Below, in pieces: positions 1 to 64,000 of a stretch of 64,000 nucleotides of DNA (position 1 is its first letter; every line of letters starts with the position of its first letter). The DNA is from Candidatus Hydrogenedentota bacterium (GTDB lineage: Bacteria > Hydrogenedentota > Hydrogenedentia > Hydrogenedentales > SLHB01). The stretch lies in contig JARKSN010000316.1 of the NCBI GenBank assembly GCA_029974275.1, positions 1 to 64,000 of the forward strand, given 5' to 3'. The notes below the pieces were generated by a model, which was not told the origin of the DNA, ran no database searches, and was given only the letters and a program-made list of their open reading frames with translations. The position numbers and the translations under genes are program-made.

Positions 1-1650
1 GTTGACGACGCGAAACGCCCGTTTTTCCATGCCCACATTGTCGAGTCGCGCCAGAAATTCCGGGCGGAACTCCTGGTCGGTTATTGAAATGAAATATATG
101 GATGACATGGGATGTCGTTCGAGAATCTGGTTTAGGTTCGCGGTCTTGAGCACGCCCGCTCCGTAGTAGGGTTGCACGGCGAAAAGCGTCGCCGCGCTGT
201 TGGACAAGAATCGCCGCAGGTAGAAGTCCATGGGATAGGCGATCTCCCACATCCTGTCTTCGGCAATGGCATAGACCAGGACATCGTCGGACGTCATGCG
301 TTGCGCGATGCATTGCGCGGCGCCCTTCCAATCGCCGTGCCAGTAGTCGCGTTCGCGTTCCGCCGATGCGCGGGAGAACGCAGACACCGTTTGCGGCGCT
401 GCGATGGCGAGGACAATGCCCAACGCGACAAGCGCGGTTGCGTGACACCAGCCGTTATTGGGCCTGGGGGGTAAGCCCGCACGCGTCTGGAATTTACGCA
501 CGCCCCAGCGAACGGCTTCTCCGGCGAGAAAGACGATATCCGTAAGTCCAAACGCCAAGGAGATCATCGCAGCCGGGAGGAGCGGCGAGAAATAGCGTGC
601 GCCATAGAAATGCGGCGAGGTGACGAAGAAGAAGGGAAGCGGCATCAAGACGTGTAGGCCCGTGAGAAGGGCGGCCATGGACCTATGCCGCACCCAGAGC
701 CGGAGAAGTCCCCATGCGCCGAGTCCTGCCAGGATGTATTGCCAATGCAGCGGCCATTGCCGGAAAAAATCGGCGTAGTACTGCAAATATTGCTTCCAAT
801 CCAGGCGGAAAATTTCTTCTGCCGGCTTGGCAAGTTGTGCGGTGGAATCGTCGGCGGCAGAGGCGCTATCCGCTGGTGGGTGGGGCGCGGCGGCCGCAGC
901 CGCTTCGCCCAGGTTTCTTTCGATGGGGCTAATCAATCCCGTGGGGAAGTAGCCCAACGCAAGGGTGACGGCTCCGAAGCCTGACATCCCCAGCGCGCCA
1001 AACAGGATTAACGCGATGAGCCGGCGCATCCGGCGTCCGTACGTGAGCGAGGTCCGCGTGCACAGAAGCCATGGAACCGCGCCGGCAAGCAACGCCGCAT
1101 AGAACGGCAACATGAAAAGATGCGATAAGATGCCCGCGGCGCTGGCCAGTGCGAACAGGACCCAGTTCAAGACTCCGCCAGCGACGAGGGCGCGGTGCAG
1201 CAGCCATAGCATCAGCAGGCCCGCCAACATCATCAAGGCGTAAAAGCGCGCTTCCCGGCTGAAAAAGACGTGGAATTCGCATGTTGCCAACAGCAACGCG
1301 CCGACAAGCCCTGCCGTGCGGCCGTGCAGCGAACGCAACACGAAGTAGAGGGCAAGCACGCCCAAGACCCCGCACACGACGCTCGGAAATCGCAAGGCGG
1401 CCTCGGTGTCGCCAAGGTGCAACGCCAGATGTCCCAGCACGAAGTAGAGCGGATAGGGACAGTGAACGAGCGTTTCCGAGAAGGGCTTGGTGGAGCCTTC
1501 CCATGTCCGGATTTCATCGACCCAGTAGCTGCCTTGAAGGTCCTCGACGCGCAACGCAGCGGCTAGAAATAGAATCAACAGCAGCGCCAGCACGGTTCCT
1601 GTCCTGTGCGGCTGGCGCGGGTTGCGGTCGGATAATGGCGAGTCTGTCAT
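1..1650 (-). CDS. GT-C fold membrane glycosyltransferase (PMT/GT39-like), 3' end runs off the window
   Basis: Not in the ORF track. Hand translation from ATG 1650 (AAGGAG upstream) gives MTDSPLSDRNP...LLLILFLAAALRVEDLQGSYWVDEIRT...PLYFVLGHL...EAALRFPSVVCGVL...HVFFSREARFYAL: a W-x-D-E motif after TM1, LRFPS and EARFY motifs, and many hydrophobic helices. Confidence 0.75.
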   Translation of the reverse strand, partial: MTDSPLSDRNPRQPHRTGTVLALLLILFLAAALRVEDLQGSYWVDEIRTWEGSTKPFSETLVHCPYPLYFVLGHLALHLGDTEAALRFPSVVCGVLGVLALYFVLRSLHGRTAGLVGALLLATCEFHVFFSREARFYALMMLAGLLMLWLLHRALVAGGVLNWVLFALASAAGILSHLFMLPFYAALLAGAVPWLLCTRTSLTYGRRMRRLIALILFGALGMSGFGAVTLALGYFPTGLISPIERNLGEAAAAAAPHPPADSASAADDSTAQLAKPAEEIFRLDWKQYLQYYADFFRQWPLHWQYILAGLGAWGLLRLWVRHRSMAALLTGLHVLMPLPFFFVTSPHFYGARYFSPLLPAAMISLAFGLTDIVFLAGEAVRWGVRKFQTRAGLPPRPNNGWCHATALVALGIVLAIAAPQTVSAFSRASAERERDYWHGDWKGAAQCIAQRMTSDDVLVYAIAEDRMWEIAYPMDFYLRRFLSNSAATLFAVQPYYGAGVLKTANLNQILERHPMSSIYFISITDQEFRPEFLARLDNVGMEKRAFRVVN

Positions 1651-1991
1651 GGGGAGCGCGCTCCTTTCGCTCGGGTCGCCACGGGCACGATGCGGACGTC
1701 ACAAAGTGATCTAACGCAATCGCGCGCAAGAGTGCAACAAAACGAATGCCAGCCCCCCCGCAGTCAAGAATCGATCCAGCTGCGTGCGCGAATGCCCCTT
1801 GTGCGCCCGGCTTTCTCGCCGGGATGTCCGGGCGCTGCGTCCACGCTCTTTGGGTTCAAGGCAGCCTTACGGTATGGGAGATTTGGGGCCGTTCCGATCT
1901 CGGGAGGTGAAGGCGAAATAGCGCGTCAAGCGGGAAAACGTGATGCATGCGGGGCAAGAAGTGTGGCGGAAATCCTGAGCGAATGCTTTGC

Positions 1992-2020
1992 TTGAACCAG
2001 AAGATTTTTTTTGATATGCT
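1992..2020 (+). promoter_or_regulatory. Sigma70-type promoter for rpsT
   Basis: TTGAAC-N17-TATGCT, with TG just upstream of the -10, about 65 nt before the rpsT ATG. Confidence 0.55.
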
Positions 2021-2084
2021 CTTGCCTTGTTTGGGAAGCGTAATTCACGTATTGGCAAGGGCATGCATCGGAGAGAGCACGGTA

Positions 2085-2345
2085 ATGGCAAACATCAAGT
2101 CCCAGGAAAAGCGCATTCGGACCAGTGAACGGGATCGGCTGAAGAACATATCGGTCAAATCGCGTATGAAGACGTACGTGAAACAGGCGATGGCCGCCAT
2201 CGAGTCCAAGGATGCGGGCAAGGTAAAGACGACTGTGCCGGAAGCCCTTTCCGAGATTGATCGTGCGGTTTCCAAAGGCGTTATTCACGCCAACAGCGGC
2301 GCTCGCAAAAAGTCCACGCTTCAGCGTCTTGCGGGCTCTCTCTAG
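2085..2345 (+). CDS. rpsT: 30S ribosomal protein S20
   Basis: MANIKSQEKRIRTSERDRLKN...KSRMKT...IDRAVSKGVIHANSGARKKS is the S20 signature. The true start is ATG 2085, not 1947. Confidence 0.97.
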   Translation: MANIKSQEKRIRTSERDRLKNISVKSRMKTYVKQAMAAIESKDAGKVKTTVPEALSEIDRAVSKGVIHANSGARKKSTLQRLAGSL

Positions 2346-2365
2346 CTCTTGAATTCGTCTTTGCG

Positions 2366-2398
2366 CCGCTCGCTTCTTCATGAAGCGGGCGGTTTTTT
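2366..2398 (+). terminator. Intrinsic terminator after rpsT
   Basis: CCGCTCGCTTC-ttcat-GAAGCGGGCGG stem-loop followed by T6. Confidence 0.85.
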
Positions 2399-2416
2399 GT
2401 GTCTTGACGGCGCGCT

Positions 2417-4288
2417 TCAGCGGCGCAGGGCCTTGATGAGTTCGAGGAGGCGCCCCGCGGTGTCGTAGTAGCGGATGATCCCTTCCTTGTCGATGAGAAG
2501 AACTTGGGGAAGGTATTGGATGCGATACCGCTCGAAAGTCAGGAAGGGTTTGGCGTCGACGCCGACGAGGAAGTCGATTCCGAGTTGACGGGCATAAGCC
2601 TTGGCGTCTGCGGCATCGACATTGCCGTCGTGGATGCCGATGAAAACAACGTCGTCGATGGTTCGCATGGACCGATGCAGCGTTCGCAGAACTTCGATCT
2701 CGTTCAGGGCGCGTCCCGTGGCCGCGAAACCTCCCCAAAACATCAGGACAATCACGTTCCCTTTGAGGCTGGCCAGCGTGGCCGGTTGGCCGTTGAACCA
2801 TGCGTCGCAGGCGATCTCGGGAGCCGGCTTGTCCACGAGTCGCGCCAACTGATTTTCGGTTGCATTGCTATTGTTGGGGCGCATGTCCGGCTCAAAGGCT
2901 TCCAGCGTTGCCTCAACGGGCGCAGGGTCGTCTAGGTTCACTTGGAAATCGGCGCGCAGGAATCTGCGGTTGTGCTCGATCCGGAACGCCGCCGTGCGCC
3001 CGGTCGGCGCTTTGTCGAGACCTATTCGGAAGGCCCCGTTCGCATCGGTTAGGCTCCATACGGGCTGGTCGAGATCGCGCGAGACTATCCAGGCTTCGGT
3101 GGCGGGCGTTCCATCCGGACACCGCGCGGAACCAACGATCACGGGCGATGCCTTGAGTTGGATCGGCGACAACGCAATCTTTTTTTCCTCTCCTACCTGA
3201 AGAAGTATGTCGCCAACATCCTTGGTGAGAAAACCGTCCGGCGGAATCGTGCGCAACCGTCCGTCGCCGGGCGCCACCGCAATGCGGAATGCTCCGCTGG
3301 TTTGAGAAATCGTCTCGTTTACGGCGATGTCACGGATAATATAAAGCACCCGCGCCGCGCCGATGGGTTTGCCGTCGGGCCCTACGACGCTTCCTTCCAC
3401 AAAGCACGCGGGGCGCAGCCTGAAATCGGCGACGCGGTCGTCCGTGTGCGCGGGAGAATGGATTTCCGCGGGAGGCGATGGCGCAAACGCAGGATGGCGG
3501 GCGATGACGTGGTAGGTTCCGTGTGGAACGGTCATCGTATAATAGCCTTCAGGGTCGGTCAGCGCGACGGAAGCCTGACGCTGCCCGCTCGCTGTTGTGG
3601 CGAACACGGCGACGTGTGCGCGCGCAATCCCCTTGCCGTCTTCTCCGACGACGCGCCCGTGGATGGCGATACCGGGGTAGAGCCGGAACGTTTGTTCGGA
3701 TCCTTCGGCGTTTAGATACGGGATATACTGCTCTGCGTGTTTGCGGTGGGCCAGCGTGAAACGGACAAAACTTTTGTGGGGAAGATCAACCAGGGATATC
3801 ACGCCGTCGTCGCCGCTGCGCAGCGAAGGAAAGCCGGCTTCGACAAGGTCCATCACGGGAACGGAAAATTCGCCGGGGCGCTCGAGCGAACCTATCGCCA
3901 TGGATTTCACGCGTGCGCCCGCGATTGGCTGTGCCGACGGGTCGATCACTCGGATGCGGCGCGTCACAGGTTTGGAAAGTGAAAGGGTGAGTTCGGCGTT
4001 CCCCGCTACGATGGCGGTAAAGCCCCCTAGAGCCATTCCCTCCTTGCGCGCCACGAGTTGGACCATGCCGGCGTCGAGGCCGGTAAAGGAGAAGGACCCA
4101 TCCCCGGAGGTCGCCGCGTGTTGAACGCTATGCTCTTGCACAATCCATACAGAGGTTTCGGGGATGCCTTGTCCGGTCTCGTCCTGAACCCGGCCTGAAA
4201 CCGTAAAAGCCAAGGCCGATATCACGGGCGCCATAACGGCTGAAAAGGCCATTATCGCGCGAAAAAGAAAGGTCCGCGGCGTCATCAA
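2417..4288 (-). CDS. Exported protein with carboxypeptidase-regulatory-like (prealbumin-fold) repeats and a C-terminal thioredoxin-like (TlpA/AhpC-TSA) domain
   Basis: Signal peptide; repeated VSGRVQDETGQGI / IHGRVVGEDGKGI / VEGSVVGPDGKPI units; C-terminal PAPEI...LASLKGNVIVLMFW...PQVLLIDKEGIIRY. Confidence 0.75.
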   Translation of the reverse strand: MMTPRTFLFRAIMAFSAVMAPVISALAFTVSGRVQDETGQGIPETSVWIVQEHSVQHAATSGDGSFSFTGLDAGMVQLVARKEGMALGGFTAIVAGNAELTLSLSKPVTRRIRVIDPSAQPIAGARVKSMAIGSLERPGEFSVPVMDLVEAGFPSLRSGDDGVISLVDLPHKSFVRFTLAHRKHAEQYIPYLNAEGSEQTFRLYPGIAIHGRVVGEDGKGIARAHVAVFATTASGQRQASVALTDPEGYYTMTVPHGTYHVIARHPAFAPSPPAEIHSPAHTDDRVADFRLRPACFVEGSVVGPDGKPIGAARVLYIIRDIAVNETISQTSGAFRIAVAPGDGRLRTIPPDGFLTKDVGDILLQVGEEKKIALSPIQLKASPVIVGSARCPDGTPATEAWIVSRDLDQPVWSLTDANGAFRIGLDKAPTGRTAAFRIEHNRRFLRADFQVNLDDPAPVEATLEAFEPDMRPNNSNATENQLARLVDKPAPEIACDAWFNGQPATLASLKGNVIVLMFWGGFAATGRALNEIEVLRTLHRSMRTIDDVVFIGIHDGNVDAADAKAYARQLGIDFLVGVDAKPFLTFERYRIQYLPQVLLIDKEGIIRYYDTAGRLLELIKALRR

Positions 4289-6294
4289 TGAGTTCTCATG
4301 GCTTGTAGGGCGCGGAGCGGCGGCATGCCAAACGTTTCGAGCGTCACGATGCCTGCGCGGTCCAAGATGTATGTTGTGGCAACGCCCGGCGCGCGTCCCG
4401 AGAGGACTGGCGCCCCCTCCGCGCTTCCGCTGAATGCGCCATGAACCACCGCCGCGACCATGATCGCATCCGGGCCCAGAACCGTGCGCAAAACGGCCAG
4501 CGCCTCGACAACCATCGCCGCATCATCTTGCGAGCAGTACATCACCACGGCTGGTTTGCCCGCGCGATCGGCTTTGTCGGGAAGTGTTCCTGCAAGCAGG
4601 GGGGACTCGTCCCACACGAGCGGTTTTCCGATCAGGGATGTTCCGCCCGTCGCCCCTGTCAAGATTATCGAGCCTGCTGAAGCGTGCGCGCCAATATCCG
4701 CCGCAAACGGCTGCGATGTCGCACATGCCGTTCCGGCCATGGCGATGCAGCGTTGCGGCACTTGCGGCGCGACGCTGTCCCATACAAAAGAGCCGTCGTT
4801 TCGGCTGACCGTTCGCCAGAATAGGACCTCGCTCGACTTCTGGTCGTCGGCGAACACGGCGCCGACGGGAGCGCCGGCCAGAGGCTTGCTGGCATCGTCC
4901 AAGACGGTTCCTTGGATGGATGCGAGGGGGAACAGCTGGACTTTTGCCTCGGCTTGCCGCGCATGGACGGCGAAAAGGGCGCCCTCGGGTCTGGAGATAT
5001 GTTCGGCCATGCCGACGAGGAGGCCGTCCGGCGGGACTTGGGCGACGTTGATGGCGACGCATCCTTGAGCGTCGGCGAGGCGCCAGCCGAATTGCGCGGG
5101 ACGAATCAGCGATACGACGACATCCCGCGCAGGCTGCATTGCGGCGTCAACGATCTGCACGGTGTACGTGGGAGTCCGGCTGAGCCAGAAAGTCGGCGCC
5201 TCGATATCGGCGCCCTTGTCGACGACTAGCTTGATGGCGCTGTTTTCTGGGGGGAGATAGCCTGCCGGAGCCTGCAGGCGAATGACGTTCTCTCCCGCGA
5301 CGGTGTTCACGGCATAGGCGCCCGAGGGACCTGTCGTGACGGTGGCCGCCGTGTTGCCCAGACAGGTCACCGTGATGTGCGCTCCTTCCAGGGGCTTGCC
5401 CGAAGCCGCCTCGCATACAAGTCCATGCAAGGCTCCCGCGTGTCCCACGAACAGGGAGATCCGTTGTTCGGCCGTTTCGCCTTTGAGGATGAGCTGCTGC
5501 CAACCGGGACTTCGCATTTCCGCGCTCAATGCTTGGCAGAGGTAGACGCCCGGTTTCAGGCGCGTCGCGAATGCTCCCATCGCATCTGTCCGAGTCAAAA
5601 CCGAGTCATGCGGCGGCTGTGCGTTTTGTATGATAACCGTTGCATTGGCAACGGCCGCGCCGAGATCGCGAGAATGGACTTTGCCGGAAACGCTCACGCC
5701 GGCATGCAGGGTGATGCGCACGTCCTGCGTCCCTACGGGCAGGTCCGTGACGGCCTCCTGGGCGAAAAGCGGATGGACGATTTTGAGCGCCACCGCGCCT
5801 CCCTCTGGGAGCCGCGCCACCGTGAATGCGCCGTCCGGTCCCGACGCCGGGAGTTCTCCGCCGAACGCTCTGAGTTTATCCAGCGGGATCGAGACCTTCG
5901 CGGCGCCGAGCAAGGCTACGCGCGAAATTTCCGCTCCCGCGACAGGCTTTCCCTTTGCATCGCACACCGTGCCGCTGACGCTGCGCGCGGGTTTGATCGC
6001 AAGCACAATGCCTTCCGCCGAATCGCCCGCCCCGACCGTTACGCTGCACCCGCCGTAGCTCATGCCATCGGCCACTGCGAACACGCCGGCAATGCCCGCC
6101 GGAACGTTTTCGAAGCGGAAGGATCCGTCTGCCGCCGCGCGCGTTTCCATCAGCGTTCCTTCGATGCCAGGTTCCAGAAACACCCGAGCCGGGGGGGCGC
6201 CGCTTTCAAGCCCCATAACGCTGCCCGATACGGTCCCGCCGCTCGCTTCAGCGGCCGCAAACAGGACGAGCAGCAACGACATCAGCATCTTCAT
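4285..6294 (-). CDS. Exported carboxypeptidase-regulatory-like repeat protein with a degenerate thioredoxin-like C-terminus; paralog of the downstream gene
   Basis: Signal peptide; VSGTVCDAKGKPVAGA and IQGTVLDDASKPLAGA repeats; ends TTYILDRAGIV. Its stop overlaps the next start (ATGA). Confidence 0.7.
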   Translation of the reverse strand: MKMLMSLLLVLFAAAEASGGTVSGSVMGLESGAPPARVFLEPGIEGTLMETRAAADGSFRFENVPAGIAGVFAVADGMSYGGCSVTVGAGDSAEGIVLAIKPARSVSGTVCDAKGKPVAGAEISRVALLGAAKVSIPLDKLRAFGGELPASGPDGAFTVARLPEGGAVALKIVHPLFAQEAVTDLPVGTQDVRITLHAGVSVSGKVHSRDLGAAVANATVIIQNAQPPHDSVLTRTDAMGAFATRLKPGVYLCQALSAEMRSPGWQQLILKGETAEQRISLFVGHAGALHGLVCEAASGKPLEGAHITVTCLGNTAATVTTGPSGAYAVNTVAGENVIRLQAPAGYLPPENSAIKLVVDKGADIEAPTFWLSRTPTYTVQIVDAAMQPARDVVVSLIRPAQFGWRLADAQGCVAINVAQVPPDGLLVGMAEHISRPEGALFAVHARQAEAKVQLFPLASIQGTVLDDASKPLAGAPVGAVFADDQKSSEVLFWRTVSRNDGSFVWDSVAPQVPQRCIAMAGTACATSQPFAADIGAHASAGSIILTGATGGTSLIGKPLVWDESPLLAGTLPDKADRAGKPAVVMYCSQDDAAMVVEALAVLRTVLGPDAIMVAAVVHGAFSGSAEGAPVLSGRAPGVATTYILDRAGIVTLETFGMPPLRALQAMRTH

Positions 6295-6461
6295 GCGTCA
6301 TGCACTCCTCGCGCGGCATGCGTCCCGGACCGTTTCGCGCCAGATTGCCGCGCATGAAACCTGTTATCGCACGGCCGGGCGACGCTACGCAACCTTCGGG
6401 AGACAAAGCCGCATTCTGCGCTATATCGGGCAGCGCTCTTACTCGATGCGTGAAGTGAGCG

Positions 6462-8036
6462 TCAATTTGGGGCCGCGTGATGCAGGCGCTCCAGCAAAAG
6501 CAGCGATTCCCGATGCAATGTTGGCGCGATAGCGGGCCCCCCCGAGTTCACCTCGCCATATTGAGGTTTGCCGTCATAGGCGTACGGAGGCTTTGTGTCC
6601 CACTGGCTTCTGGGAATAATGTAGCCCAGTTGATCATTGGCGAGGCCGATAACCATGTTGACCTTGCCCCGCATGCGCGAACGTAAAGGCGGCGTTTCGG
6701 CGGGAAGAATCCCAAAATCCGCCCCTGCCGGACTCTCGATGCCCCCGTCGGCGATTTCCGGATATATCTCGCCGGGAAGCGTCAACACGTCCAAATCCCC
6801 CACGCGAAAGGCATTGATCTCGGTTCGGATTTTCCCCCAATGCCATCCAGGGTGAATGAGGCCGAGCATGATCGGAATCCGGAAGGTTCCCGACACCGGT
6901 ACGTAAACGGTTTTTGCAGCCATGGCCACGAAAGGGTTGTCGATTTTCATCACGTCGGGATCGCGAAGCGCTCTGACGGTCCGCACGGCGAGAGCCTCGC
7001 CCAACGCCTGAGCCTTCTCGAAACTGGCCGTTTCGAACGTGTCCACGCCGTTGCGCGCGGTCACCTTCATATGCATCGGCGTCATCAATCCCCCGAGCAT
7101 GCCCTGGAAAAACAAACAGATGCCGCCAAGCCCCGGAACGCCGTCCGGATCGGACAAGCCCTGTTCGACGCCTTCCCGCCAATAATGCACAAAGTCCGAG
7201 GAAATAAGCAGGTTTTTCCCCTCCAGGCATTCCGGATGGTTTCCCCACGACATCATCGTGGCGATGGTTTCGTCCGTGTCGGGCTTGACGAAGCGAGCAA
7301 GGCAGAGCGTCTCGTCATAGACCATGGGTTTGCGCGTGTCGTTCGAATACGCGCCCGGCTCCAGGCGCGTCGAAGTCAGGTGCATGACCGCAGGCTGCGC
7401 CGTGCGCACGGCTTCTTCGACGGCCTGCTTGCATGCGCGCTCGACCAGTGCCATATACGCCGCATCGAAGCGCGGACGCAGCAGAGAATAACTCCAAATC
7501 CCCGTGGTGTCAGGCCCCTCGTGGGTATGGGTGCACGAAAACATCACGTGATCGATCTTGAGAGCGGGATCAAGCGATTTGCGAATGCGGATATACGGCT
7601 CTTCGAGGATGCCGATGCTGTCGATCGTCACCATGGCCACGGTGACGCCGTTGTTGCGGAATGCGATGGCTCGCACCCAAAGCGGATCGTGGACGCCTTG
7701 GGCGGGCCGGTTTTCGTCGAAGCCCGCAATCCAGACAAGATCGAAGGTCCCGTTGTGATTGCGGTCCTCGTACGTATCGCCCTTATCGGGACGGAAGGCG
7801 CCATCGCCGTCGACGTCCGTCCATGTGTCGTATTGCGACAGGTCCGGCGTGATGTCGCGTTTGGCCACGCCGACTTCGAGCATGCCCGGCTGTGCGATGC
7901 CGTCGGGCGCTGGTTTTACGAGGTCAATTCGATACGAACGGTATGGCCCTTTCATGCGATACAGGATCACGGAAACGACAAGCAGCAGAACCACGAAAAG
8001 AAACGAGAGAATCTTGTGTCGGCGAAGAAATTTCAT
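6462..8036 (-). CDS. Neutral/alkaline ceramidase-like metallo-amidohydrolase with an N-terminal anchor
   Basis: VGVAKRDITP, GVHDPLWVRAI, CTHTHEGPD, WGNHPE, ISSDF, LPGEIYPE and IGLANDQLGYI motifs. Confidence 0.75.
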   Translation of the reverse strand: MKFLRRHKILSFLFVVLLLVVSVILYRMKGPYRSYRIDLVKPAPDGIAQPGMLEVGVAKRDITPDLSQYDTWTDVDGDGAFRPDKGDTYEDRNHNGTFDLVWIAGFDENRPAQGVHDPLWVRAIAFRNNGVTVAMVTIDSIGILEEPYIRIRKSLDPALKIDHVMFSCTHTHEGPDTTGIWSYSLLRPRFDAAYMALVERACKQAVEEAVRTAQPAVMHLTSTRLEPGAYSNDTRKPMVYDETLCLARFVKPDTDETIATMMSWGNHPECLEGKNLLISSDFVHYWREGVEQGLSDPDGVPGLGGICLFFQGMLGGLMTPMHMKVTARNGVDTFETASFEKAQALGEALAVRTVRALRDPDVMKIDNPFVAMAAKTVYVPVSGTFRIPIMLGLIHPGWHWGKIRTEINAFRVGDLDVLTLPGEIYPEIADGGIESPAGADFGILPAETPPLRSRMRGKVNMVIGLANDQLGYIIPRSQWDTKPPYAYDGKPQYGEVNSGGPAIAPTLHRESLLLLERLHHAAPN

Positions 8037-8057
8037 GCTGGCCTTTCTGGGCGCGCG

Positions 8058-8756
8058 TCAGGTTCCGAAGTAAGCGCACCGCGCCGTGCACGTCTCCTGC
8101 ACAATCACTGCGCGCATGTCGGGCGCGGCGGGCGCGATGCGGTTCCATATCCACTGGGACAGTATTTCCGACGTGGCGTTTTCGAGGCCGGGCACGTCAT
8201 TCAAACAGCGGTGATCCAGGCGACAATATACGTTATGGAGCGGTTCAAGCAATGGGTCGATCTGCGCCGCGGCGACCTCTACCCGGTAACTATGCCCATG
8301 CAGTCGATGGCACTTGTGGCCTTCGGGGGTCATGGGCAGATGATGGGCCGCCTCGAACGAAAAACCGACGCGCACAGGCAATTCCTGCCACGGATCGGCG
8401 TCAAGCACGCAGGGCCGGTATGCGCAATCGCCCATGATACGCACGCGCACATCCCGTAAACTTGGCACGGCGGCGCACAGCTTTCCGGAAAGCCATTTCC
8501 GCACGCTCCCCAACGTCGTATCCGGCAAATCCACGATCCCTTCCAGCGAATGGTGGTCCATCGTTTCGTACAGCGGGCGGAAGGCCTTTTTGATGTCGCC
8601 AAAATCCACAACCCAGCCCGCCGCGGGGTTTACCTCGCCTTCGACAACGACGTCGATGCGGTAACTGTGCCCATGGATGCGCGATGTCTTGTCGTCGCCG
8701 TGCGCGTTGACGTGGGCGGACTCGACGAAGAATTGTTTGACTAATTCGCTGCGCAC
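8058..8756 (-). CDS. queD: 6-carboxytetrahydropterin synthase, tandem two-domain form
   Basis: Two T-fold units, each with AH...HGHSY; the second has CHRLHGHSY, ENATSE and QET. Directly downstream of queE. Confidence 0.88.
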   Translation of the reverse strand: MRSELVKQFFVESAHVNAHGDDKTSRIHGHSYRIDVVVEGEVNPAAGWVVDFGDIKKAFRPLYETMDHHSLEGIVDLPDTTLGSVRKWLSGKLCAAVPSLRDVRVRIMGDCAYRPCVLDADPWQELPVRVGFSFEAAHHLPMTPEGHKCHRLHGHSYRVEVAAAQIDPLLEPLHNVYCRLDHRCLNDVPGLENATSEILSQWIWNRIAPAAPDMRAVIVQETCTARCAYFGT

Positions 8757-9401
8757 TTACACGCCTCTTTGAGCCGGATGCCAGACAATTTTATGCAGTT
8801 GAAGCTGAAACCGAACCGGAAGTCCATCCTCGAGAATCCACGCCGCCAAATCGCGCGGCGCTATCGCATCCAATACCGGCGAGAATAAAACCTCCTTACA
8901 GAGAGACGTCAGATCATACCGCGAAACGACATCCCGGCTCCACTCGTAATCGGCCCGGTCGGCGATGACGAATTTTACCTCGTCGCGCGGCGTCAAGCGT
9001 GCGACGTTCGCCCAATCGTTGCGGCCGCATTCGCCGCTGCCGGGGCACTTCAAGTCCATAATGCGGATCACCGTATCGGGCAAGCGATCGATCGGCAAGG
9101 CGCCGCAGGTCTCGCACAGCGTCGTAAATCCCTTTTCTATAAGCAGTTGAGCCAACGGCGGGCAGCCTTCCTGCAACAGCGGCTCGCCGCCGGTAATCTC
9201 GACCAGGCGACAATCGTGGCCCGTGCACCACGCAACCACTTCTTCGAGGGACATTTCCATGCCGTTTTCCCGCGCATGGGGCGTATCGCACCAGATGCAG
9301 TGGAGATCACATCCCGCCAAGCGCACGAACAGACACGGCAATCCCGCCCACGACGACTCCCCCTGGATGCTATAAAAAAGCTCCGCTACCGTGACGTTCA
9401 T
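8757..9401 (-). CDS. queE: 7-carboxy-7-deazaguanine synthase (radical SAM)
   Basis: ELFYSIQGE, FVRLAGCDLHCIWCDT (CxxxCxxC), ITGGEPLLQ, FQLQLHKIVW. Confidence 0.93.
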   Translation of the reverse strand: MNVTVAELFYSIQGESSWAGLPCLFVRLAGCDLHCIWCDTPHARENGMEMSLEEVVAWCTGHDCRLVEITGGEPLLQEGCPPLAQLLIEKGFTTLCETCGALPIDRLPDTVIRIMDLKCPGSGECGRNDWANVARLTPRDEVKFVIADRADYEWSRDVVSRYDLTSLCKEVLFSPVLDAIAPRDLAAWILEDGLPVRFQLQLHKIVWHPAQRGV

Positions 9402-9443
9402 GACGGCGTCCTTTGATTTCGTGTCCAAGGCTACGGCAATCGG

Positions 9444-9722
9444 TTAACGGACGACCGATGCGAGCAGCGACGCGCCCATTTCGCGCACTATCCAAACGGC
9501 AAACAAGACCGCAGCGGGAGCGAAATCCACGGGGCCCAGCGGCGGCAGTTTTCGGCGCGCAAAACCGAACGCGGGATCCGTGATGCGGCATATCCAACGG
9601 AACCGCCCGTACAGATCAATCTCCAGATAAGATCCAAACCATCGAAGCAAAACAAACAACATGTACAGGGTGCACAAATTGAAGAACCCTCGGGGAAGCA
9701 TTGCTAGCATCGTGGTCGTCAT
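9444..9722 (-). CDS. yggT: YggT family membrane protein
   Basis: Small protein with two hydrophobic segments and RITDP...RRKLPPLGPVDFAP. Confidence 0.85.
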   Translation of the reverse strand: MTTTMLAMLPRGFFNLCTLYMLFVLLRWFGSYLEIDLYGRFRWICRITDPAFGFARRKLPPLGPVDFAPAAVLFAVWIVREMGASLLASVVR

Positions 9723-10276
9723 GTGAATGCGAACTCCTCGATCGGCGTGTACACAGGGCCGTGCGGCGTGAGGCGGCTGTGAAATAGGGTCATGCCGGAA
9801 ACGACGAACGCCCCGGCGTCGAAATCGCGTTCGGCGTGCAGCGCATCAGAGGCCTCCAGAGCGAAACGGCTGTCTCTTACGCGCGCCAACGTGACATGAG
9901 GATGAAACGCCTTGGTTTCCGCAGGCAGCCCTATCGCCTGAGCGGCCCGTTCGCTCAACTCCTGCGCTTGCACGAGGCTGGCATCCGAGGCAACGAGTCC
10001 AACCCATAGAACGCTTGGACGTCGCAGGCTGGGAAACGCTCCGACGCCCTGGACGCGAACCTCAAAGGGACGCAGCGATGTTGCTGCGTCACGCAGGGTC
10101 TGGCGCAATCGGACGGATTGGCCGTCGTCAATGTCGCCCAAGAACCGCAAGGTCAGGTGCATCCGGTTCGGGTGGACATACGTGATGCCCGGGAGCCGCG
10201 GCAACCGCTCGAGCAACCGAGCGATCTCGTTTCGCACGGAATCGGGAAATTCGATGGCAACGAAACTGCGCACCAT
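9719..10276 (-). CDS. thpR: RNA 2',3'-cyclic phosphodiesterase (2H phosphoesterase)
   Basis: RSFVAI start, two HxT motifs (HLTLRFLG, PHVTLAR), GAFPS..RPSVLW. Confidence 0.93.
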   Translation of the reverse strand: MVRSFVAIEFPDSVRNEIARLLERLPRLPGITYVHPNRMHLTLRFLGDIDDGQSVRLRQTLRDAATSLRPFEVRVQGVGAFPSLRRPSVLWVGLVASDASLVQAQELSERAAQAIGLPAETKAFHPHVTLARVRDSRFALEASDALHAERDFDAGAFVVSGMTLFHSRLTPHGPVYTPIEEFAFT

Positions 10277-10306
10277 GCTTTCTCCAGAAAAGCCGCTTTT
10301 CCCCGA

Positions 10307-11017
10307 TTATGCCTGGGGAGCGTTTGTAATAAGGCGGCTCCACGCGGCGTCATCGGCGCATGCCGGGGGAATGCCGATGTCGGCAACGGCGACGCGCCCA
10401 AGATACGCGGCGGCGGCGGGGTTGTCAAAACCTCTCTTGGGGAATTGAAACGTCACCGTCACGTCCGCGCGAACGCACGCCCCGCACGGCGCGCCCGCAT
10501 CGGCGTCCAAACCCGAGGGAAGGTCCACGGCCACCGTTGCGACGTCGGGCCATGCTTCGATCGCCGCGCGCGGCGCGCCGCACACTTCGCCCGAAATGCC
10601 CGTTCCCAACAAGGCGTCGACGATCACATCGCAGCAGGACATCCCCGCGATGGCGCTGCGGGCCGCGTCTTCATCCGGCGCCTCGATCGTTTGCCCGCCC
10701 AGTCGCTCGTACACGCGCAAGAATAACGCCGCGTCGCCTTGGATGTTCGATGGGGACGCAATCAGCACAGTGCGCACACGATGCCCCGCGAGCAGGGCCA
10801 ATCGCGCGACGACAAACCCGTCCCCGCCGTTGTTGCCTTTGCCGCACACCACGCCGATCGTGCTGGACTGCGGGGCATTCCGTTCGCACAGCAACGCCGA
10901 CACCTCGCGAAACACGGCGCCCCCGGCGTTGTTCATGAGCACAACGCCGGGGATGCCAAGTTCTTCGATGCAGCGCCGGTCGGCCTCGCGCATCTGCGCG
11001 GCGGTCAGACTTCGCAT
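10307..11017 (-). CDS. nnrE: NAD(P)H-hydrate epimerase (stand-alone YjeF N-terminal domain)
   Basis: QMREADR, CGKGNNGGDGFVVAR, IVDALLGTG, AVDLPSG, ADVTVTF, DIGIP. Confidence 0.92.
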   Translation of the reverse strand: MRSLTAAQMREADRRCIEELGIPGVVLMNNAGGAVFREVSALLCERNAPQSSTIGVVCGKGNNGGDGFVVARLALLAGHRVRTVLIASPSNIQGDAALFLRVYERLGGQTIEAPDEDAARSAIAGMSCCDVIVDALLGTGISGEVCGAPRAAIEAWPDVATVAVDLPSGLDADAGAPCGACVRADVTVTFQFPKRGFDNPAAAAYLGRVAVADIGIPPACADDAAWSRLITNAPQA

Positions 11018-11022
11018 GGCGG

Positions 11023-12489
11023 CTACCTCTTGGTTTGCGCGCGATAGGTTACCGTGGCCTCGCCGTCTTTGGGCACGGTGACGGGGAACACCGCCGTCGC
11101 GGCGTCGCGCTTACTGAACTCCTGCGATTTCTCGAGGATGCGCCAATCGCCGTACATGCGCTCGACCACGTTTACCGTGACTTCCGTGTCCTTGTGATTG
11201 CGCACGACGATTTTGAACGCGCTTTCGCTGATGTTTTGGGCGGGTTGCTGGAAATCGGTCTGCGTGCGTTCCACGGCGATATCGAAGGCTTTGCCGATGC
11301 CCAAGCGCACTTCTTCGTTCTTCGGCGTATGCCTGATCCGGTCTTCGCCCGCGAATTGCAGTGCGCCGCTGCTGTCCTGCTTGTACACGCGCATCGTGCC
11401 CGCGGGCAGCGGAATGCCCAGATGCGCCTTCTCCGCGTTCATGAACTTCAATAGCACCGCGACGTCCTGCCTGATTGGCCCGGAATCCGGACGCATGAAC
11501 GGCGTGAACAGGTCTTGGTCGCTCGACGTCTCGTATTCCTTCCTAATCCCCACTTGGGCCGCCGTCAGCAGGCTGATCTGCTTTGTCTGGTTTTGCTTGA
11601 TGGTCGTGCGGCGCGGCACGGTGTAGAGATGGTACTCGGCGAAACTCTCTTCGCGCGGCGGGGCAGGCGCCATCATCCCCTCTGCATACCCCAACATGTC
11701 GGCTCGGACTTTGAGCTGCTGCGAGCGCGGCGCAAGATTCACGTCGCCCGCGACCAGTTTCAGCTCCGCGTTCGTGTACTCCGTGCCCGACTGGTTCGAC
11801 AGCGTCACCCACCCCGCCAGGTCCATCGTGGCGTCGTCCTTGGCGAGGGTCAGCACATAATCGACTTGCCACGTCACGCCGTCGGTGAGATAACTCACTT
11901 CGATCTTCTGGTTCGGCAGGGCGTTGTTCACCTCCCACACCAACGTGGGCTTGGCGATGAGGTTGGCCGGTATCTCCGGCAGCACGACGTTGCCGGGATG
12001 TCCCAAATAAATCCGATCGCCAACTTTATAGATAGGCCCTTCGTTGTTGCTCAATAGGTCGGCGTCCACTTCTTGAAAGCCGATCTGGGTGCTGAAGTTC
12101 ACAAGCTTCACTTTCTTTCCAACATATTTTTCCATGAGTTTGTTCGGGCTCATCAGGTCGTATTCGTAATTCTGTTCGAGGATTGCAATCGACCCCGGCG
12201 CATCAAGCGATCGCAGGCTTACCGTCTCGGGGCGGATTTGCTGCGAAACGTCCATAAACTGGAGTTTGTGCTCGCCCGTTGGCGCCGACAGCGTGCGCAC
12301 ATCACGCACCAACGCGATGCCGCTGTTGTACGCGGTGACTCCGACGTCCACCCGATCGGCGAGGGTGCTCGCCACTCCCGAAGGCGCTGTGGGCGCGGAG
12401 ACGGACGGCGCGGACGCTACGGGCTCTTGAGCGCATGCCAGCGCCGCGATGAACAGAACGAGCATTGCCGTCACGAACGATGTTTTCAT
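11023..12489 (-). CDS. DUF4139-type exported protein
   Basis: Signal peptide; VTAYNSGIALVRDVR, ILEQNYEYDL, LAGWVTLSNQSG, LGIPLPAGTMRVY, FAGEDRIRHTP. Confidence 0.8.
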   Translation of the reverse strand: MKTSFVTAMLVLFIAALACAQEPVASAPSVSAPTAPSGVASTLADRVDVGVTAYNSGIALVRDVRTLSAPTGEHKLQFMDVSQQIRPETVSLRSLDAPGSIAILEQNYEYDLMSPNKLMEKYVGKKVKLVNFSTQIGFQEVDADLLSNNEGPIYKVGDRIYLGHPGNVVLPEIPANLIAKPTLVWEVNNALPNQKIEVSYLTDGVTWQVDYVLTLAKDDATMDLAGWVTLSNQSGTEYTNAELKLVAGDVNLAPRSQQLKVRADMLGYAEGMMAPAPPREESFAEYHLYTVPRRTTIKQNQTKQISLLTAAQVGIRKEYETSSDQDLFTPFMRPDSGPIRQDVAVLLKFMNAEKAHLGIPLPAGTMRVYKQDSSGALQFAGEDRIRHTPKNEEVRLGIGKAFDIAVERTQTDFQQPAQNISESAFKIVVRNHKDTEVTVNVVERMYGDWRILEKSQEFSKRDAATAVFPVTVPKDGEATVTYRAQTKR

Positions 12490-12605
12490 AATGACATCTC
12501 CTTTCCTGACCGACCGGCGAGCCGCCGGTCCTTTTCTGCAGGATCATCTTAGCACACGGCGTCTTCTTGGACACCGTCCGGGAAAGAAAAGTTCGGCAGG
12601 GCGCG

Positions 12606-12640
12606 AAAAAAAAACGACCTGCCGCATAAAAGGGCAGGCC
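12606..12640 (-). terminator. Intrinsic terminator downstream of dnaA
   Basis: On the minus strand, GGCCTGCC-cttttatgc-GGCAGGTC stem-loop then G and T9, about 20 nt after the dnaA stop. Confidence 0.7.
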
Positions 12641-12661
12641 GGTGGTACGTTTTGCGATGGA

Positions 12662-14029
12662 TTACGCCTGGGCGACTTTTTGAAGATGCGCCAGCACTTG
12701 TCGGGTTTCGGGATTATTGCGCGCTTTTTCGGCGATCTGCTGGCACGCGTACAGCACGGTTGTGTGGTCCTTGCCGCCGAAAGCCTCTCCAATTTCGCTT
12801 AGGGACAGATTCGGCACGAGGTCTTTGCATAAGAACATGGCGAGTTGCCTTGGGAAAGACACTTGCCGCTGGCGATTGCGGCTTTTGAGATCAGCGATGC
12901 GAAGATCGAAATACTCCGCGACGGCCCGCTGAATGTTTTCGATCGTGACAGGCTTGATTTTTTCCCGCCCGATAAGGTCGTGCAACACGTCTTCCGCAAC
13001 GTGCAGGGTGATCTTGCGTTCGGTCAGTTTCGCGTACGCGAGCAGCGTGATGAGCGTGCCTTCGAGCTCGCGGATATTCGTGGCGACGTAGGTCGCGATG
13101 TAGCGGAGGACATCCGCGGGAACGACGGCGTTTTCCTCTGCCGCCTTGTTCTGCAGGATGGCCACGCGCGTCTCGAGATCGGGGGGCTGAATATCCGTCA
13201 CCAACCCCCACTCGAAGCGCGAGAGCAAGCGATCCTCCAATCCATTGATTTCCTTGGGTTGTCGATCGCTCGACAGGACGATTTGCTTATGCATGTCGAA
13301 CAAGGCGTTGAACGTGTGGAAAAATTCTTCCTGCGTGGCTTCCTTGCCCGCGATGAAATGAATGTCGTCGATCAGGAGCACGTCCACCTTGCGAAAACGC
13401 GCACGGAATTTTTGCGTCGATTTCTTCGCGATGCTTTCGATCAGTTGATTCGTGAAATCTTCCGACGAAATGAAGGCAACGCTGGCCTCGGGCCTGCGTT
13501 GAAGGACTTCTTGGCCGATGGCTTGCATCAGATGCGTCTTGCCAAGCCCGGTATCGCCGTACAGGAACAACGGGTTGTACGCGCGCGCCGGACTCTCGGC
13601 GACCGCACGCGCCGCCGCATGGGCAAAACGATTGCCCGCGCCGATGACGAAACGGTCAAAGGTGTAGCGATGATTGAATCCGTCAAAACGTTGATCCACG
13701 CGCGCCAGCGGGCGCTTGGGCGTTTGCGACCTATTGCTGGGTTTTCCTGCAGGACCGTCCTGCGGCGCAGGGGGCATGTCCGTGACTGGGCGGAAAAACA
13801 CTTCGACAAAGCCGGGACTGCATTCGCGCATGCAATCGGAGATGGCCTCGATGTAATGATCGCGAAGCCAATCCGCGAAAAACTGACTCGGCACTCCTAT
13901 GGTCAACGATCCGTTATCGTAGGAAACAAACCGGGTCTGAGAAAACCAATTCTTGTAGCTATGTTCATCGAGTCGTTCTTGCAAGCGGGTCTGCGCCAAT
14001 TCCCAAGGATTATGTTTATCCGATACCAT
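12662..14029 (-). CDS. dnaA: Chromosomal replication initiator DnaA
   Basis: YTFDRFVIGAGNRFA, YNPLFLYGDTGLGKTHL (Walker A), LLIDDI, TQEEFFHTFN, GGKDHTTVLYA. ATG 14029 is preceded by AGGGAG. Confidence 0.99.
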   Translation of the reverse strand: MVSDKHNPWELAQTRLQERLDEHSYKNWFSQTRFVSYDNGSLTIGVPSQFFADWLRDHYIEAISDCMRECSPGFVEVFFRPVTDMPPAPQDGPAGKPSNRSQTPKRPLARVDQRFDGFNHRYTFDRFVIGAGNRFAHAAARAVAESPARAYNPLFLYGDTGLGKTHLMQAIGQEVLQRRPEASVAFISSEDFTNQLIESIAKKSTQKFRARFRKVDVLLIDDIHFIAGKEATQEEFFHTFNALFDMHKQIVLSSDRQPKEINGLEDRLLSRFEWGLVTDIQPPDLETRVAILQNKAAEENAVVPADVLRYIATYVATNIRELEGTLITLLAYAKLTERKITLHVAEDVLHDLIGREKIKPVTIENIQRAVAEYFDLRIADLKSRNRQRQVSFPRQLAMFLCKDLVPNLSLSEIGEAFGGKDHTTVLYACQQIAEKARNNPETRQVLAHLQKVAQA

Positions 14030-14287
14030 AGCCGCTCCCTGCATCAAGCGTCTGCCTCGTCTCCGAGAAGATTAAAGAATAAGCGCAGGCTGGGCGTCTC
14101 TTCCGGACATTTCGAAAGCGAAATGTTGCGTGCGAGCAGTCTTCCCAACCGCAATTTGAATCGCTCCCCCTGCCGGCGTTCCGTTGGTTTCTGTTCCTGC
14201 GTTACGTCTTGCATTCGTGCACAACGCGCCGCGCACCCCACCCTTGGGAACGCCTCCAAACGCTACGCCCCCGTCGTTGCGCGAGCG

Positions 14288-14329
14288 TTATCCACACGTT
14301 ATTCACAGGTTATTCACATGTTGTCCACA
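14288..14329 (+). promoter_or_regulatory. Cluster of four tandem DnaA boxes (probable oriC or dnaA autoregulation site)
   Basis: TTATCCACA (14288), TTATTCACA (14299), TTATTCACA (14310) and TTGTCCACA (14321): same orientation, exact 11-bp period, upstream of dnaA. Confidence 0.85.
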
Positions 14330-14357
14330 GGCCTATAAACAGGGCCTTTTCGCAACA

Positions 14358-14870
14358 TCAGGGGAGCGAGTTTGCCCCATCATCGGCCCCTTTGTCAAGG
14401 GGTTGATTATTCCCCGTACCGCAAAGGCCGCCGCTTCGCTTGATGCGCTGCCAGATCGCGTCTAACTCGGCAGGTTGGCAATCGGTCACAACGCGTCGCG
14501 AACCGTCGACTTCCGCCTCGAGTCGGGCAAAGCGATGCTGGAATCGTCGCGCAGCCGCGGCAAGCTCGCGTGCAGGATCGACGCCAAGAAAGCGGGCGAG
14601 GTTCACGGCCGTGAAGAGCAAGTCTCCTAATTCAGCCGCGGCCTCCTCGCGAGCAGAACGGCCAAGGGCCTCCTCAATTTCAGCGATTTCTTCGTGGATT
14701 TTCTCGGTCACGCCGGAAACATGGTCCCAATCGAATCCTGCGCGCGCCGCGTCCGCTTGAACGCGCCACGCCGTCTTGAAGGGTTCCGGCAGATCATGAG
14801 GAATGGGAACGGCGGCCCCGCACACTGTGGGTTCTGGCAATGCGACGCCCTCCGCTTGTATGTGTCGCAC
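14358..14870 (-). CDS. Single-domain MazG-like nucleotide pyrophosphohydrolase
   Basis: AWRVQADAARAGFDW...KIHEEIAEIEEA...ELGDLLFTAVNLARFLGVDP...RFQHRF resembles the C-terminal MazG domain. Start uncertain. Confidence 0.8.
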   Translation of the reverse strand: MRHIQAEGVALPEPTVCGAAVPIPHDLPEPFKTAWRVQADAARAGFDWDHVSGVTEKIHEEIAEIEEALGRSAREEAAAELGDLLFTAVNLARFLGVDPARELAAAARRFQHRFARLEAEVDGSRRVVTDCQPAELDAIWQRIKRSGGLCGTGNNQPLDKGADDGANSLP

Positions 14871-15150
14871 CTGAGACGAGAGCCTTCAATGTTTCTCTTG
14901 GGACGGCGGCAATGGGAACTGCACGATACGCGCCCCAACGCAGTATAGCAATGAAAGAGAAAATGCGCAACAGGAATGTGGGGCGCGTTTGGAGTCAGAG
15001 CGCGAGAGGAGTATGATTCCGTGACTCTCACGGCATGGCTGCGCGAAACCAGGTTTTCCGGTCTCGGCATCACAACGTCGATTCTCGACTGCGTCGAGCG
15101 ACGTGCGGCAGGGCGCGTAACGCGCATATCACCATGGAGGAAAGCGACGC

Positions 15151-17739
15151 ATGAAAAAAGGATCTCAATGTAGGATTGCGGCAGCGTGTGCCGTTGCCTG
15201 TCTGGCAGCGTTCGGAGCGTTTGCCCAGAACGACTCGCCGGTCTTCGATATCCCGTACGTTGGCAAGATGGAAGTGGATGGCCTTGGCGATCATTGGGGG
15301 GGGAAAGGCTTCAACGTCAACGTGATGGTTGGCAAGACTGGCAACTACCAGACGCCGGGCAACTTCGATCCGCGTTTCCGTCTCGGCTGGAACGAAGAGG
15401 GGTTGCTGGTTTTTGTCACGGTGGTCGATGATATCCGTGAAGAGACGAAGGACGAGACTCTCCTGTGGGATCGCGACTCGATGGAGATCTTTGTCGCCAA
15501 AAAGCGCGGCTCGCAAGAACTGATGCACATCGTGTTGACGCCCGGACAGATGCCCGAATTCCCGGGCGTTCGCTCCAAGCTCTTAGGGTTTCGCACCAGC
15601 GCGCCGCCGAAGCCGTTCACCGCAACCATCGTCAGTGCGCCGGCGCATGACGGGTTCGCGTACACCGTCGAGGCCATGATCCCCTGGTCGAATCTTGGCA
15701 TCGACGCCAAGCATGGAACGGAGTTCGGTTTTCAGATTTTTGTGAACGATGGCGACAAGACCCCGGCCCGGTTCCAGGCGGTGTGGTATCCGAAAACGCG
15801 CACGCACGAGAACCCCGATGCCATGCACCGCGTTCGTCTGGCCGCTGAAGGCAGCCCGGACATTAACGCCAGCATCCGCGGCGACTATGACAATTTCGGG
15901 CGTTTCCGCATCGGCGTCGTCACGGCTGCGCCCATGGCGGGCAAGGAAGTCACGGTCACGGACGGGCAGAAGTTGCTCGGTTCGGGCCCGTTGCTGCTGA
16001 ACAACGAGCGCGCTTCGCGCATCGTATACGCGCCGCTGCCGAAGATTGGCGAAAAATCCGGTGTCGCGCTTGTCCATGTTGATGGCAAGAAGGCCGCCGA
16101 ACTGCCTATGCCGAGCCCGGATGATCTACGCACGCGGTTTTTGTTGACGGCGCAGATCGTGTTTGACCCCTTTGTCTTCAGGGGCACGGCGTTTCCGACG
16201 CCCGACTTTGCCGACCCTGTGACCGCAGCGAACTATCTCGGCAATTACACGATCAGCACGAAGTTCTGTGACAAAGACTTCAACCTTGTGACCGCCGCCA
16301 AAGAGCCGGGCCGCTACGGCGCGGTTGTCGAGATTACCCCGGAGAACGGCAAGCCGTTTCACCGTTTTCGCACGGTCTATCGTATGCCCGCCGCGTTTGA
16401 AGACGTGAGCTGGGGCTTTTTTAACAGCGATGCGTCGGTCGCGCTTCCGCCGGAGTTGGGGATTGAGCCTGCCGTCGAGGAGTCCAATTCCTGGATGCTC
16501 GATAACTACATGCATCGCTTGTTCGAGGACGCGTTCACCAACGATCCGCGGTGGGCCGGGATCTTGGCTGGGCTTGCGGATTCGCAGGCCCCTGCGACGC
16601 CCGGCCCCTTTGTCGCCGGGAACAACGCCAAGGCTGTTGAGCGGCAGTGGTGGGTCGATTTCAAGCGTCATTACTACGGCACGGACAAAGAGTTCGCGAA
16701 GCCGTTCGAATGCCCTCGCCCGATCGAAGGGCCGCCTGCCCCTGTCGTGAAAAAGGGATCGGCGAAACAGGCCGGCATGAAGAAGGACGTCGTCAAGAAC
16801 ATCGACGCGATCTGCACAGAATGGGCGAAGGAGAGCAAGGAGCCGTTCGGCGTGTGCATCGTGCGCAACGGCGTCATGTTCTTCCACAAGGCGTACGGCG
16901 AGAAATACGGCAAGCCGATGACCACCGAGACGAAAACGTGGATGGCCTCGATCTCGAAGATGCTTGGCGGCACGCAGATGATGATGCTGGTGGACCAGGG
17001 AATCGTCGATCTCGACGCGCCGATCGATGCGTATTTGCCGACGTTCCGCAACATCCCGGTCGAGACGCCGATCACCACGCGGCATTTGTTCACGCACACC
17101 GCCGGCACCTGGATGGGCCTCACGCAGAAGGGCTTCTATCCCGATCACTGGGGCGACGAGTGGAACGACCTCGAAGAGCTGATGTCGGAAGCCTACCCGA
17201 CCTTGAAGGTCGGCAAGATTCAGGCCTACAACGGCCTCGGCTACGCCATTGCGGGCAAGATCATCGAGACGGTCACCGGCGAGGCGCAACCTTGCTACGC
17301 GAAAAAGCATTTCCTCGATCCGCTCGGCTGCACGCATACCGACATTGTCGACATGTCGGCGTATACGCGCAGTGTGCCGATGGATATGGCCAAGATCGGC
17401 CAGATGCTGCTGAACAAAGGCGCTTATGGCAACATGCGGTTCTTCAGCGAAGAGACCTTCAACAAAATGATGCCGGAGAAACAGACGAAACTGCTGGGCC
17501 CGAGCACGGACCTGGTGTGGGGCATCGGCACGGTGTGGATGCCCGAACCGGGCCTCAGCCCCAAGACCTTCGCGCACGGCGCGGCGTCATCGGCCACGCT
17601 CCGTATCGACCCGGAGAACCAACTCGTCATCGTCATGACGCGCAACACCGCCGGGCCGAAATTCAACGACTATCACCCGAAATTCATCAAGGCCATTGTG
17701 GACGGCATGGTGAATCCGTGGGTGCCCCCGGCGAAATAG
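15151..17739 (+). CDS. Exported CBM9-like sugar-binding domain fused to a serine hydrolase (beta-lactamase class C/esterase family)
   Basis: N-terminal VDGLGDHW...LGWNEEGLLVFVTVVDD...DSMEIF...YTVEAMIPWSNLG...FGFQIFVND; C-terminal ASISK (SxxK), ITTRHLFTHTAG, AYNG, DMAKIGQMLLNKG, FAHGA. Confidence 0.8.
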   Translation: MKKGSQCRIAAACAVACLAAFGAFAQNDSPVFDIPYVGKMEVDGLGDHWGGKGFNVNVMVGKTGNYQTPGNFDPRFRLGWNEEGLLVFVTVVDDIREETKDETLLWDRDSMEIFVAKKRGSQELMHIVLTPGQMPEFPGVRSKLLGFRTSAPPKPFTATIVSAPAHDGFAYTVEAMIPWSNLGIDAKHGTEFGFQIFVNDGDKTPARFQAVWYPKTRTHENPDAMHRVRLAAEGSPDINASIRGDYDNFGRFRIGVVTAAPMAGKEVTVTDGQKLLGSGPLLLNNERASRIVYAPLPKIGEKSGVALVHVDGKKAAELPMPSPDDLRTRFLLTAQIVFDPFVFRGTAFPTPDFADPVTAANYLGNYTISTKFCDKDFNLVTAAKEPGRYGAVVEITPENGKPFHRFRTVYRMPAAFEDVSWGFFNSDASVALPPELGIEPAVEESNSWMLDNYMHRLFEDAFTNDPRWAGILAGLADSQAPATPGPFVAGNNAKAVERQWWVDFKRHYYGTDKEFAKPFECPRPIEGPPAPVVKKGSAKQAGMKKDVVKNIDAICTEWAKESKEPFGVCIVRNGVMFFHKAYGEKYGKPMTTETKTWMASISKMLGGTQMMMLVDQGIVDLDAPIDAYLPTFRNIPVETPITTRHLFTHTAGTWMGLTQKGFYPDHWGDEWNDLEELMSEAYPTLKVGKIQAYNGLGYAIAGKIIETVTGEAQPCYAKKHFLDPLGCTHTDIVDMSAYTRSVPMDMAKIGQMLLNKGAYGNMRFFSEETFNKMMPEKQTKLLGPSTDLVWGIGTVWMPEPGLSPKTFAHGAASSATLRIDPENQLVIVMTRNTAGPKFNDYHPKFIKAIVDGMVNPWVPPAK

Positions 17740-17756
17740 AGGAAAGCGGATCAACT

Positions 17757-17867
17757 GTCATCGCGAGGGGCGATGCGGGGCGCGACGAAGTCTCATCGCA
17801 TCAGAGCCCTCGCGCCTCGGGGCAGTATTCCTGATGATTCCGATTGCTTCGCTTCGCGCGCAATGAC
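17757..17867. repeat. Degenerate palindromic REP/MITE-like element (GTCATyGCG...CGCAATGAC type)
   Basis: Termini GTCATCGCG and CGCAATGAC are inverted repeats with one mismatch; internal CGACGAAG and GATTGCTTCGCTTCGC; lies just after a stop codon. Confidence 0.6.
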
Positions 17868-18037
17868 CAGAAGCACGGTTTGGTGTGAAGAATGCGTGCC
17901 TTTGGCGGGGACGGCGTGCGAACCGACGAATTGGACCTGTCACAGCACTAACGCTACGCACCAAGGTGAAGACTCTTCGGCAACGAGGCCGTGTCGCGCT
18001 AGCCGGACTAGCGCGTGGCGGATGAGGTGTTCGACGC

Positions 18038-19933
18038 ATGCAAAGACAGACATTAGCTTTACTGGGCGTGCTGTTTCTGGCGGCAGCGCTGTTTCTGGTC
18101 AACCTGGGCGGCTACGACCTGTGGCCGCCGGATGAACCGCGATTCGCGCAGATCGCCCGCGAGATGCTGCAGTCGAGGGACTTCATCGTTCCCCACATCA
18201 ACAACGAGGTGTACAGCGAGAAGCCTCCGATGCTCATGTGGGCCATCGCGGCGGTGTCGGCGCCGTTCGGCGACGTGAGCGAATGGACCGCGCGTTTCCC
18301 CTCCGTGGTGTCGGCGCTGGTCACGGTCTTGTTCACGTATCTGTTGGCGCGGCGTCTCTACGGGCCGTGCGTCGCCGTGTGGTCGGGCCTCGTGTTGACG
18401 ACGATGGCCCTGTTCTGGTGGGAAGCGCGATCGGTTCGCACAGACATGATGCTCACTGCGTGCCTCACCGTCTGCCTCTATGCGTTCTGGCGATGGCATC
18501 GCGAACGCAGCGCTGGCATGTTGGTATTGTTCTATACCGCGCTCGCCGTTGCGCTCTTGGTGAAAGGCCCGCCCGCGCTGGTGTTCACGACCCTGCTCGT
18601 CTTCGCGTTCTATTGGGGACAAAAAGACGAGCGCATTCAGTTCCACTACTTCATCGGTCTGCTCGTCGCCGCCGTGCCGGTCGTGCTCTGGCTTGGCCTG
18701 AAACACTTAAGCGCGCCCGCCGTCGCGGAAGGCGATGTGGCCGTGAGCGACAACCTCTTCCGCCAGACCATCGGGCGCTTCTTCCTGGGTGTGAGCCACG
18801 CGCAGTGGCCGTGGTACTACTTCATCAACCTGCCCATCAACTGGTTGCCGTGGTCGTTGCTGTTGCCGTGGACCCTGCCGTGGGTGTGGAAGAAGCGCCA
18901 CGAAGACGACCGCATGCGGCTGCTGCTCGCGTGGATGGTGCCCGCGTTCATCTTCTTCACCATTTGCATCGGCAAACGCCCGGTCTACCTGATCCCCATC
19001 TATCCCGTGGCTGCGATCCTGTTCGCGCGCAGCGCCCAGGAACTTCTGGAAAGGCCGCATGAGCGACTGCGCAGAATTTTGGCCCTGGGATGGCTGCAGA
19101 TTCCAAACGTTATAGTTCTGGCACTGTTTTCGGTAATGATAAGTCTGGAATACGGAGATCGTTTCCGGTTCCTCAGCCCTATCGCACAATTCGGCGAGCA
19201 CTTGCCACGCACATATGTAACGTTCTGCGCTGTGCTCATGTTGGCAACTGTGCTCCTAACGATTTGGACCATTGTCGAGTCAGCGCGCAACATTCGATCT
19301 TTATTTGCGGGAAGTTTCTTTTTGTTCGCAGTAGCTAGCGCGTTGTGGGGGCTTCCGCTCCTAGACGAACACAAAGGCGCGAAGGATTTCTGTGCGCCGC
19401 TGCGGCAGCTTTCGGAGAAGCAAGTCGATTACCGTCTCTACTCGGTCGGGGTATCGCGCGAGGAGTACATTTTTTATAGCAAGCACGTACACGTGCCGGT
19501 GCTGATGGACTTGTTGCCCATTCCGCAGCAGCCCAGCATGAAGCCCATGGACATGGTCAAGCTACAGCGCACCTTGCGCAAACGTATTGCCAAGGCGGTT
19601 GAAAGCCACCCCATCGACGCTGGCGCCGCGCTCACCGACCAGGACCTTTTGGCGTTGCGCGCGGTGGTGCACGAAGCGGTGGTGGACGCGAAGATAGACC
19701 CTGTGCTGACGTCCGAGTTCGAGAAGGCGCTTGCCGACGCGCTGAACGCGTTTGCCGACACGATGCTCGAACCCAGCCCCGCGTTTTTCTTTGTGCAAGA
19801 AGAAGACTGGCGCTGGATACTGCCGTTGTGTCCGCGTTTGCACGCGTTGACGGTGCTCAAGTATGCGCGGGTCGGCAGCCGCAAGATGCTTATTGTCGCC
19901 AACGACGCAGGCGACCGGGCGATGAATCCGTGA
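18038..19933 (+). CDS. ArnT/GT83-like (GT-C) membrane glycosyltransferase
   Basis: DEPRFAQIAREM, YSEKPPMLMW, EWTARFPS, RTDMML, LVKGP, HAQWPWYY, KRPVYLIPIYP. Confidence 0.88.
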   Translation: MQRQTLALLGVLFLAAALFLVNLGGYDLWPPDEPRFAQIAREMLQSRDFIVPHINNEVYSEKPPMLMWAIAAVSAPFGDVSEWTARFPSVVSALVTVLFTYLLARRLYGPCVAVWSGLVLTTMALFWWEARSVRTDMMLTACLTVCLYAFWRWHRERSAGMLVLFYTALAVALLVKGPPALVFTTLLVFAFYWGQKDERIQFHYFIGLLVAAVPVVLWLGLKHLSAPAVAEGDVAVSDNLFRQTIGRFFLGVSHAQWPWYYFINLPINWLPWSLLLPWTLPWVWKKRHEDDRMRLLLAWMVPAFIFFTICIGKRPVYLIPIYPVAAILFARSAQELLERPHERLRRILALGWLQIPNVIVLALFSVMISLEYGDRFRFLSPIAQFGEHLPRTYVTFCAVLMLATVLLTIWTIVESARNIRSLFAGSFFLFAVASALWGLPLLDEHKGAKDFCAPLRQLSEKQVDYRLYSVGVSREEYIFYSKHVHVPVLMDLLPIPQQPSMKPMDMVKLQRTLRKRIAKAVESHPIDAGAALTDQDLLALRAVVHEAVVDAKIDPVLTSEFEKALADALNAFADTMLEPSPAFFFVQEEDWRWILPLCPRLHALTVLKYARVGSRKMLIVANDAGDRAMNP

Positions 19934-19957
19934 GCACATGTTGGCGGAACATTGGGC

Positions 19958-21649
19958 CTATTGCGTGAACGAGTTCGACGTGCTGGTTTTCGACCAGACG
20001 GCATAGCCGAGCGCTTCCAGAGTGTTTGCCGAGGTGAAGTTGGTATAGGTTCCGTACAAGATGTTGCTGGACTGGCGCAGACGCCACACGGTGTCGCCGA
20101 AAATGCCCGAGCCGCGCCATGTCCACGTGATTGTGTTGCCTGTGACCTGTCCGGTCACGGTAAACAATCTCCGGCTTCTCTCCCCGGCGTACAGGAAGGC
20201 TCCCACGCCCGTCAGCGTTCCGTCGGGGGACTGTCGGCTGATGGTTACCTGCGCAAACTGATCGGCTTGGGGCGTGGAGGCCGTCACCGTGTCAAAATAC
20301 GCGGCCGTCCACGTGCCTACCTGACTCGGGATCGACTCGTACGTCCATTGCGCAACGCCGCGGCTGGCATATCGGCCATTGACGTCAAAGAACTGGTAGG
20401 TTCCCAGCAATGCCGAGCCCGTCACCTCGAGGTTCCACTCGTAATGGCTGGCATTTCCGCGATCGCGCAAATCCAATCGCGCTTGTGAACCCACAAAAGA
20501 GCCGTTCGTCACATCATAGATGCGATAGACGGGCTGACGGGCCGATTCATCGAGAATCTGAGCCGTTCCCGTCACCATGCCGTTGCTTTGCGCTTGAAGC
20601 GACATCGTCGCGAGGTAGGCGCTTCGCGTCTGATTCGCCGGATTGGCGACCGACGTGTCTTCGAACGCAGCTGTCCACGCATGCGTAATCGTGGAAGGGC
20701 CCGTGATAGAGGCCCGGTGCCAGGTGACCGTGCCTGCGCTGACCAACGAAGCGCCCTGCGCGCCGCCAAACAAGGCATACGAACTCAATATGCGATTGCC
20801 GTCAAAAACGGCGAACCAATCCATGGGCGTGGCATCCAGATCGCCTCCCCCGAACGAAAATCCCAGTTCGGGCAGGCTGAGTGCGCTGCGCGTGATATTG
20901 AACCCCTGGGTCTGTGCGACGTCATTCTCGCGCACGACCAGCAGATTCCCCGTGCCGTTCAGCGATTGTCCGCTCACCGCCAGCGCGAGTTCCGCAGTCC
21001 GATCTTTCTTGTTGGGCGGACCTCCGGGGATCGAGTCCGTGAAGGCGGCCACCCAGGAATCGTCCAGCGCTGCGTTGACGATGCCATACCACCGCGCCAC
21101 TCCCGACCGCACGATCTCCCCCTGAGCGTCGACTGCGGCATACATGCCTACAATCTGACTGCCTGCGCGGCGCAGATGCCAGGTCGGCTCGAAGTCGAAG
21201 GGGCCGGACAAGCCCGAGCGGAAGACCAGCGTGGCGTCGTCCCCAGAAGCCGTTCCCGTGACGGTGAAAGTCTTTGGCTCCGTATCGTAGGCAGTTCCGC
21301 CCACGCTGAATATGCGCACCACGCGGCCCGAACCGGAAATGGTTGTGCCGCTCTGCGTAAGCGTCAGGCGCGTGACATACTGATTTTTCCCGGTCGCCGC
21401 GGAAATATTCACGATATCATCGCCATAGCTGGAGGCCCAACGCCCGCTGAATCGCGTATCCGGCGTGGAAGGCGTGCCTCCGCCTCCTCCTCCGCTCCCG
21501 CCCCCGCTGCTATCTCCGGACGGCTGGTCCACGCCGACGATGTCGCTTTTGCTCCACACATCGCCATCGCCCCCGCAACCGGAAAGCAAAACGCTCGCCG
21601 CGCTCAACACGAGACCCAACGCCACCGCGGTTATCCATTTCGCAAGCAT
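19958..21649 (-). CDS. Lipoprotein with four tandem beta-rich repeats
   Basis: Lipobox LLSGC, Gly/Ser linker, then four units of about 125 aa starting SGRWASSYGD / DDSWVAAFTD / THAWTAAFED / VGTWTAAYFD. Confidence 0.8.
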   Translation of the reverse strand: MLAKWITAVALGLVLSAASVLLSGCGGDGDVWSKSDIVGVDQPSGDSSGGGSGGGGGGTPSTPDTRFSGRWASSYGDDIVNISAATGKNQYVTRLTLTQSGTTISGSGRVVRIFSVGGTAYDTEPKTFTVTGTASGDDATLVFRSGLSGPFDFEPTWHLRRAGSQIVGMYAAVDAQGEIVRSGVARWYGIVNAALDDSWVAAFTDSIPGGPPNKKDRTAELALAVSGQSLNGTGNLLVVRENDVAQTQGFNITRSALSLPELGFSFGGGDLDATPMDWFAVFDGNRILSSYALFGGAQGASLVSAGTVTWHRASITGPSTITHAWTAAFEDTSVANPANQTRSAYLATMSLQAQSNGMVTGTAQILDESARQPVYRIYDVTNGSFVGSQARLDLRDRGNASHYEWNLEVTGSALLGTYQFFDVNGRYASRGVAQWTYESIPSQVGTWTAAYFDTVTASTPQADQFAQVTISRQSPDGTLTGVGAFLYAGERSRRLFTVTGQVTGNTITWTWRGSGIFGDTVWRLRQSSNILYGTYTNFTSANTLEALGYAVWSKTSTSNSFTQ

Positions 21650-21709
21650 GCTGTCACCTCTATGGCTATTTCACCGTTCAGCAAAAAACGCGCACAGCCG
21701 CGTCGCCCA

Positions 21710-21931
21710 TTACACGGACAGTTCAAAGTTTTCCCGGATCACACTAGTCGATCCAATCTGCCGCAGGAGTTCTGTGCGATTGCCGCGCACCGTTTCCCGA
21801 ATGGCGCCCTTCAGCATCTCGCGCGTTTCCTCGAGGGACGCAGCCTGGCATGTCACATGGGGCATTTCTTCCACCGTGCCCACCCACACCGAGCCGACCT
21901 GCCTGAAAACGCCTGTGAATTGGTAGTGCAT
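21710..21931 (-). CDS. HicB-like antitoxin-fold protein (short, no DNA-binding domain)
   Basis: MHYQFTGVFRQVGSVWVGTVEEMPHVTCQAASLEETREMLKGAI follows the HicB pattern W.a.veelPg..tqg.tleEar..l.eAi. Confidence 0.72.
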   Translation of the reverse strand: MHYQFTGVFRQVGSVWVGTVEEMPHVTCQAASLEETREMLKGAIRETVRGNRTELLRQIGSTSVIRENFELSV

Positions 21932-21980
21932 ACCCTTCGCCTCCTGGCTTTGGACTCTCCTGTCTGGGATGGCGCTTTGG

Positions 21981-22997
21981 CTACCGACACGCCGAATTAA
22001 CCGCCACCATTTTACCTGATCGGGCGGATGCATACGCAGCGACCGTCACCTCGACGGCGCGCAAGCCGTCCTCGCCGGTGATGGCGGGATCTCGCCGTTC
22101 TCGCACCGCGTCAACAAAATCGCGCACCAGGCCTTGATCGCTGTCGCCGCCCCAGTATGCCCAGAAACCCTTGCCGACATCGTCGCTGTAAACGCCAATT
22201 TTCTGATTAAACGCATCCACCGCCACGACCCCTTTTTCGGCGACGATCTCGAGGGTTACATCGCCCCAGATCGGAAAAGTGCGCGCGCGGTTCCAACTCG
22301 CGATGTGGGAGACGATGATGCCGCCTTCCATCTCGAGGTGCAGGCTTCCCGTGTCGTCTGTGCCGATGCCCTTGTGGATGACGTTGCCGCACTCGCAATA
22401 GACCTTCGTGAACTCCTTGCCGGTCATCCAACGAACCAAGTCGATCACATGCACCGTGTGGTCCATCACCGCGCCGCCGCCGGAAAGATCGGTCTTCGCG
22501 AACCAGCCGCCCGGGAACTGGCCATGGTTCGTGCAGGACATCGCGTAGATATCGCCCAGCGCCCCAGAGGCCGTTTGCGCGCGCACGGCCTTGATCGCCG
22601 GGATGTAGCGGCAGGGGAACGCCGTGCCCAAACCAACCTTTGCCTTGCGACACGCGGCTATCATGGCTTTTGCGTCGGCTACGGTCGTCGCCAAGGGTTT
22701 CTCGCACAGCACCCACTTGCCTGCTTTTGCGGCGGCCTCGACCATCGCGCGATGGTTGACGTTTTCCGACGTGACGATCACGCCCTGCGTGTCCATCGCG
22801 AGAAACTTGTTCATGTCCTTCACGAACGGCACGCCCAACTGCTCCGCCATCGCGCGGCCACGTTTGGCGTTGTCGTCCCAGATCGCGGTCAACGCGACAT
22901 CGGTCATGCCCTTCAGCGCGTGCGCATACGACCACGCATGCATATGCGCAAAGCTCATGATGCCGATTTTCATCGCGGGAATGTCTGTCATGATCAT
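21981..22997 (-). CDS. Gfo/Idh/MocA family oxidoreductase
   Basis: MKIGIMSFAHMHA, VLCEKPLA, SGGGAVMDHTVHVID, ITGEDGLRAVEV. ATG 22997 overlaps the upstream stop. Confidence 0.9.
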   Translation of the reverse strand: MIMTDIPAMKIGIMSFAHMHAWSYAHALKGMTDVALTAIWDDNAKRGRAMAEQLGVPFVKDMNKFLAMDTQGVIVTSENVNHRAMVEAAAKAGKWVLCEKPLATTVADAKAMIAACRKAKVGLGTAFPCRYIPAIKAVRAQTASGALGDIYAMSCTNHGQFPGGWFAKTDLSGGGAVMDHTVHVIDLVRWMTGKEFTKVYCECGNVIHKGIGTDDTGSLHLEMEGGIIVSHIASWNRARTFPIWGDVTLEIVAEKGVVAVDAFNQKIGVYSDDVGKGFWAYWGGDSDQGLVRDFVDAVRERRDPAITGEDGLRAVEVTVAAYASARSGKMVAVNSACR

Positions 22998-23971
22998 AGT
23001 TTCACCACCTTGCCCGTCTTCGCCGATTCCAGTGCGCCCAGAGCCATTTTCACCGCCGCCATTCCGTCTTCCGGCGTCACGCGCGGCGTGTTCTTCCCTT
23101 CGATCCAGCCAATGAAATCGCGCCACTCGAGTTCATAGGGGCTGACGTCCACCGGACTTTCCGGCACGATCATCGTTGCCCCCTCGCCCGGTTTCGCGCG
23201 CATCATCGTCGAGATCGGAGCCTCGTTGCTGTCGAACGACACCATGCCCTTCTCGCCGCAGACCTCCGCACGCACGCGAAAACCGCCGGGATGCGCCCAT
23301 GTGCCCACCACATTCGCAATGATGCCGTTTTTCATGCGGAAGGTCGCCAGGCTATAGTCCAGCTTTTCCGGCTCGCTGCGTTGAATGGCTTGGCAGAAGA
23401 CGCGATCGGGTTCGCCGAAGACATACCGAATCCAATCGAAATCATGGATAATCGTGTCCATGGTGACCCCGCCGCTCTGCGCATAGTCGTGGAACCAGGC
23501 CTTCTCGCCCAGCGGAAAAATGCCGCCGCGATAGGTTTTCACAAAACCGGGCTTGCCAATCACGCCCGCCTGGACCTTCTCGCGAATGGCCTCGAACTCC
23601 TGGAAATAGCGAACGACGTGTCCGACAAACAGCTTGATTTTTGCCTTCTTGGCCGCCGCGATGGCTTCCTTGCACTCGGCGATCGTCCGGCAAAACGGCT
23701 TCTCGCAGAAAATGTTTTTCCCCGCCTGCGCCGCGGCCGCCACGAACGGAAAATGGTTGGGCGTCGACGTGCACACCGCGACGATGTCCACGTCTTTCCG
23801 CGCCGCCGCCTCGATGCCGTTCGTGGTCGCGTCCGCGCCAAATGTCGTGGCCAGCGCCTCGGCCTTGGCCGCAGCCGTATCCGCGCACACCACGACGTTC
23901 AAGCCGATCGCCCGGACGATGTGGGCGTGCATCGTTCCCATTCCTCCGCAACCAATCACCGCTACGTTCAT
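22994..23971 (-). CDS. Gfo/Idh/MocA family oxidoreductase
   Basis: MNVAVIGCGGMG, IFCEKPF, SGGVTMDTIIHDFD. Confidence 0.9.
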   Translation of the reverse strand: MNVAVIGCGGMGTMHAHIVRAIGLNVVVCADTAAAKAEALATTFGADATTNGIEAAARKDVDIVAVCTSTPNHFPFVAAAAQAGKNIFCEKPFCRTIAECKEAIAAAKKAKIKLFVGHVVRYFQEFEAIREKVQAGVIGKPGFVKTYRGGIFPLGEKAWFHDYAQSGGVTMDTIIHDFDWIRYVFGEPDRVFCQAIQRSEPEKLDYSLATFRMKNGIIANVVGTWAHPGGFRVRAEVCGEKGMVSFDSNEAPISTMMRAKPGEGATMIVPESPVDVSPYELEWRDFIGWIEGKNTPRVTPEDGMAAVKMALGALESAKTGKVVKL

Positions 23972-24171
23972 GTCATCTCTCCCTGACCCGACTCGATAAA
24001 CGCCTTCCGCCTCATGAATTCGTCCGGATCGTATCCTCATTTACACACTCCGATCAATCGTTTGTGTCTGGGGGCAACGAGGCGACCCTGGCAGGGACTG
24101 ACCTCTCGATACCGTACCTGAAAGAGTTACATAAAGTCTTTTCGGCTGCCTTCCTGCTGTCCCTGTCTGAA

Positions 24172-24180
24172 TGCTACAAT
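24172..24180 (+). promoter_or_regulatory. Extended -10 promoter directly before recF (probable leaderless mRNA)
   Basis: TGcTACAAT followed by 6 nt (GCGCGC) and the ATG at 24187; no Shine-Dalgarno. Confidence 0.55.
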
Positions 24181-24186
24181 GCGCGC

Positions 24187-25260
24187 ATGCATCTGGTTGC
24201 GCTACAGGCGTCAGGATTTCGGAGCCTGACGGGGATTGATTTCCAGCCTACTCCAGGATTGAATGTCATTCGGGGGCATAATGCCCAGGGGAAGACGTCG
24301 CTCCTGGAGGCGTTGCTGTTTTTGGCGACGTCGAAGAGTCATCGCACGAATATCGAAGCGGAATTGGTGCGGGATTCGGACGTGGGCTTCCAACTCCGGT
24401 GCCGGGTGCAGCGCTGCGACCGCGAGGTGGTCACGGAGGCGAACTGGTTCAAGGGCGTCAAACGCTTCAGGGTCAACGGCGTCTCGCAACCGCGCACGAG
24501 TGATATCCTCGGCAAGGTGAATGTCGTGTTCTTCTCGCCGGAGGACGCGGCGCTGGTGCGTGGGTCGGCGTCGAACCGGCGACGATTTCTCGATATGGAG
24601 TTGTCGCAGCTTAGTCCCGGTTACCTCTTTGCTCTCCAGCAGTATCGGCAGGTCTTGAAACAGCGCAACGAGCTCTTGCGCGCGTTCAAACCCGATCCGG
24701 CCTTGGTCGATGTGTGGGACGATCAACTCGCGTCGCATGGCGAGGTGTTGATCCACGAGCGCATGGCGTTCGTGCGCGAACTCAGCGCGTTCGCGGCGAA
24801 GGCGTATCGGCGTATCGCGGAGACGGAAGACCTTGAGGTGCGGTATCAGCCGGACATCCCGCTGGATTCGCCCATCATCGAGGTGCTCAATGAAGCGCGC
24901 GAGAGTGACTTGCGCAATCGCGTGACGACGCGCGGGCCGCATCGCGACGAGATCGTCTTGTTGGCGGGGGGGCGCGCCGCACGGCAGTTCGCATCGCAAG
25001 GGCAACAGCGCACGGCGGCCTTGGCGCTGAAATTGGCGGAACTCGAACTGGTCAAGGATCGCGTCGGCGAGTATCCTGTCCTGATGCTCGACGACGTGTT
25101 GTCGGAACTCGATCTAAAACGGTGCAAACGGCTGGTCGAGGCGATTCCGCGCGAGGCGCAGTGCCTGTTGACCACGACCGACCTCGAACGCTTGGACTCG
25201 ATGTTTGGCGTGCCGTGCGCGAATTTCTTCATTCAGGGTGGACGCCTTGAAAAGAAATAG
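24187..25260 (+). CDS. recF: DNA replication/repair protein RecF
   Basis: GHNAQGKTSLLEAL, KSHRT, RRRFLD, GPHRDE, ASQGQQRT, LMLDDVLSELD. Confidence 0.97.
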   Translation: MHLVALQASGFRSLTGIDFQPTPGLNVIRGHNAQGKTSLLEALLFLATSKSHRTNIEAELVRDSDVGFQLRCRVQRCDREVVTEANWFKGVKRFRVNGVSQPRTSDILGKVNVVFFSPEDAALVRGSASNRRRFLDMELSQLSPGYLFALQQYRQVLKQRNELLRAFKPDPALVDVWDDQLASHGEVLIHERMAFVRELSAFAAKAYRRIAETEDLEVRYQPDIPLDSPIIEVLNEARESDLRNRVTTRGPHRDEIVLLAGGRAARQFASQGQQRTAALALKLAELELVKDRVGEYPVLMLDDVLSELDLKRCKRLVEAIPREAQCLLTTTDLERLDSMFGVPCANFFIQGGRLEKK

Positions 25261-25591
25261 AAAAAATGATCCCGTCGGCATTGGCGACATCATCGCGGGT
25301 CTCAAGAAGACGACCCCGCTGGGCAAGCAACTCGAACTGGCGCAAATCTGGGAGCGCTGGACGGAAATCGCCGGGCCGAAATTGGCGCCGCACGGGCATC
25401 CGTATACGGTCAAAAAAGGGACGCTGCATATCCATGCCAACAGCCCGGTCTGGGTGCATCGGTACGGCTACGTAAAATGGGATCTTCTCAAAAAGGTGAA
25501 CCTGATGGCGGGCCACGAATTGATCTCCGATATCTTTATTGGGCTGGCCTCGGAAGACCCCAATCCTGCACAAGATAAAGTGGACAAATGA
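25247..25591 (+). CDS. DUF721/DciA family protein
   Basis: IGDII...IWERWTEIAGPKLAPH...LHIHANSPVW; canonical position between recF and gyrB. Start (TTG 25247) uncertain. Confidence 0.8.
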   Translation: MKRNRKNDPVGIGDIIAGLKKTTPLGKQLELAQIWERWTEIAGPKLAPHGHPYTVKKGTLHIHANSPVWVHRYGYVKWDLLKKVNLMAGHELISDIFIGLASEDPNPAQDKVDK

Positions 25592-25633
25592 TTTAGATGC
25601 CCCAAAATATTGCGATTCCCTCCAGGGCCGACG

Positions 25634-25662
25634 TTGTATTTGCCTTCCGAATTTGATATACT
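25634..25662 (+). promoter_or_regulatory. Sigma70-type promoter for gyrB
   Basis: TTGTAT-N17-TATACT with an extended TG. Confidence 0.55.
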
Positions 25663-25697
25663 CCGCTGTTCCCAAAACCAGGCGCAACGCACGGTAG

Positions 25698-28130
<2,433 letters not shown>

Positions 28131-28144
28131 GCGGGAGGTGAGCT

Positions 28145-29140
28145 ATGACTAGCCTGCCATTGTTTGGTTCGGTCCCTGACATTCGTGATCGCTACAAGAA
28201 GAACGCAGATGTTGTATTTTTCTGCGGCGACACGAACCAGTTTCTTCGCGATCTTCCGGACAAGGAAGTCAAGCTCATCATTACGTCGCCGCCGTATAAT
28301 CTGGGCAAGGCATATGAGGACAAGGTTGCGCTGCACGACTACTTGGAGTCTCAGCGAGAGACCATCGCGCAATTGCTGCGGGTACTGCGGCAAGACGGGA
28401 GTCTGTGTTGGCAGGTCGGAAATTACGTGGACAAAGGAGAGGTCTTCCCTCTCGATATTCTGTACTACAGCATGTTCAAGGACATGGGCCTTCATTTGCG
28501 TAACAGGATTATCTGGCGGTTTGAGCATGGGCTTCATGCGTCTCTTCGTTTCTCCGGCAGGTACGAGACGATACTCTGGTTCACGAAAACGAGGCACTAC
28601 ACGTTCAACTTGGACTCCGTCCGTGTGCCGTCGAAGTACCCGGGCAAGCGACATTATAAGGGGCCAAACAAAGGCAAGCCGTCGTGCAATCCGATGGGAA
28701 AGAATCCCTCGGATTACTGGGAGGTTGTCAAGCAGGATTGGGAAGAAGAGGTCTGGAATATTCCGAACGTGAAATGCAACCATCCCGAGAAGACATCTCA
28801 TCCTTGCCAATTCCCGGTGGAACTTGTTGAACGTTGCGTGTTGGCGCTGACCGATCCCGGTGATATTGTCCTTGATCCCTATGCGGGCGTCGGGTCGTCG
28901 CTCATCGCAGCACTGAAACATAGTCGGAAAGCATATGGCGCGGAGAAAGAAGCCGACTACGTCGCCGAAGGAGCCGCGCGGATCAAGGCGTTCTATAATG
29001 GGACACTGCGTCTGCGGGAATTGGGGAAACCCGTCTACACACCTTCCGGGCGCGAGAAAGTATCGCGTCCTCCCGAGGAGTGGGGGGAAGGGACACAAGG
29101 ACGCTTGTTGGAAGAACAGGGTGACTACGGATGCGAGTAG
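28145..29140 (+). CDS. Beta-class amino DNA methyltransferase (probably N4-cytosine)
   Basis: Motif IV IITSPPYN precedes HPCQFP and motif I VLDPYAGVGS. Confidence 0.92.
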   Translation: MTSLPLFGSVPDIRDRYKKNADVVFFCGDTNQFLRDLPDKEVKLIITSPPYNLGKAYEDKVALHDYLESQRETIAQLLRVLRQDGSLCWQVGNYVDKGEVFPLDILYYSMFKDMGLHLRNRIIWRFEHGLHASLRFSGRYETILWFTKTRHYTFNLDSVRVPSKYPGKRHYKGPNKGKPSCNPMGKNPSDYWEVVKQDWEEEVWNIPNVKCNHPEKTSHPCQFPVELVERCVLALTDPGDIVLDPYAGVGSSLIAALKHSRKAYGAEKEADYVAEGAARIKAFYNGTLRLRELGKPVYTPSGREKVSRPPEEWGEGTQGRLLEEQGDYGCE

Positions 29141-29691
29141 ACAAGAAGTTCAGTTTCAACGGCGGCGAGGAGTACGTTTCCACGCATTTCCCGAGTGAGT
29201 TGCGGGAAGTCATGCGTGTCATTGGCGCTGTCGACGCGGCGTTGCACAAGAACAAAGTGTCCAAAGAAAAGACAATGCCTGGACGCGTTCTGTTCAACCC
29301 GAGACAACTGAACAAGGCGTTCAAGACGAGTTTTGAAGAACGCGAATGGTCGACAACACGAGTGAAATGCCAGGACGTTGTTCTTGATAACAACGTGCAT
29401 GTGCCGTTGCCCAGTGGGGCCTTTCGCGAGATGGATTTTGTGAAACACCGTTTGGGCGTTGAAGTGCAACTGGGCAAATACGCATTCATGGTATACAACG
29501 TCTGTGCCAAGATGACAATCTTTCATAATCTCGATGTGATAGATGCGGGAATCGAGATCGTCCCGATGAAATCTTTGGCAGACGAAATGTCAACAGGCGT
29601 CTCTTATTTTGAGCAGATTGTCTGGGACCTCACACATCGTGGCGTCTCGGATATTGATATCCCGGTTCTGGTTTTGGGAATTTCTGATTAG
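29131..29691 (+). CDS. BglII/BstYI-family type II restriction endonuclease
   Basis: MDFVKHRLGVEVQLGKY (D...E-x-Q catalytic pattern), IDAGIEIVPMK, EMSTGVSYFE, IPVLVLGI; overlaps the MTase stop. Confidence 0.85.
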   Translation: MRVDKKFSFNGGEEYVSTHFPSELREVMRVIGAVDAALHKNKVSKEKTMPGRVLFNPRQLNKAFKTSFEEREWSTTRVKCQDVVLDNNVHVPLPSGAFREMDFVKHRLGVEVQLGKYAFMVYNVCAKMTIFHNLDVIDAGIEIVPMKSLADEMSTGVSYFEQIVWDLTHRGVSDIDIPVLVLGISD

Positions 29692-29733
29692 CTGTAAAGT
29701 TAGGGCGTTGCGTCAACGAACGTTGAGAGAGAT

Positions 29734-32289
29734 ATGGAAACACCAAACGAACGTGTAGTGCCGATTGCGATCGAGCAGGAGATGAAGACCTCGTTCATGG
29801 ACTATTCCATGAGCGTGATTGTGAGCCGCGCGTTGCCGGACGTGCGCGACGGCTTGAAGCCGGTGCATCGACGCATTCTGTACACGATGCACGAGATGGG
29901 GCTGGTGCACAATCGCGGGTTTCGCAAGTCCGCGGCCATCGTCGGCGACGCGATGGGGAAATACCACCCGCACGGCGACTCGGCTATTTACGACACCCTC
30001 GTGCGCCTGGCGCAGCCATGGAACATGCGCTATCCGCTCGTGGACGGTCAGGGCAACTTTGGATCGGTCGACGGCGACAGCCCGGCTGCGATGCGGTACA
30101 CCGAATCGCGCATGGCGGCGATCACGTCGCAGATGCTGGCCGACATCGAAAAACAAACGGTTAACACGCAACCCAATTACGACGGGCGTCTGCAGGAACC
30201 CGTCGTGCTGCCGTCGGCCATTCCCAATCTACTGGTTAACGGCTCGTACGGCATTGCCGTGGGCATGGCGACGAGTTGCCCGCCGCACAATTTGCGCGAA
30301 GTCTGTGACGCGGTCGTGCATCTCATTGACAATCCCAAGGCGACCGTCGCAGACATGATGCGCTTCGTCAAAGCGCCCGATTTCCCGACCGGCGGCATCA
30401 TCTACGGGTGCGAAGGCTTGCCCGAGGCATACCGCACCGGACGCGGGCGCATCACCGTGCGCGCCAAGGTCGCCATTGAACACGACCAGCGCGCCAATCG
30501 GGATCGCATCATCGTCAAGGAACTGCCGTATCAGGTCAACAAGGCGCGCCTGATCGAAAACATCGCGGAGTTGGTCAACGCCAAGACGGTCGAGGGCATC
30601 ACGGACTTGCGCGACGAGTCCGACCGCGATGGGATGCGCGTCGTCATCGAAGTGCGCAAGGGCGATGAGCCTCAGGTCATCCTGAATCAGCTCTACAAAC
30701 ACACGCAGCTGCAAGAAAACGCGAGCATTTTGATGCTGGCGCTGGTGAACAATCAGCCGCGCGTGTTGTCGCTGCTGGAAATGGTCGGCTACTACGTCAA
30801 GCACCGCGCCGAGATCGTCCGCAAGCGCACCGAGTACGACCTGCGCCAAGCCGAGGCGCGCGCGCATATCGTCGAAGGACTGCTCAAGGCCATCGACCAT
30901 ATCGACGAAGTGATCGAGATCATACGTTCGTCGGAAGACGCCGATCAGGCCCGCGTGCGATTGGGCGATCGCTTCGGTTTCACCGAGATTCAGGCCAACG
31001 CGATCCTCGCCATGCGCCTGCGCCGATTGACCGGTCTCGAACGCGAGGAGTTAGAGAAGGAATACGCCGACTTGCTCAAACAGATCGAGCACTTCCAGCG
31101 CATTCTGTCGAGCGAACGCACGATTTTGGCCGAGGTCCGCCGCGAGATACTCGAAGTTCGGAACAAATACGGCGACGACCGCCGCACGATTATCTTGGGC
31201 GAGACCTCGGAATTCGCCATCGAAGATCTCATCGCCGACGAGAACATGGTCGTGACGGTGTCGAACCAAGGCTACATCAAGCGCGTGCCCGTCAGCACCT
31301 ACCGCAAACAGCGGCGCGGCGGCAGGGGCGTTGCCGGCATGGAGACGAAGGAAGAAGACTTTGTGCGCGACCTGTTCATCGCGTCGGCGCACCAATACAT
31401 GCTCTTCTTCACGAACCTCGGGCGCGTGTACTGGCGCAGGGTGCATGAATTGCCCAAGGCCAGCCGCACGGCCCGTGGTCGCGCGATCGTGAATGTGCTT
31501 GACCTCACGGGAGACGAACGCGTGACGGCATGCTTGCCGGTGCGCGACCTCAAGGAAGAGGGCAAGTTCGTTTTCATGGTGACCGCCAACGGCACGATCA
31601 AGAAGACCGAACTCACCGCTTTCAGCAATCCGCGCGCGGCGGGCATTATCGCGATCGATCTCGACAAGGGCGACGATCTCATCGACGTGCAGATCACCTC
31701 GGGCAACGACAACATCCTGATCGCCACGTACAACGGTTTGGCGATTCGTTTTCCCGAAAAAGACGTCCGCTCCATGGGGCGCGGCGCGCGCGGCGTGATT
31801 GGCATTCGCCTGGAAAAAGGCGATCGCGTGATCGGCGTTTCCATCGCCGAGGACGACATGACGGTTCTCAGTGTAACAGAAAGGGGCTTCGGCAAACGGA
31901 CAAAGGTCGGCGAATACCGGCTGCAACACCGAGGCGGACAAGGTATCATCAACATCAAGACCAGCGACCGCAACGGCAACGTCGTGGGCATGCTCACCGT
32001 CGACGACGAAGACGAGATTGTCGTCGTCAGCACGGACGGCATCGTGATCCGCACGCCCGTCAAGGACATCCGCACGATAGGCCGCAACACGCAAGGCGTC
32101 AAGATCATGTCCCCGACCGAAGGCGCGCAGGTCAGCGCCGTCGCCCGCGCATTGGCCGAAAGCAAGGAAGAACACCTGACGGAAACCGCCGCGACCTTGG
32201 GCGAAGCGCAGCAAATTTCGCCCGGTTTGTCGACGCAAGACGATGAGAACGGTCTTTTTTCCGAAACGGACGAAGACGAAAACGCGTGA
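29734..32289 (+). CDS. gyrA: DNA gyrase subunit A
   Basis: [35 protein letters not shown] (catalytic Tyr), GyrA box QRRGGRG, C-terminal pinwheel repeats. Confidence 0.99.
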
Positions 32290-32379
32290 GTCTTTTTCCC
32301 TTGCGTCCGCGCAATGTTGGACTTTGACGGACGAGGTGTGATAGTCTAATCATGTTTGGCATAGCCGAACGAAACGAGG

Positions 32380-32455
32380 GCGCTCGTAGCTCAGGGGATA
32401 GAGCACTAGCCTCCGGAGCTAGGTGTCGCAGGTTCGAATCCTGCCGAGCGCGCCA
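32380..32455 (+). tRNA. tRNA-Arg (anticodon CCG)
   Basis: GCGCTCG/CGAGCGC acceptor stem, anticodon arm CTAGC-ctCCGga-GCTAG, GGTTCGAATCC T-arm, encoded CCA. Confidence 0.95.
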
Positions 32456-32702
32456 TTCTCTATTCCAGCCCCCAGAGCGAGGGCGGGAATAGTACGAGTA
32501 GCGGAAACGTTTTGATAATGTCGGGGTATTACCATGACTATGGCGCGCCGATCCCCTGCCCGCCATTGACGCGAGAGTCGGGGGGGCAAAGACAGTCTCG
32601 GATAGGGGCGTGTTTCACGGCGGTGGCTCTGTTTGTCACCAGAGACCGTGGCCCCTTTGTAGATAAAGCGGAAACGAAAAGAAGAATAGTGCGGAGGAGA
32701 CC

Positions 32703-33230
32703 ATGAACAGCAAACGCGGTTTCGTATTCACAGTCCTTGCGGCAAGCCTGATTTTGATGCTGGCGTTGGGAACGGGTTGCGCCAGCAAAAAACAGCCCAA
32801 AATCACGCCGACCCCTGGCCCGGCAGTCGAGCAGCAAGGAAGCGGCGATGGACAGCCGGACATCGACGTAACCAGCAAAATGTGGGTGCCTTTTGAAGGC
32901 CTGTCGACGGTGCACTTCGATTATAATAAATACGATCTGCGCGCCGACACCCGCGCCAAGCTCAACAAAAATGCGGAGCTTATCAAGGCCCAGCCGGACG
33001 TCCTGGTCCAGATCGAAGGCCACTGCGACGAACGCGGCACCCAGGAATACAACCTGGCCCTCGGCGAGAAACGCGCCCTGGCCGTCCGCGACTACCTGGT
33101 GAAACTTGGCATCTCCGGCGATCGCATCGTCACCATCAGCTACGGCGAAGAAAAGCCGGTCGACGGCGGTCACGACGAAGCCGCTTGGTCGAAGAATCGC
33201 CGGTGCGAGTTCAACAAGGCCGCGCGATAA
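32703..33230 (+). CDS. pal: Peptidoglycan-associated lipoprotein
   Basis: Lipobox GTGC, VHFDYNK, IEGHCDERGTQEYNLALGEKRA, ISYGEEKP, KNRR. Confidence 0.95.
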   Translation: MNSKRGFVFTVLAASLILMLALGTGCASKKQPKITPTPGPAVEQQGSGDGQPDIDVTSKMWVPFEGLSTVHFDYNKYDLRADTRAKLNKNAELIKAQPDVLVQIEGHCDERGTQEYNLALGEKRALAVRDYLVKLGISGDRIVTISYGEEKPVDGGHDEAAWSKNRRCEFNKAAR

Positions 33231-33273
33231 GCGTCTTTCGGGCCAACGTGGCTGACGAAACGAGGGGAACAAG

Positions 33274-34200
33274 ATGGACGCGTGGATGAAAAGAGCGGTG
33301 ACGACTCTGGCCGTGCTCGTTCTGGCGGGATGCGCCACCGACAACCGGGAAGTCATCAACAGCACGTACCGCAGCGTTAGGAACCTTGAGAAAAACACGT
33401 CAACCTCGGTTGACCAGTTGAACAAGGCCACCGCGGACCTGTCGACGCGTCTGGATTCGAGCGACCAGGAGACGCGCGAACTAAAGGGCATGGTTCAGGA
33501 AACCCAGGCCAAGCTCGATAAAATCGACGCCAAGCTCAACGAGTTGACCCGAAATCTCTACAAACTCAGCGGGTTGACGCCTCCCCCCGGGGCGGCGTCA
33601 ACCTCGCCGCAGAGCGTCCTCGTCGATTCGATCAAGGTGGAAGACCAGCCCGCGCCCCTTTCGTCCGTGCCGACCTCCGCCCCGCCCGTCCAAACGAGCC
33701 CCCAGGCGGCCCCCGCTGCGGTTCCGACCGTTCCCGAGCCCAGCGAGGAAAAAATCCTCGCGGAAACTCCTACGCCGTCGGCTCCCGCCGCACAGCCCGA
33801 AGCGCCCCTTTCAGCAGACAGCGCCGTGGCCGAATACAATCAGGCGATGAAGTCATTCAAAGCCAATGACTTTGGCGCTGCCGCGCAACAATTCGGCGAT
33901 TTCGTGAAAAAGTACCCGAACACCGAAAATTCGGCCAACGCCCAATTCTGGAAGGCCCAGAGCATCGACAAGCTTGGCAAAGCGGAAGAAGCCATCCGAG
34001 AATATGAAAAAGTCAAGGCTTCCTATCCGACAAGCCCCAAGGTTCCCGTGGCGATGTACAAACAAGCTGGCGCCTACCTCAATCTTGGACAGAGGCAGCG
34101 AGCGATAGACCTCCTGAAACAACTGGTGGAAAACTATCCAATGCACAACGCAGCCGTCTTGGCTAAGAGCGAGTTGCAAAAGCTTCAAGCTCAGAATTGA
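33274..34200 (+). CDS. cpoB: Tol-Pal-associated CpoB/YbgF-like coiled-coil plus TPR lipoprotein
   Basis: Follows pal; LAGC lipobox, coiled coil, Pro-rich linker, TPRs (FVKKYPNT..SANAQFWKA). Confidence 0.8.
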   Translation: MDAWMKRAVTTLAVLVLAGCATDNREVINSTYRSVRNLEKNTSTSVDQLNKATADLSTRLDSSDQETRELKGMVQETQAKLDKIDAKLNELTRNLYKLSGLTPPPGAASTSPQSVLVDSIKVEDQPAPLSSVPTSAPPVQTSPQAAPAAVPTVPEPSEEKILAETPTPSAPAAQPEAPLSADSAVAEYNQAMKSFKANDFGAAAQQFGDFVKKYPNTENSANAQFWKAQSIDKLGKAEEAIREYEKVKASYPTSPKVPVAMYKQAGAYLNLGQRQRAIDLLKQLVENYPMHNAAVLAKSELQKLQAQN

Positions 34201-34320
34201 CGTTTCCGGAAGCCATTGAATCCATGGCGACCCACGCGCGCGGGAGTGTCCCTTCCGCGCGCGTTTTTCCAATACGCGGCAGAACTGTGCCTAGAACGAC
34301 CCCGGGAGGCATGCACCCTC

Positions 34321-35331
34321 ATGCGGCATTACCTAGGATTGGACGCGGGCGGAACCAAGACGCATTGCCTCGTCGCCAACGAACGAGGCGACATACTCGG
34401 ATTTGGCGCCGCTGGATCAGGCAATTACGAATGCCTCGGCATTGAACCCGCCGCTACGGAAAACCGCAAGGCCGTCCAAACGGCCCTTGCCGAAGCCCAA
34501 TGTGCACTGCAAGACATCTCAAGCATCGGCATGGGCATTGCCGGAGCCGACTTGCCCGAAGACTACGACATGCTCGAACGCGAGATATACACCCCGCTTT
34601 TCGGCGCGACCCGCCGGACATTTCGCAACGATTCAATGGCAGGACTGCGCGGCGGCACTCGCCACCCCAGCGGCATTGTCATCGCCTGCGGAACAGGATG
34701 CGTGTGTGCAGGCCGCAGTCGCAGCGGACAGGAAGTCCGCGTCGGCGGACTCGGCGACAAATCGGGGGATGAGTGCACAGGATCCGAAATAGGACGCATC
34801 GCCCTTCGCCGAGTTTGGCAGGCCCGAGAGGGAATCATTCCGCCCACGATCCTGACCGACAAGTTCGTCGCCCGAGCCGAATGCGCCCATGTCGACGATC
34901 TGTTCTATCGCATGTACCGCGGACAACTCGACGAAAGAGCCCTCGAGCCCATGGCCAAGCTCGTATTCGACGCCGCGCTTGAAGGCGACGCGGCCTCCTG
35001 TGATATCCTAGAACACGGCGGCCGGTACCTCGGGATGATGGTGAACGCTGCGGCGCGATCCCTCGGCGTAACCCAGGAAGCTTTCGAAGTGGTTATGGCG
35101 GGCAGCGTATTCAAGGGATCAAGCCCCATCTTGATCGACGCCATGCGCACGGCGATTCATCGGGTCTCGCCCCATGCCGCGCTGGTCATGCCCTTGTTCG
35201 AGCCCGTGGTGGGCGCTTTGTTGATGGGCATGGATATGGACGGAGCCGTGACGGACGAGGTGTACGACAACCTTGCCAGGAGCCTCGGGGAAGCCGAGAA
35301 ACGCTATCACGTCCGGCTGAAGGCGGAATAA
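34321..35331 (+). CDS. BadF/BadG/BcrA/BcrD family sugar kinase (GlcNAc/MurNAc kinase-like)
   Basis: YLGLDAGGTKT, GIAGAD, RNDS, IACGTG, VMAGSVF. Confidence 0.85.
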   Translation: MRHYLGLDAGGTKTHCLVANERGDILGFGAAGSGNYECLGIEPAATENRKAVQTALAEAQCALQDISSIGMGIAGADLPEDYDMLEREIYTPLFGATRRTFRNDSMAGLRGGTRHPSGIVIACGTGCVCAGRSRSGQEVRVGGLGDKSGDECTGSEIGRIALRRVWQAREGIIPPTILTDKFVARAECAHVDDLFYRMYRGQLDERALEPMAKLVFDAALEGDAASCDILEHGGRYLGMMVNAAARSLGVTQEAFEVVMAGSVFKGSSPILIDAMRTAIHRVSPHAALVMPLFEPVVGALLMGMDMDGAVTDEVYDNLARSLGEAEKRYHVRLKAE

Positions 35332-35335
35332 CAAC

Positions 35336-36535
35336 ATGAAGATGCAACGTGGGCGCAAAATTCATTGGACGTGGGCACTAGCCGGGGCCATCCTCGCCCT
35401 GTACGTGACCGGTTGTAGCCCGCAGCCCTCCCCCAAGAACGATGACGACTTCCTCGAGCGCATAAAGAGCGAAACATCGGCGAATCCTTCCATCGCCCAG
35501 GAAGGAGTGGGGGCGTTGCCCCCGGCGGCGGCCAGTCCTTCGAACGCCGCGCCCGCTATCGAATTGAACGCCTCCACCGTCGACCTAGGCGTCGTTCCCA
35601 ACGACAACTACTATGTGACAACCGTCCCCGTATACAATCGCGGCGCAGCGGACCTGGTGATAGGCGATGTGCAGACCACCTGCGCCTGCACGATGGGAAA
35701 AATGAAAGAGGCCACGATCAAGCCCGGTTCCCAAGGCGAACTGGAGATCACCATCGTTCCCTACAAAATCCCCGGATTTTCCTCGCAGAAAACCCTGATT
35801 ATTCTCTCAAACGATCCCAAGCACCCCCGTCTGAGCTTGGAAGTGCATTGCAAAGTCGATCCCGAATTCGAAGTCGAGCCAAGTGAAATCGTGTGGGGAA
35901 AAATCCAAAAAGGCGAACGTGCGGAATCCATTCTCCATTTCCGCGCCCTTCAAAACGTCAAAATCGCAGGACAGCCGGACCAGCCCGTCACCGTGGGCGG
36001 AGTCACCGCCATTGGACAGCCCCGCGGTTTGTCGTCCGAGATCGAACCACTTCCCGAAGACGCGTGGACCGCTCCGGGCCTGCCGGAATACCGGATACGC
36101 CTTATGCTGGATACGACCGAACTGCCGTTGGGCGCCTACGCGGCGTCCTTTCAAATCGTCACCTCCGCGCCGCGCGTGCCGCGTTTCATGAGCGGCGTCA
36201 AGGCCGAAATCGTCTCCTTCTACGCAATCGCCCCCCCCACGATCACCGTTCAGAAAATACAACCCGGGGAGACTATCAAGGACGCCGCCGTCATTTCCTC
36301 GCAAAGCCAAGCGTTCGAGTTGAAGGACGTCGCCGTTGGTGGCGATAGCTTGACCGTTGCGACCCGTCCCGGGCCTTCGCCCAACAGCGTTGCGATCGAT
36401 CTGACCGCGGCGCCAAACGCCCTGGAAGGGCACAAACAGGAAACCATTACATTCACACTGTCGTCAGGCGACGAGACCTTGAAGGACTCCATCCGCGTTT
36501 TCGCGATAGTCTCGAAATCGCCAACGACCCCATAG
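35336..36535 (+). CDS. DUF1573 Ig-like domain lipoprotein
   Basis: VTGC lipobox; NRGAADLVIGDVQTTCACT...IKPG...SNDP. Confidence 0.78.
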   Translation: MKMQRGRKIHWTWALAGAILALYVTGCSPQPSPKNDDDFLERIKSETSANPSIAQEGVGALPPAAASPSNAAPAIELNASTVDLGVVPNDNYYVTTVPVYNRGAADLVIGDVQTTCACTMGKMKEATIKPGSQGELEITIVPYKIPGFSSQKTLIILSNDPKHPRLSLEVHCKVDPEFEVEPSEIVWGKIQKGERAESILHFRALQNVKIAGQPDQPVTVGGVTAIGQPRGLSSEIEPLPEDAWTAPGLPEYRIRLMLDTTELPLGAYAASFQIVTSAPRVPRFMSGVKAEIVSFYAIAPPTITVQKIQPGETIKDAAVISSQSQAFELKDVAVGGDSLTVATRPGPSPNSVAIDLTAAPNALEGHKQETITFTLSSGDETLKDSIRVFAIVSKSPTTP

Positions 36536-36576
36536 CCGTTATCTCAGCCAACGCACAATCGCAGGAGATCCACGCC

Positions 36577-36960
36577 ATGGCCTTGTTCGGACGGCGAGAC
36601 AAAGATGCCGCGAAGACCGCTGCGCCGGCAGGTCTGCGCCCCACAATGGGCCGGATCGCCTACTGCCGCGTCTGCGCCAAGGACCAACCGATGACCCGCT
36701 GTTGGATGCGCACCGCCTATCTTGTCCAGTGCATGTGCTGCGGCCTCGCCTTCGAGGACCCTGCCGCGTTGTATCGCCGCAATCAGCCGGCTTGTCCCCG
36801 TTGCGGCGAATTCCTGGAACACCCCGGTTTTGAATACGGACTGTGCGACGGGTGTGGATCGAAGTACGAGCTCGTGAGCGGCGCCAAGCCCGGCCTGCTG
36901 CCCAATAAGCGCCAGCGCGATGAAATGAGCAAACAAGGGAAAGCTTGGAGCAGATACTGA
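36577..36960 (+). CDS. Small multi-CxxC (zinc-ribbon) protein
   Basis: CRVC, CMCC, CPRC and CDGC; AGGAG upstream; ends 1 nt before the next ATG. Confidence 0.75.
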   Translation: MALFGRRDKDAAKTAAPAGLRPTMGRIAYCRVCAKDQPMTRCWMRTAYLVQCMCCGLAFEDPAALYRRNQPACPRCGEFLEHPGFEYGLCDGCGSKYELVSGAKPGLLPNKRQRDEMSKQGKAWSRY

Positions 36961-36961
36961 C

Positions 36962-38410
36962 ATGCTGACGAACGAAATCAGGGATCGCCTTCAACGGCAC
37001 GGGCAAGAGCGAGTGCTTCGGTTCTGGGACCGCCTTGACGACGAGGCCTGCGGGACGCTGGGCGCGCAGCTGGCGACCATAGATTTTGAACTTATGGATC
37101 GGCTCATCGAGAAATGGATTCGCAACACGCCGTCCGCGGAAAGATTCAACGCCATCGATCCGGTGCCGCTGATTCCCGAGGCCGATCTTTCGCGACCGGA
37201 CGCCCGCGAGGCCTGCGCCGCTGGCGAAGACGCCCTGCGCCAGGGACGCGTAGGGTTGATCCTCGTTGCCGGCGGACAAGGAACCCGTCTGGGTTTTAGC
37301 GGCCCCAAAGGTTCTTACCCCATTGGCCCCATTTCCGGGCGCAGTCTCTTCGCGTATCATGCGGAGAAGATACGCAATCTGCAACGCCGGTATGCCTGCA
37401 CGCTGCCATGGTACATCATGGTTAGCGCCGCCAACCGCGCCGCCACCGAGGCTTTTTTCCGCGAACACGACTATTTCGGCTTGCGCGTCCAAGACATCCG
37501 CTTTTTCCAGCAACGCATGATCCCGTGCGTCGACGACAATGGCGCCTTCATGCTCGACGCTCCCGGGCGGCTTGCCATGAACCCCAATGGCCACGGAGGC
37601 TGCATTCCCGCGATGGTCGAGAGCGGAATTACGAAAGACGCCCGGGAACGCGGCGTTGACACGCTCAGCTATTTCCAAGTCGACAACTGGGCGGCCAAGG
37701 TCGCCGATCCATTTTTCATCGGCTACCATGTCCTTCGCGGCGGCGAAATGTCCTCGAAGATCAACCGTCGCAACGGACCCCGCGAAGCCGTCGGCGTCCA
37801 CTGCCTATGCGACGGCGAATACCGCGTCATCGAATACTCCGAACTCGATATCTATCCGCAACTCTTGGAACTCGATGCTCATGGGAAGCCGGTCTACCTT
37901 GCCGGCAATCCCGCGATTCACATCCTTTCCGTGCCGTTTATCGAACGGGTATCTCACAATTTCCGCGAATTCCCGTGGCACTTGGCGCATAAAAAGATCG
38001 CCTGCATCGATGACGCCGGCGTGCGCATTGTCCCGGACAAGCCCAACGGCTACAAGTTCGAGACCTTTGTGTTCGACGCCCTCCGCTTCATTCGCCACGA
38101 GCCAATCGCATTGCTGATTCGCCGTGACGGCGAGTACACCCCCACGAAACAGTTCGAAGGAGACAACAGCGTTACGGCTGCGCGCGCGAGCATGGCCCGC
38201 TTCTGGGGCGAATGGCTCGACGAGGCCGGCGTCGCGACGCCGCGCGACGGACAGGGCAACGTCGCCGTGGACATCGAGATCAGTCCCGACTTCGCTTATT
38301 CGAAAGAGGAATTCATGGATCGCATGAAAGGCTGCACTCTGGACATCAACGGCGGCATTTCCATTTCCGCCGACGGTTCCATCGAATACGCCGACAACAG
38401 GCGCGCGTGA
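36962..38410 (+). CDS. UDPGP-family (eukaryote-like UAP) UTP-sugar-1-phosphate uridylyltransferase, probably UDP-GlcNAc pyrophosphorylase
   Basis: LVAGGQGTRLGFSGPKG, PNGHGG, QVDN, VIEYSE, AHKKI, NGYKFETFVFD. Confidence 0.9.
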   Translation: MLTNEIRDRLQRHGQERVLRFWDRLDDEACGTLGAQLATIDFELMDRLIEKWIRNTPSAERFNAIDPVPLIPEADLSRPDAREACAAGEDALRQGRVGLILVAGGQGTRLGFSGPKGSYPIGPISGRSLFAYHAEKIRNLQRRYACTLPWYIMVSAANRAATEAFFREHDYFGLRVQDIRFFQQRMIPCVDDNGAFMLDAPGRLAMNPNGHGGCIPAMVESGITKDARERGVDTLSYFQVDNWAAKVADPFFIGYHVLRGGEMSSKINRRNGPREAVGVHCLCDGEYRVIEYSELDIYPQLLELDAHGKPVYLAGNPAIHILSVPFIERVSHNFREFPWHLAHKKIACIDDAGVRIVPDKPNGYKFETFVFDALRFIRHEPIALLIRRDGEYTPTKQFEGDNSVTAARASMARFWGEWLDEAGVATPRDGQGNVAVDIEISPDFAYSKEEFMDRMKGCTLDINGGISISADGSIEYADNRRA

Positions 38411-38413
38411 CGG

Positions 38414-41400
38414 CTACGGAGAGGAGACGCGACGGGGACGCTTGCGATCCGAGACAGCCTTGAACAATCCTTCGGAACGCGTGCAGACCCATGTGCACGA
38501 AAATGCCGCATCTCCCAAAATGTCCGCCACGTCCCTCAATGGCTTCCGGCCAAGACGCCACGCATCGTTGCTGACCGCATACATGGAATCCCCCTTTCCT
38601 CGGAGAAGTCCGTCCGCTTCCACCCGAAGAATCCCGCCGTCCGGAGCGGGCGTCTGAAACGACCACGGTTGTTTGCCGAAGCAGAGATCGATGACGGCAT
38701 GGCCGACTTCACATCGAAACGAGGTTGCCTCCATCGCCGAGGTTCTCGCCCAGATCGCGGGCCGGCCATCGACATCGTCAAAAACGCGTACTCGCTCCAC
38801 GCCCCGGATCCTGTTTTTCTCGTCGCCGATCACGAGCCGCGCATCCCGCAACGCCTGTTTACCATCCTCGTGCCACGGCAACAGGAGGATGCCGCCCAAA
38901 GAACCCACGGCTACGTATTCCAAAGCAGGAAGCATGGCTGCCGAAGTCAACACATCAAACGCCATCGCGCGACAATTTCCGATGTCGATCAGCGCCGCAT
39001 AATCCGCTGGGGATGCCGTGAACGGCGCGGACGCGAGATCGCTCCAGGCATACCGAGGCTCCGACGACCATGCCAAGGCCGGAGCTCGCAACACGACCGT
39101 ATCTCCAACGCGAAAGGCGTTCCCCGTGGTTTGGGCATCGATCTCTTCCCAAGCCAGGGGGCCGTCTTTCCACGAACTCCGATGAAACCGCCACGAAACC
39201 GTTTCGCCGGTCCCCTCCCTCTGAGCAGTGAAAAAACTTCCGAGCTCCGCTTCCCGGATGCGGTCGATGCGCCGAGGGCAGGGTTTGATGTCGCGAAGAA
39301 CGAGACGATTCTCCTCGATTGCATTCAAACACAGGAAGGAAGAACCGCCATTTTCGGGGTTTTGACTGTGGGTCGCGAGAAGCCACAGTTTCTCCTTTCC
39401 CGGAAAGGATTCCAGCGCGCATCCTGCGTCGGCAGCATCGAACACGAAGCGACCATCCGCCAGCAGGCGATCGTCGGAGATATCCGGAATTCGAGAACGG
39501 AGCAGAGGGGCATTCTTCGAAAGCAGGTCGCGCGGAATCCAGCTTTGGGTTAGTTCGAGGCGGCGTTTTCCCAACATGCCGTCGTCCTGAAACGCAACCA
39601 TCAGATGCGCCACGCTGCGCAACGACGGAGACGCGTCGATGCGTTCCAATCGCCACGGCCCTTCCATGCAAGAGACATGATACTGAGGGAATTCGGCGTC
39701 GCCGCCCACAACCACTCCCGTGCGCTTCCCATTTGCGCGGGCGACATCGCACCGTGTTTGCCCGCGCAACACGGTCAGCGTCATGGGATATTGGCCTGCC
39801 TGAGCAAGATCAACCCGCGCCAGCCCTGCCTGCGTCACCAGGACTCCGGTCCTGTTGTCGTCGAGCAATCCGATGGCATGCGTTATGTCCCACGCAAACC
39901 GATCCTCATGCCACCAATCCGGGATCGGAAGCGGTTGCGCGCCGGTTTCCTCTGCTTCCACGCACGGCGTGAGAGACATGTCCGTTTTCGAGATGGGACG
40001 CCACACGATGTTTCCGACCTGTCCCTCGACTTGCGGCGTTTCCAGTTTTTCGCTCTGCCACGAAGCATCCGCAGCGGCGGAAGTCTGAAATGTCCATAGC
40101 CGATGCTTTTCGCGCGCCGTCAGACGCAGCGCCGCCCCCCCGATTAAGCTCGGAACGCAATCCGAAGGCATGTCCGAAGGCGGCGCGAAGCACGCCATGA
40201 TCGTTGCAGGGGATCTCGGATCGCGTTTCACGACGCATCGGCCAGGAACGAACACGTACAAACCTTCATTGAAGGAAGCGAACGATGCCCCGCGATCGAA
40301 AAAGAACCTGCTGCCGTCAAACACGGATTTTCCGTCGAAGGCGCGAAACGACACCTTGCCTTCGCGACATGCGATCCGCAATGCGGGGGTGCTTATCTCC
40401 GATTCCGGATCGTGGGAGAGGGGCGTTTCGGATTTGTCCACTCGTTGGAACGGTCTTGCTTGCAGTCTCCAGAATCCATCTTCCGTTTCCAACGTAATAG
40501 GCCCATCCGAAACGTCGCGGCGCAGCCATGTAACGAGGTCATCTCGGAATTTCCAATTTCCAGCCGTTGTCTGCCGCCAGGAACGCGTCCGGTTCGCTTC
40601 ATCAAGACGGACGATCCGCAGTTCCGTTTCCATGCCGGGACGTCGGGTCAAGCGCCACTGCCAGCCGCCGTTCTCCACGACGCTGGTTTGCGCGAGGGCA
40701 TCCGGACCGGTCAGCAGGGTCAGTTGGCCATCTTGCCACAAGGCAACGAACCGGCTATTCATTTCTATGGCAACGCGCGCTGGACCTTCCAGACGAACCA
40801 GCGATCCGTTGCGGAATCGCTCATCAACAACCTGTAACCGGAACGAGTCGGCATCGCGAACCGTCAGCCCCAGATCGGTTATCAACACAAGAGAACCGTC
40901 CGAGAGGATTTCCATATCCTTCGTGCACAAGAACGAAAACGTATCCCCCGACGAAGCCCAGACGGGCCTTTCGGCGCGCGACGCATCGCTCCATGCAATA
41001 TCGAGTCCATTTTCGGGACCCGCCCGGAAATCCAGTTGTTCTCCTGCGACATCGACTCTGGCCGCCGTCTTCGTCGAAAGCGTTTCCTCAAACCGCAACG
41101 TCCCTTCGGACGCTTCCTCCACGAGGCGCGTTGTCCGGTCCGCAAACGTAAGCTGGATTCTGTCGTAGGAAAACCATTGCGCCGACACCAGGTCCTTGCC
41201 AAGCACGCGTTCTCGCCGGGTTTCCTCCAGCTCCGTCGAGTTTTTCCCCGGCATCAAGACCGCCAACTCACCTCGTTGAACCGTATATACATTGCCCGAT
41301 GGCCCCAGCGCGGCGCCGTCGTAGACATCTTCCTCGAACCCTCCAGGCTTGGCGTGAAGGGAGCGCCATGCGCCATGCGCGTTTCGCCAGCAGTGCGTTA

Positions 41401-44400
41401 CGCCCTCCTCGCGAGAGACCTTGAAAACCTCCGTCTCGAGCAAGAGCCCGTCGCCCGGACGGACCATCGAAACGCCCCCCTTTTCCAGCATTTCGGCCAG
41501 CATGGCCCCAGAGACAGGCAATCGCGAGACAACCGCCCCGGAATCCGCCTGCACCGAGACAATGCCGGTTTGAGATTCGCGCTCGATGACGCCATAGGTC
41601 TGGTCTTTGGCGCGAAACCATCCATAAAACGTGTATCCGGGAATGGGGGAAAGGAGACGTCGCAACCTGCCCTCAGCCGGATCGTACTGGGCCACGCTTC
41701 CCTGAATGTCTATGAAATAAACCTTGCCGTTGGAGCATTGCGCATATACGGTTTCTCGCGGATCGAATCCTGCCTCATCGAGCGCGCCGCCGCGCGCGTA
41801 TTCGACGCAGGGAGCTGCAATGTCGCGCCATTCCATCATCGACAAGCGCCCGTCGGCGACGAACGCCATTCGGACCACGCCCCGATCATCCACCCGAATG
41901 CCGCCCTGGCGCACGTTCTCGGGGATGGATGTCACCAAGCGTTGATGAAGGTCTTTTCCGACGAAAAGGACATCCCGATCGTCTGCAATGACCATTCCCG
42001 AGGAACTCGAAGCGCAGTGCTGCGGCGTCTGCTTCAGTTCGAGCGGCATTTCGCGCCAAGTGCCGCATGCGTGATCATAAACGCCCAGCGATGGATCGGG
42101 ACCTACGAACACGACGCTGGAATCGTCTCGTTGCCAAGCGAAGATGGCTTTTTCCACGAGACGCCGCATGCCGCGGGCAGACCCAAAGCTATCCGCCTTC
42201 CATTGTGCGGAGGTTTTCCCTGAAATCGGCGTCCAACGGACCAGAGAACCCTCGGCGTTGAGCGCCCAAACCCGCTGACCAGGAGCCTTTGAACCGGCCA
42301 GTTGCACCGCTGCCTTGCGCCCTCCAGGAATCTCGCGCCATGCGTTGTCGTATTGGTGGAACAACCGCCCGTCTTGCAGCCGGGCGAACACGATACCGGC
42401 GGCAGAGCATAAATCTGTCACCGGCGAGGGGGAAGAGCCGGATACGATTCCAAGCTGCGCATATGTCGCCGTATCGTTGTGGTAGGCGATCACGTGGCCG
42501 CCAGGGCCCGATGCAAGCATCGCGTTTTCGCCTGACGGCGCGATGGCGGTCGCACGACTCGGTTCGAAAGGAAAACCGCCCTTCCCAAATACGCCAGTGG
42601 AAATTCGGTCCGACACAAGACGCAGACAGCCGTCCTTGTATAGATAGACAAGGTCTTCGCCGGTCAAGCGAATCTGTTTCACCGTTTCCGGGCTGTCAGG
42701 GGAAGCGATCCAGCCGCGATCTTCGCCCATGTCGCCCGTATTCGAGGCATATTGGATGCACCGATCGCCCTTAAGAAAGGCCACCCGCCACCACTCCGAC
42801 TTGCTTTCTCCGTCGCCCCGCACGTAAAGGCACGCATCCCCCAGAAACGAGGAAGAGGAGGCGGCGTCGGCGCCTAGGGTCGGCGCATGCCCTGTGCAAA
42901 AACGCCTAGGAAACCCGGTTTTTGGATAATCGTATCGGTAAATCTCGCCATTTTCCCCTAACCCCAAGAACACGCCATGGCACGAGACGACATGTTTGGC
43001 AGGACACTGGTTAAACGGGTCCAACGCTCGCCAGTGGCTTTGCCGTTTTGGGTCGTATGCATAGCAATACGCCGCGCCGTTGCTATCCACCGCCAAGACC
43101 CCGTCGGGAAGGGCTTCCAATGCCCTGAATCCGCTTGCCCGCCGCCGCTCGTCAATCGTTCTATTTCCCTCCTGTCCGTGCCACAACGCCATGGATGCAT
43201 CCTGATACCCGTGCGTATGGGCGTCATACAAAAACGTCCCGCGGTTCGTCGCGAAAAGCATCCCTTCGTCGACGGTTTTGATGCTCCGGACCTCCAGCGC
43301 GCCGACAGCGCCCTCGGGCTTCCAGCCGTTTCCGGACCTGATCGTCTCGTGTTGGCCTTGCGCCATGGGAGCCCTGGCCAGCCGAACCTCAAGCGCGGAT
43401 CCGCCGGATGTGGCCTGATAGAGACATAGCCCGCCGTCGGGGCTTACCGCCGCCGGCCCTGTGGCGTTCGCGTCGAGAACGACTACGTTTTTCGATAGGT
43501 CCTGATTTTCGGAAGCGTTTACAAGCAGCAATCCGGCATCCGTAGCCACCAGCGCTGCGCTCCCGTGCGACCCAGGAACCGTATCGATGGACGATATATT
43601 CGGACATGTCGCCACTCCGATGAGCCGGCGTTCTGTCGCATCGTAACGGAACAACGCGTTGGCCGTAGCCATCCACGTGGCGCTTTCATCTTGAGCCACC
43701 CGCGTGATGCTTGTCACGGCGTCGAGCTTCGGCGCTGTTTCGGGCTGATGCGTGAAATAGGGCCCCGCCCATCCCGCATCGGGATCGAAGAGCCAAGTGG
43801 AACCGTGCGAGTCTTGCGCCCATGCACTGTGTCCTTCATACGGGGCGTCGAGCTGGACAGCGGCCTGGGTATGCAGTTCGCCGCGATCCAGAAAATTCAG
43901 CGTTTGGCGATCTGCGCAACGGACGCCTCCTTCCCGAAGCGTAAGCCAGACGCGATCGCGCGTCAGGCCGACATCCGCCATGTCAACCGCCGAGGCCTGG
44001 CCTGTTTGCCAGGAACGGTCTCGTTGCAATGTCCCATCCGAAAGAGGACTAAAGGTGTAGCGCGCCACGCCCGCGCCTCGAAGCGCCACTAGCCATCCCG
44101 ACGCATCGAACGCATTGCCTTGCACCTCCGCCTCCACGCTGCCGACAGAGGCGTGATGGCGCCAGTAGGGATTTTCAGGCGCCCCCAGCCACGAATTCAT
44201 CGCTATCCCGCTTTTTCCATGCGTCGCATGGGACCGCTCGATAGCCTGTCCCGACGTCAAGACGAGAAACTCATCCGGTCCTTTGCCATTTGTGACGTCG
44301 AGCGTTGGATTTGGGATATGACGCTGCCGGACAAGACGGCTTTGCTTGTGGAGGATTGTCAGACCGTCCGATGTTCCCAGCGCCAGCCAATTTCCGTTTG

Positions 44401-45139
44401 ACGCCATGGACGTGAATACCGTGCGCGTGTAATCCCAGAAGGGGCGTACGTCGCGCACATGGTCAAGGGTGTTCCAGGGAAACATCCACGGCAGCCTGGG
44501 GTTCACGGCAAACACCGACATCGCCGCACCCGAAAACAGGCATGCAGTCAGGAGCCCCCCCAGCGCCCAGACCGATATCGCTCGACGAGCGTAATCGTAG
44601 GGAAAGCTCGATATCTTGTAAGCGTTTGGTCGCAGTGAGGTTTCGGATGCTCCATGCTGCCGCGCGAAGTCTTCCGCCAAAGCATCGACGAAGCGAATCC
44701 GCCCCAGAATTCCTTCCTGCCACTCGCGCGGAACTCGCCGCCGCCACGCGCCCAGCAAACGGCGCAGTGTATTCAGGGCCAGCGCTTGCATCACATCGTT
44801 CGTCTCATGCGACGGAAGTGTCGGCGGAATGGAGAAATCCGCATCCTCGGCGAGGTCTTCCAAAAAACATCTCCAGACATCCCAGCGGACCTCAGTCGAG
44901 AAATCCTCTGTAAGCGCCAGCCACATGGTCGCGCACGAACTTCCCAGCCGCGCCGCCAGTTCCGTCGGTTGCAGGGCGCGCACCAGATGAAACTGGTTGT
45001 GTATCGCGCGAACCGCCATTGTTTCAGGCTGGTTCTCGTGGTGCAGTAAAAGGTGCAGAAAACGTGCGTACGACTCACCGTTTCTGATGGATTCAGGGCC
45101 CACCGGGTAAAGAACTCCGCGGCGAGTTTGACGACGCAA
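38414..45139 (-). CDS. Giant single-pass membrane protein with extracytoplasmic beta-propeller-like repeats; 5' end uncertain (ATG 45019, or originally fused to the CHAT ORF)
   Basis: 2241-codon open frame; one hydrophobic segment (AISVWALGGLLTACLFSGAAMSVFAV, about 44504-44580); blade-like motifs WLALGTSDGL, WMATANALFRYD, LFATNRGTFLYD, LITDLGL, VAVGSLGGI. Confidence 0.75.
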   Translation of the reverse strand: MRRQTRRGVLYPVGPESIRNGESYARFLHLLLHHENQPETMAVRAIHNQFHLVRALQPTELAARLGSSCATMWLALTEDFSTEVRWDVWRCFLEDLAEDADFSIPPTLPSHETNDVMQALALNTLRRLLGAWRRRVPREWQEGILGRIRFVDALAEDFARQHGASETSLRPNAYKISSFPYDYARRAISVWALGGLLTACLFSGAAMSVFAVNPRLPWMFPWNTLDHVRDVRPFWDYTRTVFTSMASNGNWLALGTSDGLTILHKQSRLVRQRHIPNPTLDVTNGKGPDEFLVLTSGQAIERSHATHGKSGIAMNSWLGAPENPYWRHHASVGSVEAEVQGNAFDASGWLVALRGAGVARYTFSPLSDGTLQRDRSWQTGQASAVDMADVGLTRDRVWLTLREGGVRCADRQTLNFLDRGELHTQAAVQLDAPYEGHSAWAQDSHGSTWLFDPDAGWAGPYFTHQPETAPKLDAVTSITRVAQDESATWMATANALFRYDATERRLIGVATCPNISSIDTVPGSHGSAALVATDAGLLLVNASENQDLSKNVVVLDANATGPAAVSPDGGLCLYQATSGGSALEVRLARAPMAQGQHETIRSGNGWKPEGAVGALEVRSIKTVDEGMLFATNRGTFLYDAHTHGYQDASMALWHGQEGNRTIDERRRASGFRALEALPDGVLAVDSNGAAYCYAYDPKRQSHWRALDPFNQCPAKHVVSCHGVFLGLGENGEIYRYDYPKTGFPRRFCTGHAPTLGADAASSSSFLGDACLYVRGDGESKSEWWRVAFLKGDRCIQYASNTGDMGEDRGWIASPDSPETVKQIRLTGEDLVYLYKDGCLRLVSDRISTGVFGKGGFPFEPSRATAIAPSGENAMLASGPGGHVIAYHNDTATYAQLGIVSGSSPSPVTDLCSAAGIVFARLQDGRLFHQYDNAWREIPGGRKAAVQLAGSKAPGQRVWALNAEGSLVRWTPISGKTSAQWKADSFGSARGMRRLVEKAIFAWQRDDSSVVFVGPDPSLGVYDHACGTWREMPLELKQTPQHCASSSSGMVIADDRDVLFVGKDLHQRLVTSIPENVRQGGIRVDDRGVVRMAFVADGRLSMMEWRDIAAPCVEYARGGALDEAGFDPRETVYAQCSNGKVYFIDIQGSVAQYDPAEGRLRRLLSPIPGYTFYGWFRAKDQTYGVIERESQTGIVSVQADSGAVVSRLPVSGAMLAEMLEKGGVSMVRPGDGLLLETEVFKVSREEGVTHCWRNAHGAWRSLHAKPGGFEEDVYDGAALGPSGNVYTVQRGELAVLMPGKNSTELEETRRERVLGKDLVSAQWFSYDRIQLTFADRTTRLVEEASEGTLRFEETLSTKTAARVDVAGEQLDFRAGPENGLDIAWSDASRAERPVWASSGDTFSFLCTKDMEILSDGSLVLITDLGLTVRDADSFRLQVVDERFRNGSLVRLEGPARVAIEMNSRFVALWQDGQLTLLTGPDALAQTSVVENGGWQWRLTRRPGMETELRIVRLDEANRTRSWRQTTAGNWKFRDDLVTWLRRDVSDGPITLETEDGFWRLQARPFQRVDKSETPLSHDPESEISTPALRIACREGKVSFRAFDGKSVFDGSRFFFDRGASFASFNEGLYVFVPGRCVVKRDPRSPATIMACFAPPSDMPSDCVPSLIGGAALRLTAREKHRLWTFQTSAAADASWQSEKLETPQVEGQVGNIVWRPISKTDMSLTPCVEAEETGAQPLPIPDWWHEDRFAWDITHAIGLLDDNRTGVLVTQAGLARVDLAQAGQYPMTLTVLRGQTRCDVARANGKRTGVVVGGDAEFPQYHVSCMEGPWRLERIDASPSLRSVAHLMVAFQDDGMLGKRRLELTQSWIPRDLLSKNAPLLRSRIPDISDDRLLADGRFVFDAADAGCALESFPGKEKLWLLATHSQNPENGGSSFLCLNAIEENRLVLRDIKPCPRRIDRIREAELGSFFTAQREGTGETVSWRFHRSSWKDGPLAWEEIDAQTTGNAFRVGDTVVLRAPALAWSSEPRYAWSDLASAPFTASPADYAALIDIGNCRAMAFDVLTSAAMLPALEYVAVGSLGGILLLPWHEDGKQALRDARLVIGDEKNRIRGVERVRVFDDVDGRPAIWARTSAMEATSFRCEVGHAVIDLCFGKQPWSFQTPAPDGGILRVEADGLLRGKGDSMYAVSNDAWRLGRKPLRDVADILGDAAFSCTWVCTRSEGLFKAVSDRKRPRRVSSP

Positions 45140-46134
45140 TGGATAGCGAGCGGCGGATCCTGGGAATCAAGCGCCGGCGTCTGGGCCTGATGCATCCCCA
45201 GCCGGATGTCGATGCTGGCGCCGACGAAAAAACGAACCCCGGCGTCGAGGAAGGCATGCGGATATGAGAGCCCCTGCTCTTCGCGGCCTGATGGGTCACG
45301 TCCCGCGCTGTAGCAACAGCACGCGTACACCAGTTCCGGGACGATGCGTCTTTGGTTGGGTGCGGTGGATGATGTCTGGTCTGCGCGCAGAAAACGCCGG
45401 AGATCGGAAATCGACAGCACGTGTCCCGGGTGCAACAGCCAACCTCTTCCCTTGTCCGACGGGTCGGACAAATGACCCAAGAAAAAAACGGCGCGATGCT
45501 TGCGAAATATCTCGATCAAGAGGTCGAAGCGCCCCGCATCGTCGCCTTTGAGCCGTTGAAATTCCTCGCCGCTGAAGGTGTCCACAATCAAGTAAGGTTG
45601 CAACTGCCTCTGGAGCGATTTGGCCTGAGACTCGAACAATTCGTTTCCGTCCCCTGTCGCGTAGAGAATGGCAAGAGTTCTTTCGGGCGGCCGGTCGACA
45701 GGCGGACACGCCAAGTGGTCTATGATCCGGTAGACAGGGCCTAGGGTGTCGAGCCATTTCTCGCCTGCGGGGAGCAGTTCTGGCAGCAGCTCACAGGATT
45801 GATAGGTGAGGATCAGCGTCAATGGAAGAGGCGGCGTGGAGGACTGCATGGCTTGGGTCACCAGATCGAAGCCCTTTTCCCATCCGATAAAACTAAGCAA
45901 ATCGGCGCCTGCCGCCACAGGATACGGTCGTAGCGGATCGTCGAGAGCCTCCTTCATGGATGCGTGCATTCGCCCGATCGCGCCGTGCAGGAGAGAATCC
46001 CAACGCTTTCCGGGATCAACGATGGGGTGCGATAGGGGAGCCGATGTCTTGTCCGCCGCTGAAAAGATAACCAGAAGGGGGGATTGCCCTTCTTCGGGAT
46101 AATGAAGCGAGAATGTTGCGGATGCCTCGTTCAT
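44791..46134 (-). CDS. CHAT-domain (caspase-like, clan CD) protease, apparently truncated or frameshifted near 45075
   Basis: LTLIL...LLPELL...VYR (LPWE-like), AVFFLGH (catalytic His, codon 45474-45472), LVYACCCYSA (catalytic Cys, about 45315), AFLDAGVRFFVG, LAAEFF. Confidence 0.75.
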   Translation of the reverse strand: MNEASATFSLHYPEEGQSPLLVIFSAADKTSAPLSHPIVDPGKRWDSLLHGAIGRMHASMKEALDDPLRPYPVAAGADLLSFIGWEKGFDLVTQAMQSSTPPLPLTLILTYQSCELLPELLPAGEKWLDTLGPVYRIIDHLACPPVDRPPERTLAILYATGDGNELFESQAKSLQRQLQPYLIVDTFSGEEFQRLKGDDAGRFDLLIEIFRKHRAVFFLGHLSDPSDKGRGWLLHPGHVLSISDLRRFLRADQTSSTAPNQRRIVPELVYACCCYSAGRDPSGREEQGLSYPHAFLDAGVRFFVGASIDIRLGMHQAQTPALDSQDPPLAIHCVVKLAAEFFTRWALNPSETVSRTHVFCTFYCTTRTSLKQWRFARYTTSFIWCAPCNRRNWRRGWEVRARPCGWRLQRISRLRSAGMSGDVFWKTSPRMRISPFRRHFRRMRRTM

Positions 46135-47054
46135 GCGGGGGTGTTCTCGCCAGCGTCCGGCGCTGTGCCCGCCACTACGGGCAATTCGATCGTCACCTCG
46201 CGCAACTCGCCCGAACGGGTCGCACCGGATAGAAATAGACGCAACGGTTCGGTCGTCGGCGGTGCAATCCGGAAATCGATCCCTCCTTCCCTGCGCAGGT
46301 CTCGAGCGCCCGTGGCAGGACGCTCGGAAGTTCCCAGCGCCACCGAGAGGGGAAACGAGGTTTCCCCGACGAGGTCACAATGGCATACCCAATAGACGGC
46401 CTCTCCGTCCTTGAGATATTCCTCCCGCAGAGTGATCCGGATCGTCACGCCAAAATCCTGGACGGGTGCATCCAGAAGAATTCGGTCCGGATACTCCGTC
46501 AAAGCAGGCACAGGTTGAATCCCCGTGCAGGTCCAGATGCCTACGCGCAGTCCTGGCTCAAACGCGGTTTCCAGCATTCGGATCCCGGCATGCGCGGCCT
46601 CCGATACGTGTTCCGCAAGCCGCCACTTCTTGCCACGCAACACCAGCATTTGAGACGGGAAGGCGCCGACGCACGAGTGGGCGAAGTCCAGCCATTCGCG
46701 GCGTTGCTGGTTCATGTCGAGCAGGAGTGCCTTGGTCGCTTCTGGGAAAGGCTCGATGCCTTGGGTATGCGTTGCAACCGGTTGCTCGGTTTCCTCCTTC
46801 CAAAATTCAAGCGCGGCAAGGATGCTGTCAAGACCGGCTTGCGCGACATGGGGATCTGTTTCAAGATTCTTGATCACGGTAAGAAAACGGTCGAATTCAT
46901 CGGCGGCCCGTTTCCGGAAAAAAGACACGGCCTCCCGAATATCCGCTTCGGGCACGTTTTCTCCCGCAAGATAGTCAAGAATCATGTTTCGAGCCCTCTG
47001 TGCCGCGTCAATATCAGCTTGAGCGGGCACGATAGGCCGACTATTGGAATCCAT
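46131..47054 (-). CDS. Hypothetical soluble protein, putative anti-sigma factor
   Basis: AGGAG RBS; 8 nt after the sigma gene and ATGA-coupled to the CHAT gene. The N-terminal helix ILDYLAGE..PEADIREAV resembles an anti-sigma domain lacking HxxxCxxC; beta-rich C-terminus; no TM segment. Confidence 0.55.
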   Translation of the reverse strand: MDSNSRPIVPAQADIDAAQRARNMILDYLAGENVPEADIREAVSFFRKRAADEFDRFLTVIKNLETDPHVAQAGLDSILAALEFWKEETEQPVATHTQGIEPFPEATKALLLDMNQQRREWLDFAHSCVGAFPSQMLVLRGKKWRLAEHVSEAAHAGIRMLETAFEPGLRVGIWTCTGIQPVPALTEYPDRILLDAPVQDFGVTIRITLREEYLKDGEAVYWVCHCDLVGETSFPLSVALGTSERPATGARDLRREGGIDFRIAPPTTEPLRLFLSGATRSGELREVTIELPVVAGTAPDAGENTPA

Positions 47055-47062
47055 GTTGTCTC

Positions 47063-48724
47063 CTATTTCATCTGTTTGAGAAGCTTGAGCAGGTGATCAC
47101 GCTCGTCACCCAAGGCGGGATTCAGGGTGTCCGCGGTGTTCTCAGAACTCCTTTTCCGCTCTTGATGCAGGTACCAGCCCGGGGAAACGAAAAAGTCAAT
47201 GCGCCAATCAGGCATCTTTGCTTGCGTGTGGACACGCGTTAGTTTTTGGTCGCATTGATCCGCGCGGAACCGTTCCAGGGCCTCGCACAAGCGGGCCTTG
47301 TCGCGCGGCTCGGTGTTTGGGCTGATCAGCCCTGCCGATCGGGCCGAATCGAGCATTGCGCGCACGCGCTGACATGCTTTCTCCGGCTCAAGCTTCGTGT
47401 CAACGAGCACGCGAGCGAGAAATGCCCAAGCCAGAGTCTCTTCGTCACGCGCGGCCCTGCCCAACGCGGCCAGATGGCGCAGTGTGGGAAGGTCCGTCTT
47501 GTCCCATCCGGTTTCTTGGGCGACTTTTTCCAGCACGGCCATATCGCCTGGAGGCTCTGGAGATGTCGCCCTGAGGCCAGCGACCAGAGCCGTCATGCGT
47601 TGCCGCAGTCTGCGCCGCGGCGTGTAAAGGTCTGATGGGCTGATGGTTATATTAGGCGCTGATTCCAATTCGCGCTCCATTTCCTCGTCGGAGATGTCCC
47701 CGTTTTTCCACATATGCAAGACAAGATCTTTCCAGATAACTTTCACTCGGCTCTGCGCCTTGACCTGGAAAAAGGTTTCCACCAACTGGTAGCGCTCGCG
47801 AATCATCGTCAGGCGCTCCATATCGTCTTCCGGCTCCGGCGCGGGAGGAGCAGAGGGCGGCTGGGGCGTGTTGCAGTTGCTGCGAAGGATGTTTTCCGCC
47901 ACGGCGGCAATCCAATGGGGCAACGGCCCTGCGTATCGGTAGCCCCCGTCGGGATCCTCCCAGTGTTCGAGCACCCGCAGGACGGCTTCCGAGACGGCAG
48001 CATCCGCGGTCCATTCTCCGGCTCCGCATGACCATCGCGCTTGGAGAGTCTTCGATATTTTCCCGAGTAAGCTTGCTAACTCCTGTTCGGCCTTCTGGAT
48101 AGACATCGTTTGGCATGTCCTGGTAGCCAGAAAACGAACAACGGGATACCAAGTGAGGAGGTTGTCCGCGATTTGTTCGATCTGAGGTTGAGCGTAGGTA
48201 GCGATGAGGGAAGGGCGGAACTTGCGACGGATATATTCCCGAAGTTCCGGAATCAATGCGGGTGGAGCAGAGGCAAGAACAAGCTGATCGAAACGGCGAA
48301 GAAGTTTTTCGTCGGGGACGCCGCGATTGTTCCAAAACGCCCGCACCCGATCCATGAACGATCTTGGATTGTGTTGCAGCGTTCCCAAGCGGGTGGGCGC
48401 AATGTCCTTCTTAAACGCGTCGGCCATCGCAACGCACTCATTGTAGTGAGAGTCATTCTGGACGAGTTCTTCAAGTGCGAGGCCGGCATTCGCGGCAAGC
48501 GCTTCGATCAGCTCCAGCAGCGGAATGTTTTGTCTGGCGCAGTTTTCGATGGCTCTAGGCGATGGCGTCGAGGAAGACAGGCGGGTCTGGGGGGCGGAGA
48601 GTTCTGTGGCGACTATTTTGGCAAGCAAGGTCGCGTCAAGCTGCGTTCCCAGGACCTTCTCACATATTTTATGAATATCATTGCAATGCGGCGCGTCAGA
48701 CAAAGCAGGACTTTCTTGTTCCAT
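47063..48724 (-). CDS. Divergent ECF-like sigma-70 factor with long N- and C-terminal extensions
   Basis: Region-2-like ADAAVSEAVLRVLEH...YRYAGPLPHWIAAVAENILRS, a Pro-rich linker, and region-4-like ISDEEMERELE...ISPSDLYTPRRRLRQRM. Confidence 0.62.
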   Translation of the reverse strand: MEQESPALSDAPHCNDIHKICEKVLGTQLDATLLAKIVATELSAPQTRLSSSTPSPRAIENCARQNIPLLELIEALAANAGLALEELVQNDSHYNECVAMADAFKKDIAPTRLGTLQHNPRSFMDRVRAFWNNRGVPDEKLLRRFDQLVLASAPPALIPELREYIRRKFRPSLIATYAQPQIEQIADNLLTWYPVVRFLATRTCQTMSIQKAEQELASLLGKISKTLQARWSCGAGEWTADAAVSEAVLRVLEHWEDPDGGYRYAGPLPHWIAAVAENILRSNCNTPQPPSAPPAPEPEDDMERLTMIRERYQLVETFFQVKAQSRVKVIWKDLVLHMWKNGDISDEEMERELESAPNITISPSDLYTPRRRLRQRMTALVAGLRATSPEPPGDMAVLEKVAQETGWDKTDLPTLRHLAALGRAARDEETLAWAFLARVLVDTKLEPEKACQRVRAMLDSARSAGLISPNTEPRDKARLCEALERFRADQCDQKLTRVHTQAKMPDWRIDFFVSPGWYLHQERKRSSENTADTLNPALGDERDHLLKLLKQMK

Positions 48725-48933
48725 GAATTTTCCAATGCAGATATATGAATAAAACCAATGATATGGGGTCCCCCAAAGAAGAATACATATCCCAAACTAC
48801 GATGCTAGCATACGCTTCTGTTCAGGATCAATGGTGGTGGAACGCTCAGGACCATTGCCCGAGGTTTGACCCCACCGAAAAGCGCGATCGTGAGGCAGGC
48901 TTGAACGAAGGGAAAGGGGGAATGAGGGCAATC

Positions 48934-49911
48934 TCAAACCGTGACGACGGCGCCCGCGCGGGCGGATTCGTACAAGGCGTCAATGACCCGCATGTTGGCG
49001 ATGGCGTCTTCTATGCTCCATCGGAGCGGATCGCGCGTGCGGCAAGCGCGCACGAAGTCTTCGATTTCAAGCGCATAGGAATTGGCCGCCGGCACGTTGA
49101 CCACTTCCTCGCGATCGCCCCGGCGCAATAGAAACGTGGCGCGCTCGTTGCCGGGAAGCCACGGCGAGGGAATGAGGATCGAGCCGTCGGCGCCTTCAAT
49201 CTCGGCGGTCTCTCTCGCGTATGACTCGATGCCGCATTCGAGGTGCGCGAGGATGTTGTTGGGGAACTCCAGGATGCCGAGCATCAGATCGTCGACGCTG
49301 GTGCGGCGTTCGAATGCGGCTACGCGGATAGGTTCTGCGCCGGCGACAAGCCGCGACAGGTTCACGCAGTAACAACCGACGTCCATGAGCGAGCCGCCAG
49401 CCAGTGCGGCGTCGGCGATAATGCTGTCCCGGCTGTGCATCCGGAATGAAAACGCGCTGCGGATCGTCGTAATAACGCCGAGGGCGCCATCCTGTATCAG
49501 GCCGAAGATGCGGTCGTACTGCGGGTGATAACGGTACATGAACGCTTCGCCGAGGGGCAGGCGCTTTTGCGCCGCCACGTCGGCGACCCGGCGGGCTTCG
49601 GCGGCGTTGGCCGCGAAAGGCTTCTCGCACAAAACCGGCAGTCCCGCCTCGAGGGCCTTGATGGTCCACTCCGCGTGCAAGCTATTCGGCAACGGATTAT
49701 ACACGCAGTCAATCTCGGCGGAGTCGAGCATCTCCTGGTACGATCCGAATACCCGCGGAATGCCTTGCTCCTTTGCCCATTCAAGGGCGCGCGTGTATTC
49801 GCGACTCGCCACGGCTTGCACGCGGGTGTCGTAGCATTCGGCCATGGCCTTGATGAAGGTGCGCGCGATCTTCGCCGTGCCCAGAATGCCCCACCGGACT
49901 TCGTTCATCAT
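48934..49911 (-). CDS. Gfo/Idh/MocA family oxidoreductase
   Basis: VRWGILGTAKIA, YNPLPNSLHAEW, LCEKPF, EAFMYRYHPQ, GGSLMDVGCY. Confidence 0.92.
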   Translation of the reverse strand: MMNEVRWGILGTAKIARTFIKAMAECYDTRVQAVASREYTRALEWAKEQGIPRVFGSYQEMLDSAEIDCVYNPLPNSLHAEWTIKALEAGLPVLCEKPFAANAAEARRVADVAAQKRLPLGEAFMYRYHPQYDRIFGLIQDGALGVITTIRSAFSFRMHSRDSIIADAALAGGSLMDVGCYCVNLSRLVAGAEPIRVAAFERRTSVDDLMLGILEFPNNILAHLECGIESYARETAEIEGADGSILIPSPWLPGNERATFLLRRGDREEVVNVPAANSYALEIEDFVRACRTRDPLRWSIEDAIANMRVIDALYESARAGAVVTV

Positions 49912-50158
49912 GCTACGCCTCCCCGTGCGCCGGCCGCGCCGCGATTTTGGGTTCATGCCCAAGCGTCAAGCGAGTATACATAAGAGCGGGGGGCGCAACA
50001 AAAAGAAGCATTGGCCGCCAATCGCCCCGATGGAATGGCAGCGACTCCCATCGCTCCACGACGGCACGTGATTTTCTTCGAGCGATTGTGGGAAGACGCG
50101 GGGAACGTATGCTAGACTTTTCCCCTGCGGCGCAAAGGTCGTGACGCGGGAGGATGCC

Positions 50159-50944
50159 ATGCCGGAATATATCGGGACGCACATGGATGCGGGATGTTTG
50201 TGGATGACGCTGCAGCGCCCCAAGGTGAATGCGCTCAACGTGGAACTTCTGCGGGAAATTCGGGAGACGGTTCAGGCTGCCGAAGCCGATGCGGCGATTC
50301 GGTGCATGGTCATTCATGGCGGCGCAGGGAAATTTTTCAGCGGCGGCGCGGATATCCCATCGATCCAGGACGCGCTGGGGAGCGATCCGTTCGCGAAAGG
50401 CGCGTTGCTTTCAGAGGGACAGCAGACGATGAATGTCATCGAAGGCTGCGGCAAGCCTGTTATCGCGGCGGTGAATGGCGCGGCCCTAGGCGGAGGATGC
50501 GAGTTGGCGTTGGCGTGCCATCTGCGCCTTGCTTCGACGGAGGCGACGTTTGGCCAGCCCGAAATCAATCTCGGCATCATGCCGGGCTGGGGCGCAACGT
50601 ACCGGCTCGCGAGGCAGATCGGTCATGCGAGGGCATTGGATTGGATGCTGACGGGCCGTATGGTCGACGCGCAAGAGGCCTACGAGGCGGGCCTGCTCTG
50701 TAAACTCGTGAAGGCCGAGGAACTGGAGGCGGCCGCGCAAGAGCTTGCGGGCACGGTGAGCCGAAAGTCGCCGCTGGCAATGCGGGCGATTCTGGAAACC
50801 GTCCAAAATCAGGCCTTGCATCCTGCCGATGCCAGCGAGCTGGAGACTCGCGGGTTTCAACGATGCATGGCAAGCCACGATGCCGTTGAAGGCGTTTCGG
50901 CCTTTCTGGATAAGCGGACGCCGCATTTTACGGGAGAATCATGA
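50159..50944 (+). CDS. Enoyl-CoA hydratase/isomerase (crotonase family)
   Basis: FFSGGADI, KPVIAAVNGAALGGGCELALACH, FGQPEINLGIMPGWG. Confidence 0.93.
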   Translation: MPEYIGTHMDAGCLWMTLQRPKVNALNVELLREIRETVQAAEADAAIRCMVIHGGAGKFFSGGADIPSIQDALGSDPFAKGALLSEGQQTMNVIEGCGKPVIAAVNGAALGGGCELALACHLRLASTEATFGQPEINLGIMPGWGATYRLARQIGHARALDWMLTGRMVDAQEAYEAGLLCKLVKAEELEAAAQELAGTVSRKSPLAMRAILETVQNQALHPADASELETRGFQRCMASHDAVEGVSAFLDKRTPHFTGES

Positions 50945-53400
50945 CAGTGAGGCGTTTAGGAACGTTTGCATGCGCGATAGGAGCGGCGGCGTTGCTGTCC
51001 GTATCCGCACAGGCGCTAGAAGCGGGCGCGGCAAAGGTGGACATTACGCCCGGCCTTGGCACGCCGCTGAATGGATATGGGGCGCGGCTGGGACAAGGGG
51101 CGGCGGCGGTGCACGACCCTATCACGGCCCGGGCGCTCTACCTGGAGGACGGCCAGACGCGCCTGCTGCTGGTTGCGGCCGATCTGTGCGTCATCAATCG
51201 CGAATTGCGCGATCGCGCGCTGGAATTGGCGCCGCGCGATGTGCCGCCTGAAAACATTTTTCTTGTCGCGACGCACAATCACAGCGGGACGGGGGGGATG
51301 GTGCGCCCCCTGATCTTTCGATCGATTTCGGGCCGCTTCATGCCGGAGGTGTTGGAGGCCGCCGCCCAAAAGTTCGCGGAGGTTATGCGCGCGGCCATCG
51401 GGGCTCGCCAACGTGCGGCCATCGGCTATGCGACGTTCCAGCAGAACGATCTGTCGCGCAACCGCCGCGTGCCAGACGGTCCTGTGGACACGCAGGTGGG
51501 CGTGATTCGCGTTGAAAACGCCGACGGACGTCCCATCGCCGTCATGGCCAATTTCGCCGCGCATCCCACGAACGTTCCCGAAGAAGACGCCCTCTCTGTT
51601 TCCGCCGATTATTGCGGTTTCTATTATACGGAACTCGAGGCGTTGTTGGGCGAAAGCGCGATCGCCCTGTTCACCAATGGCGCGGAAGGCGATCAAAAAT
51701 GCGCCGCGCCGCATGGCGAAGATGGCTGGGCCAAAACCGAGGCGGTGGGACGGTTGCTTGCCCAACGCGTAAACGAGGCCGCCCAGAAAATTCGGTGCGA
51801 CGAAAGCGCGCTGCGGGTCGCCTCCGCGCAGGTCACTCTTCCGAAAACCCTCGCGGATTCGTTTCTCCCGCAGGACACGACGCTGAAGACCATCGAAATC
51901 AATGATTTGCTGCTGACGTTTTTCCCGGGGGAGCCGTGCGTCGACATTGGGCTCGAATTGCGGAAACGGACGTTGGCGCGCGGATACGGGGCTCAATTTT
52001 CCGTGGGACTTTCGAATGATCATCTCATGTATTTCGTGCCTCGTTCGATCTACAGCACGACGAGCTACGAATCTTCCATGAACTTCTATGGACCGGGCAT
52101 CGAAGACTTTTTTTACCGCGAATTCAGCAAGCTCATGAGCCGAGGAACGCCGGAGCCCGACCCGGAGCGGCCTGCAGAGCCGGAGATCGCAGCATTGCCC
52201 GGATCGCGTCGCATAACATTGACAGGTTCCGCTTACGCGATTGGATACATGCGCGGAATGGCGTTTGCCGAGGAAATTCGCGCGCATTATCGGGACCGCG
52301 TTTGGGCCCGGGTTGAGTCCAAGGCATGGACCCCCAAGACGGGCTTGTGGAATCTGGCCCCTCCGTTCCTCAATCAGACGCCGTTGGCGTTGTCCTTTCT
52401 CGCTTTCAACGCGAGGCCTTTGCTGAAAGGGCTTCCAGACGACTTTCTGCGCGAGGTTGAAGGCATGGCCGATGCCTGCGCGTTGCCCTTCGATGCGGTT
52501 TGGCTTTCACAGTGCGCGCCAGTTTTCGAGGTGCAGGCGCGGTCTGAAGACATCTACCGCCAGCCCTACTGTACGATGTTCGCGTTGACGGGCAAACGTA
52601 CGGAACGGGATGGCGTTCTGATCGGTCGCAATTTCGATTGGCCTGCGGCGGAGGCGATCGTCGTGGAGGATGTGAAGCCTGCGACAGGGCGTCGGTTCGT
52701 GGCGATTGGTTTTCCGTGGACGGCAGGGGTGTTTACAGGAATGAATGACGCGGGCCTTGTGCTATGCGCCGAGAGGGTGGAAGCCCTCGGAACGCCTTCT
52801 TTGACCGGTCCGCCGATCGAAATGGCGTTGCGTCAGACCTTGCAGACCGCGGGAACGCTTCCGGAAGCCTTGGCGCAATTGCAGGCGGCTTCGCATCTGC
52901 GCGGGTTTCATGCGCTCGTGGCCGACGCGGCGTCGTTGGATGCGCGCATCATCGAATACGGCGCGACGCAAGTTGTCCGCGCGCCTGTCGAGGGTCTGCT
53001 GCTTGGAATCGATCCGGCGAGCCCCAACGCGGACGACTCCGGCAGCAAACGCTACGCGCGGGCGGCAGAGCTTATCGGCGACAAACAAGCGCTTGCTGCG
53101 CCGCGCGTTCAAGAAATCCTTTCGGACGGCGATCCCGCGCAAAACGGAACGGCGCGCATCTTTAACGAGCAGACGCGCTGCTCCGTGGTTTTTCAGCCCA
53201 GGATTCGCCAGATCCGCGTCGCGTTTCCGGATGAGAGCGGCAAACCGGGGCCTTACACGGTGGTGCGCCTTGGCGAAGTCGACGACGTGCAGCCCCAAGC
53301 AGCGACTGGAAGCAGTCGCGACGCCGCCAAGATCGCGACGCAGCAAAACCGCCGGGCTTCTTCCAGCGGAACGCGTTCTAGCCGCAAGGAGGGGTCGTGA
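50941..53400 (+). CDS. Exported fusion of a neutral-ceramidase-like amidohydrolase and a C45/Ntn-hydrolase
   Basis: N-half AGAAKVDITP, VHDPITARAL, ATHNHSG, NFAAHP, SADY, NGAEGD, FPGEP; C-half LTGSAYAIGY, EVEGMADA, YCTMFA (Ntn Cys), LIGRNFDW, GVFTGMNDAGL. Confidence 0.8.
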   Translation: MTVRRLGTFACAIGAAALLSVSAQALEAGAAKVDITPGLGTPLNGYGARLGQGAAAVHDPITARALYLEDGQTRLLLVAADLCVINRELRDRALELAPRDVPPENIFLVATHNHSGTGGMVRPLIFRSISGRFMPEVLEAAAQKFAEVMRAAIGARQRAAIGYATFQQNDLSRNRRVPDGPVDTQVGVIRVENADGRPIAVMANFAAHPTNVPEEDALSVSADYCGFYYTELEALLGESAIALFTNGAEGDQKCAAPHGEDGWAKTEAVGRLLAQRVNEAAQKIRCDESALRVASAQVTLPKTLADSFLPQDTTLKTIEINDLLLTFFPGEPCVDIGLELRKRTLARGYGAQFSVGLSNDHLMYFVPRSIYSTTSYESSMNFYGPGIEDFFYREFSKLMSRGTPEPDPERPAEPEIAALPGSRRITLTGSAYAIGYMRGMAFAEEIRAHYRDRVWARVESKAWTPKTGLWNLAPPFLNQTPLALSFLAFNARPLLKGLPDDFLREVEGMADACALPFDAVWLSQCAPVFEVQARSEDIYRQPYCTMFALTGKRTERDGVLIGRNFDWPAAEAIVVEDVKPATGRRFVAIGFPWTAGVFTGMNDAGLVLCAERVEALGTPSLTGPPIEMALRQTLQTAGTLPEALAQLQAASHLRGFHALVADAASLDARIIEYGATQVVRAPVEGLLLGIDPASPNADDSGSKRYARAAELIGDKQALAAPRVQEILSDGDPAQNGTARIFNEQTRCSVVFQPRIRQIRVAFPDESGKPGPYTVVRLGEVDDVQPQAATGSSRDAAKIATQQNRRASSSGTRSSRKEGS

Positions 53401-54965
53401 GCGAGGTTGTTCGGGTGTTTACGCCAGGCGATGCGCGACGCAGACGGCGACGTGGGCTCTATCGCCGCATGGCGCTGGCGGTGGGCGTTCTTGTGATTCT
53501 CTATTTGATGGTCAGTTCATGGGACCGTCGTTCGTATAGCCAATTCGTTCCAAAAGACCAAAAATATGGCGTGGTCATCACCGATCTCCTGAGACATCGC
53601 GACGCGTTGGCGCAATCCGCAGTGTGGCGGGCGTTGCCGCCCTCTATCGGCGCGAACGGCATTCCAGCCTTACTGACATCAAGCACAGGGCTTCCAGAGT
53701 GGGTGCTTAACAATCTGATTGGCGGACCGTGCTACATCACGGGTCAAGACATCGTCGCCTTTCGCGACGTCGTAATCATCACGCGCATGACGATGATTGG
53801 CAAGCAACTGGAGCGGTTAAGCGCCTTCGCTTCTGCGATCGAGAACGATCCCGCGGGCGGGCTCCGCCTGCGCCATGTACGGGGAACCAGCGTTTATTTT
53901 GCCGTGCGCGGACGTCTTTTCCTGCTGTCACGATCCCGCGACGCGCTGATCCGTTCCCTGACGCTCCGGCCCGAGGATGTCGTCTCGGATGATCCGTTGC
54001 TGACCCAGACCGCCAAGTCCGGCACCGAACACGTGCGCGGCATGGTGATATTATCGCCGGACGACCCCCTCGGCAAGCACATCCGTTCGCTACGTTTCGC
54101 CTTGCGCATCGACGCCGCCGCGGCGCACCTGCGCTGCCGCGTGAAGCTAGATGAGAGTCTTGAGGCCTCTCTCTCTCCCCTGTTGACCGATCTTGGCCCT
54201 AAGCCGTTGATCGCGCCGCCTGACGGCATGATCGGGCTTTCGGCCAATCTCGGACATCCCATCAAAGACGTGTGGGCGTCGCTCGCTCCGGCCCTTCCCT
54301 ACCCGATTTTTGCCGCGCAACAGTGGGAAGCCTGGCAGACCGTCTCGCCCGGGCGACAACCGGGATGGTTGCACATGCTGACGGGGTTGCTGGGCCTGGC
54401 GGGCCCAGGGTTCGCCCTGAGCGTGAGCGGTGTCGACCAGAACGAAATGCTGCCATTGCCGTTGCTCGTCGGACTATTCGAGGCCCCAAACGACGCCATC
54501 CAGAAGGCTGCCGCGTCGTGGCCGCCGTTGCCGGATACGGCAAAACCGTGGGATAGCATTCCCCGCTATGAGACCGACCACAAATGGATTCGTCTGCCGT
54601 TGATAGGCGGCCCGTCGTTGGAACCTGTGGCGGCGCCGTATGGCGATGCACACTTATTGTTCAGTTCAAGCAGGACTGTGGCCGAAGCGATGTTGACCCA
54701 GCCCCAACCCCCTCAGCCCCTGGCCACGCCGGGCAATCTGTGCCTTCAGATCAAGCCGCTCGATTGCGTGCAAGCTCTCGCCGATGCCGGCCAGCAATTG
54801 GCGGACAGCAATCTGTTGCGCGGATATGCGCCGGATTCGTTTAGGGCCGACGCGGCGCGGTGGATCGAACAAGCTCAAAACGTCCGGTCGCTTTCGTTTT
54901 TGCTGACGCGCGACAACGGCGAACTTGCCGCTCAGGCTGATCTATTCTGCACAACCGGCGACTAG
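53397..54965 (+). CDS. Hypothetical membrane-anchored protein
   Basis: 522-codon ORF overlapping the upstream stop; basic stretch followed by an N-terminal TM helix. Confidence 0.7.
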   Translation: MSEVVRVFTPGDARRRRRRGLYRRMALAVGVLVILYLMVSSWDRRSYSQFVPKDQKYGVVITDLLRHRDALAQSAVWRALPPSIGANGIPALLTSSTGLPEWVLNNLIGGPCYITGQDIVAFRDVVIITRMTMIGKQLERLSAFASAIENDPAGGLRLRHVRGTSVYFAVRGRLFLLSRSRDALIRSLTLRPEDVVSDDPLLTQTAKSGTEHVRGMVILSPDDPLGKHIRSLRFALRIDAAAAHLRCRVKLDESLEASLSPLLTDLGPKPLIAPPDGMIGLSANLGHPIKDVWASLAPALPYPIFAAQQWEAWQTVSPGRQPGWLHMLTGLLGLAGPGFALSVSGVDQNEMLPLPLLVGLFEAPNDAIQKAAASWPPLPDTAKPWDSIPRYETDHKWIRLPLIGGPSLEPVAAPYGDAHLLFSSSRTVAEAMLTQPQPPQPLATPGNLCLQIKPLDCVQALADAGQQLADSNLLRGYAPDSFRADAARWIEQAQNVRSLSFLLTRDNGELAAQADLFCTTGD

Positions 54966-54996
54966 AGAGGACGAATCGGTGGCCAGGCCGGTATCC

Positions 54997-56478
54997 ATGA
55001 AATATGACATGTCCCATTCACCCGCGATTGTGTGGTTTCAGCAGGACCTTCGCCTTACAGACAATCCGGCGCTCTTCGCAGCGGCCGATCGAGGCCCGGT
55101 GGCGCCCGTCTACATTCACGCGCCGGAAGAAGAAGGGGAGTGGGGCCTAGGCGCGGCGAGTCGTTATTGGCTACATCAGTCCCTTGTCGCATTGGACGCT
55201 TCTTTGCAAGCGCGCGGCCTGCGCTTGGCGCTGCGACGCGGCCCGACGTTGGACGCCTTGCGCACGATCGCCGCCGAAACCGGGGCGCGATCGGTTTTCT
55301 GGAACCGTCGCCACGACCCCGTTGGCGCCGCGCGGGAAGCCGCGGTCGAACAGGCGCTGCGCGCGGACGGCATCGAGACGTTTCCACACGTTTCCGCGCT
55401 TCTCTTCAACCCGGATCGTATCCGAACCCAGCAAGGGGGGCCATACAAGGTTTTTACGCAGTTCTGGCGCGCTTGCCAGGCCTCTGACGAACCGCCGTCG
55501 CCGTGTGCCGCCCCATCGTCCCTGCGCGGGCCGGAATCATGGCCCCATTCCGAGAAAATCGAGGCGCTTGGGTTGGAGCCGCGCGTTGATTGGGCGGCCG
55601 GGATTCGCGGCGCATGGCGTTTCGGCGAGGCGGCGGCTCGGGACCGTCTGGTTTGTTTTCGAGACGAAGCGCTGGAGCGGTATGCGACGGGACGCGACGC
55701 GCCCGCGGAGGAGTTGACCTCGCGACTGTCTCCGCACCTGCACTTCGGCGAACTATCGGTGCGCCAAGCATGGCACACAATTCAGGAAGCTGCGCTGCAT
55801 CGGCCCGGCAATAACATCGACGTTTCGGCGCAACGCTTTTTGACCGAGCTGGGTTGGCGCGAGTTTGCACATCACTTGCTAATCCACTTTCCCAACACGC
55901 CGACGCAGCCGCTGCGTCCGGAGTTTGCGCGTTTCCCGTGGCGCCGCGATCCCGATCGTCTGTGCGCGTGGCAACGTGGACAAACCGGATATTCTATCGT
56001 CGACGCGGGCATGCGCGAGCTATGGGCCACTGGGTGGATGCACAACCGCGTCCGCATGATCGCGGCGTCGTTCTTGGTGAAGGACCTGTTGCTGCCGTGG
56101 CAAGAAGGGGCCCGGTGGTTTTGGGACGCGCTGGTTGACGCGGACCTTGCCAACAACACCTTTGGGTGGCAGTGGAGCGCGGGGTGTGGCGCGGATGCGG
56201 CTCCGTATTTCCGCATTTTCAACCCCGTGACGCAAGGTGAACGTTTTGATCCGCAAGGCCGGTACGTGCGGCGCTGGGTCCCCGAACTTGCGGCGCTTCC
56301 AGACGCGCATATTCATCGACCGTGGGAAGCGCCCCGCGATGCCCTGGCCCGTGCGTCCATAACGTTGGGGCATGACTATCCCGCCCCGATCATCGATCAT
56401 CGCGAGGCCCGGCAGGAAGCTTTGCTTGCGTTCCAGCGGATTCGCGCAATGGCCTCGGCCCCCCAAAAACTGGTATAG
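54997..56478 (+). CDS. phrB: Deoxyribodipyrimidine photolyase (class I)
   Basis: IVWFQQDLRLTDNPAL, TSRLSPHLHFGELS, ELGWREF, GWMHNRVRM, DADLANN, YFRIFNP. Start is 54997 or 55009. Confidence 0.93.
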   Translation: MKYDMSHSPAIVWFQQDLRLTDNPALFAAADRGPVAPVYIHAPEEEGEWGLGAASRYWLHQSLVALDASLQARGLRLALRRGPTLDALRTIAAETGARSVFWNRRHDPVGAAREAAVEQALRADGIETFPHVSALLFNPDRIRTQQGGPYKVFTQFWRACQASDEPPSPCAAPSSLRGPESWPHSEKIEALGLEPRVDWAAGIRGAWRFGEAAARDRLVCFRDEALERYATGRDAPAEELTSRLSPHLHFGELSVRQAWHTIQEAALHRPGNNIDVSAQRFLTELGWREFAHHLLIHFPNTPTQPLRPEFARFPWRRDPDRLCAWQRGQTGYSIVDAGMRELWATGWMHNRVRMIAASFLVKDLLLPWQEGARWFWDALVDADLANNTFGWQWSAGCGADAAPYFRIFNPVTQGERFDPQGRYVRRWVPELAALPDAHIHRPWEAPRDALARASITLGHDYPAPIIDHREARQEALLAFQRIRAMASAPQKLV

Positions 56479-56509
56479 TGACGCAAACGAAGATTGAGCG
56501 CAGGACCAC

Positions 56510-57214
56510 ATGCGAGAACGGAAATCCGCCATGACCTCTCCCGAGAACGCCAGAAAGAGCAAGCGCTCTTTTTCCGCCCGCTTGGCCCGGAGCACGCGCA
56601 CGCGCATGATCTCCGGCTTGTTGGTGCTCGTGCCCCTGGTGGTCACGTACTTTGTGCTCCAGTTCCTGTACAAAATGTCCGTGGGCACCTTGCTCCCCCT
56701 ATTGAACAAGGTCGATCTGCAACTCCCCGAGTACGCCAAGCCCCCCGTGGCTCTGCTTGTCGTGTTTGTCGCGATTTATGTGGCGGGTCTTCTCGCGGGC
56801 AACTATGTGGGCCGCAAAGTGATTGCCTTGGGCGAGGCCATTCTCCGTCGCATTCCCGTAGTCAAGACGGTCTATTCCGCTTCAAAACAGGTTGTAGACA
56901 CTTTCAGCATCAAGGACAAGCAAGGATTCAAACGAGTCGCCTTGGTCGAATATCCGCGACCTGGCATCTACGCATTGGGGTTTGTGACCGGAGAGATCCG
57001 CCTTCCGGATGGACGGAACTGTTATATTGTATTCATACCGACCTCGCCTAACCCAACCTCGGGTTTTTTGGAGGCCGTGCCCATGAGCCAGGCGGAATTG
57101 CTCGACCTGTCGATCGAGGAGACGCTTCGGGTTGTCATGTCCGCCGGCATTTTATCGCCGGAGTCACTGGTTCGCGCCTCGGACGCATCTCCGGAGAAAA
57201 CGGAGACGTCATGA
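56510..57214 (+). CDS. DUF502 membrane protein
   Basis: [41 protein letters not shown]. Confidence 0.88.
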
Positions 57215-57624
57215 AATTCGCGACCGAGTATCTTTACTTCACGACCCAGCGAAAGCGCGAATACCTCAACATCACCCCCGCCGTCGAGGGCATTGTCGCC
57301 AAGAGCGGCGTGCGCGAGGGCATGGTCCTCGTGAGCGCGATGCACATCACGGCGGGCGTGTATGTCAACGATGCGGAATCAGGGCTTATCCAGGACATCG
57401 ATGAATGGCTGGAGAATCTGGCCCCGTTCCGCTCGGACTACCGCCACCATCGCACGGGCGAAACGAACGGCGACGCGCATCTGAAAAGCCTGCTCATTCA
57501 CCATGAAGTCGTTGTGCCCATCACCGAAGGCCGTCTCGACCTCGGACCATGGCAACAAATCTACTATGCCGAGTTCGACGGCCAACGGCGCAAACGTTTG
57601 GTCGTCAAGGTCATGGGCGAGTAG
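57211..57624 (+). CDS. yjbQ: YjbQ/UPF0047 family protein
   Basis: [31 protein letters not shown]. Confidence 0.9.
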
Positions 57625-57630
57625 CCTCGC

Positions 57631-58536
57631 ATGCCCAGCGTCAAAAAATCCTTCTATACGACCGTCGATCACGATTTTGAGGTCGAACATGTCGAAGAAG
57701 TCGCGTGCAATCTCTGCCACGCGACGGCATACGACGTTTTGGCGCAAGAGCTGGGTTTTGACATCCGCGAATGCTCGAACTGCGGACTCGTGTACGTTTC
57801 CCCACAGCCCGCGGCGAATGAAATCAAGCGTTTCTACGAGGGCATGTACACCTCGCAAACCGCCGCCGACGCCGCGACCCGTTCCATCGGCGCGGTCGAG
57901 CGCCATCTCAAGCGCGTGGTGCTTGCGCGGAAACCCGAGGGCGGACGCCTCCTCGAAATTGGCTGCGGCTATGGGAATTTTTTGCGGCAGTTCGTGAGCC
58001 CGCGATGGACCTTGACCGGCGTCGAAACCGCAACCAATGCCCTGGCGCACGTGCGCAGGACTGTCCCCGGCGTGACGTTGGTCGAGGGAACCGTCGAAGA
58101 ATCGGACTTTCCTCCGGCGAGCCAGGACTGCATCGTGATGATCGCGGTCCTCGAGCACATGAAAGACCCGAAAGGCGTGCTGGCGCGCGTCACGCGTTGG
58201 CTTGCTCCGGGCGGGCTCTTGCTCGTGCAAACGCCCTACATCGCAAACTTCATCCGGGCCAAACGCTGGTTTCCCAAGTTGCCGATACATTTTGAAGCGC
58301 CGCGGCATCTGTTCGATTTTTCGCCGTCGACATTGCCGCGATACTTTGCGGAAGCGGGCCTGCGCGACGTTCGCACGGAGATCGCGCGCCCGTATTCAAG
58401 CACGGGCCCTCTGGGCTCGCTGCTCATTTGGGGCGTCAAGGCGCCGGGTTTGTTGTTGTATGCGCTTACGGGAGGACGCTACGTGTATCCCTATTCGAGC
58501 GCCATTGTGGTGCACGGCGTGCGCGAACGCGCCTAG
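57631..58536 (+). CDS. Class I SAM-dependent methyltransferase with an N-terminal Zn-binding motif
   Basis: CNLC...CSNCGLVY, LLEIGCGYG, VLEHMKDP, PRHLFDF. Confidence 0.85.
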   Translation: MPSVKKSFYTTVDHDFEVEHVEEVACNLCHATAYDVLAQELGFDIRECSNCGLVYVSPQPAANEIKRFYEGMYTSQTAADAATRSIGAVERHLKRVVLARKPEGGRLLEIGCGYGNFLRQFVSPRWTLTGVETATNALAHVRRTVPGVTLVEGTVEESDFPPASQDCIVMIAVLEHMKDPKGVLARVTRWLAPGGLLLVQTPYIANFIRAKRWFPKLPIHFEAPRHLFDFSPSTLPRYFAEAGLRDVRTEIARPYSSTGPLGSLLIWGVKAPGLLLYALTGGRYVYPYSSAIVVHGVRERA

Positions 58537-58569
58537 ATCGCCGTGGGGAAGAAACAAGGAGACGCCACT

Positions 58570-59790
58570 GTGCAAGCTGTGATCATGGCTGCGGGTCAAT
58601 CGACGCGCACCTACCCGTTGACCCTCACGCGGCCCAAGCCGCTGCTTCCGCTTCTGAACAGGCCGGTGCTCGCACACCAGCTCGACGCGCTGCATGGAAC
58701 CATCGACGAGGCGATCCTCGTCGTCGGCTACATGCGCGAACAAATCGAGACAGCATTTGGCGATGACTATCGCGGAATCCGCCTGCGGTACGTCGTGCAG
58801 GAAGAGCAGAAAGGCACGGGGCACGCAATTCTGCAGAGTGCGCCGCACATCAAAGGCCCCTTCCTCGCCATGAACGGAGACGACCTGTATGCCGCGACGG
58901 ACCTTCGACGGTTGGCGGCGTCGGACGATCCCGCAGCTCTTGTGAAGCATGTCGAGGACCCGCGGCTCTATGGCATCTACGAAGCGGACGGCGATGGTCG
59001 CGTCAAGCGTCTCGTCGAGAAACCTGCGGAGGTGTTCTCGACCCTGGCCAACGTGGGCGCATACCGCTTCGAGCCGTCCGTGTTCGACGTTTTGAAGCGC
59101 ACGCAGCCCTCCGCGCGGGGAGAGATCGAGATCACATGCGCCATCCAGGCCCTCGCGGAACAGGCGACGTTCCGCGTCGTCGAAATGGAAAGCTACTGGC
59201 TTCCCATCGGGTATCCGTGGCATCTGCTCGACGCCAACGAATATCTGCTGAATGCCTGGCTCGAACATCGCATTGAAGGCGAAGTGAGCCCCGCCGCGCA
59301 CATCAACGGACGCGTCAACATTGGCAAAGGAACCGTCGTCCGTTCTGGCGTCGTCATCGACGGGCCGGTCCTCATCGGCGAAAACTGCCATATTGGCCCC
59401 AACTGCTGGCTACGGCCCGGCGCCACGATTGGCAATCACTGCAAGGTTGGCCACGGCGTCGAGATCAAGAACTCGATCCTGATGGATCATGCCGCCGCGC
59501 CGCATCTCAACTATGTCGGCGACAGCATCATTGGCGAACGCACCAACCTTGGTTGCGGCACGGTGACCGCGAACGTCCGCCACGACGGAAAGAATATTGC
59601 GTCCGTTGTGAAAGGCGAAGTCATCGACAGCGGGCGCAGAAAACTGGGCGCCATCATCGGCGATCACGTGCATACGGGGATCAACACGTCCATCTACCCA
59701 GGCCGCAAGTTCTGGCCGCACACATACAGCTTTCCGGGCGAGGCCGTCCGCAAAGACGTCGTCGATACGCGCCGCACGCCGCAAAAATAA
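58570..59790 (+). CDS. Bifunctional sugar-1-phosphate nucleotidyltransferase/acetyltransferase (archaeal-type GlmU-like)
   Basis: AVIMAAGQSTRTYPLTLTRPKPL, GTGHA, hexapeptide repeats, VEIKNS, HLNYVGDS, GRRKLGAIIGD. GTG start with AAGGAG upstream. Confidence 0.88.
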   Translation: MQAVIMAAGQSTRTYPLTLTRPKPLLPLLNRPVLAHQLDALHGTIDEAILVVGYMREQIETAFGDDYRGIRLRYVVQEEQKGTGHAILQSAPHIKGPFLAMNGDDLYAATDLRRLAASDDPAALVKHVEDPRLYGIYEADGDGRVKRLVEKPAEVFSTLANVGAYRFEPSVFDVLKRTQPSARGEIEITCAIQALAEQATFRVVEMESYWLPIGYPWHLLDANEYLLNAWLEHRIEGEVSPAAHINGRVNIGKGTVVRSGVVIDGPVLIGENCHIGPNCWLRPGATIGNHCKVGHGVEIKNSILMDHAAAPHLNYVGDSIIGERTNLGCGTVTANVRHDGKNIASVVKGEVIDSGRRKLGAIIGDHVHTGINTSIYPGRKFWPHTYSFPGEAVRKDVVDTRRTPQK

Positions 59791-59827
59791 GCCGTTGGGG
59801 GGCGTAACCGCCGAATGATCCGCTTCG

Positions 59828-60241
59828 CTAGGACTCTATCGAAGGATCCGAATCTGGGCGGTCATCCGGAAGGTTCAGGAGACTTTTCAGGGCGCCAAAT
59901 GCTTGCATGCCCGAGGGGGGCGCCGCATCGCGATAGACGGCTGCGGCTCCCCGAGCGCCGGTGCGTTCATAGGCCTCGTGCGCATCGTCGTGACAGTACA
60001 AACACAGGAGCTCCCAATTGCTGCCATCGCTCGGGTTGTTCTTGTGATTGTTGTCTTTGTGGTGCACGGTGAGCTCGCGGAGGTTTTTCCCGGAAAATTC
60101 CCGGCCGCATCGGGCGCAAACATGGGGAAACAAAACAAGGGCCTGCTCACGATAGGCCGATTGCGATGGCGTCTTCTCGAACCGAAGAGCAGCGGGAGTC
60201 GCCTGTTTTTCCAGCTTCGAAGGTTTCCGTTTCTGCGGCAT
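59828..60241 (-). CDS. yajD: YajD-family HNH nuclease
   Basis: YREQALVLFPHVCARCGREF...LRELTVHHKDNNHKNNPSDGSNWELLCLYCHDDAH. Confidence 0.9.
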   Translation of the reverse strand: MPQKRKPSKLEKQATPAALRFEKTPSQSAYREQALVLFPHVCARCGREFSGKNLRELTVHHKDNNHKNNPSDGSNWELLCLYCHDDAHEAYERTGARGAAAVYRDAAPPSGMQAFGALKSLLNLPDDRPDSDPSIES

Positions 60242-60270
60242 GAGTTTCTCCTGTTTCACTCGGGCGGAGT

Positions 60271-60627
60271 CTACCCCATTATCGGTTTTTCGAACTCGAC
60301 ATCGCAGTAGAGGCAGCGGCTATGCCGCGACGACGAGACGCGATGGCAGACAGGACATTCGACCGCCATCGCGGTCATGCGACCGTCCTGGACTCCGTCG
60401 CGCAAATCGATCTCGAGAGCCTTTTCTTCAAGCTGTCTGTCGGTAAGCTTGGCGCGTTCGCGCAGCAGTTCCCACAGAGCTTGATTGAGAAGTTGCAGAC
60501 GCCCGATGGTCTGTTCCAACACGCGCATGCGCTGTTCAAGACTTGCGGTCTGGGAACGCGCCTGCGTGTCGGCCGTATTCGGCGCGGAGCCGCTTCCTGC
60601 ATACCAGATGCCACCCATGCCTAACAT
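60271..60627 (-). CDS. Small coiled-coil plus zinc-ribbon hypothetical protein
   Basis: LEQRMRVLE coiled coil, EIDLRDG, C-terminal CPVC...CLYC; GGAGG upstream. Confidence 0.72.
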   Translation of the reverse strand: MLGMGGIWYAGSGSAPNTADTQARSQTASLEQRMRVLEQTIGRLQLLNQALWELLRERAKLTDRQLEEKALEIDLRDGVQDGRMTAMAVECPVCHRVSSSRHSRCLYCDVEFEKPIMG

Positions 60628-60682
60628 GACGATTCCCTCCTTGTTTCAGCAGCGCCCATCAGGTTGGCCGCGCATGCCGCTG

Positions 60683-61708
60683 TCAGAACAGTGCAGTCTG
60701 CTGCGGCGCCTCGGGCGGTTTAAGGCCGATGTGGACGTATGCGCGGGGCGTGGCGACGCGGCCCTGCTGGGTGCGCTTGATGAACCCAACTTGGATCAGA
60801 AACGGCTCATGGACTTCTTCAAGCGTCTGGGATTCCTCGCCCACCGCAACGGCTAGCGAGGAGAGTCCCACCGGGCCGCCATTGAATTTCTCAATCAGTG
60901 TATGCAGGATGGCGCGATCCATGTCGTCCAACCCAAGTTCATCGACGCGCAACAACCGCAACGCAGCGTCCGCCATTTCCTGCGTGATGGCGCCCGTTCC
61001 CTTCACCTGTGCATAGTCGCGCACGCGCCGCAACAGGCGGTTTGCAATACGCGCCGTGCCACGCGACCGCGACGCAATCTCCAGCGCGCCGTCGGAATCG
61101 ATCGGCACATCGAGAATCCGTGCCGCACGAATAATGATCGCCTGCAACTCCTTCGGCGAATAGAACTCAAAACGGCACGTGTCGCCGAACCGCGCGCGCA
61201 ACGGCGGCGTTAGTAGCCCCGCCCGCGTCGTCGCGCCAATCAACGTGAACGGCTTCAACCCAATCTTCATCGAACGCGCCGTCGGCCCGCGCCCGAGCAA
61301 GATGTCCACCTCAAAATCCTCCATCGCCGAATACAGCGTTTCCTCGACGGCGTGGTTCAGGCGATGGATCTCGTCGATGAATAGAACGTCGTGCGCTTCA
61401 AGCCCCGTCAAGATCGCCGTCAGGTCCGCTTGCCGCTCGATGACCGGACCGGAAGTGGCCTTAAAGTCCACGCCCATCTCGTTCGCGAGAATACGTGCGA
61501 GCGTCGTCTTGCCCAGCCCCGGCGGGCCGTTCAGCAGCAGATGGTCGAGCGGCTCGTTGCGTCCCTTCGCCGCGAGAATCGCGATGCGCAGTTTTTCCTT
61601 GATCGGGTCCTGTCCCGGAAAATCCTCCAGCCGTTGCGGGCGGATCTGCTCGTCAAACACTGTCTCGTCCGACAGCGGTTTGGGATCGAGGACATCGTCC
61701 TGTGACAT
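60683..61708 (-). CDS. ruvB: Holliday junction branch migration helicase RuvB
   Basis: [56 protein letters not shown]. Confidence 0.98.
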
Positions 61709-61712
61709 GTGC

Positions 61713-62456
61713 TTACCTTTGTTTCCGGGCCCGAATACACAGAAAAACGGGGCGACGCCGTTCATCCAGCAACTCCGGCTGGGCGGCTTCCGCCTCGGGC
61801 GTTGCATGGGGTTCCAACAGACGATCAAGAACAAAGCCGTTGTCCGCCAACGCATTCACCCACGTGCCTATCGTGCGATGATATTTCACCACACCCCGCA
61901 CGATCCAGTCTATTTCACGCCGGCCTTCTTCATGATAATGGTCCAACGCCCAAAACAACCGCGTCCCGTTTTCGTCACAAAACCAGGACGAACCCCGCGG
62001 ATTCCGGGTCGCCGTCACAACGGGATGCTCGGTCGAAAACACCAACACGCCACCCGGCGCTAAGCAACGATGCACCCGAGCGAGCATCGCGCCAAGGTCC
62101 TCCACGTAATGAAACATGAGCGAACTCACGATCACGTCATACGCATGCTCTGGTTCATCCAACTCCTCGACGGCCTCCTGCCGAAACGACACGCCGTCAA
62201 GCCCGCGCGACGCCGCAACGACCAACATCCGTTCGGACAGGTCAATGCCAACCACCGATGCCGCGCCCTGCGCTCGCAGATATGCACACATCCCGCCCGT
62301 GCCGCATCCAAGGTCCAGTACCCGTCGCCCCGCCACGTCCGGCAACAACGAACGTACAGCGGGATCGTCGATGACAGTGTTGAAAGAGAGCGGATTTTCG
62401 CGTAATCGTGCGTACCCGTCGAAAAAGTCAGGGTTGTCGTAGATGTTTTGTTGCAT
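61713..62456 (-). CDS. Class I SAM-dependent methyltransferase
   Basis: [40 protein letters not shown]. Confidence 0.9.
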
Positions 62457-62516
62457 GTGGATAGCTCCTGCGAATGTCGCGAGGGACTCACGCCACGGGT
62501 TCAAGAAGCGGTACGC

Positions 62517-63119
62517 TCACACCTTCGCCATGGAGCGAAGCGCCGTTTTCAGAACATCTTCATCGGCGGCATCTGGCCCAAGTTTCTTGCGGGCGGATTG
62601 GGCGGCTCTTTTTGCCTCGCCGAGGGTGCAGCCGAGCGAACACAATGCGGCGACGACATCGTCCGTGTCGGCATCCTCTGCGCTTTCGGGCGCGCCGAGG
62701 ATGGCGTCGAGTTCGGCGTCCTGACCGAGTTTGGCCTTCATTTCGAGGACGATGCGTTGGGCCATCTTCTTGCCGATGCCGCTGATTTTGGTGAGCGCGG
62801 TGACGTCGTTCTGTTGCACGGCGCGCCCAAACTCTGCCACGCTCACGCCGGACAACACGGCCAGCGCGACCTTCGGTCCGACGCCTGTCACGCCGAGCAG
62901 CATGCGGAACAACGTCCGCTCGTCCTCGCGCAGGAAGCCGAAGATCTGGAACGCGTCCTCCCGGATGTAGCAGTGCGTCAATAGCGTGACGGTCTGGTCT
63001 TCAGTGACGCGCCGTTGCGTCGAGCCCGGCACCCAGACCTCATACCCCACGCCGCCGACGTCGAGTTCGACATGTGCTAGCGCTTTGCGCGCCACTGTAC
63101 CTCGTAGAAATGCAAACAT
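62517..63119 (-). CDS. ruvA: Holliday junction DNA-binding protein RuvA
   Basis: MFAFLRG, DVGGVGYEV, IREDAFQIFGF, GVGPKVAL, GIGKKMAQRIVLEMK. Confidence 0.97.
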   Translation of the reverse strand: MFAFLRGTVARKALAHVELDVGGVGYEVWVPGSTQRRVTEDQTVTLLTHCYIREDAFQIFGFLREDERTLFRMLLGVTGVGPKVALAVLSGVSVAEFGRAVQQNDVTALTKISGIGKKMAQRIVLEMKAKLGQDAELDAILGAPESAEDADTDDVVAALCSLGCTLGEAKRAAQSARKKLGPDAADEDVLKTALRSMAKV

Positions 63120-63157
63120 GACCGTATGGTAGCCAGGCGCACGCAGGAAGTCCAGCA

Positions 63158-63193
63158 GTGGAGGGGAAGCGGCTTGTGGAGGGGAAGCGGCTT
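63158..63193. repeat. Perfect 18-bp tandem duplication
   Basis: GTGGAGGGGAAGCGGCTT twice, between two divergent promoters. Confidence 0.9.
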
Positions 63194-63194
63194 G

Positions 63195-63223
63195 TTGACC
63201 GCCAAGGCGCGCGGAGATAGACT
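63195..63223 (+). promoter_or_regulatory. Sigma70-type promoter, probably leaderless
   Basis: TTGACC-N17-TAGACT, 5 nt before ATG 63229. Confidence 0.55.
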
Positions 63224-63228
63224 TAGGC

Positions 63229-64000
63229 ATGCGTCGTTTGTTGCTCCTATTCATGATGCTTGCGCCGTTCGTTGCGATGGCGGAGGAGATGGTCGCCAAT
63301 CCTGGCTTCGAGGACATCATTGGCGATATGCCGGCGCGTTGGCATATTTTTGTGCAGCCGATGGAAGGCGCTCACGGAGCGCTGGATGCCAAAGTCGCCC
63401 ATGAAGGCCGTTGTTCGATCCGCTTGCACAACCCGCGCCGCTACGAGAAAGAACCCGCCAACAATTGGAGCCAGAACATCATGCGCGGTTTGGGCGGACG
63501 CGTCCTGGTCGTCAAGGGATTCATCAGGACCCAGACCGCGACCGAGGCCTCCATTTGGCTTCAGTGCTGCAAGAAGAAACCTTGGACGGTCCTTAGCCTT
63601 TCGAGCACGGATGATGCGACGCCCATATACGGCACCCGTGACTGGGCCCCTGTGGAAATGCGCGTCGAGACGCCGGCCAACACGGAATGCTTGGTGGTGC
63701 GTTGCGTCCTGAAGGGGCAGGGCACGGCATGGTTTGACGACATCAGCGTTGAAGACGCAGGTCCCGCGCACGAATCCGCCCCCCCAACAACCAGCGAACC
63801 GCCATCCGCCGCCGCGGCCGCTTCGGACGGCTCCCTCTCGAACCCGGCGAAACCAAAAGTGGAACCCTTGATTCCGGTAGCGCCAATGCCGCCAAAGCAG
63901 CCGGAGCTTCCCGCCGTCCCTGAGGTGTCAGATGCGGCGGTTTCATGGACGAAACCGACTTCGCCGTTGGTTCCAATTCCGAAAAAGAAGTCGGAGGCTT
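63229..64000 (+). CDS. Exported protein with a galactose-binding-like (CBM4/9-type) domain and Pro-rich linker; runs off the window
   Basis: Not in the ORF track. Hand translation: MRRLLLLFMMLAPFVAMAEEMVANPGFE...AHEGRCSIRL...GTRDW...GTAWFDDISVE, then a P/A/S-rich stretch. Confidence 0.75.
   Translation, partial: MRRLLLLFMMLAPFVAMAEEMVANPGFEDIIGDMPARWHIFVQPMEGAHGALDAKVAHEGRCSIRLHNPRRYEKEPANNWSQNIMRGLGGRVLVVKGFIRTQTATEASIWLQCCKKKPWTVLSLSSTDDATPIYGTRDWAPVEMRVETPANTECLVVRCVLKGQGTAWFDDISVEDAGPAHESAPPTTSEPPSAAAAASDGSLSNPAKPKVEPLIPVAPMPPKQPELPAVPEVSDAAVSWTKPTSPLVPIPKKKSEA

Follow-up and report, generated by a model that had tools for sequence, protein, structure and literature searches.

A probable truncated copy of a putative sigma/anti-sigma/CHAT protease cassette in a Candidatus Hydrogenedentota genome

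Whether four adjacent genes form a single signalling system is the question raised by the minus strand of contig JARKSN010000316.1 of a Candidatus Hydrogenedentota bacterium, of which 64,000 nucleotides (the window) were analysed. The first-pass annotation had combined an extended ECF sigma factor, a soluble anti-sigma factor, a CHAT protease and a giant membrane sensor into one CRISPR-independent, protease-gated pathway. The best explanation, to which we give a somewhat better than even chance, is that a rare signalling cassette of sigma-like, anti-sigma-like and CHAT genes, scattered horizontally, is present here as a truncated copy; the trio is kept in a few unrelated bacteria, would act as a protease-gated switch elsewhere and carries a deletion scar here. 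Within the known sigma/anti-sigma/CHAT theme, the locus represents a rare variant that had not been described.

The four ORFs are real and lie on the minus strand where they had been placed: ORF1 (P0001, 553 aa; 47063-48724), ORF2 (P0002, 307 aa; 46131-47054), ORF3 (P0003, 447 aa as a whole frame; 44791-46134) and ORF4 (P0004, 2241 codons with a TTG start; 38414-45139). An 8-nt gap follows the ORF1 stop, which is overlapped by AGGAG, and an ATGA overlap joins ORF2 and ORF3. The region 5' of ORF1 (48725-48830), a candidate promoter region, is indeed AT-rich (GC 0.387 vs. 0.599 in the window); a sigma-70 consensus scan of it gave no site, and it has no motif in common with the upstream regions of four homologous loci. 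The locus sits between ordinary genes, flanked by UDPGP at one end and, at the other, by a GFO/IDH/MocA oxidoreductase and an enoyl-CoA hydratase. The expected Pfam matches to sigma-70, CHAT and propeller families did not appear: Pfam and NCBIfam recognise none of P0001-P0004 at E <= 1, and no PADLOC model matches any of them.

Modelling supports a CHAT cysteine-protease domain of the separase/Craspase type in about residues 1-353 of ORF3 (45076-46134), and its His/Cys pair is conserved. The AlphaFold model has a pLDDT of 89.6 and a pTM of 0.88, and Foldseek against the PDB placed Csx29, separase and DdvA on top; 22 matches reached E <= 1e-3, led by Csx29 and separase chains and including flavodoxin-fold chains. 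In VIA-align the domain matched Csx29 (7zoq_A) with Z 16.9 (286 aligned, rmsd 4.2), separase with Z 16.7 (285 aligned, rmsd 4.7) and DdvA (8rot_A) with Z 12.9 (249 aligned, rmsd 3.8). The dyad read from the motifs is present as His221 (FFLGH) and Cys274 (YACCC), and alignment of 51 relatives shows the His conserved in 48 of them and the Cys in 50. Hydropathy gave no membrane segment in ORF3.

ORF1 bears a likeness to ECF-type sigma factors, from which it would be strongly diverged. A sigma2-like part (residues ~190-290) and a sigma4-like part (~305-385) are framed by an N-terminal extension of ~190 aa and a conserved C-terminal one of ~170 aa, with no membrane segment by hydropathy. When the 7-member ORF1 family was compared in hhalign with the genome's own 11 ECF sigma factors, the match reached a probability of 80.8% (E 1.5e-6) over 200 columns, collinear over sigma2 and sigma4 and spanning the entire ECF profile; mismatched controls for the ORF1 and ORF2 comparisons gave 0.1-0.2%. 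The sigma motifs claimed for ORF1 hold at this profile level only, as P0001 itself has no Pfam sigma match, and Sigma70_r2 is matched weakly in three of the seven relatives (best E 1.1e-4). The predicted model of P0001 is poor (pLDDT 58.9), and in a wide VIA-align search 16 of the 50 rows were sigma2 domains, lying on residues 188-292, at Z 4.8-6.1 only, below the noise level for helical proteins. Such weak matches leave some room for a separase-securin-like arrangement, with ORF2 or ORF1 acting as a pseudosubstrate that inhibits the protease, or as its scaffold, and nothing connecting the trio to RNA polymerase; separase fits the ORF3 fold as well as Csx29 does, and the long conserved extensions are unlike ordinary ECF sigma factors. 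We regard a non-sigma role as quite improbable, however, given the collinear alignment with its clean controls, the zinc anti-sigma motif in the partner family and the gene order shared with canonical ECF sigma, small ORF and CHAT cassettes (see below).

That partner, ORF2, is the likely inhibitor of the sigma-like protein. Its N-terminal domain is helical and of the class-I/ZAS type, its C-terminal one (~190 aa) is Trp-rich, and, as had been noted, hydropathy finds no membrane segment. The ORF2 family matched four ZAS domains of the same genome with a probability of 84.6% (E 6.9e-6; controls 0.2%; hhalign). The zinc motif C...HxxxCxxC, by which relatives are recognisable as ZAS-type anti-sigma factors, occurs in 5/7 family members and is absent from the Acidimicrobiia copy and from P0002, which has lost all four ligands; Pfam zf-HC2 matches one of the seven (E 4.3e-5). 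The proposed anti-sigma-like N-terminus is sustained by the ZAS-type profile match, but not by zinc ligands in P0002 itself.

An exhaustive HMMER search with the ORF3 domain returned 68 proteins at E <= 1e-3, of which 45 are at least 1000 aa long and have the domain at the N-terminus. In the relatives elsewhere, CHAT is the N-terminal head of a ~1200-aa protein with a kinase-like domain, which has HGN where HRD is expected, and an AAA ATPase. Among 14 family proteins scanned, Pfam found Pkinase in 10 and AAA in 10, and CHAT in none at E <= 0.01. The window's CHAT domain nests within the kinase-AAA-bearing family in a quick tree (forks with SH-aLRT 82-91, not strongly supported), the longest branches of which separate this family from two canonical CHAT rows. 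No kinase-AAA partner was found elsewhere in the window's genome.

The predicted recurrence of the gene order was borne out by the neighbourhood check (phmmer, hmmsearch). An ORF2-like gene lies directly upstream of CHAT in six of the seven loci with room for it (L004, L006, L007, L008, L009, L010), and a sigma-like gene upstream of that in five of six (L004, L007, L008, L009, L010). In L005 the two upstream genes are of the right size, but have no detectable similarity. The trio is found in the same order in metagenomes and in an Acidimicrobiia MAG; BLASTP to the Acidimicrobiia copies gave 27% identity (E 1e-20) and 26% (E 2e-11). AAA, unknown and AAA genes lie 3' of the CHAT gene in L004, L005 and L010. 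Two distant matches, L011 and L012, belong to Pfam CHAT (E 5.8e-22 and 1.3e-19), and upstream of each come an ECF sigma factor of standard length and a small ORF; Sigma70_r2 is recognised in both sigma factors and Sigma70_r4_2 in that of L011 only.

The junction between ORF3 and ORF4 is of another kind than the two upstream. What had been taken for a frame overlap coupling the two genes is instead a deletion junction, as indicated by codon-position GC and by contigs of a sister strain (run X5). ORF3 residues 354-447 (94 codons, 44791-45074), rich in Arg, Cys and Trp, are read as out-of-frame read-through because the codon-position GC pattern switches from the ORF3 frame to the ORF4 frame near 45120. 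In X5, one contig covers 45075-45590 and continues with 92 unlike letters, and a separate contig, not necessarily adjoining the first, covers 44535-45082 and continues with 58 unlike letters, so that the 8 nt at 45075-45082 fit both flanks of the extra DNA. On the gene's strand and in the ORF3 frame the X5 continuation reads I-H-L-Y-E-A-K-K-A-C, which matches the family's conserved domain-end motif xHLYxAKxAC, missing from the window; the ORF3 domain also lacks the family's last conserved helices. Because the X5 extra DNA continues the conserved end of CHAT, the window holds the deletion allele, with a truncated protease gene. No indel was seen at the junction in runs X1 or X3. The deletion allele occurs in the source run and, to the extent of its coverage, also in X3, a run from another study; it is therefore tolerated and could be functional.

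In ORF4, a cytoplasmic helical region of ~186 aa precedes a transmembrane segment (residues 187-212; 44504-44581), which is followed by an ectodomain of ~2030 aa. The single membrane segment that had been described stands, although hydropathy shows a weaker second one at residues 2068-2087. The ~2000 aa of propeller-like repeats are only a lead: there is no Pfam match and no internal repeat by BLAST, but a loose blade-like motif occurs 21 times vs. 11.9 +/- 3.3 in shuffles, and the ESM Atlas gave leads, all below 0.9, to Reg_prop, LpqB and PorZ propellers. No homologue was found among proteins of 1232-3922 aa and no paralogue in the genome. Between X5 and the window, 12 of the 20 differences listed in 38498-39056 fall on third codon positions. 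The ORF4 frame remains open upstream of 45082 in X5, and the native 5' end of the gene, with its own start, is missing from the window.

These data bear on the model in which all four proteins are one system, the giant ectodomain sensing the outside and activating the cytoplasmic CHAT protease so that sigma is freed; in the X5-type allele, CHAT and the giant would then form a transmembrane caspase-type receptor, either by fusion or by tight coupling. The four ORFs share one strand with coupled upstream junctions, X5 covers them at similar depth (29/30 bins), and the giant frame is open upstream of the junction in X5; if the X5 extra DNA were a short in-frame linker, CHAT and giant would be a single protein, in favour of the first-pass annotation. 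DdvA offers a precedent in which CHAT is joined to a membrane anti-sigma factor (Z 12.9; PMC11506125), and the CHAT head bears different modules across members, such as the additional Metallophos domain in P0021. Nevertheless, none of the 67 other family members has a membrane segment right after the CHAT head and hydropathy peaks elsewhere are few, the N-terminal 230 aa of the giant have no similarity to the CHAT family, and at the window junction the reading frame is broken and the conserved end of the domain is absent; no homologue of the giant was found that could show co-occurrence. We consider this model possible but doubtful. The role of the giant as the system's sensor is thus not upheld: no relative was found, its junction with CHAT is a deletion scar, and CHAT in the relatives is fused to a cytoplasmic module with kinase-like and AAA domains.

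Under the truncated-cassette reading, a deletion at the 8-nt microhomology would have taken the end of CHAT and whatever came next, and fused what was left of CHAT, in the wrong frame, to a point within the 5' region of the giant gene. The adjacency may be accidental, and since the deletion joined the two, the giant protein is probably a neighbour brought alongside rather than a proven part; this strain's switch probably no longer works, or works differently. In intact copies the anti-sigma-like protein would hold the sigma-like protein until the module behind the CHAT head sensed a signal and turned the protease on; the protease would then cut the anti-sigma-like protein or one of the two extensions of sigma, and the freed sigma would redirect transcription. 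The trio lying side by side, its recurring order and the absence of CRISPR-like repeats from the window make such a CRISPR-independent switch, as put forward in the first pass, a reasonable mechanism.

The logic would be that of Csx29-Csx30-CASP-sigma without CRISPR. In type III-E CRISPR Craspase, Cas7-11 is accompanied by the TPR-CHAT protease Csx29, whose substrate is Csx30, and by CASP-sigma (PMC10028731). Csx29 is the best fold match of the window's protease, and the logic of encoding a CHAT protease alongside a sigma factor and an inhibitor of it is shared. The window, however, lacks Cas7-11, a CRISPR-like repeat and the TPR arm, the domain starting at residue 1; sequence identity with the window domain is 10-12%, the inhibitor is ZAS-like rather than Csx30-like, and the activator in the relatives would be a fused kinase-like and AAA module instead of an RNA-guided complex. 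In CalpL-CalpT-CalpS, a Lon-SAVED protease activated by a cyclic nucleotide that a type III CRISPR system supplies cuts an anti-sigma factor and frees an ECF sigma factor. The concept of protease-gated sigma release is similar, whereas the Lon protease fold and cyclic-nucleotide activation differ from the CHAT case. A cA4-responsive Lon protease that cleaves CRISPR-T is mentioned in PMC10028731.

Closer in composition is DdvS/DdvA of Myxococcus xanthus, reported as an ECF sigma factor with a transmembrane anti-sigma factor that has a CHCC zinc domain inside and a periplasmic TPR-CHAT part, with proteolytic sigma release proposed (PMC11506125). A CHAT fold, a CHCC-type zinc anti-sigma domain (in 5/7 ORF2 relatives) and an ECF-type sigma factor again meet in one module. 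In DdvA, however, a single membrane protein carries both the anti-sigma and the CHAT part, the latter outside the cell; here the two are separate and soluble, CHAT being cytoplasmic, ORF2 has no zinc ligands, and the sigma-like protein is about three times longer. ECF sigma groups such as ECF54 have CHAT-domain genes in their conserved context, and proteolytic control of sigma is proposed (reviewed in PMC8999054). The L011 and L012 cassettes share the order sigma, small ORF, CHAT protease, but pair a Pfam-recognised sigma factor of ~210 aa with a Pfam CHAT protein, a FadL-like outer-membrane protein being encoded next, whereas in the window's family all three proteins go unrecognised by Pfam and sigma bears two long extensions.

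The cassette hosts are an anammox Planctomycetota MAG, Acidimicrobiia, Myxococcales and the window's phylum, in which 0/40 genomes of relatives and 0/134 other genomes yielded a find. This sporadic spread across phyla would also suit an anti-phage or conflict system, with CHAT as an effector cutting cellular or phage proteins and the sigma-like and ORF2-like proteins as accessory regulators or decoy substrates. Defence-type neighbours are present, L004 having an NB-ARC/TPR STAND protein and L005 an integrase, and the kinase and AAA parts of relatives gave generic PADLOC matches to PD-T4-6, IetA and TRIP13 models. Comparable EACC2-caspase systems have been predicted by others, with a caspase bearing a variable C-terminal domain and a coupled ECF sigma factor (PMC8195603); going by what is described there, a constant caspase-type domain, variable sensing/effector modules and an ECF sigma factor as possible output are shared, and the locus is set apart, by descriptions rather than sequences, by having no EACC2, TRADD-N or DUF1822/TPR partner. 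A primarily defensive role is nonetheless unlikely in our estimate: no PADLOC model fits P0001-P0004, and the strict retention of the sigma-like/anti-sigma-like pair points to a transcriptional output.

The four ORFs lie close together on the minus strand. ORF1 (47063-48724, 553 aa) encodes the sigma-like protein P0001, ORF2 (46131-47054, 307 aa) the anti-sigma-like protein P0002, ORF3 (44791-46134, 447 aa) the CHAT protease P0003 and ORF4 (38414-45139, 2241 codons with a TTG start) the giant membrane protein P0004. The tight coupling described in the first-pass annotation was reproduced for the first three genes: ORF1 and ORF2 are separated by 8 nt after the ORF1 stop codon, which is overlapped by AGGAG, and ORF2 and ORF3 have an ATGA in common. 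The region upstream is indeed AT-rich, the GC content of the 106 nt preceding ORF1 being 0.387 vs. 0.599 for the window, and the flanking genes are as ordinary as had been reported (UDP-sugar pyrophosphorylase, GFO/IDH/MocA oxidoreductase, enoyl-CoA hydratase and GyrA). A 420-aa ORF without a Pfam match (36539-37801, minus strand) is antisense to the UDPGP gene (36962-38410, plus strand) and is probably a shadow ORF. The assembly holding the window comprises 4.38 Mb in 342 contigs. Searches of P0001-P0004 against Pfam and NCBIfam (E ≤ 1) returned no relevant family, only chance-level rows at most, and no PADLOC model matches any of the four. Matches to promoter consensus sequences were at or below shuffle expectation, the upstream regions of the five loci compared share neither k-mers nor a motif, and no Rfam family was found within 36000-51000.

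The ESM Atlas lead for residues 1-352 of P0003 was to CHAT clusters (score 0.92), and the AlphaFold model of the domain, built with an alignment of 51 family members, has a pLDDT of 89.6 and a pTM of 0.88. Foldseek searches of the PDB with this model gave 22 matches at E ≤ 1e-3, headed by Csx29 (the TPR-CHAT protein of Craspase, the type III-E CRISPR system), human separase and the anti-sigma factor DdvA. VIA-align superimposed the model on Csx29 (Z 16.9, 286 aligned residues, rmsd 4.2), separase (Z 16.7, 285 aligned, rmsd 4.7), DdvA (Z 12.9, 249 aligned, rmsd 3.8), gingipain (Z 11.9, 237 aligned, rmsd 4.0) and SAVED-CHAT (Z 10.5, 149 aligned, rmsd 3.0). Flavodoxin-like proteins reached Z of about 9-10 and covered the second lobe only (residues 150-352), whereas the matches to Csx29 and separase span residues 1-352; the model accordingly shows the two-lobed caspase-like fold of these two proteases. 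In the model, G220-H221 directly follows the strand 215-219 and C272-274 directly follows the strand 268-271. Gly220 is invariant in the 51-row alignment, His221 is present in 48 and Cys274 in 50 of the rows. Since the model, the fold matches and the conservation of the His and Cys agree, the CHAT call made earlier from FFLGH and YACCC was correct as regards the fold and the catalytic pair. The match to Pfam CHAT (PF12770) that had been expected is absent from P0003 at E ≤ 1, and the family falls outside this model. When the PDB was searched by sequence and by profile with P0001, P0003 and four further queries (A1, A2, A5 and A6), no meaningful match was obtained.

Relatives of the protease are rare. 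A word-indexed search returned one (P0005, 34% identity to P0003), and an exhaustive HMMER search of 1.84 billion representatives with a two-sequence profile yielded 68 proteins at E ≤ 1e-3. Among these, 45 are at least 1000 aa long and carry an N-terminal CHAT domain, and 21 are shorter than 700 aa. The alignment used here holds 51 of the 68, the 17 left out being short fragments, P0022 and P0021; the last of these (1607 aa) has an extra calcineurin-like phosphoesterase (Metallophos) domain N-terminal to the CHAT head. When 14 family members were scanned with Pfam, ten gave a protein-kinase match, ten an AAA match and none a CHAT match (E ≤ 0.01). Pfam matches only the C-lobe of the kinase-like domain that follows the CHAT head. 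At the place of the catalytic HRD motif of Hanks kinases, five of the six full-length rows of alignment A4 (P0008, P0009, P0011, P0017, P0025 and P0035) have HGN and one has HGH, and the domain may be a pseudokinase.

The gene order, too, is found elsewhere. Loci were sought with the CHAT-head alignment in one genome per species and in JGI metagenomes, and eight of the ten loci obtained are of the divergent family. Three of the eight come from MAGs (L003, Candidatus Scalindua rubra; L004, Acidimicrobiia; L005, Myxococcales) and five, L006-L010, from metagenomes. Every ORF in these loci was searched with P0001, P0002 and their profiles. Immediately upstream of the CHAT gene, a P0002-like gene is present in six of the seven loci that extend far enough to contain it (L004, L006, L007, L008, L009 and L010), and a P0001-like gene is next upstream in five of six (L004, L007, L008, L009 at its cut end, and L010). 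The trio thus occurs in the same order in other genomes and metagenomes, as the first-pass annotation had led one to expect. The upstream ORFs of L005 (537 and 331 aa) fit in size and show no similarity to P0001, P0002 or their profiles. In L008, the CHAT-kinase-AAA gene is present as two overlapping ORFs of 504 and 791 aa (L008:9166-12947), which may reflect a frameshift or a split gene.

Downstream of the CHAT gene, L004, L005 and L010 encode an AAA protein of about 640 aa, a protein of unassigned family (490-630 aa) and a second AAA protein of about 590 aa, and L008 has ORFs similar to these genes as judged by size alone. On the strength of these downstream genes the complete cassette comprises six genes, of which the window keeps the first two and a half. 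With the same queries, the family was not found in 40 relatives and 134 other genomes of the phylum. A search of the window's own genome for a kinase-AAA partner elsewhere gave generic kinase and AAA matches only.

The evidence on the sigma-like and anti-sigma-like proteins is at the level of the families rather than of P0001 and P0002 alone. Database searches found two relatives of P0001, with 33% and 25% identity. When the seven-member ORF1 family was compared by hhalign with the 11 ECF sigma factors of the same genome, a probability of 80.8% (E 1.5e-6) was obtained over 200 columns, with template positions 1-211 representing the whole ECF profile and sigma2 and sigma4 in collinear order; mismatched profile pairs gave 0.1-0.2%. 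This alignment places sigma2 at approximately residues 190-290 and sigma4 at approximately residues 305-385 of P0001, leaving about 190 aa as an N-terminal extension and about 170 aa, strongly conserved, as a C-terminal one. The sigma call made previously is therefore partly upheld: the family has profile-level likeness to sigma2 and sigma4, but neither Pfam Sigma70_r2 nor Sigma70_r4 matches P0001 itself. Among the seven relatives, three give weak matches to Sigma70_r2 (best E 1.1e-4; 16 bits for P0006, where the cut-off is 24) and none matches a region 4 model. The structure model of P0001 is poor (pLDDT 58.9), and Foldseek found nothing with it. A wide VIA-align scan gave Z ≤ 6.5 among the 50 matches listed; 16 of these 50 are sigma2 domains placed on residues 188-292, with Z of 4.8-6.1, which is below the meaningful level for helical proteins. 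At the profile level the ORF1 family can be called sigma-like, with binding to RNA polymerase and promoter-directed transcription as putative functions.

A similar picture was obtained for ORF2. Comparison of its family with the four zinc-binding anti-sigma (ZAS) domains adjoining ECF sigma factors in the same genome gave an hhalign probability of 84.6% (E 6.9e-6, 45 columns) vs. 0.2% for the control. The CHCC zinc site typical of ZAS domains, a Cys and then HxxxCxxC, is present in five of the seven family members, and one of the seven matches Pfam zf-HC2 (E 4.3e-5). The motif is missing from P0002 and from the L004 copy. In P0002 the four aligned ligand places are taken by Val, Gln, Phe and Ala, and the protein therefore cannot bind zinc in that way. 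Of the proposed anti-sigma character, then, the likeness of the family to ZAS domains stands, but the zinc ligands are absent from P0002 itself. The C-terminal 190 aa of P0002 form a conserved Trp-rich domain of unassigned fold.

The fourth gene is another matter. The last 94 residues of P0003 are rich in Arg, Cys and Trp, and the codon-position GC pattern changes from the ORF3 frame to the ORF4 frame near 45120. In family relatives, the domain ends with the conserved motif xHLYxAKxACxFHLLT..., in which xHLYxAKxAC comes after FFxRW...P..AV, and this motif is missing from the ORF3 of the window. The domain of P0003 is incomplete, its active-site-closing helices being absent. The junction was compared with Logan contigs of four sequencing runs. 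In X1, possibly the source run, one contig crosses 42605-47711 with zero differences. In X3, from another study and more than 99% alike, the junction bin is covered with no indel or loose end, the piece itself not being among those listed. In X5, a sister strain from another study that is 95-99% alike, the fit of two contigs ends exactly at the junction: the first lies on 45075-45590 and continues with 92 unlike letters, the second lies on 44535-45082 and continues with 58 unlike letters. Read on the gene strand, the first contig extends the ORF3 frame as I-H-L-Y-E-A-K-K-A-C, which is the xHLYxAKxAC motif of the domain end, and in the second the ORF4 frame stays open beyond 45082 in the upstream direction. 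Both sides are matched by the 8 nt at 45075-45082. If the two X5 contigs are assumed to be adjacent, the simplest reading would be that the lineage of the window lost the DNA between two copies of this 8-nt word.

A simple frameshift was also considered, in which residues 41-57 encoded by the giant ORF would be the CHAT domain end that ORF3 lacks. It was dropped: the first 230 residues of P0004 show no resemblance to the CHAT family by phmmer (best E 0.11), and X5 places the true domain-end motif elsewhere. No slippery heptamer for programmed frameshifting was seen by eye in 45075-45139. Returning to the deletion, a quick tree of 58 rows places the window's domain inside the kinase-AAA-bearing family (SH-aLRT 82-91 at the forks, no fork starred), with the canonical CHAT proteins of two further loci, L011 and L012, outside it. 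This position and the missing genomic kinase-AAA partner fit, weakly, with loss of the usual C-terminal module.

The pairing of the protease with a giant sensor, central to the first-pass annotation, is thus not sustained, the junction being a deletion scar at which the X5 contigs break (45075/45082) and the domain-end motif is lost. P0004 is tied to the cassette by this scarred junction alone. That P0004 nevertheless acts as the sensor would be possible if the X5-type allele formed one reading frame, and is considered unlikely. P0004 itself is a real gene under constraint, as follows from the third-position bias of its differences from X5: among the differences listed (40 of 171), 12 of the 20 within 38498-39056 fall on the third codon position. 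Its hydropathy profile shows one clear membrane segment (residues 187-212) and a second, weaker peak (2068-2087). Searches for homologues of similar length, paralogues in the genome, BLAST-detectable internal repeats and Pfam domains (E ≤ 1) found none. The ESM Atlas leads to propeller families scored 0.85-0.89, all below 0.9, and a loose blade motif occurs 21 times vs. 11.9 ± 3.3 in shuffled sequences, at least one of which also reached 21. Within the giant gene, contigs of X3 and X5 also stop fitting at 39220, 41076, 41308-41339, 43294 and 43921, where their loose ends are 31-255 letters long. Some segments of the ectodomain may be rearranged or vary between strains.

Protease-dependent control of sigma factors is known from, or has been proposed for, several systems. 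Csx29-Csx30-CASP-sigma is a CRISPR-linked case of protease release of a sigma factor (PMC10028731), protease-dependent sigma release has been proposed for DdvA (PMC11506125), a review notes CHAT genes in the conserved context of ECF54 and proposes proteolytic control (PMC8999054), and caspase and ECF systems have been predicted (PMC8195603). The general idea is therefore not new, and what is met here is a truncated copy. Type III-E Craspase has Cas7-11 and a CRISPR array beside the protease, whereas no cas gene was found among the 12 flanking ORFs scanned and no direct repeat of at least 22 nt within 150 nt anywhere in the window; the suggested independence of CRISPR holds at this scope. Two canonical cassettes lie on two contigs of one metagenome (L011:1168-8061 and L012:75-6865). 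Their Pfam CHAT proteins (E 5.8e-22 and 1.3e-19) are distant matches of the family. The genes encode, in order, a protein of 711-739 aa, an ECF sigma, a small protein of 235-249 aa, the CHAT protein and a FadL/TodX-type outer-membrane protein, and the succession of sigma, small ORF and CHAT is like that of the window. Their ECF sigma factors are of standard length, with Sigma70_r2 in both and Sigma70_r4_2 in L011 only. Among the full-text papers searched, none was found to describe a CHAT protein with kinase-like and AAA parts together with a sigma/anti-sigma pair.

With the protease fold and catalytic pair, the gene order, the profile-level sigma and anti-sigma likeness and the deletion junction established, a switch can be proposed that is modelled on Csx29-Csx30-CASP-sigma (PMC10028731) and on the proposal made for DdvA (PMC11506125). 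The ORF2-like protein would sequester the sigma-like protein, and the kinase-like and AAA module behind the CHAT head would switch the protease on, perhaps with a share taken by the two further AAA proteins. The activated head would then cut the anti-sigma protein or a sigma extension, and the sigma factor would drive transcription. In the strain of the window the switch is probably disabled or altered, because its protease is without the closing helices and the usual partner module. A bolder version would see in the trio a new family of protease-gated transcription switches that work without CRISPR and, in complete form, comprise six genes and three AAA-type ATPases, in which the CHAT head is wired to different sensors and that of the sister strain is fused or coupled to a surface receptor of about 2000 aa; this is regarded as doubtful. 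If true, it would mean that a signal from outside the cell controls a caspase-type protease through the membrane.

The finding adds a rare, deeply divergent branch to the theme of protease-released sigma factors, in which the CHAT head sits on a kinase-like and AAA protein, the genes behind it encode two further AAA proteins and three proteins escape current family libraries. A complete locus (L010 or L004) offers a tractable way into CRISPR-free switching and the targets of a caspase-type protease. For the present genome caution is needed, as the combination of protease plus giant sensor rests on a deletion scar.

An HTH + NB-ARC/STAND + TPR protein (L004:4388-7555, minus strand) lies beside the complete cassette of L004, and an rve_3 integrase (L005:2033-3142, plus strand) beside that of L005; these neighbours hint at a defence island or a mobile context. 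In the window itself, 50941-53400 (plus strand) encodes an 819-aa protein that combines a neutral-ceramidase N-terminal domain with an AAT/Ntn-hydrolase-type domain.
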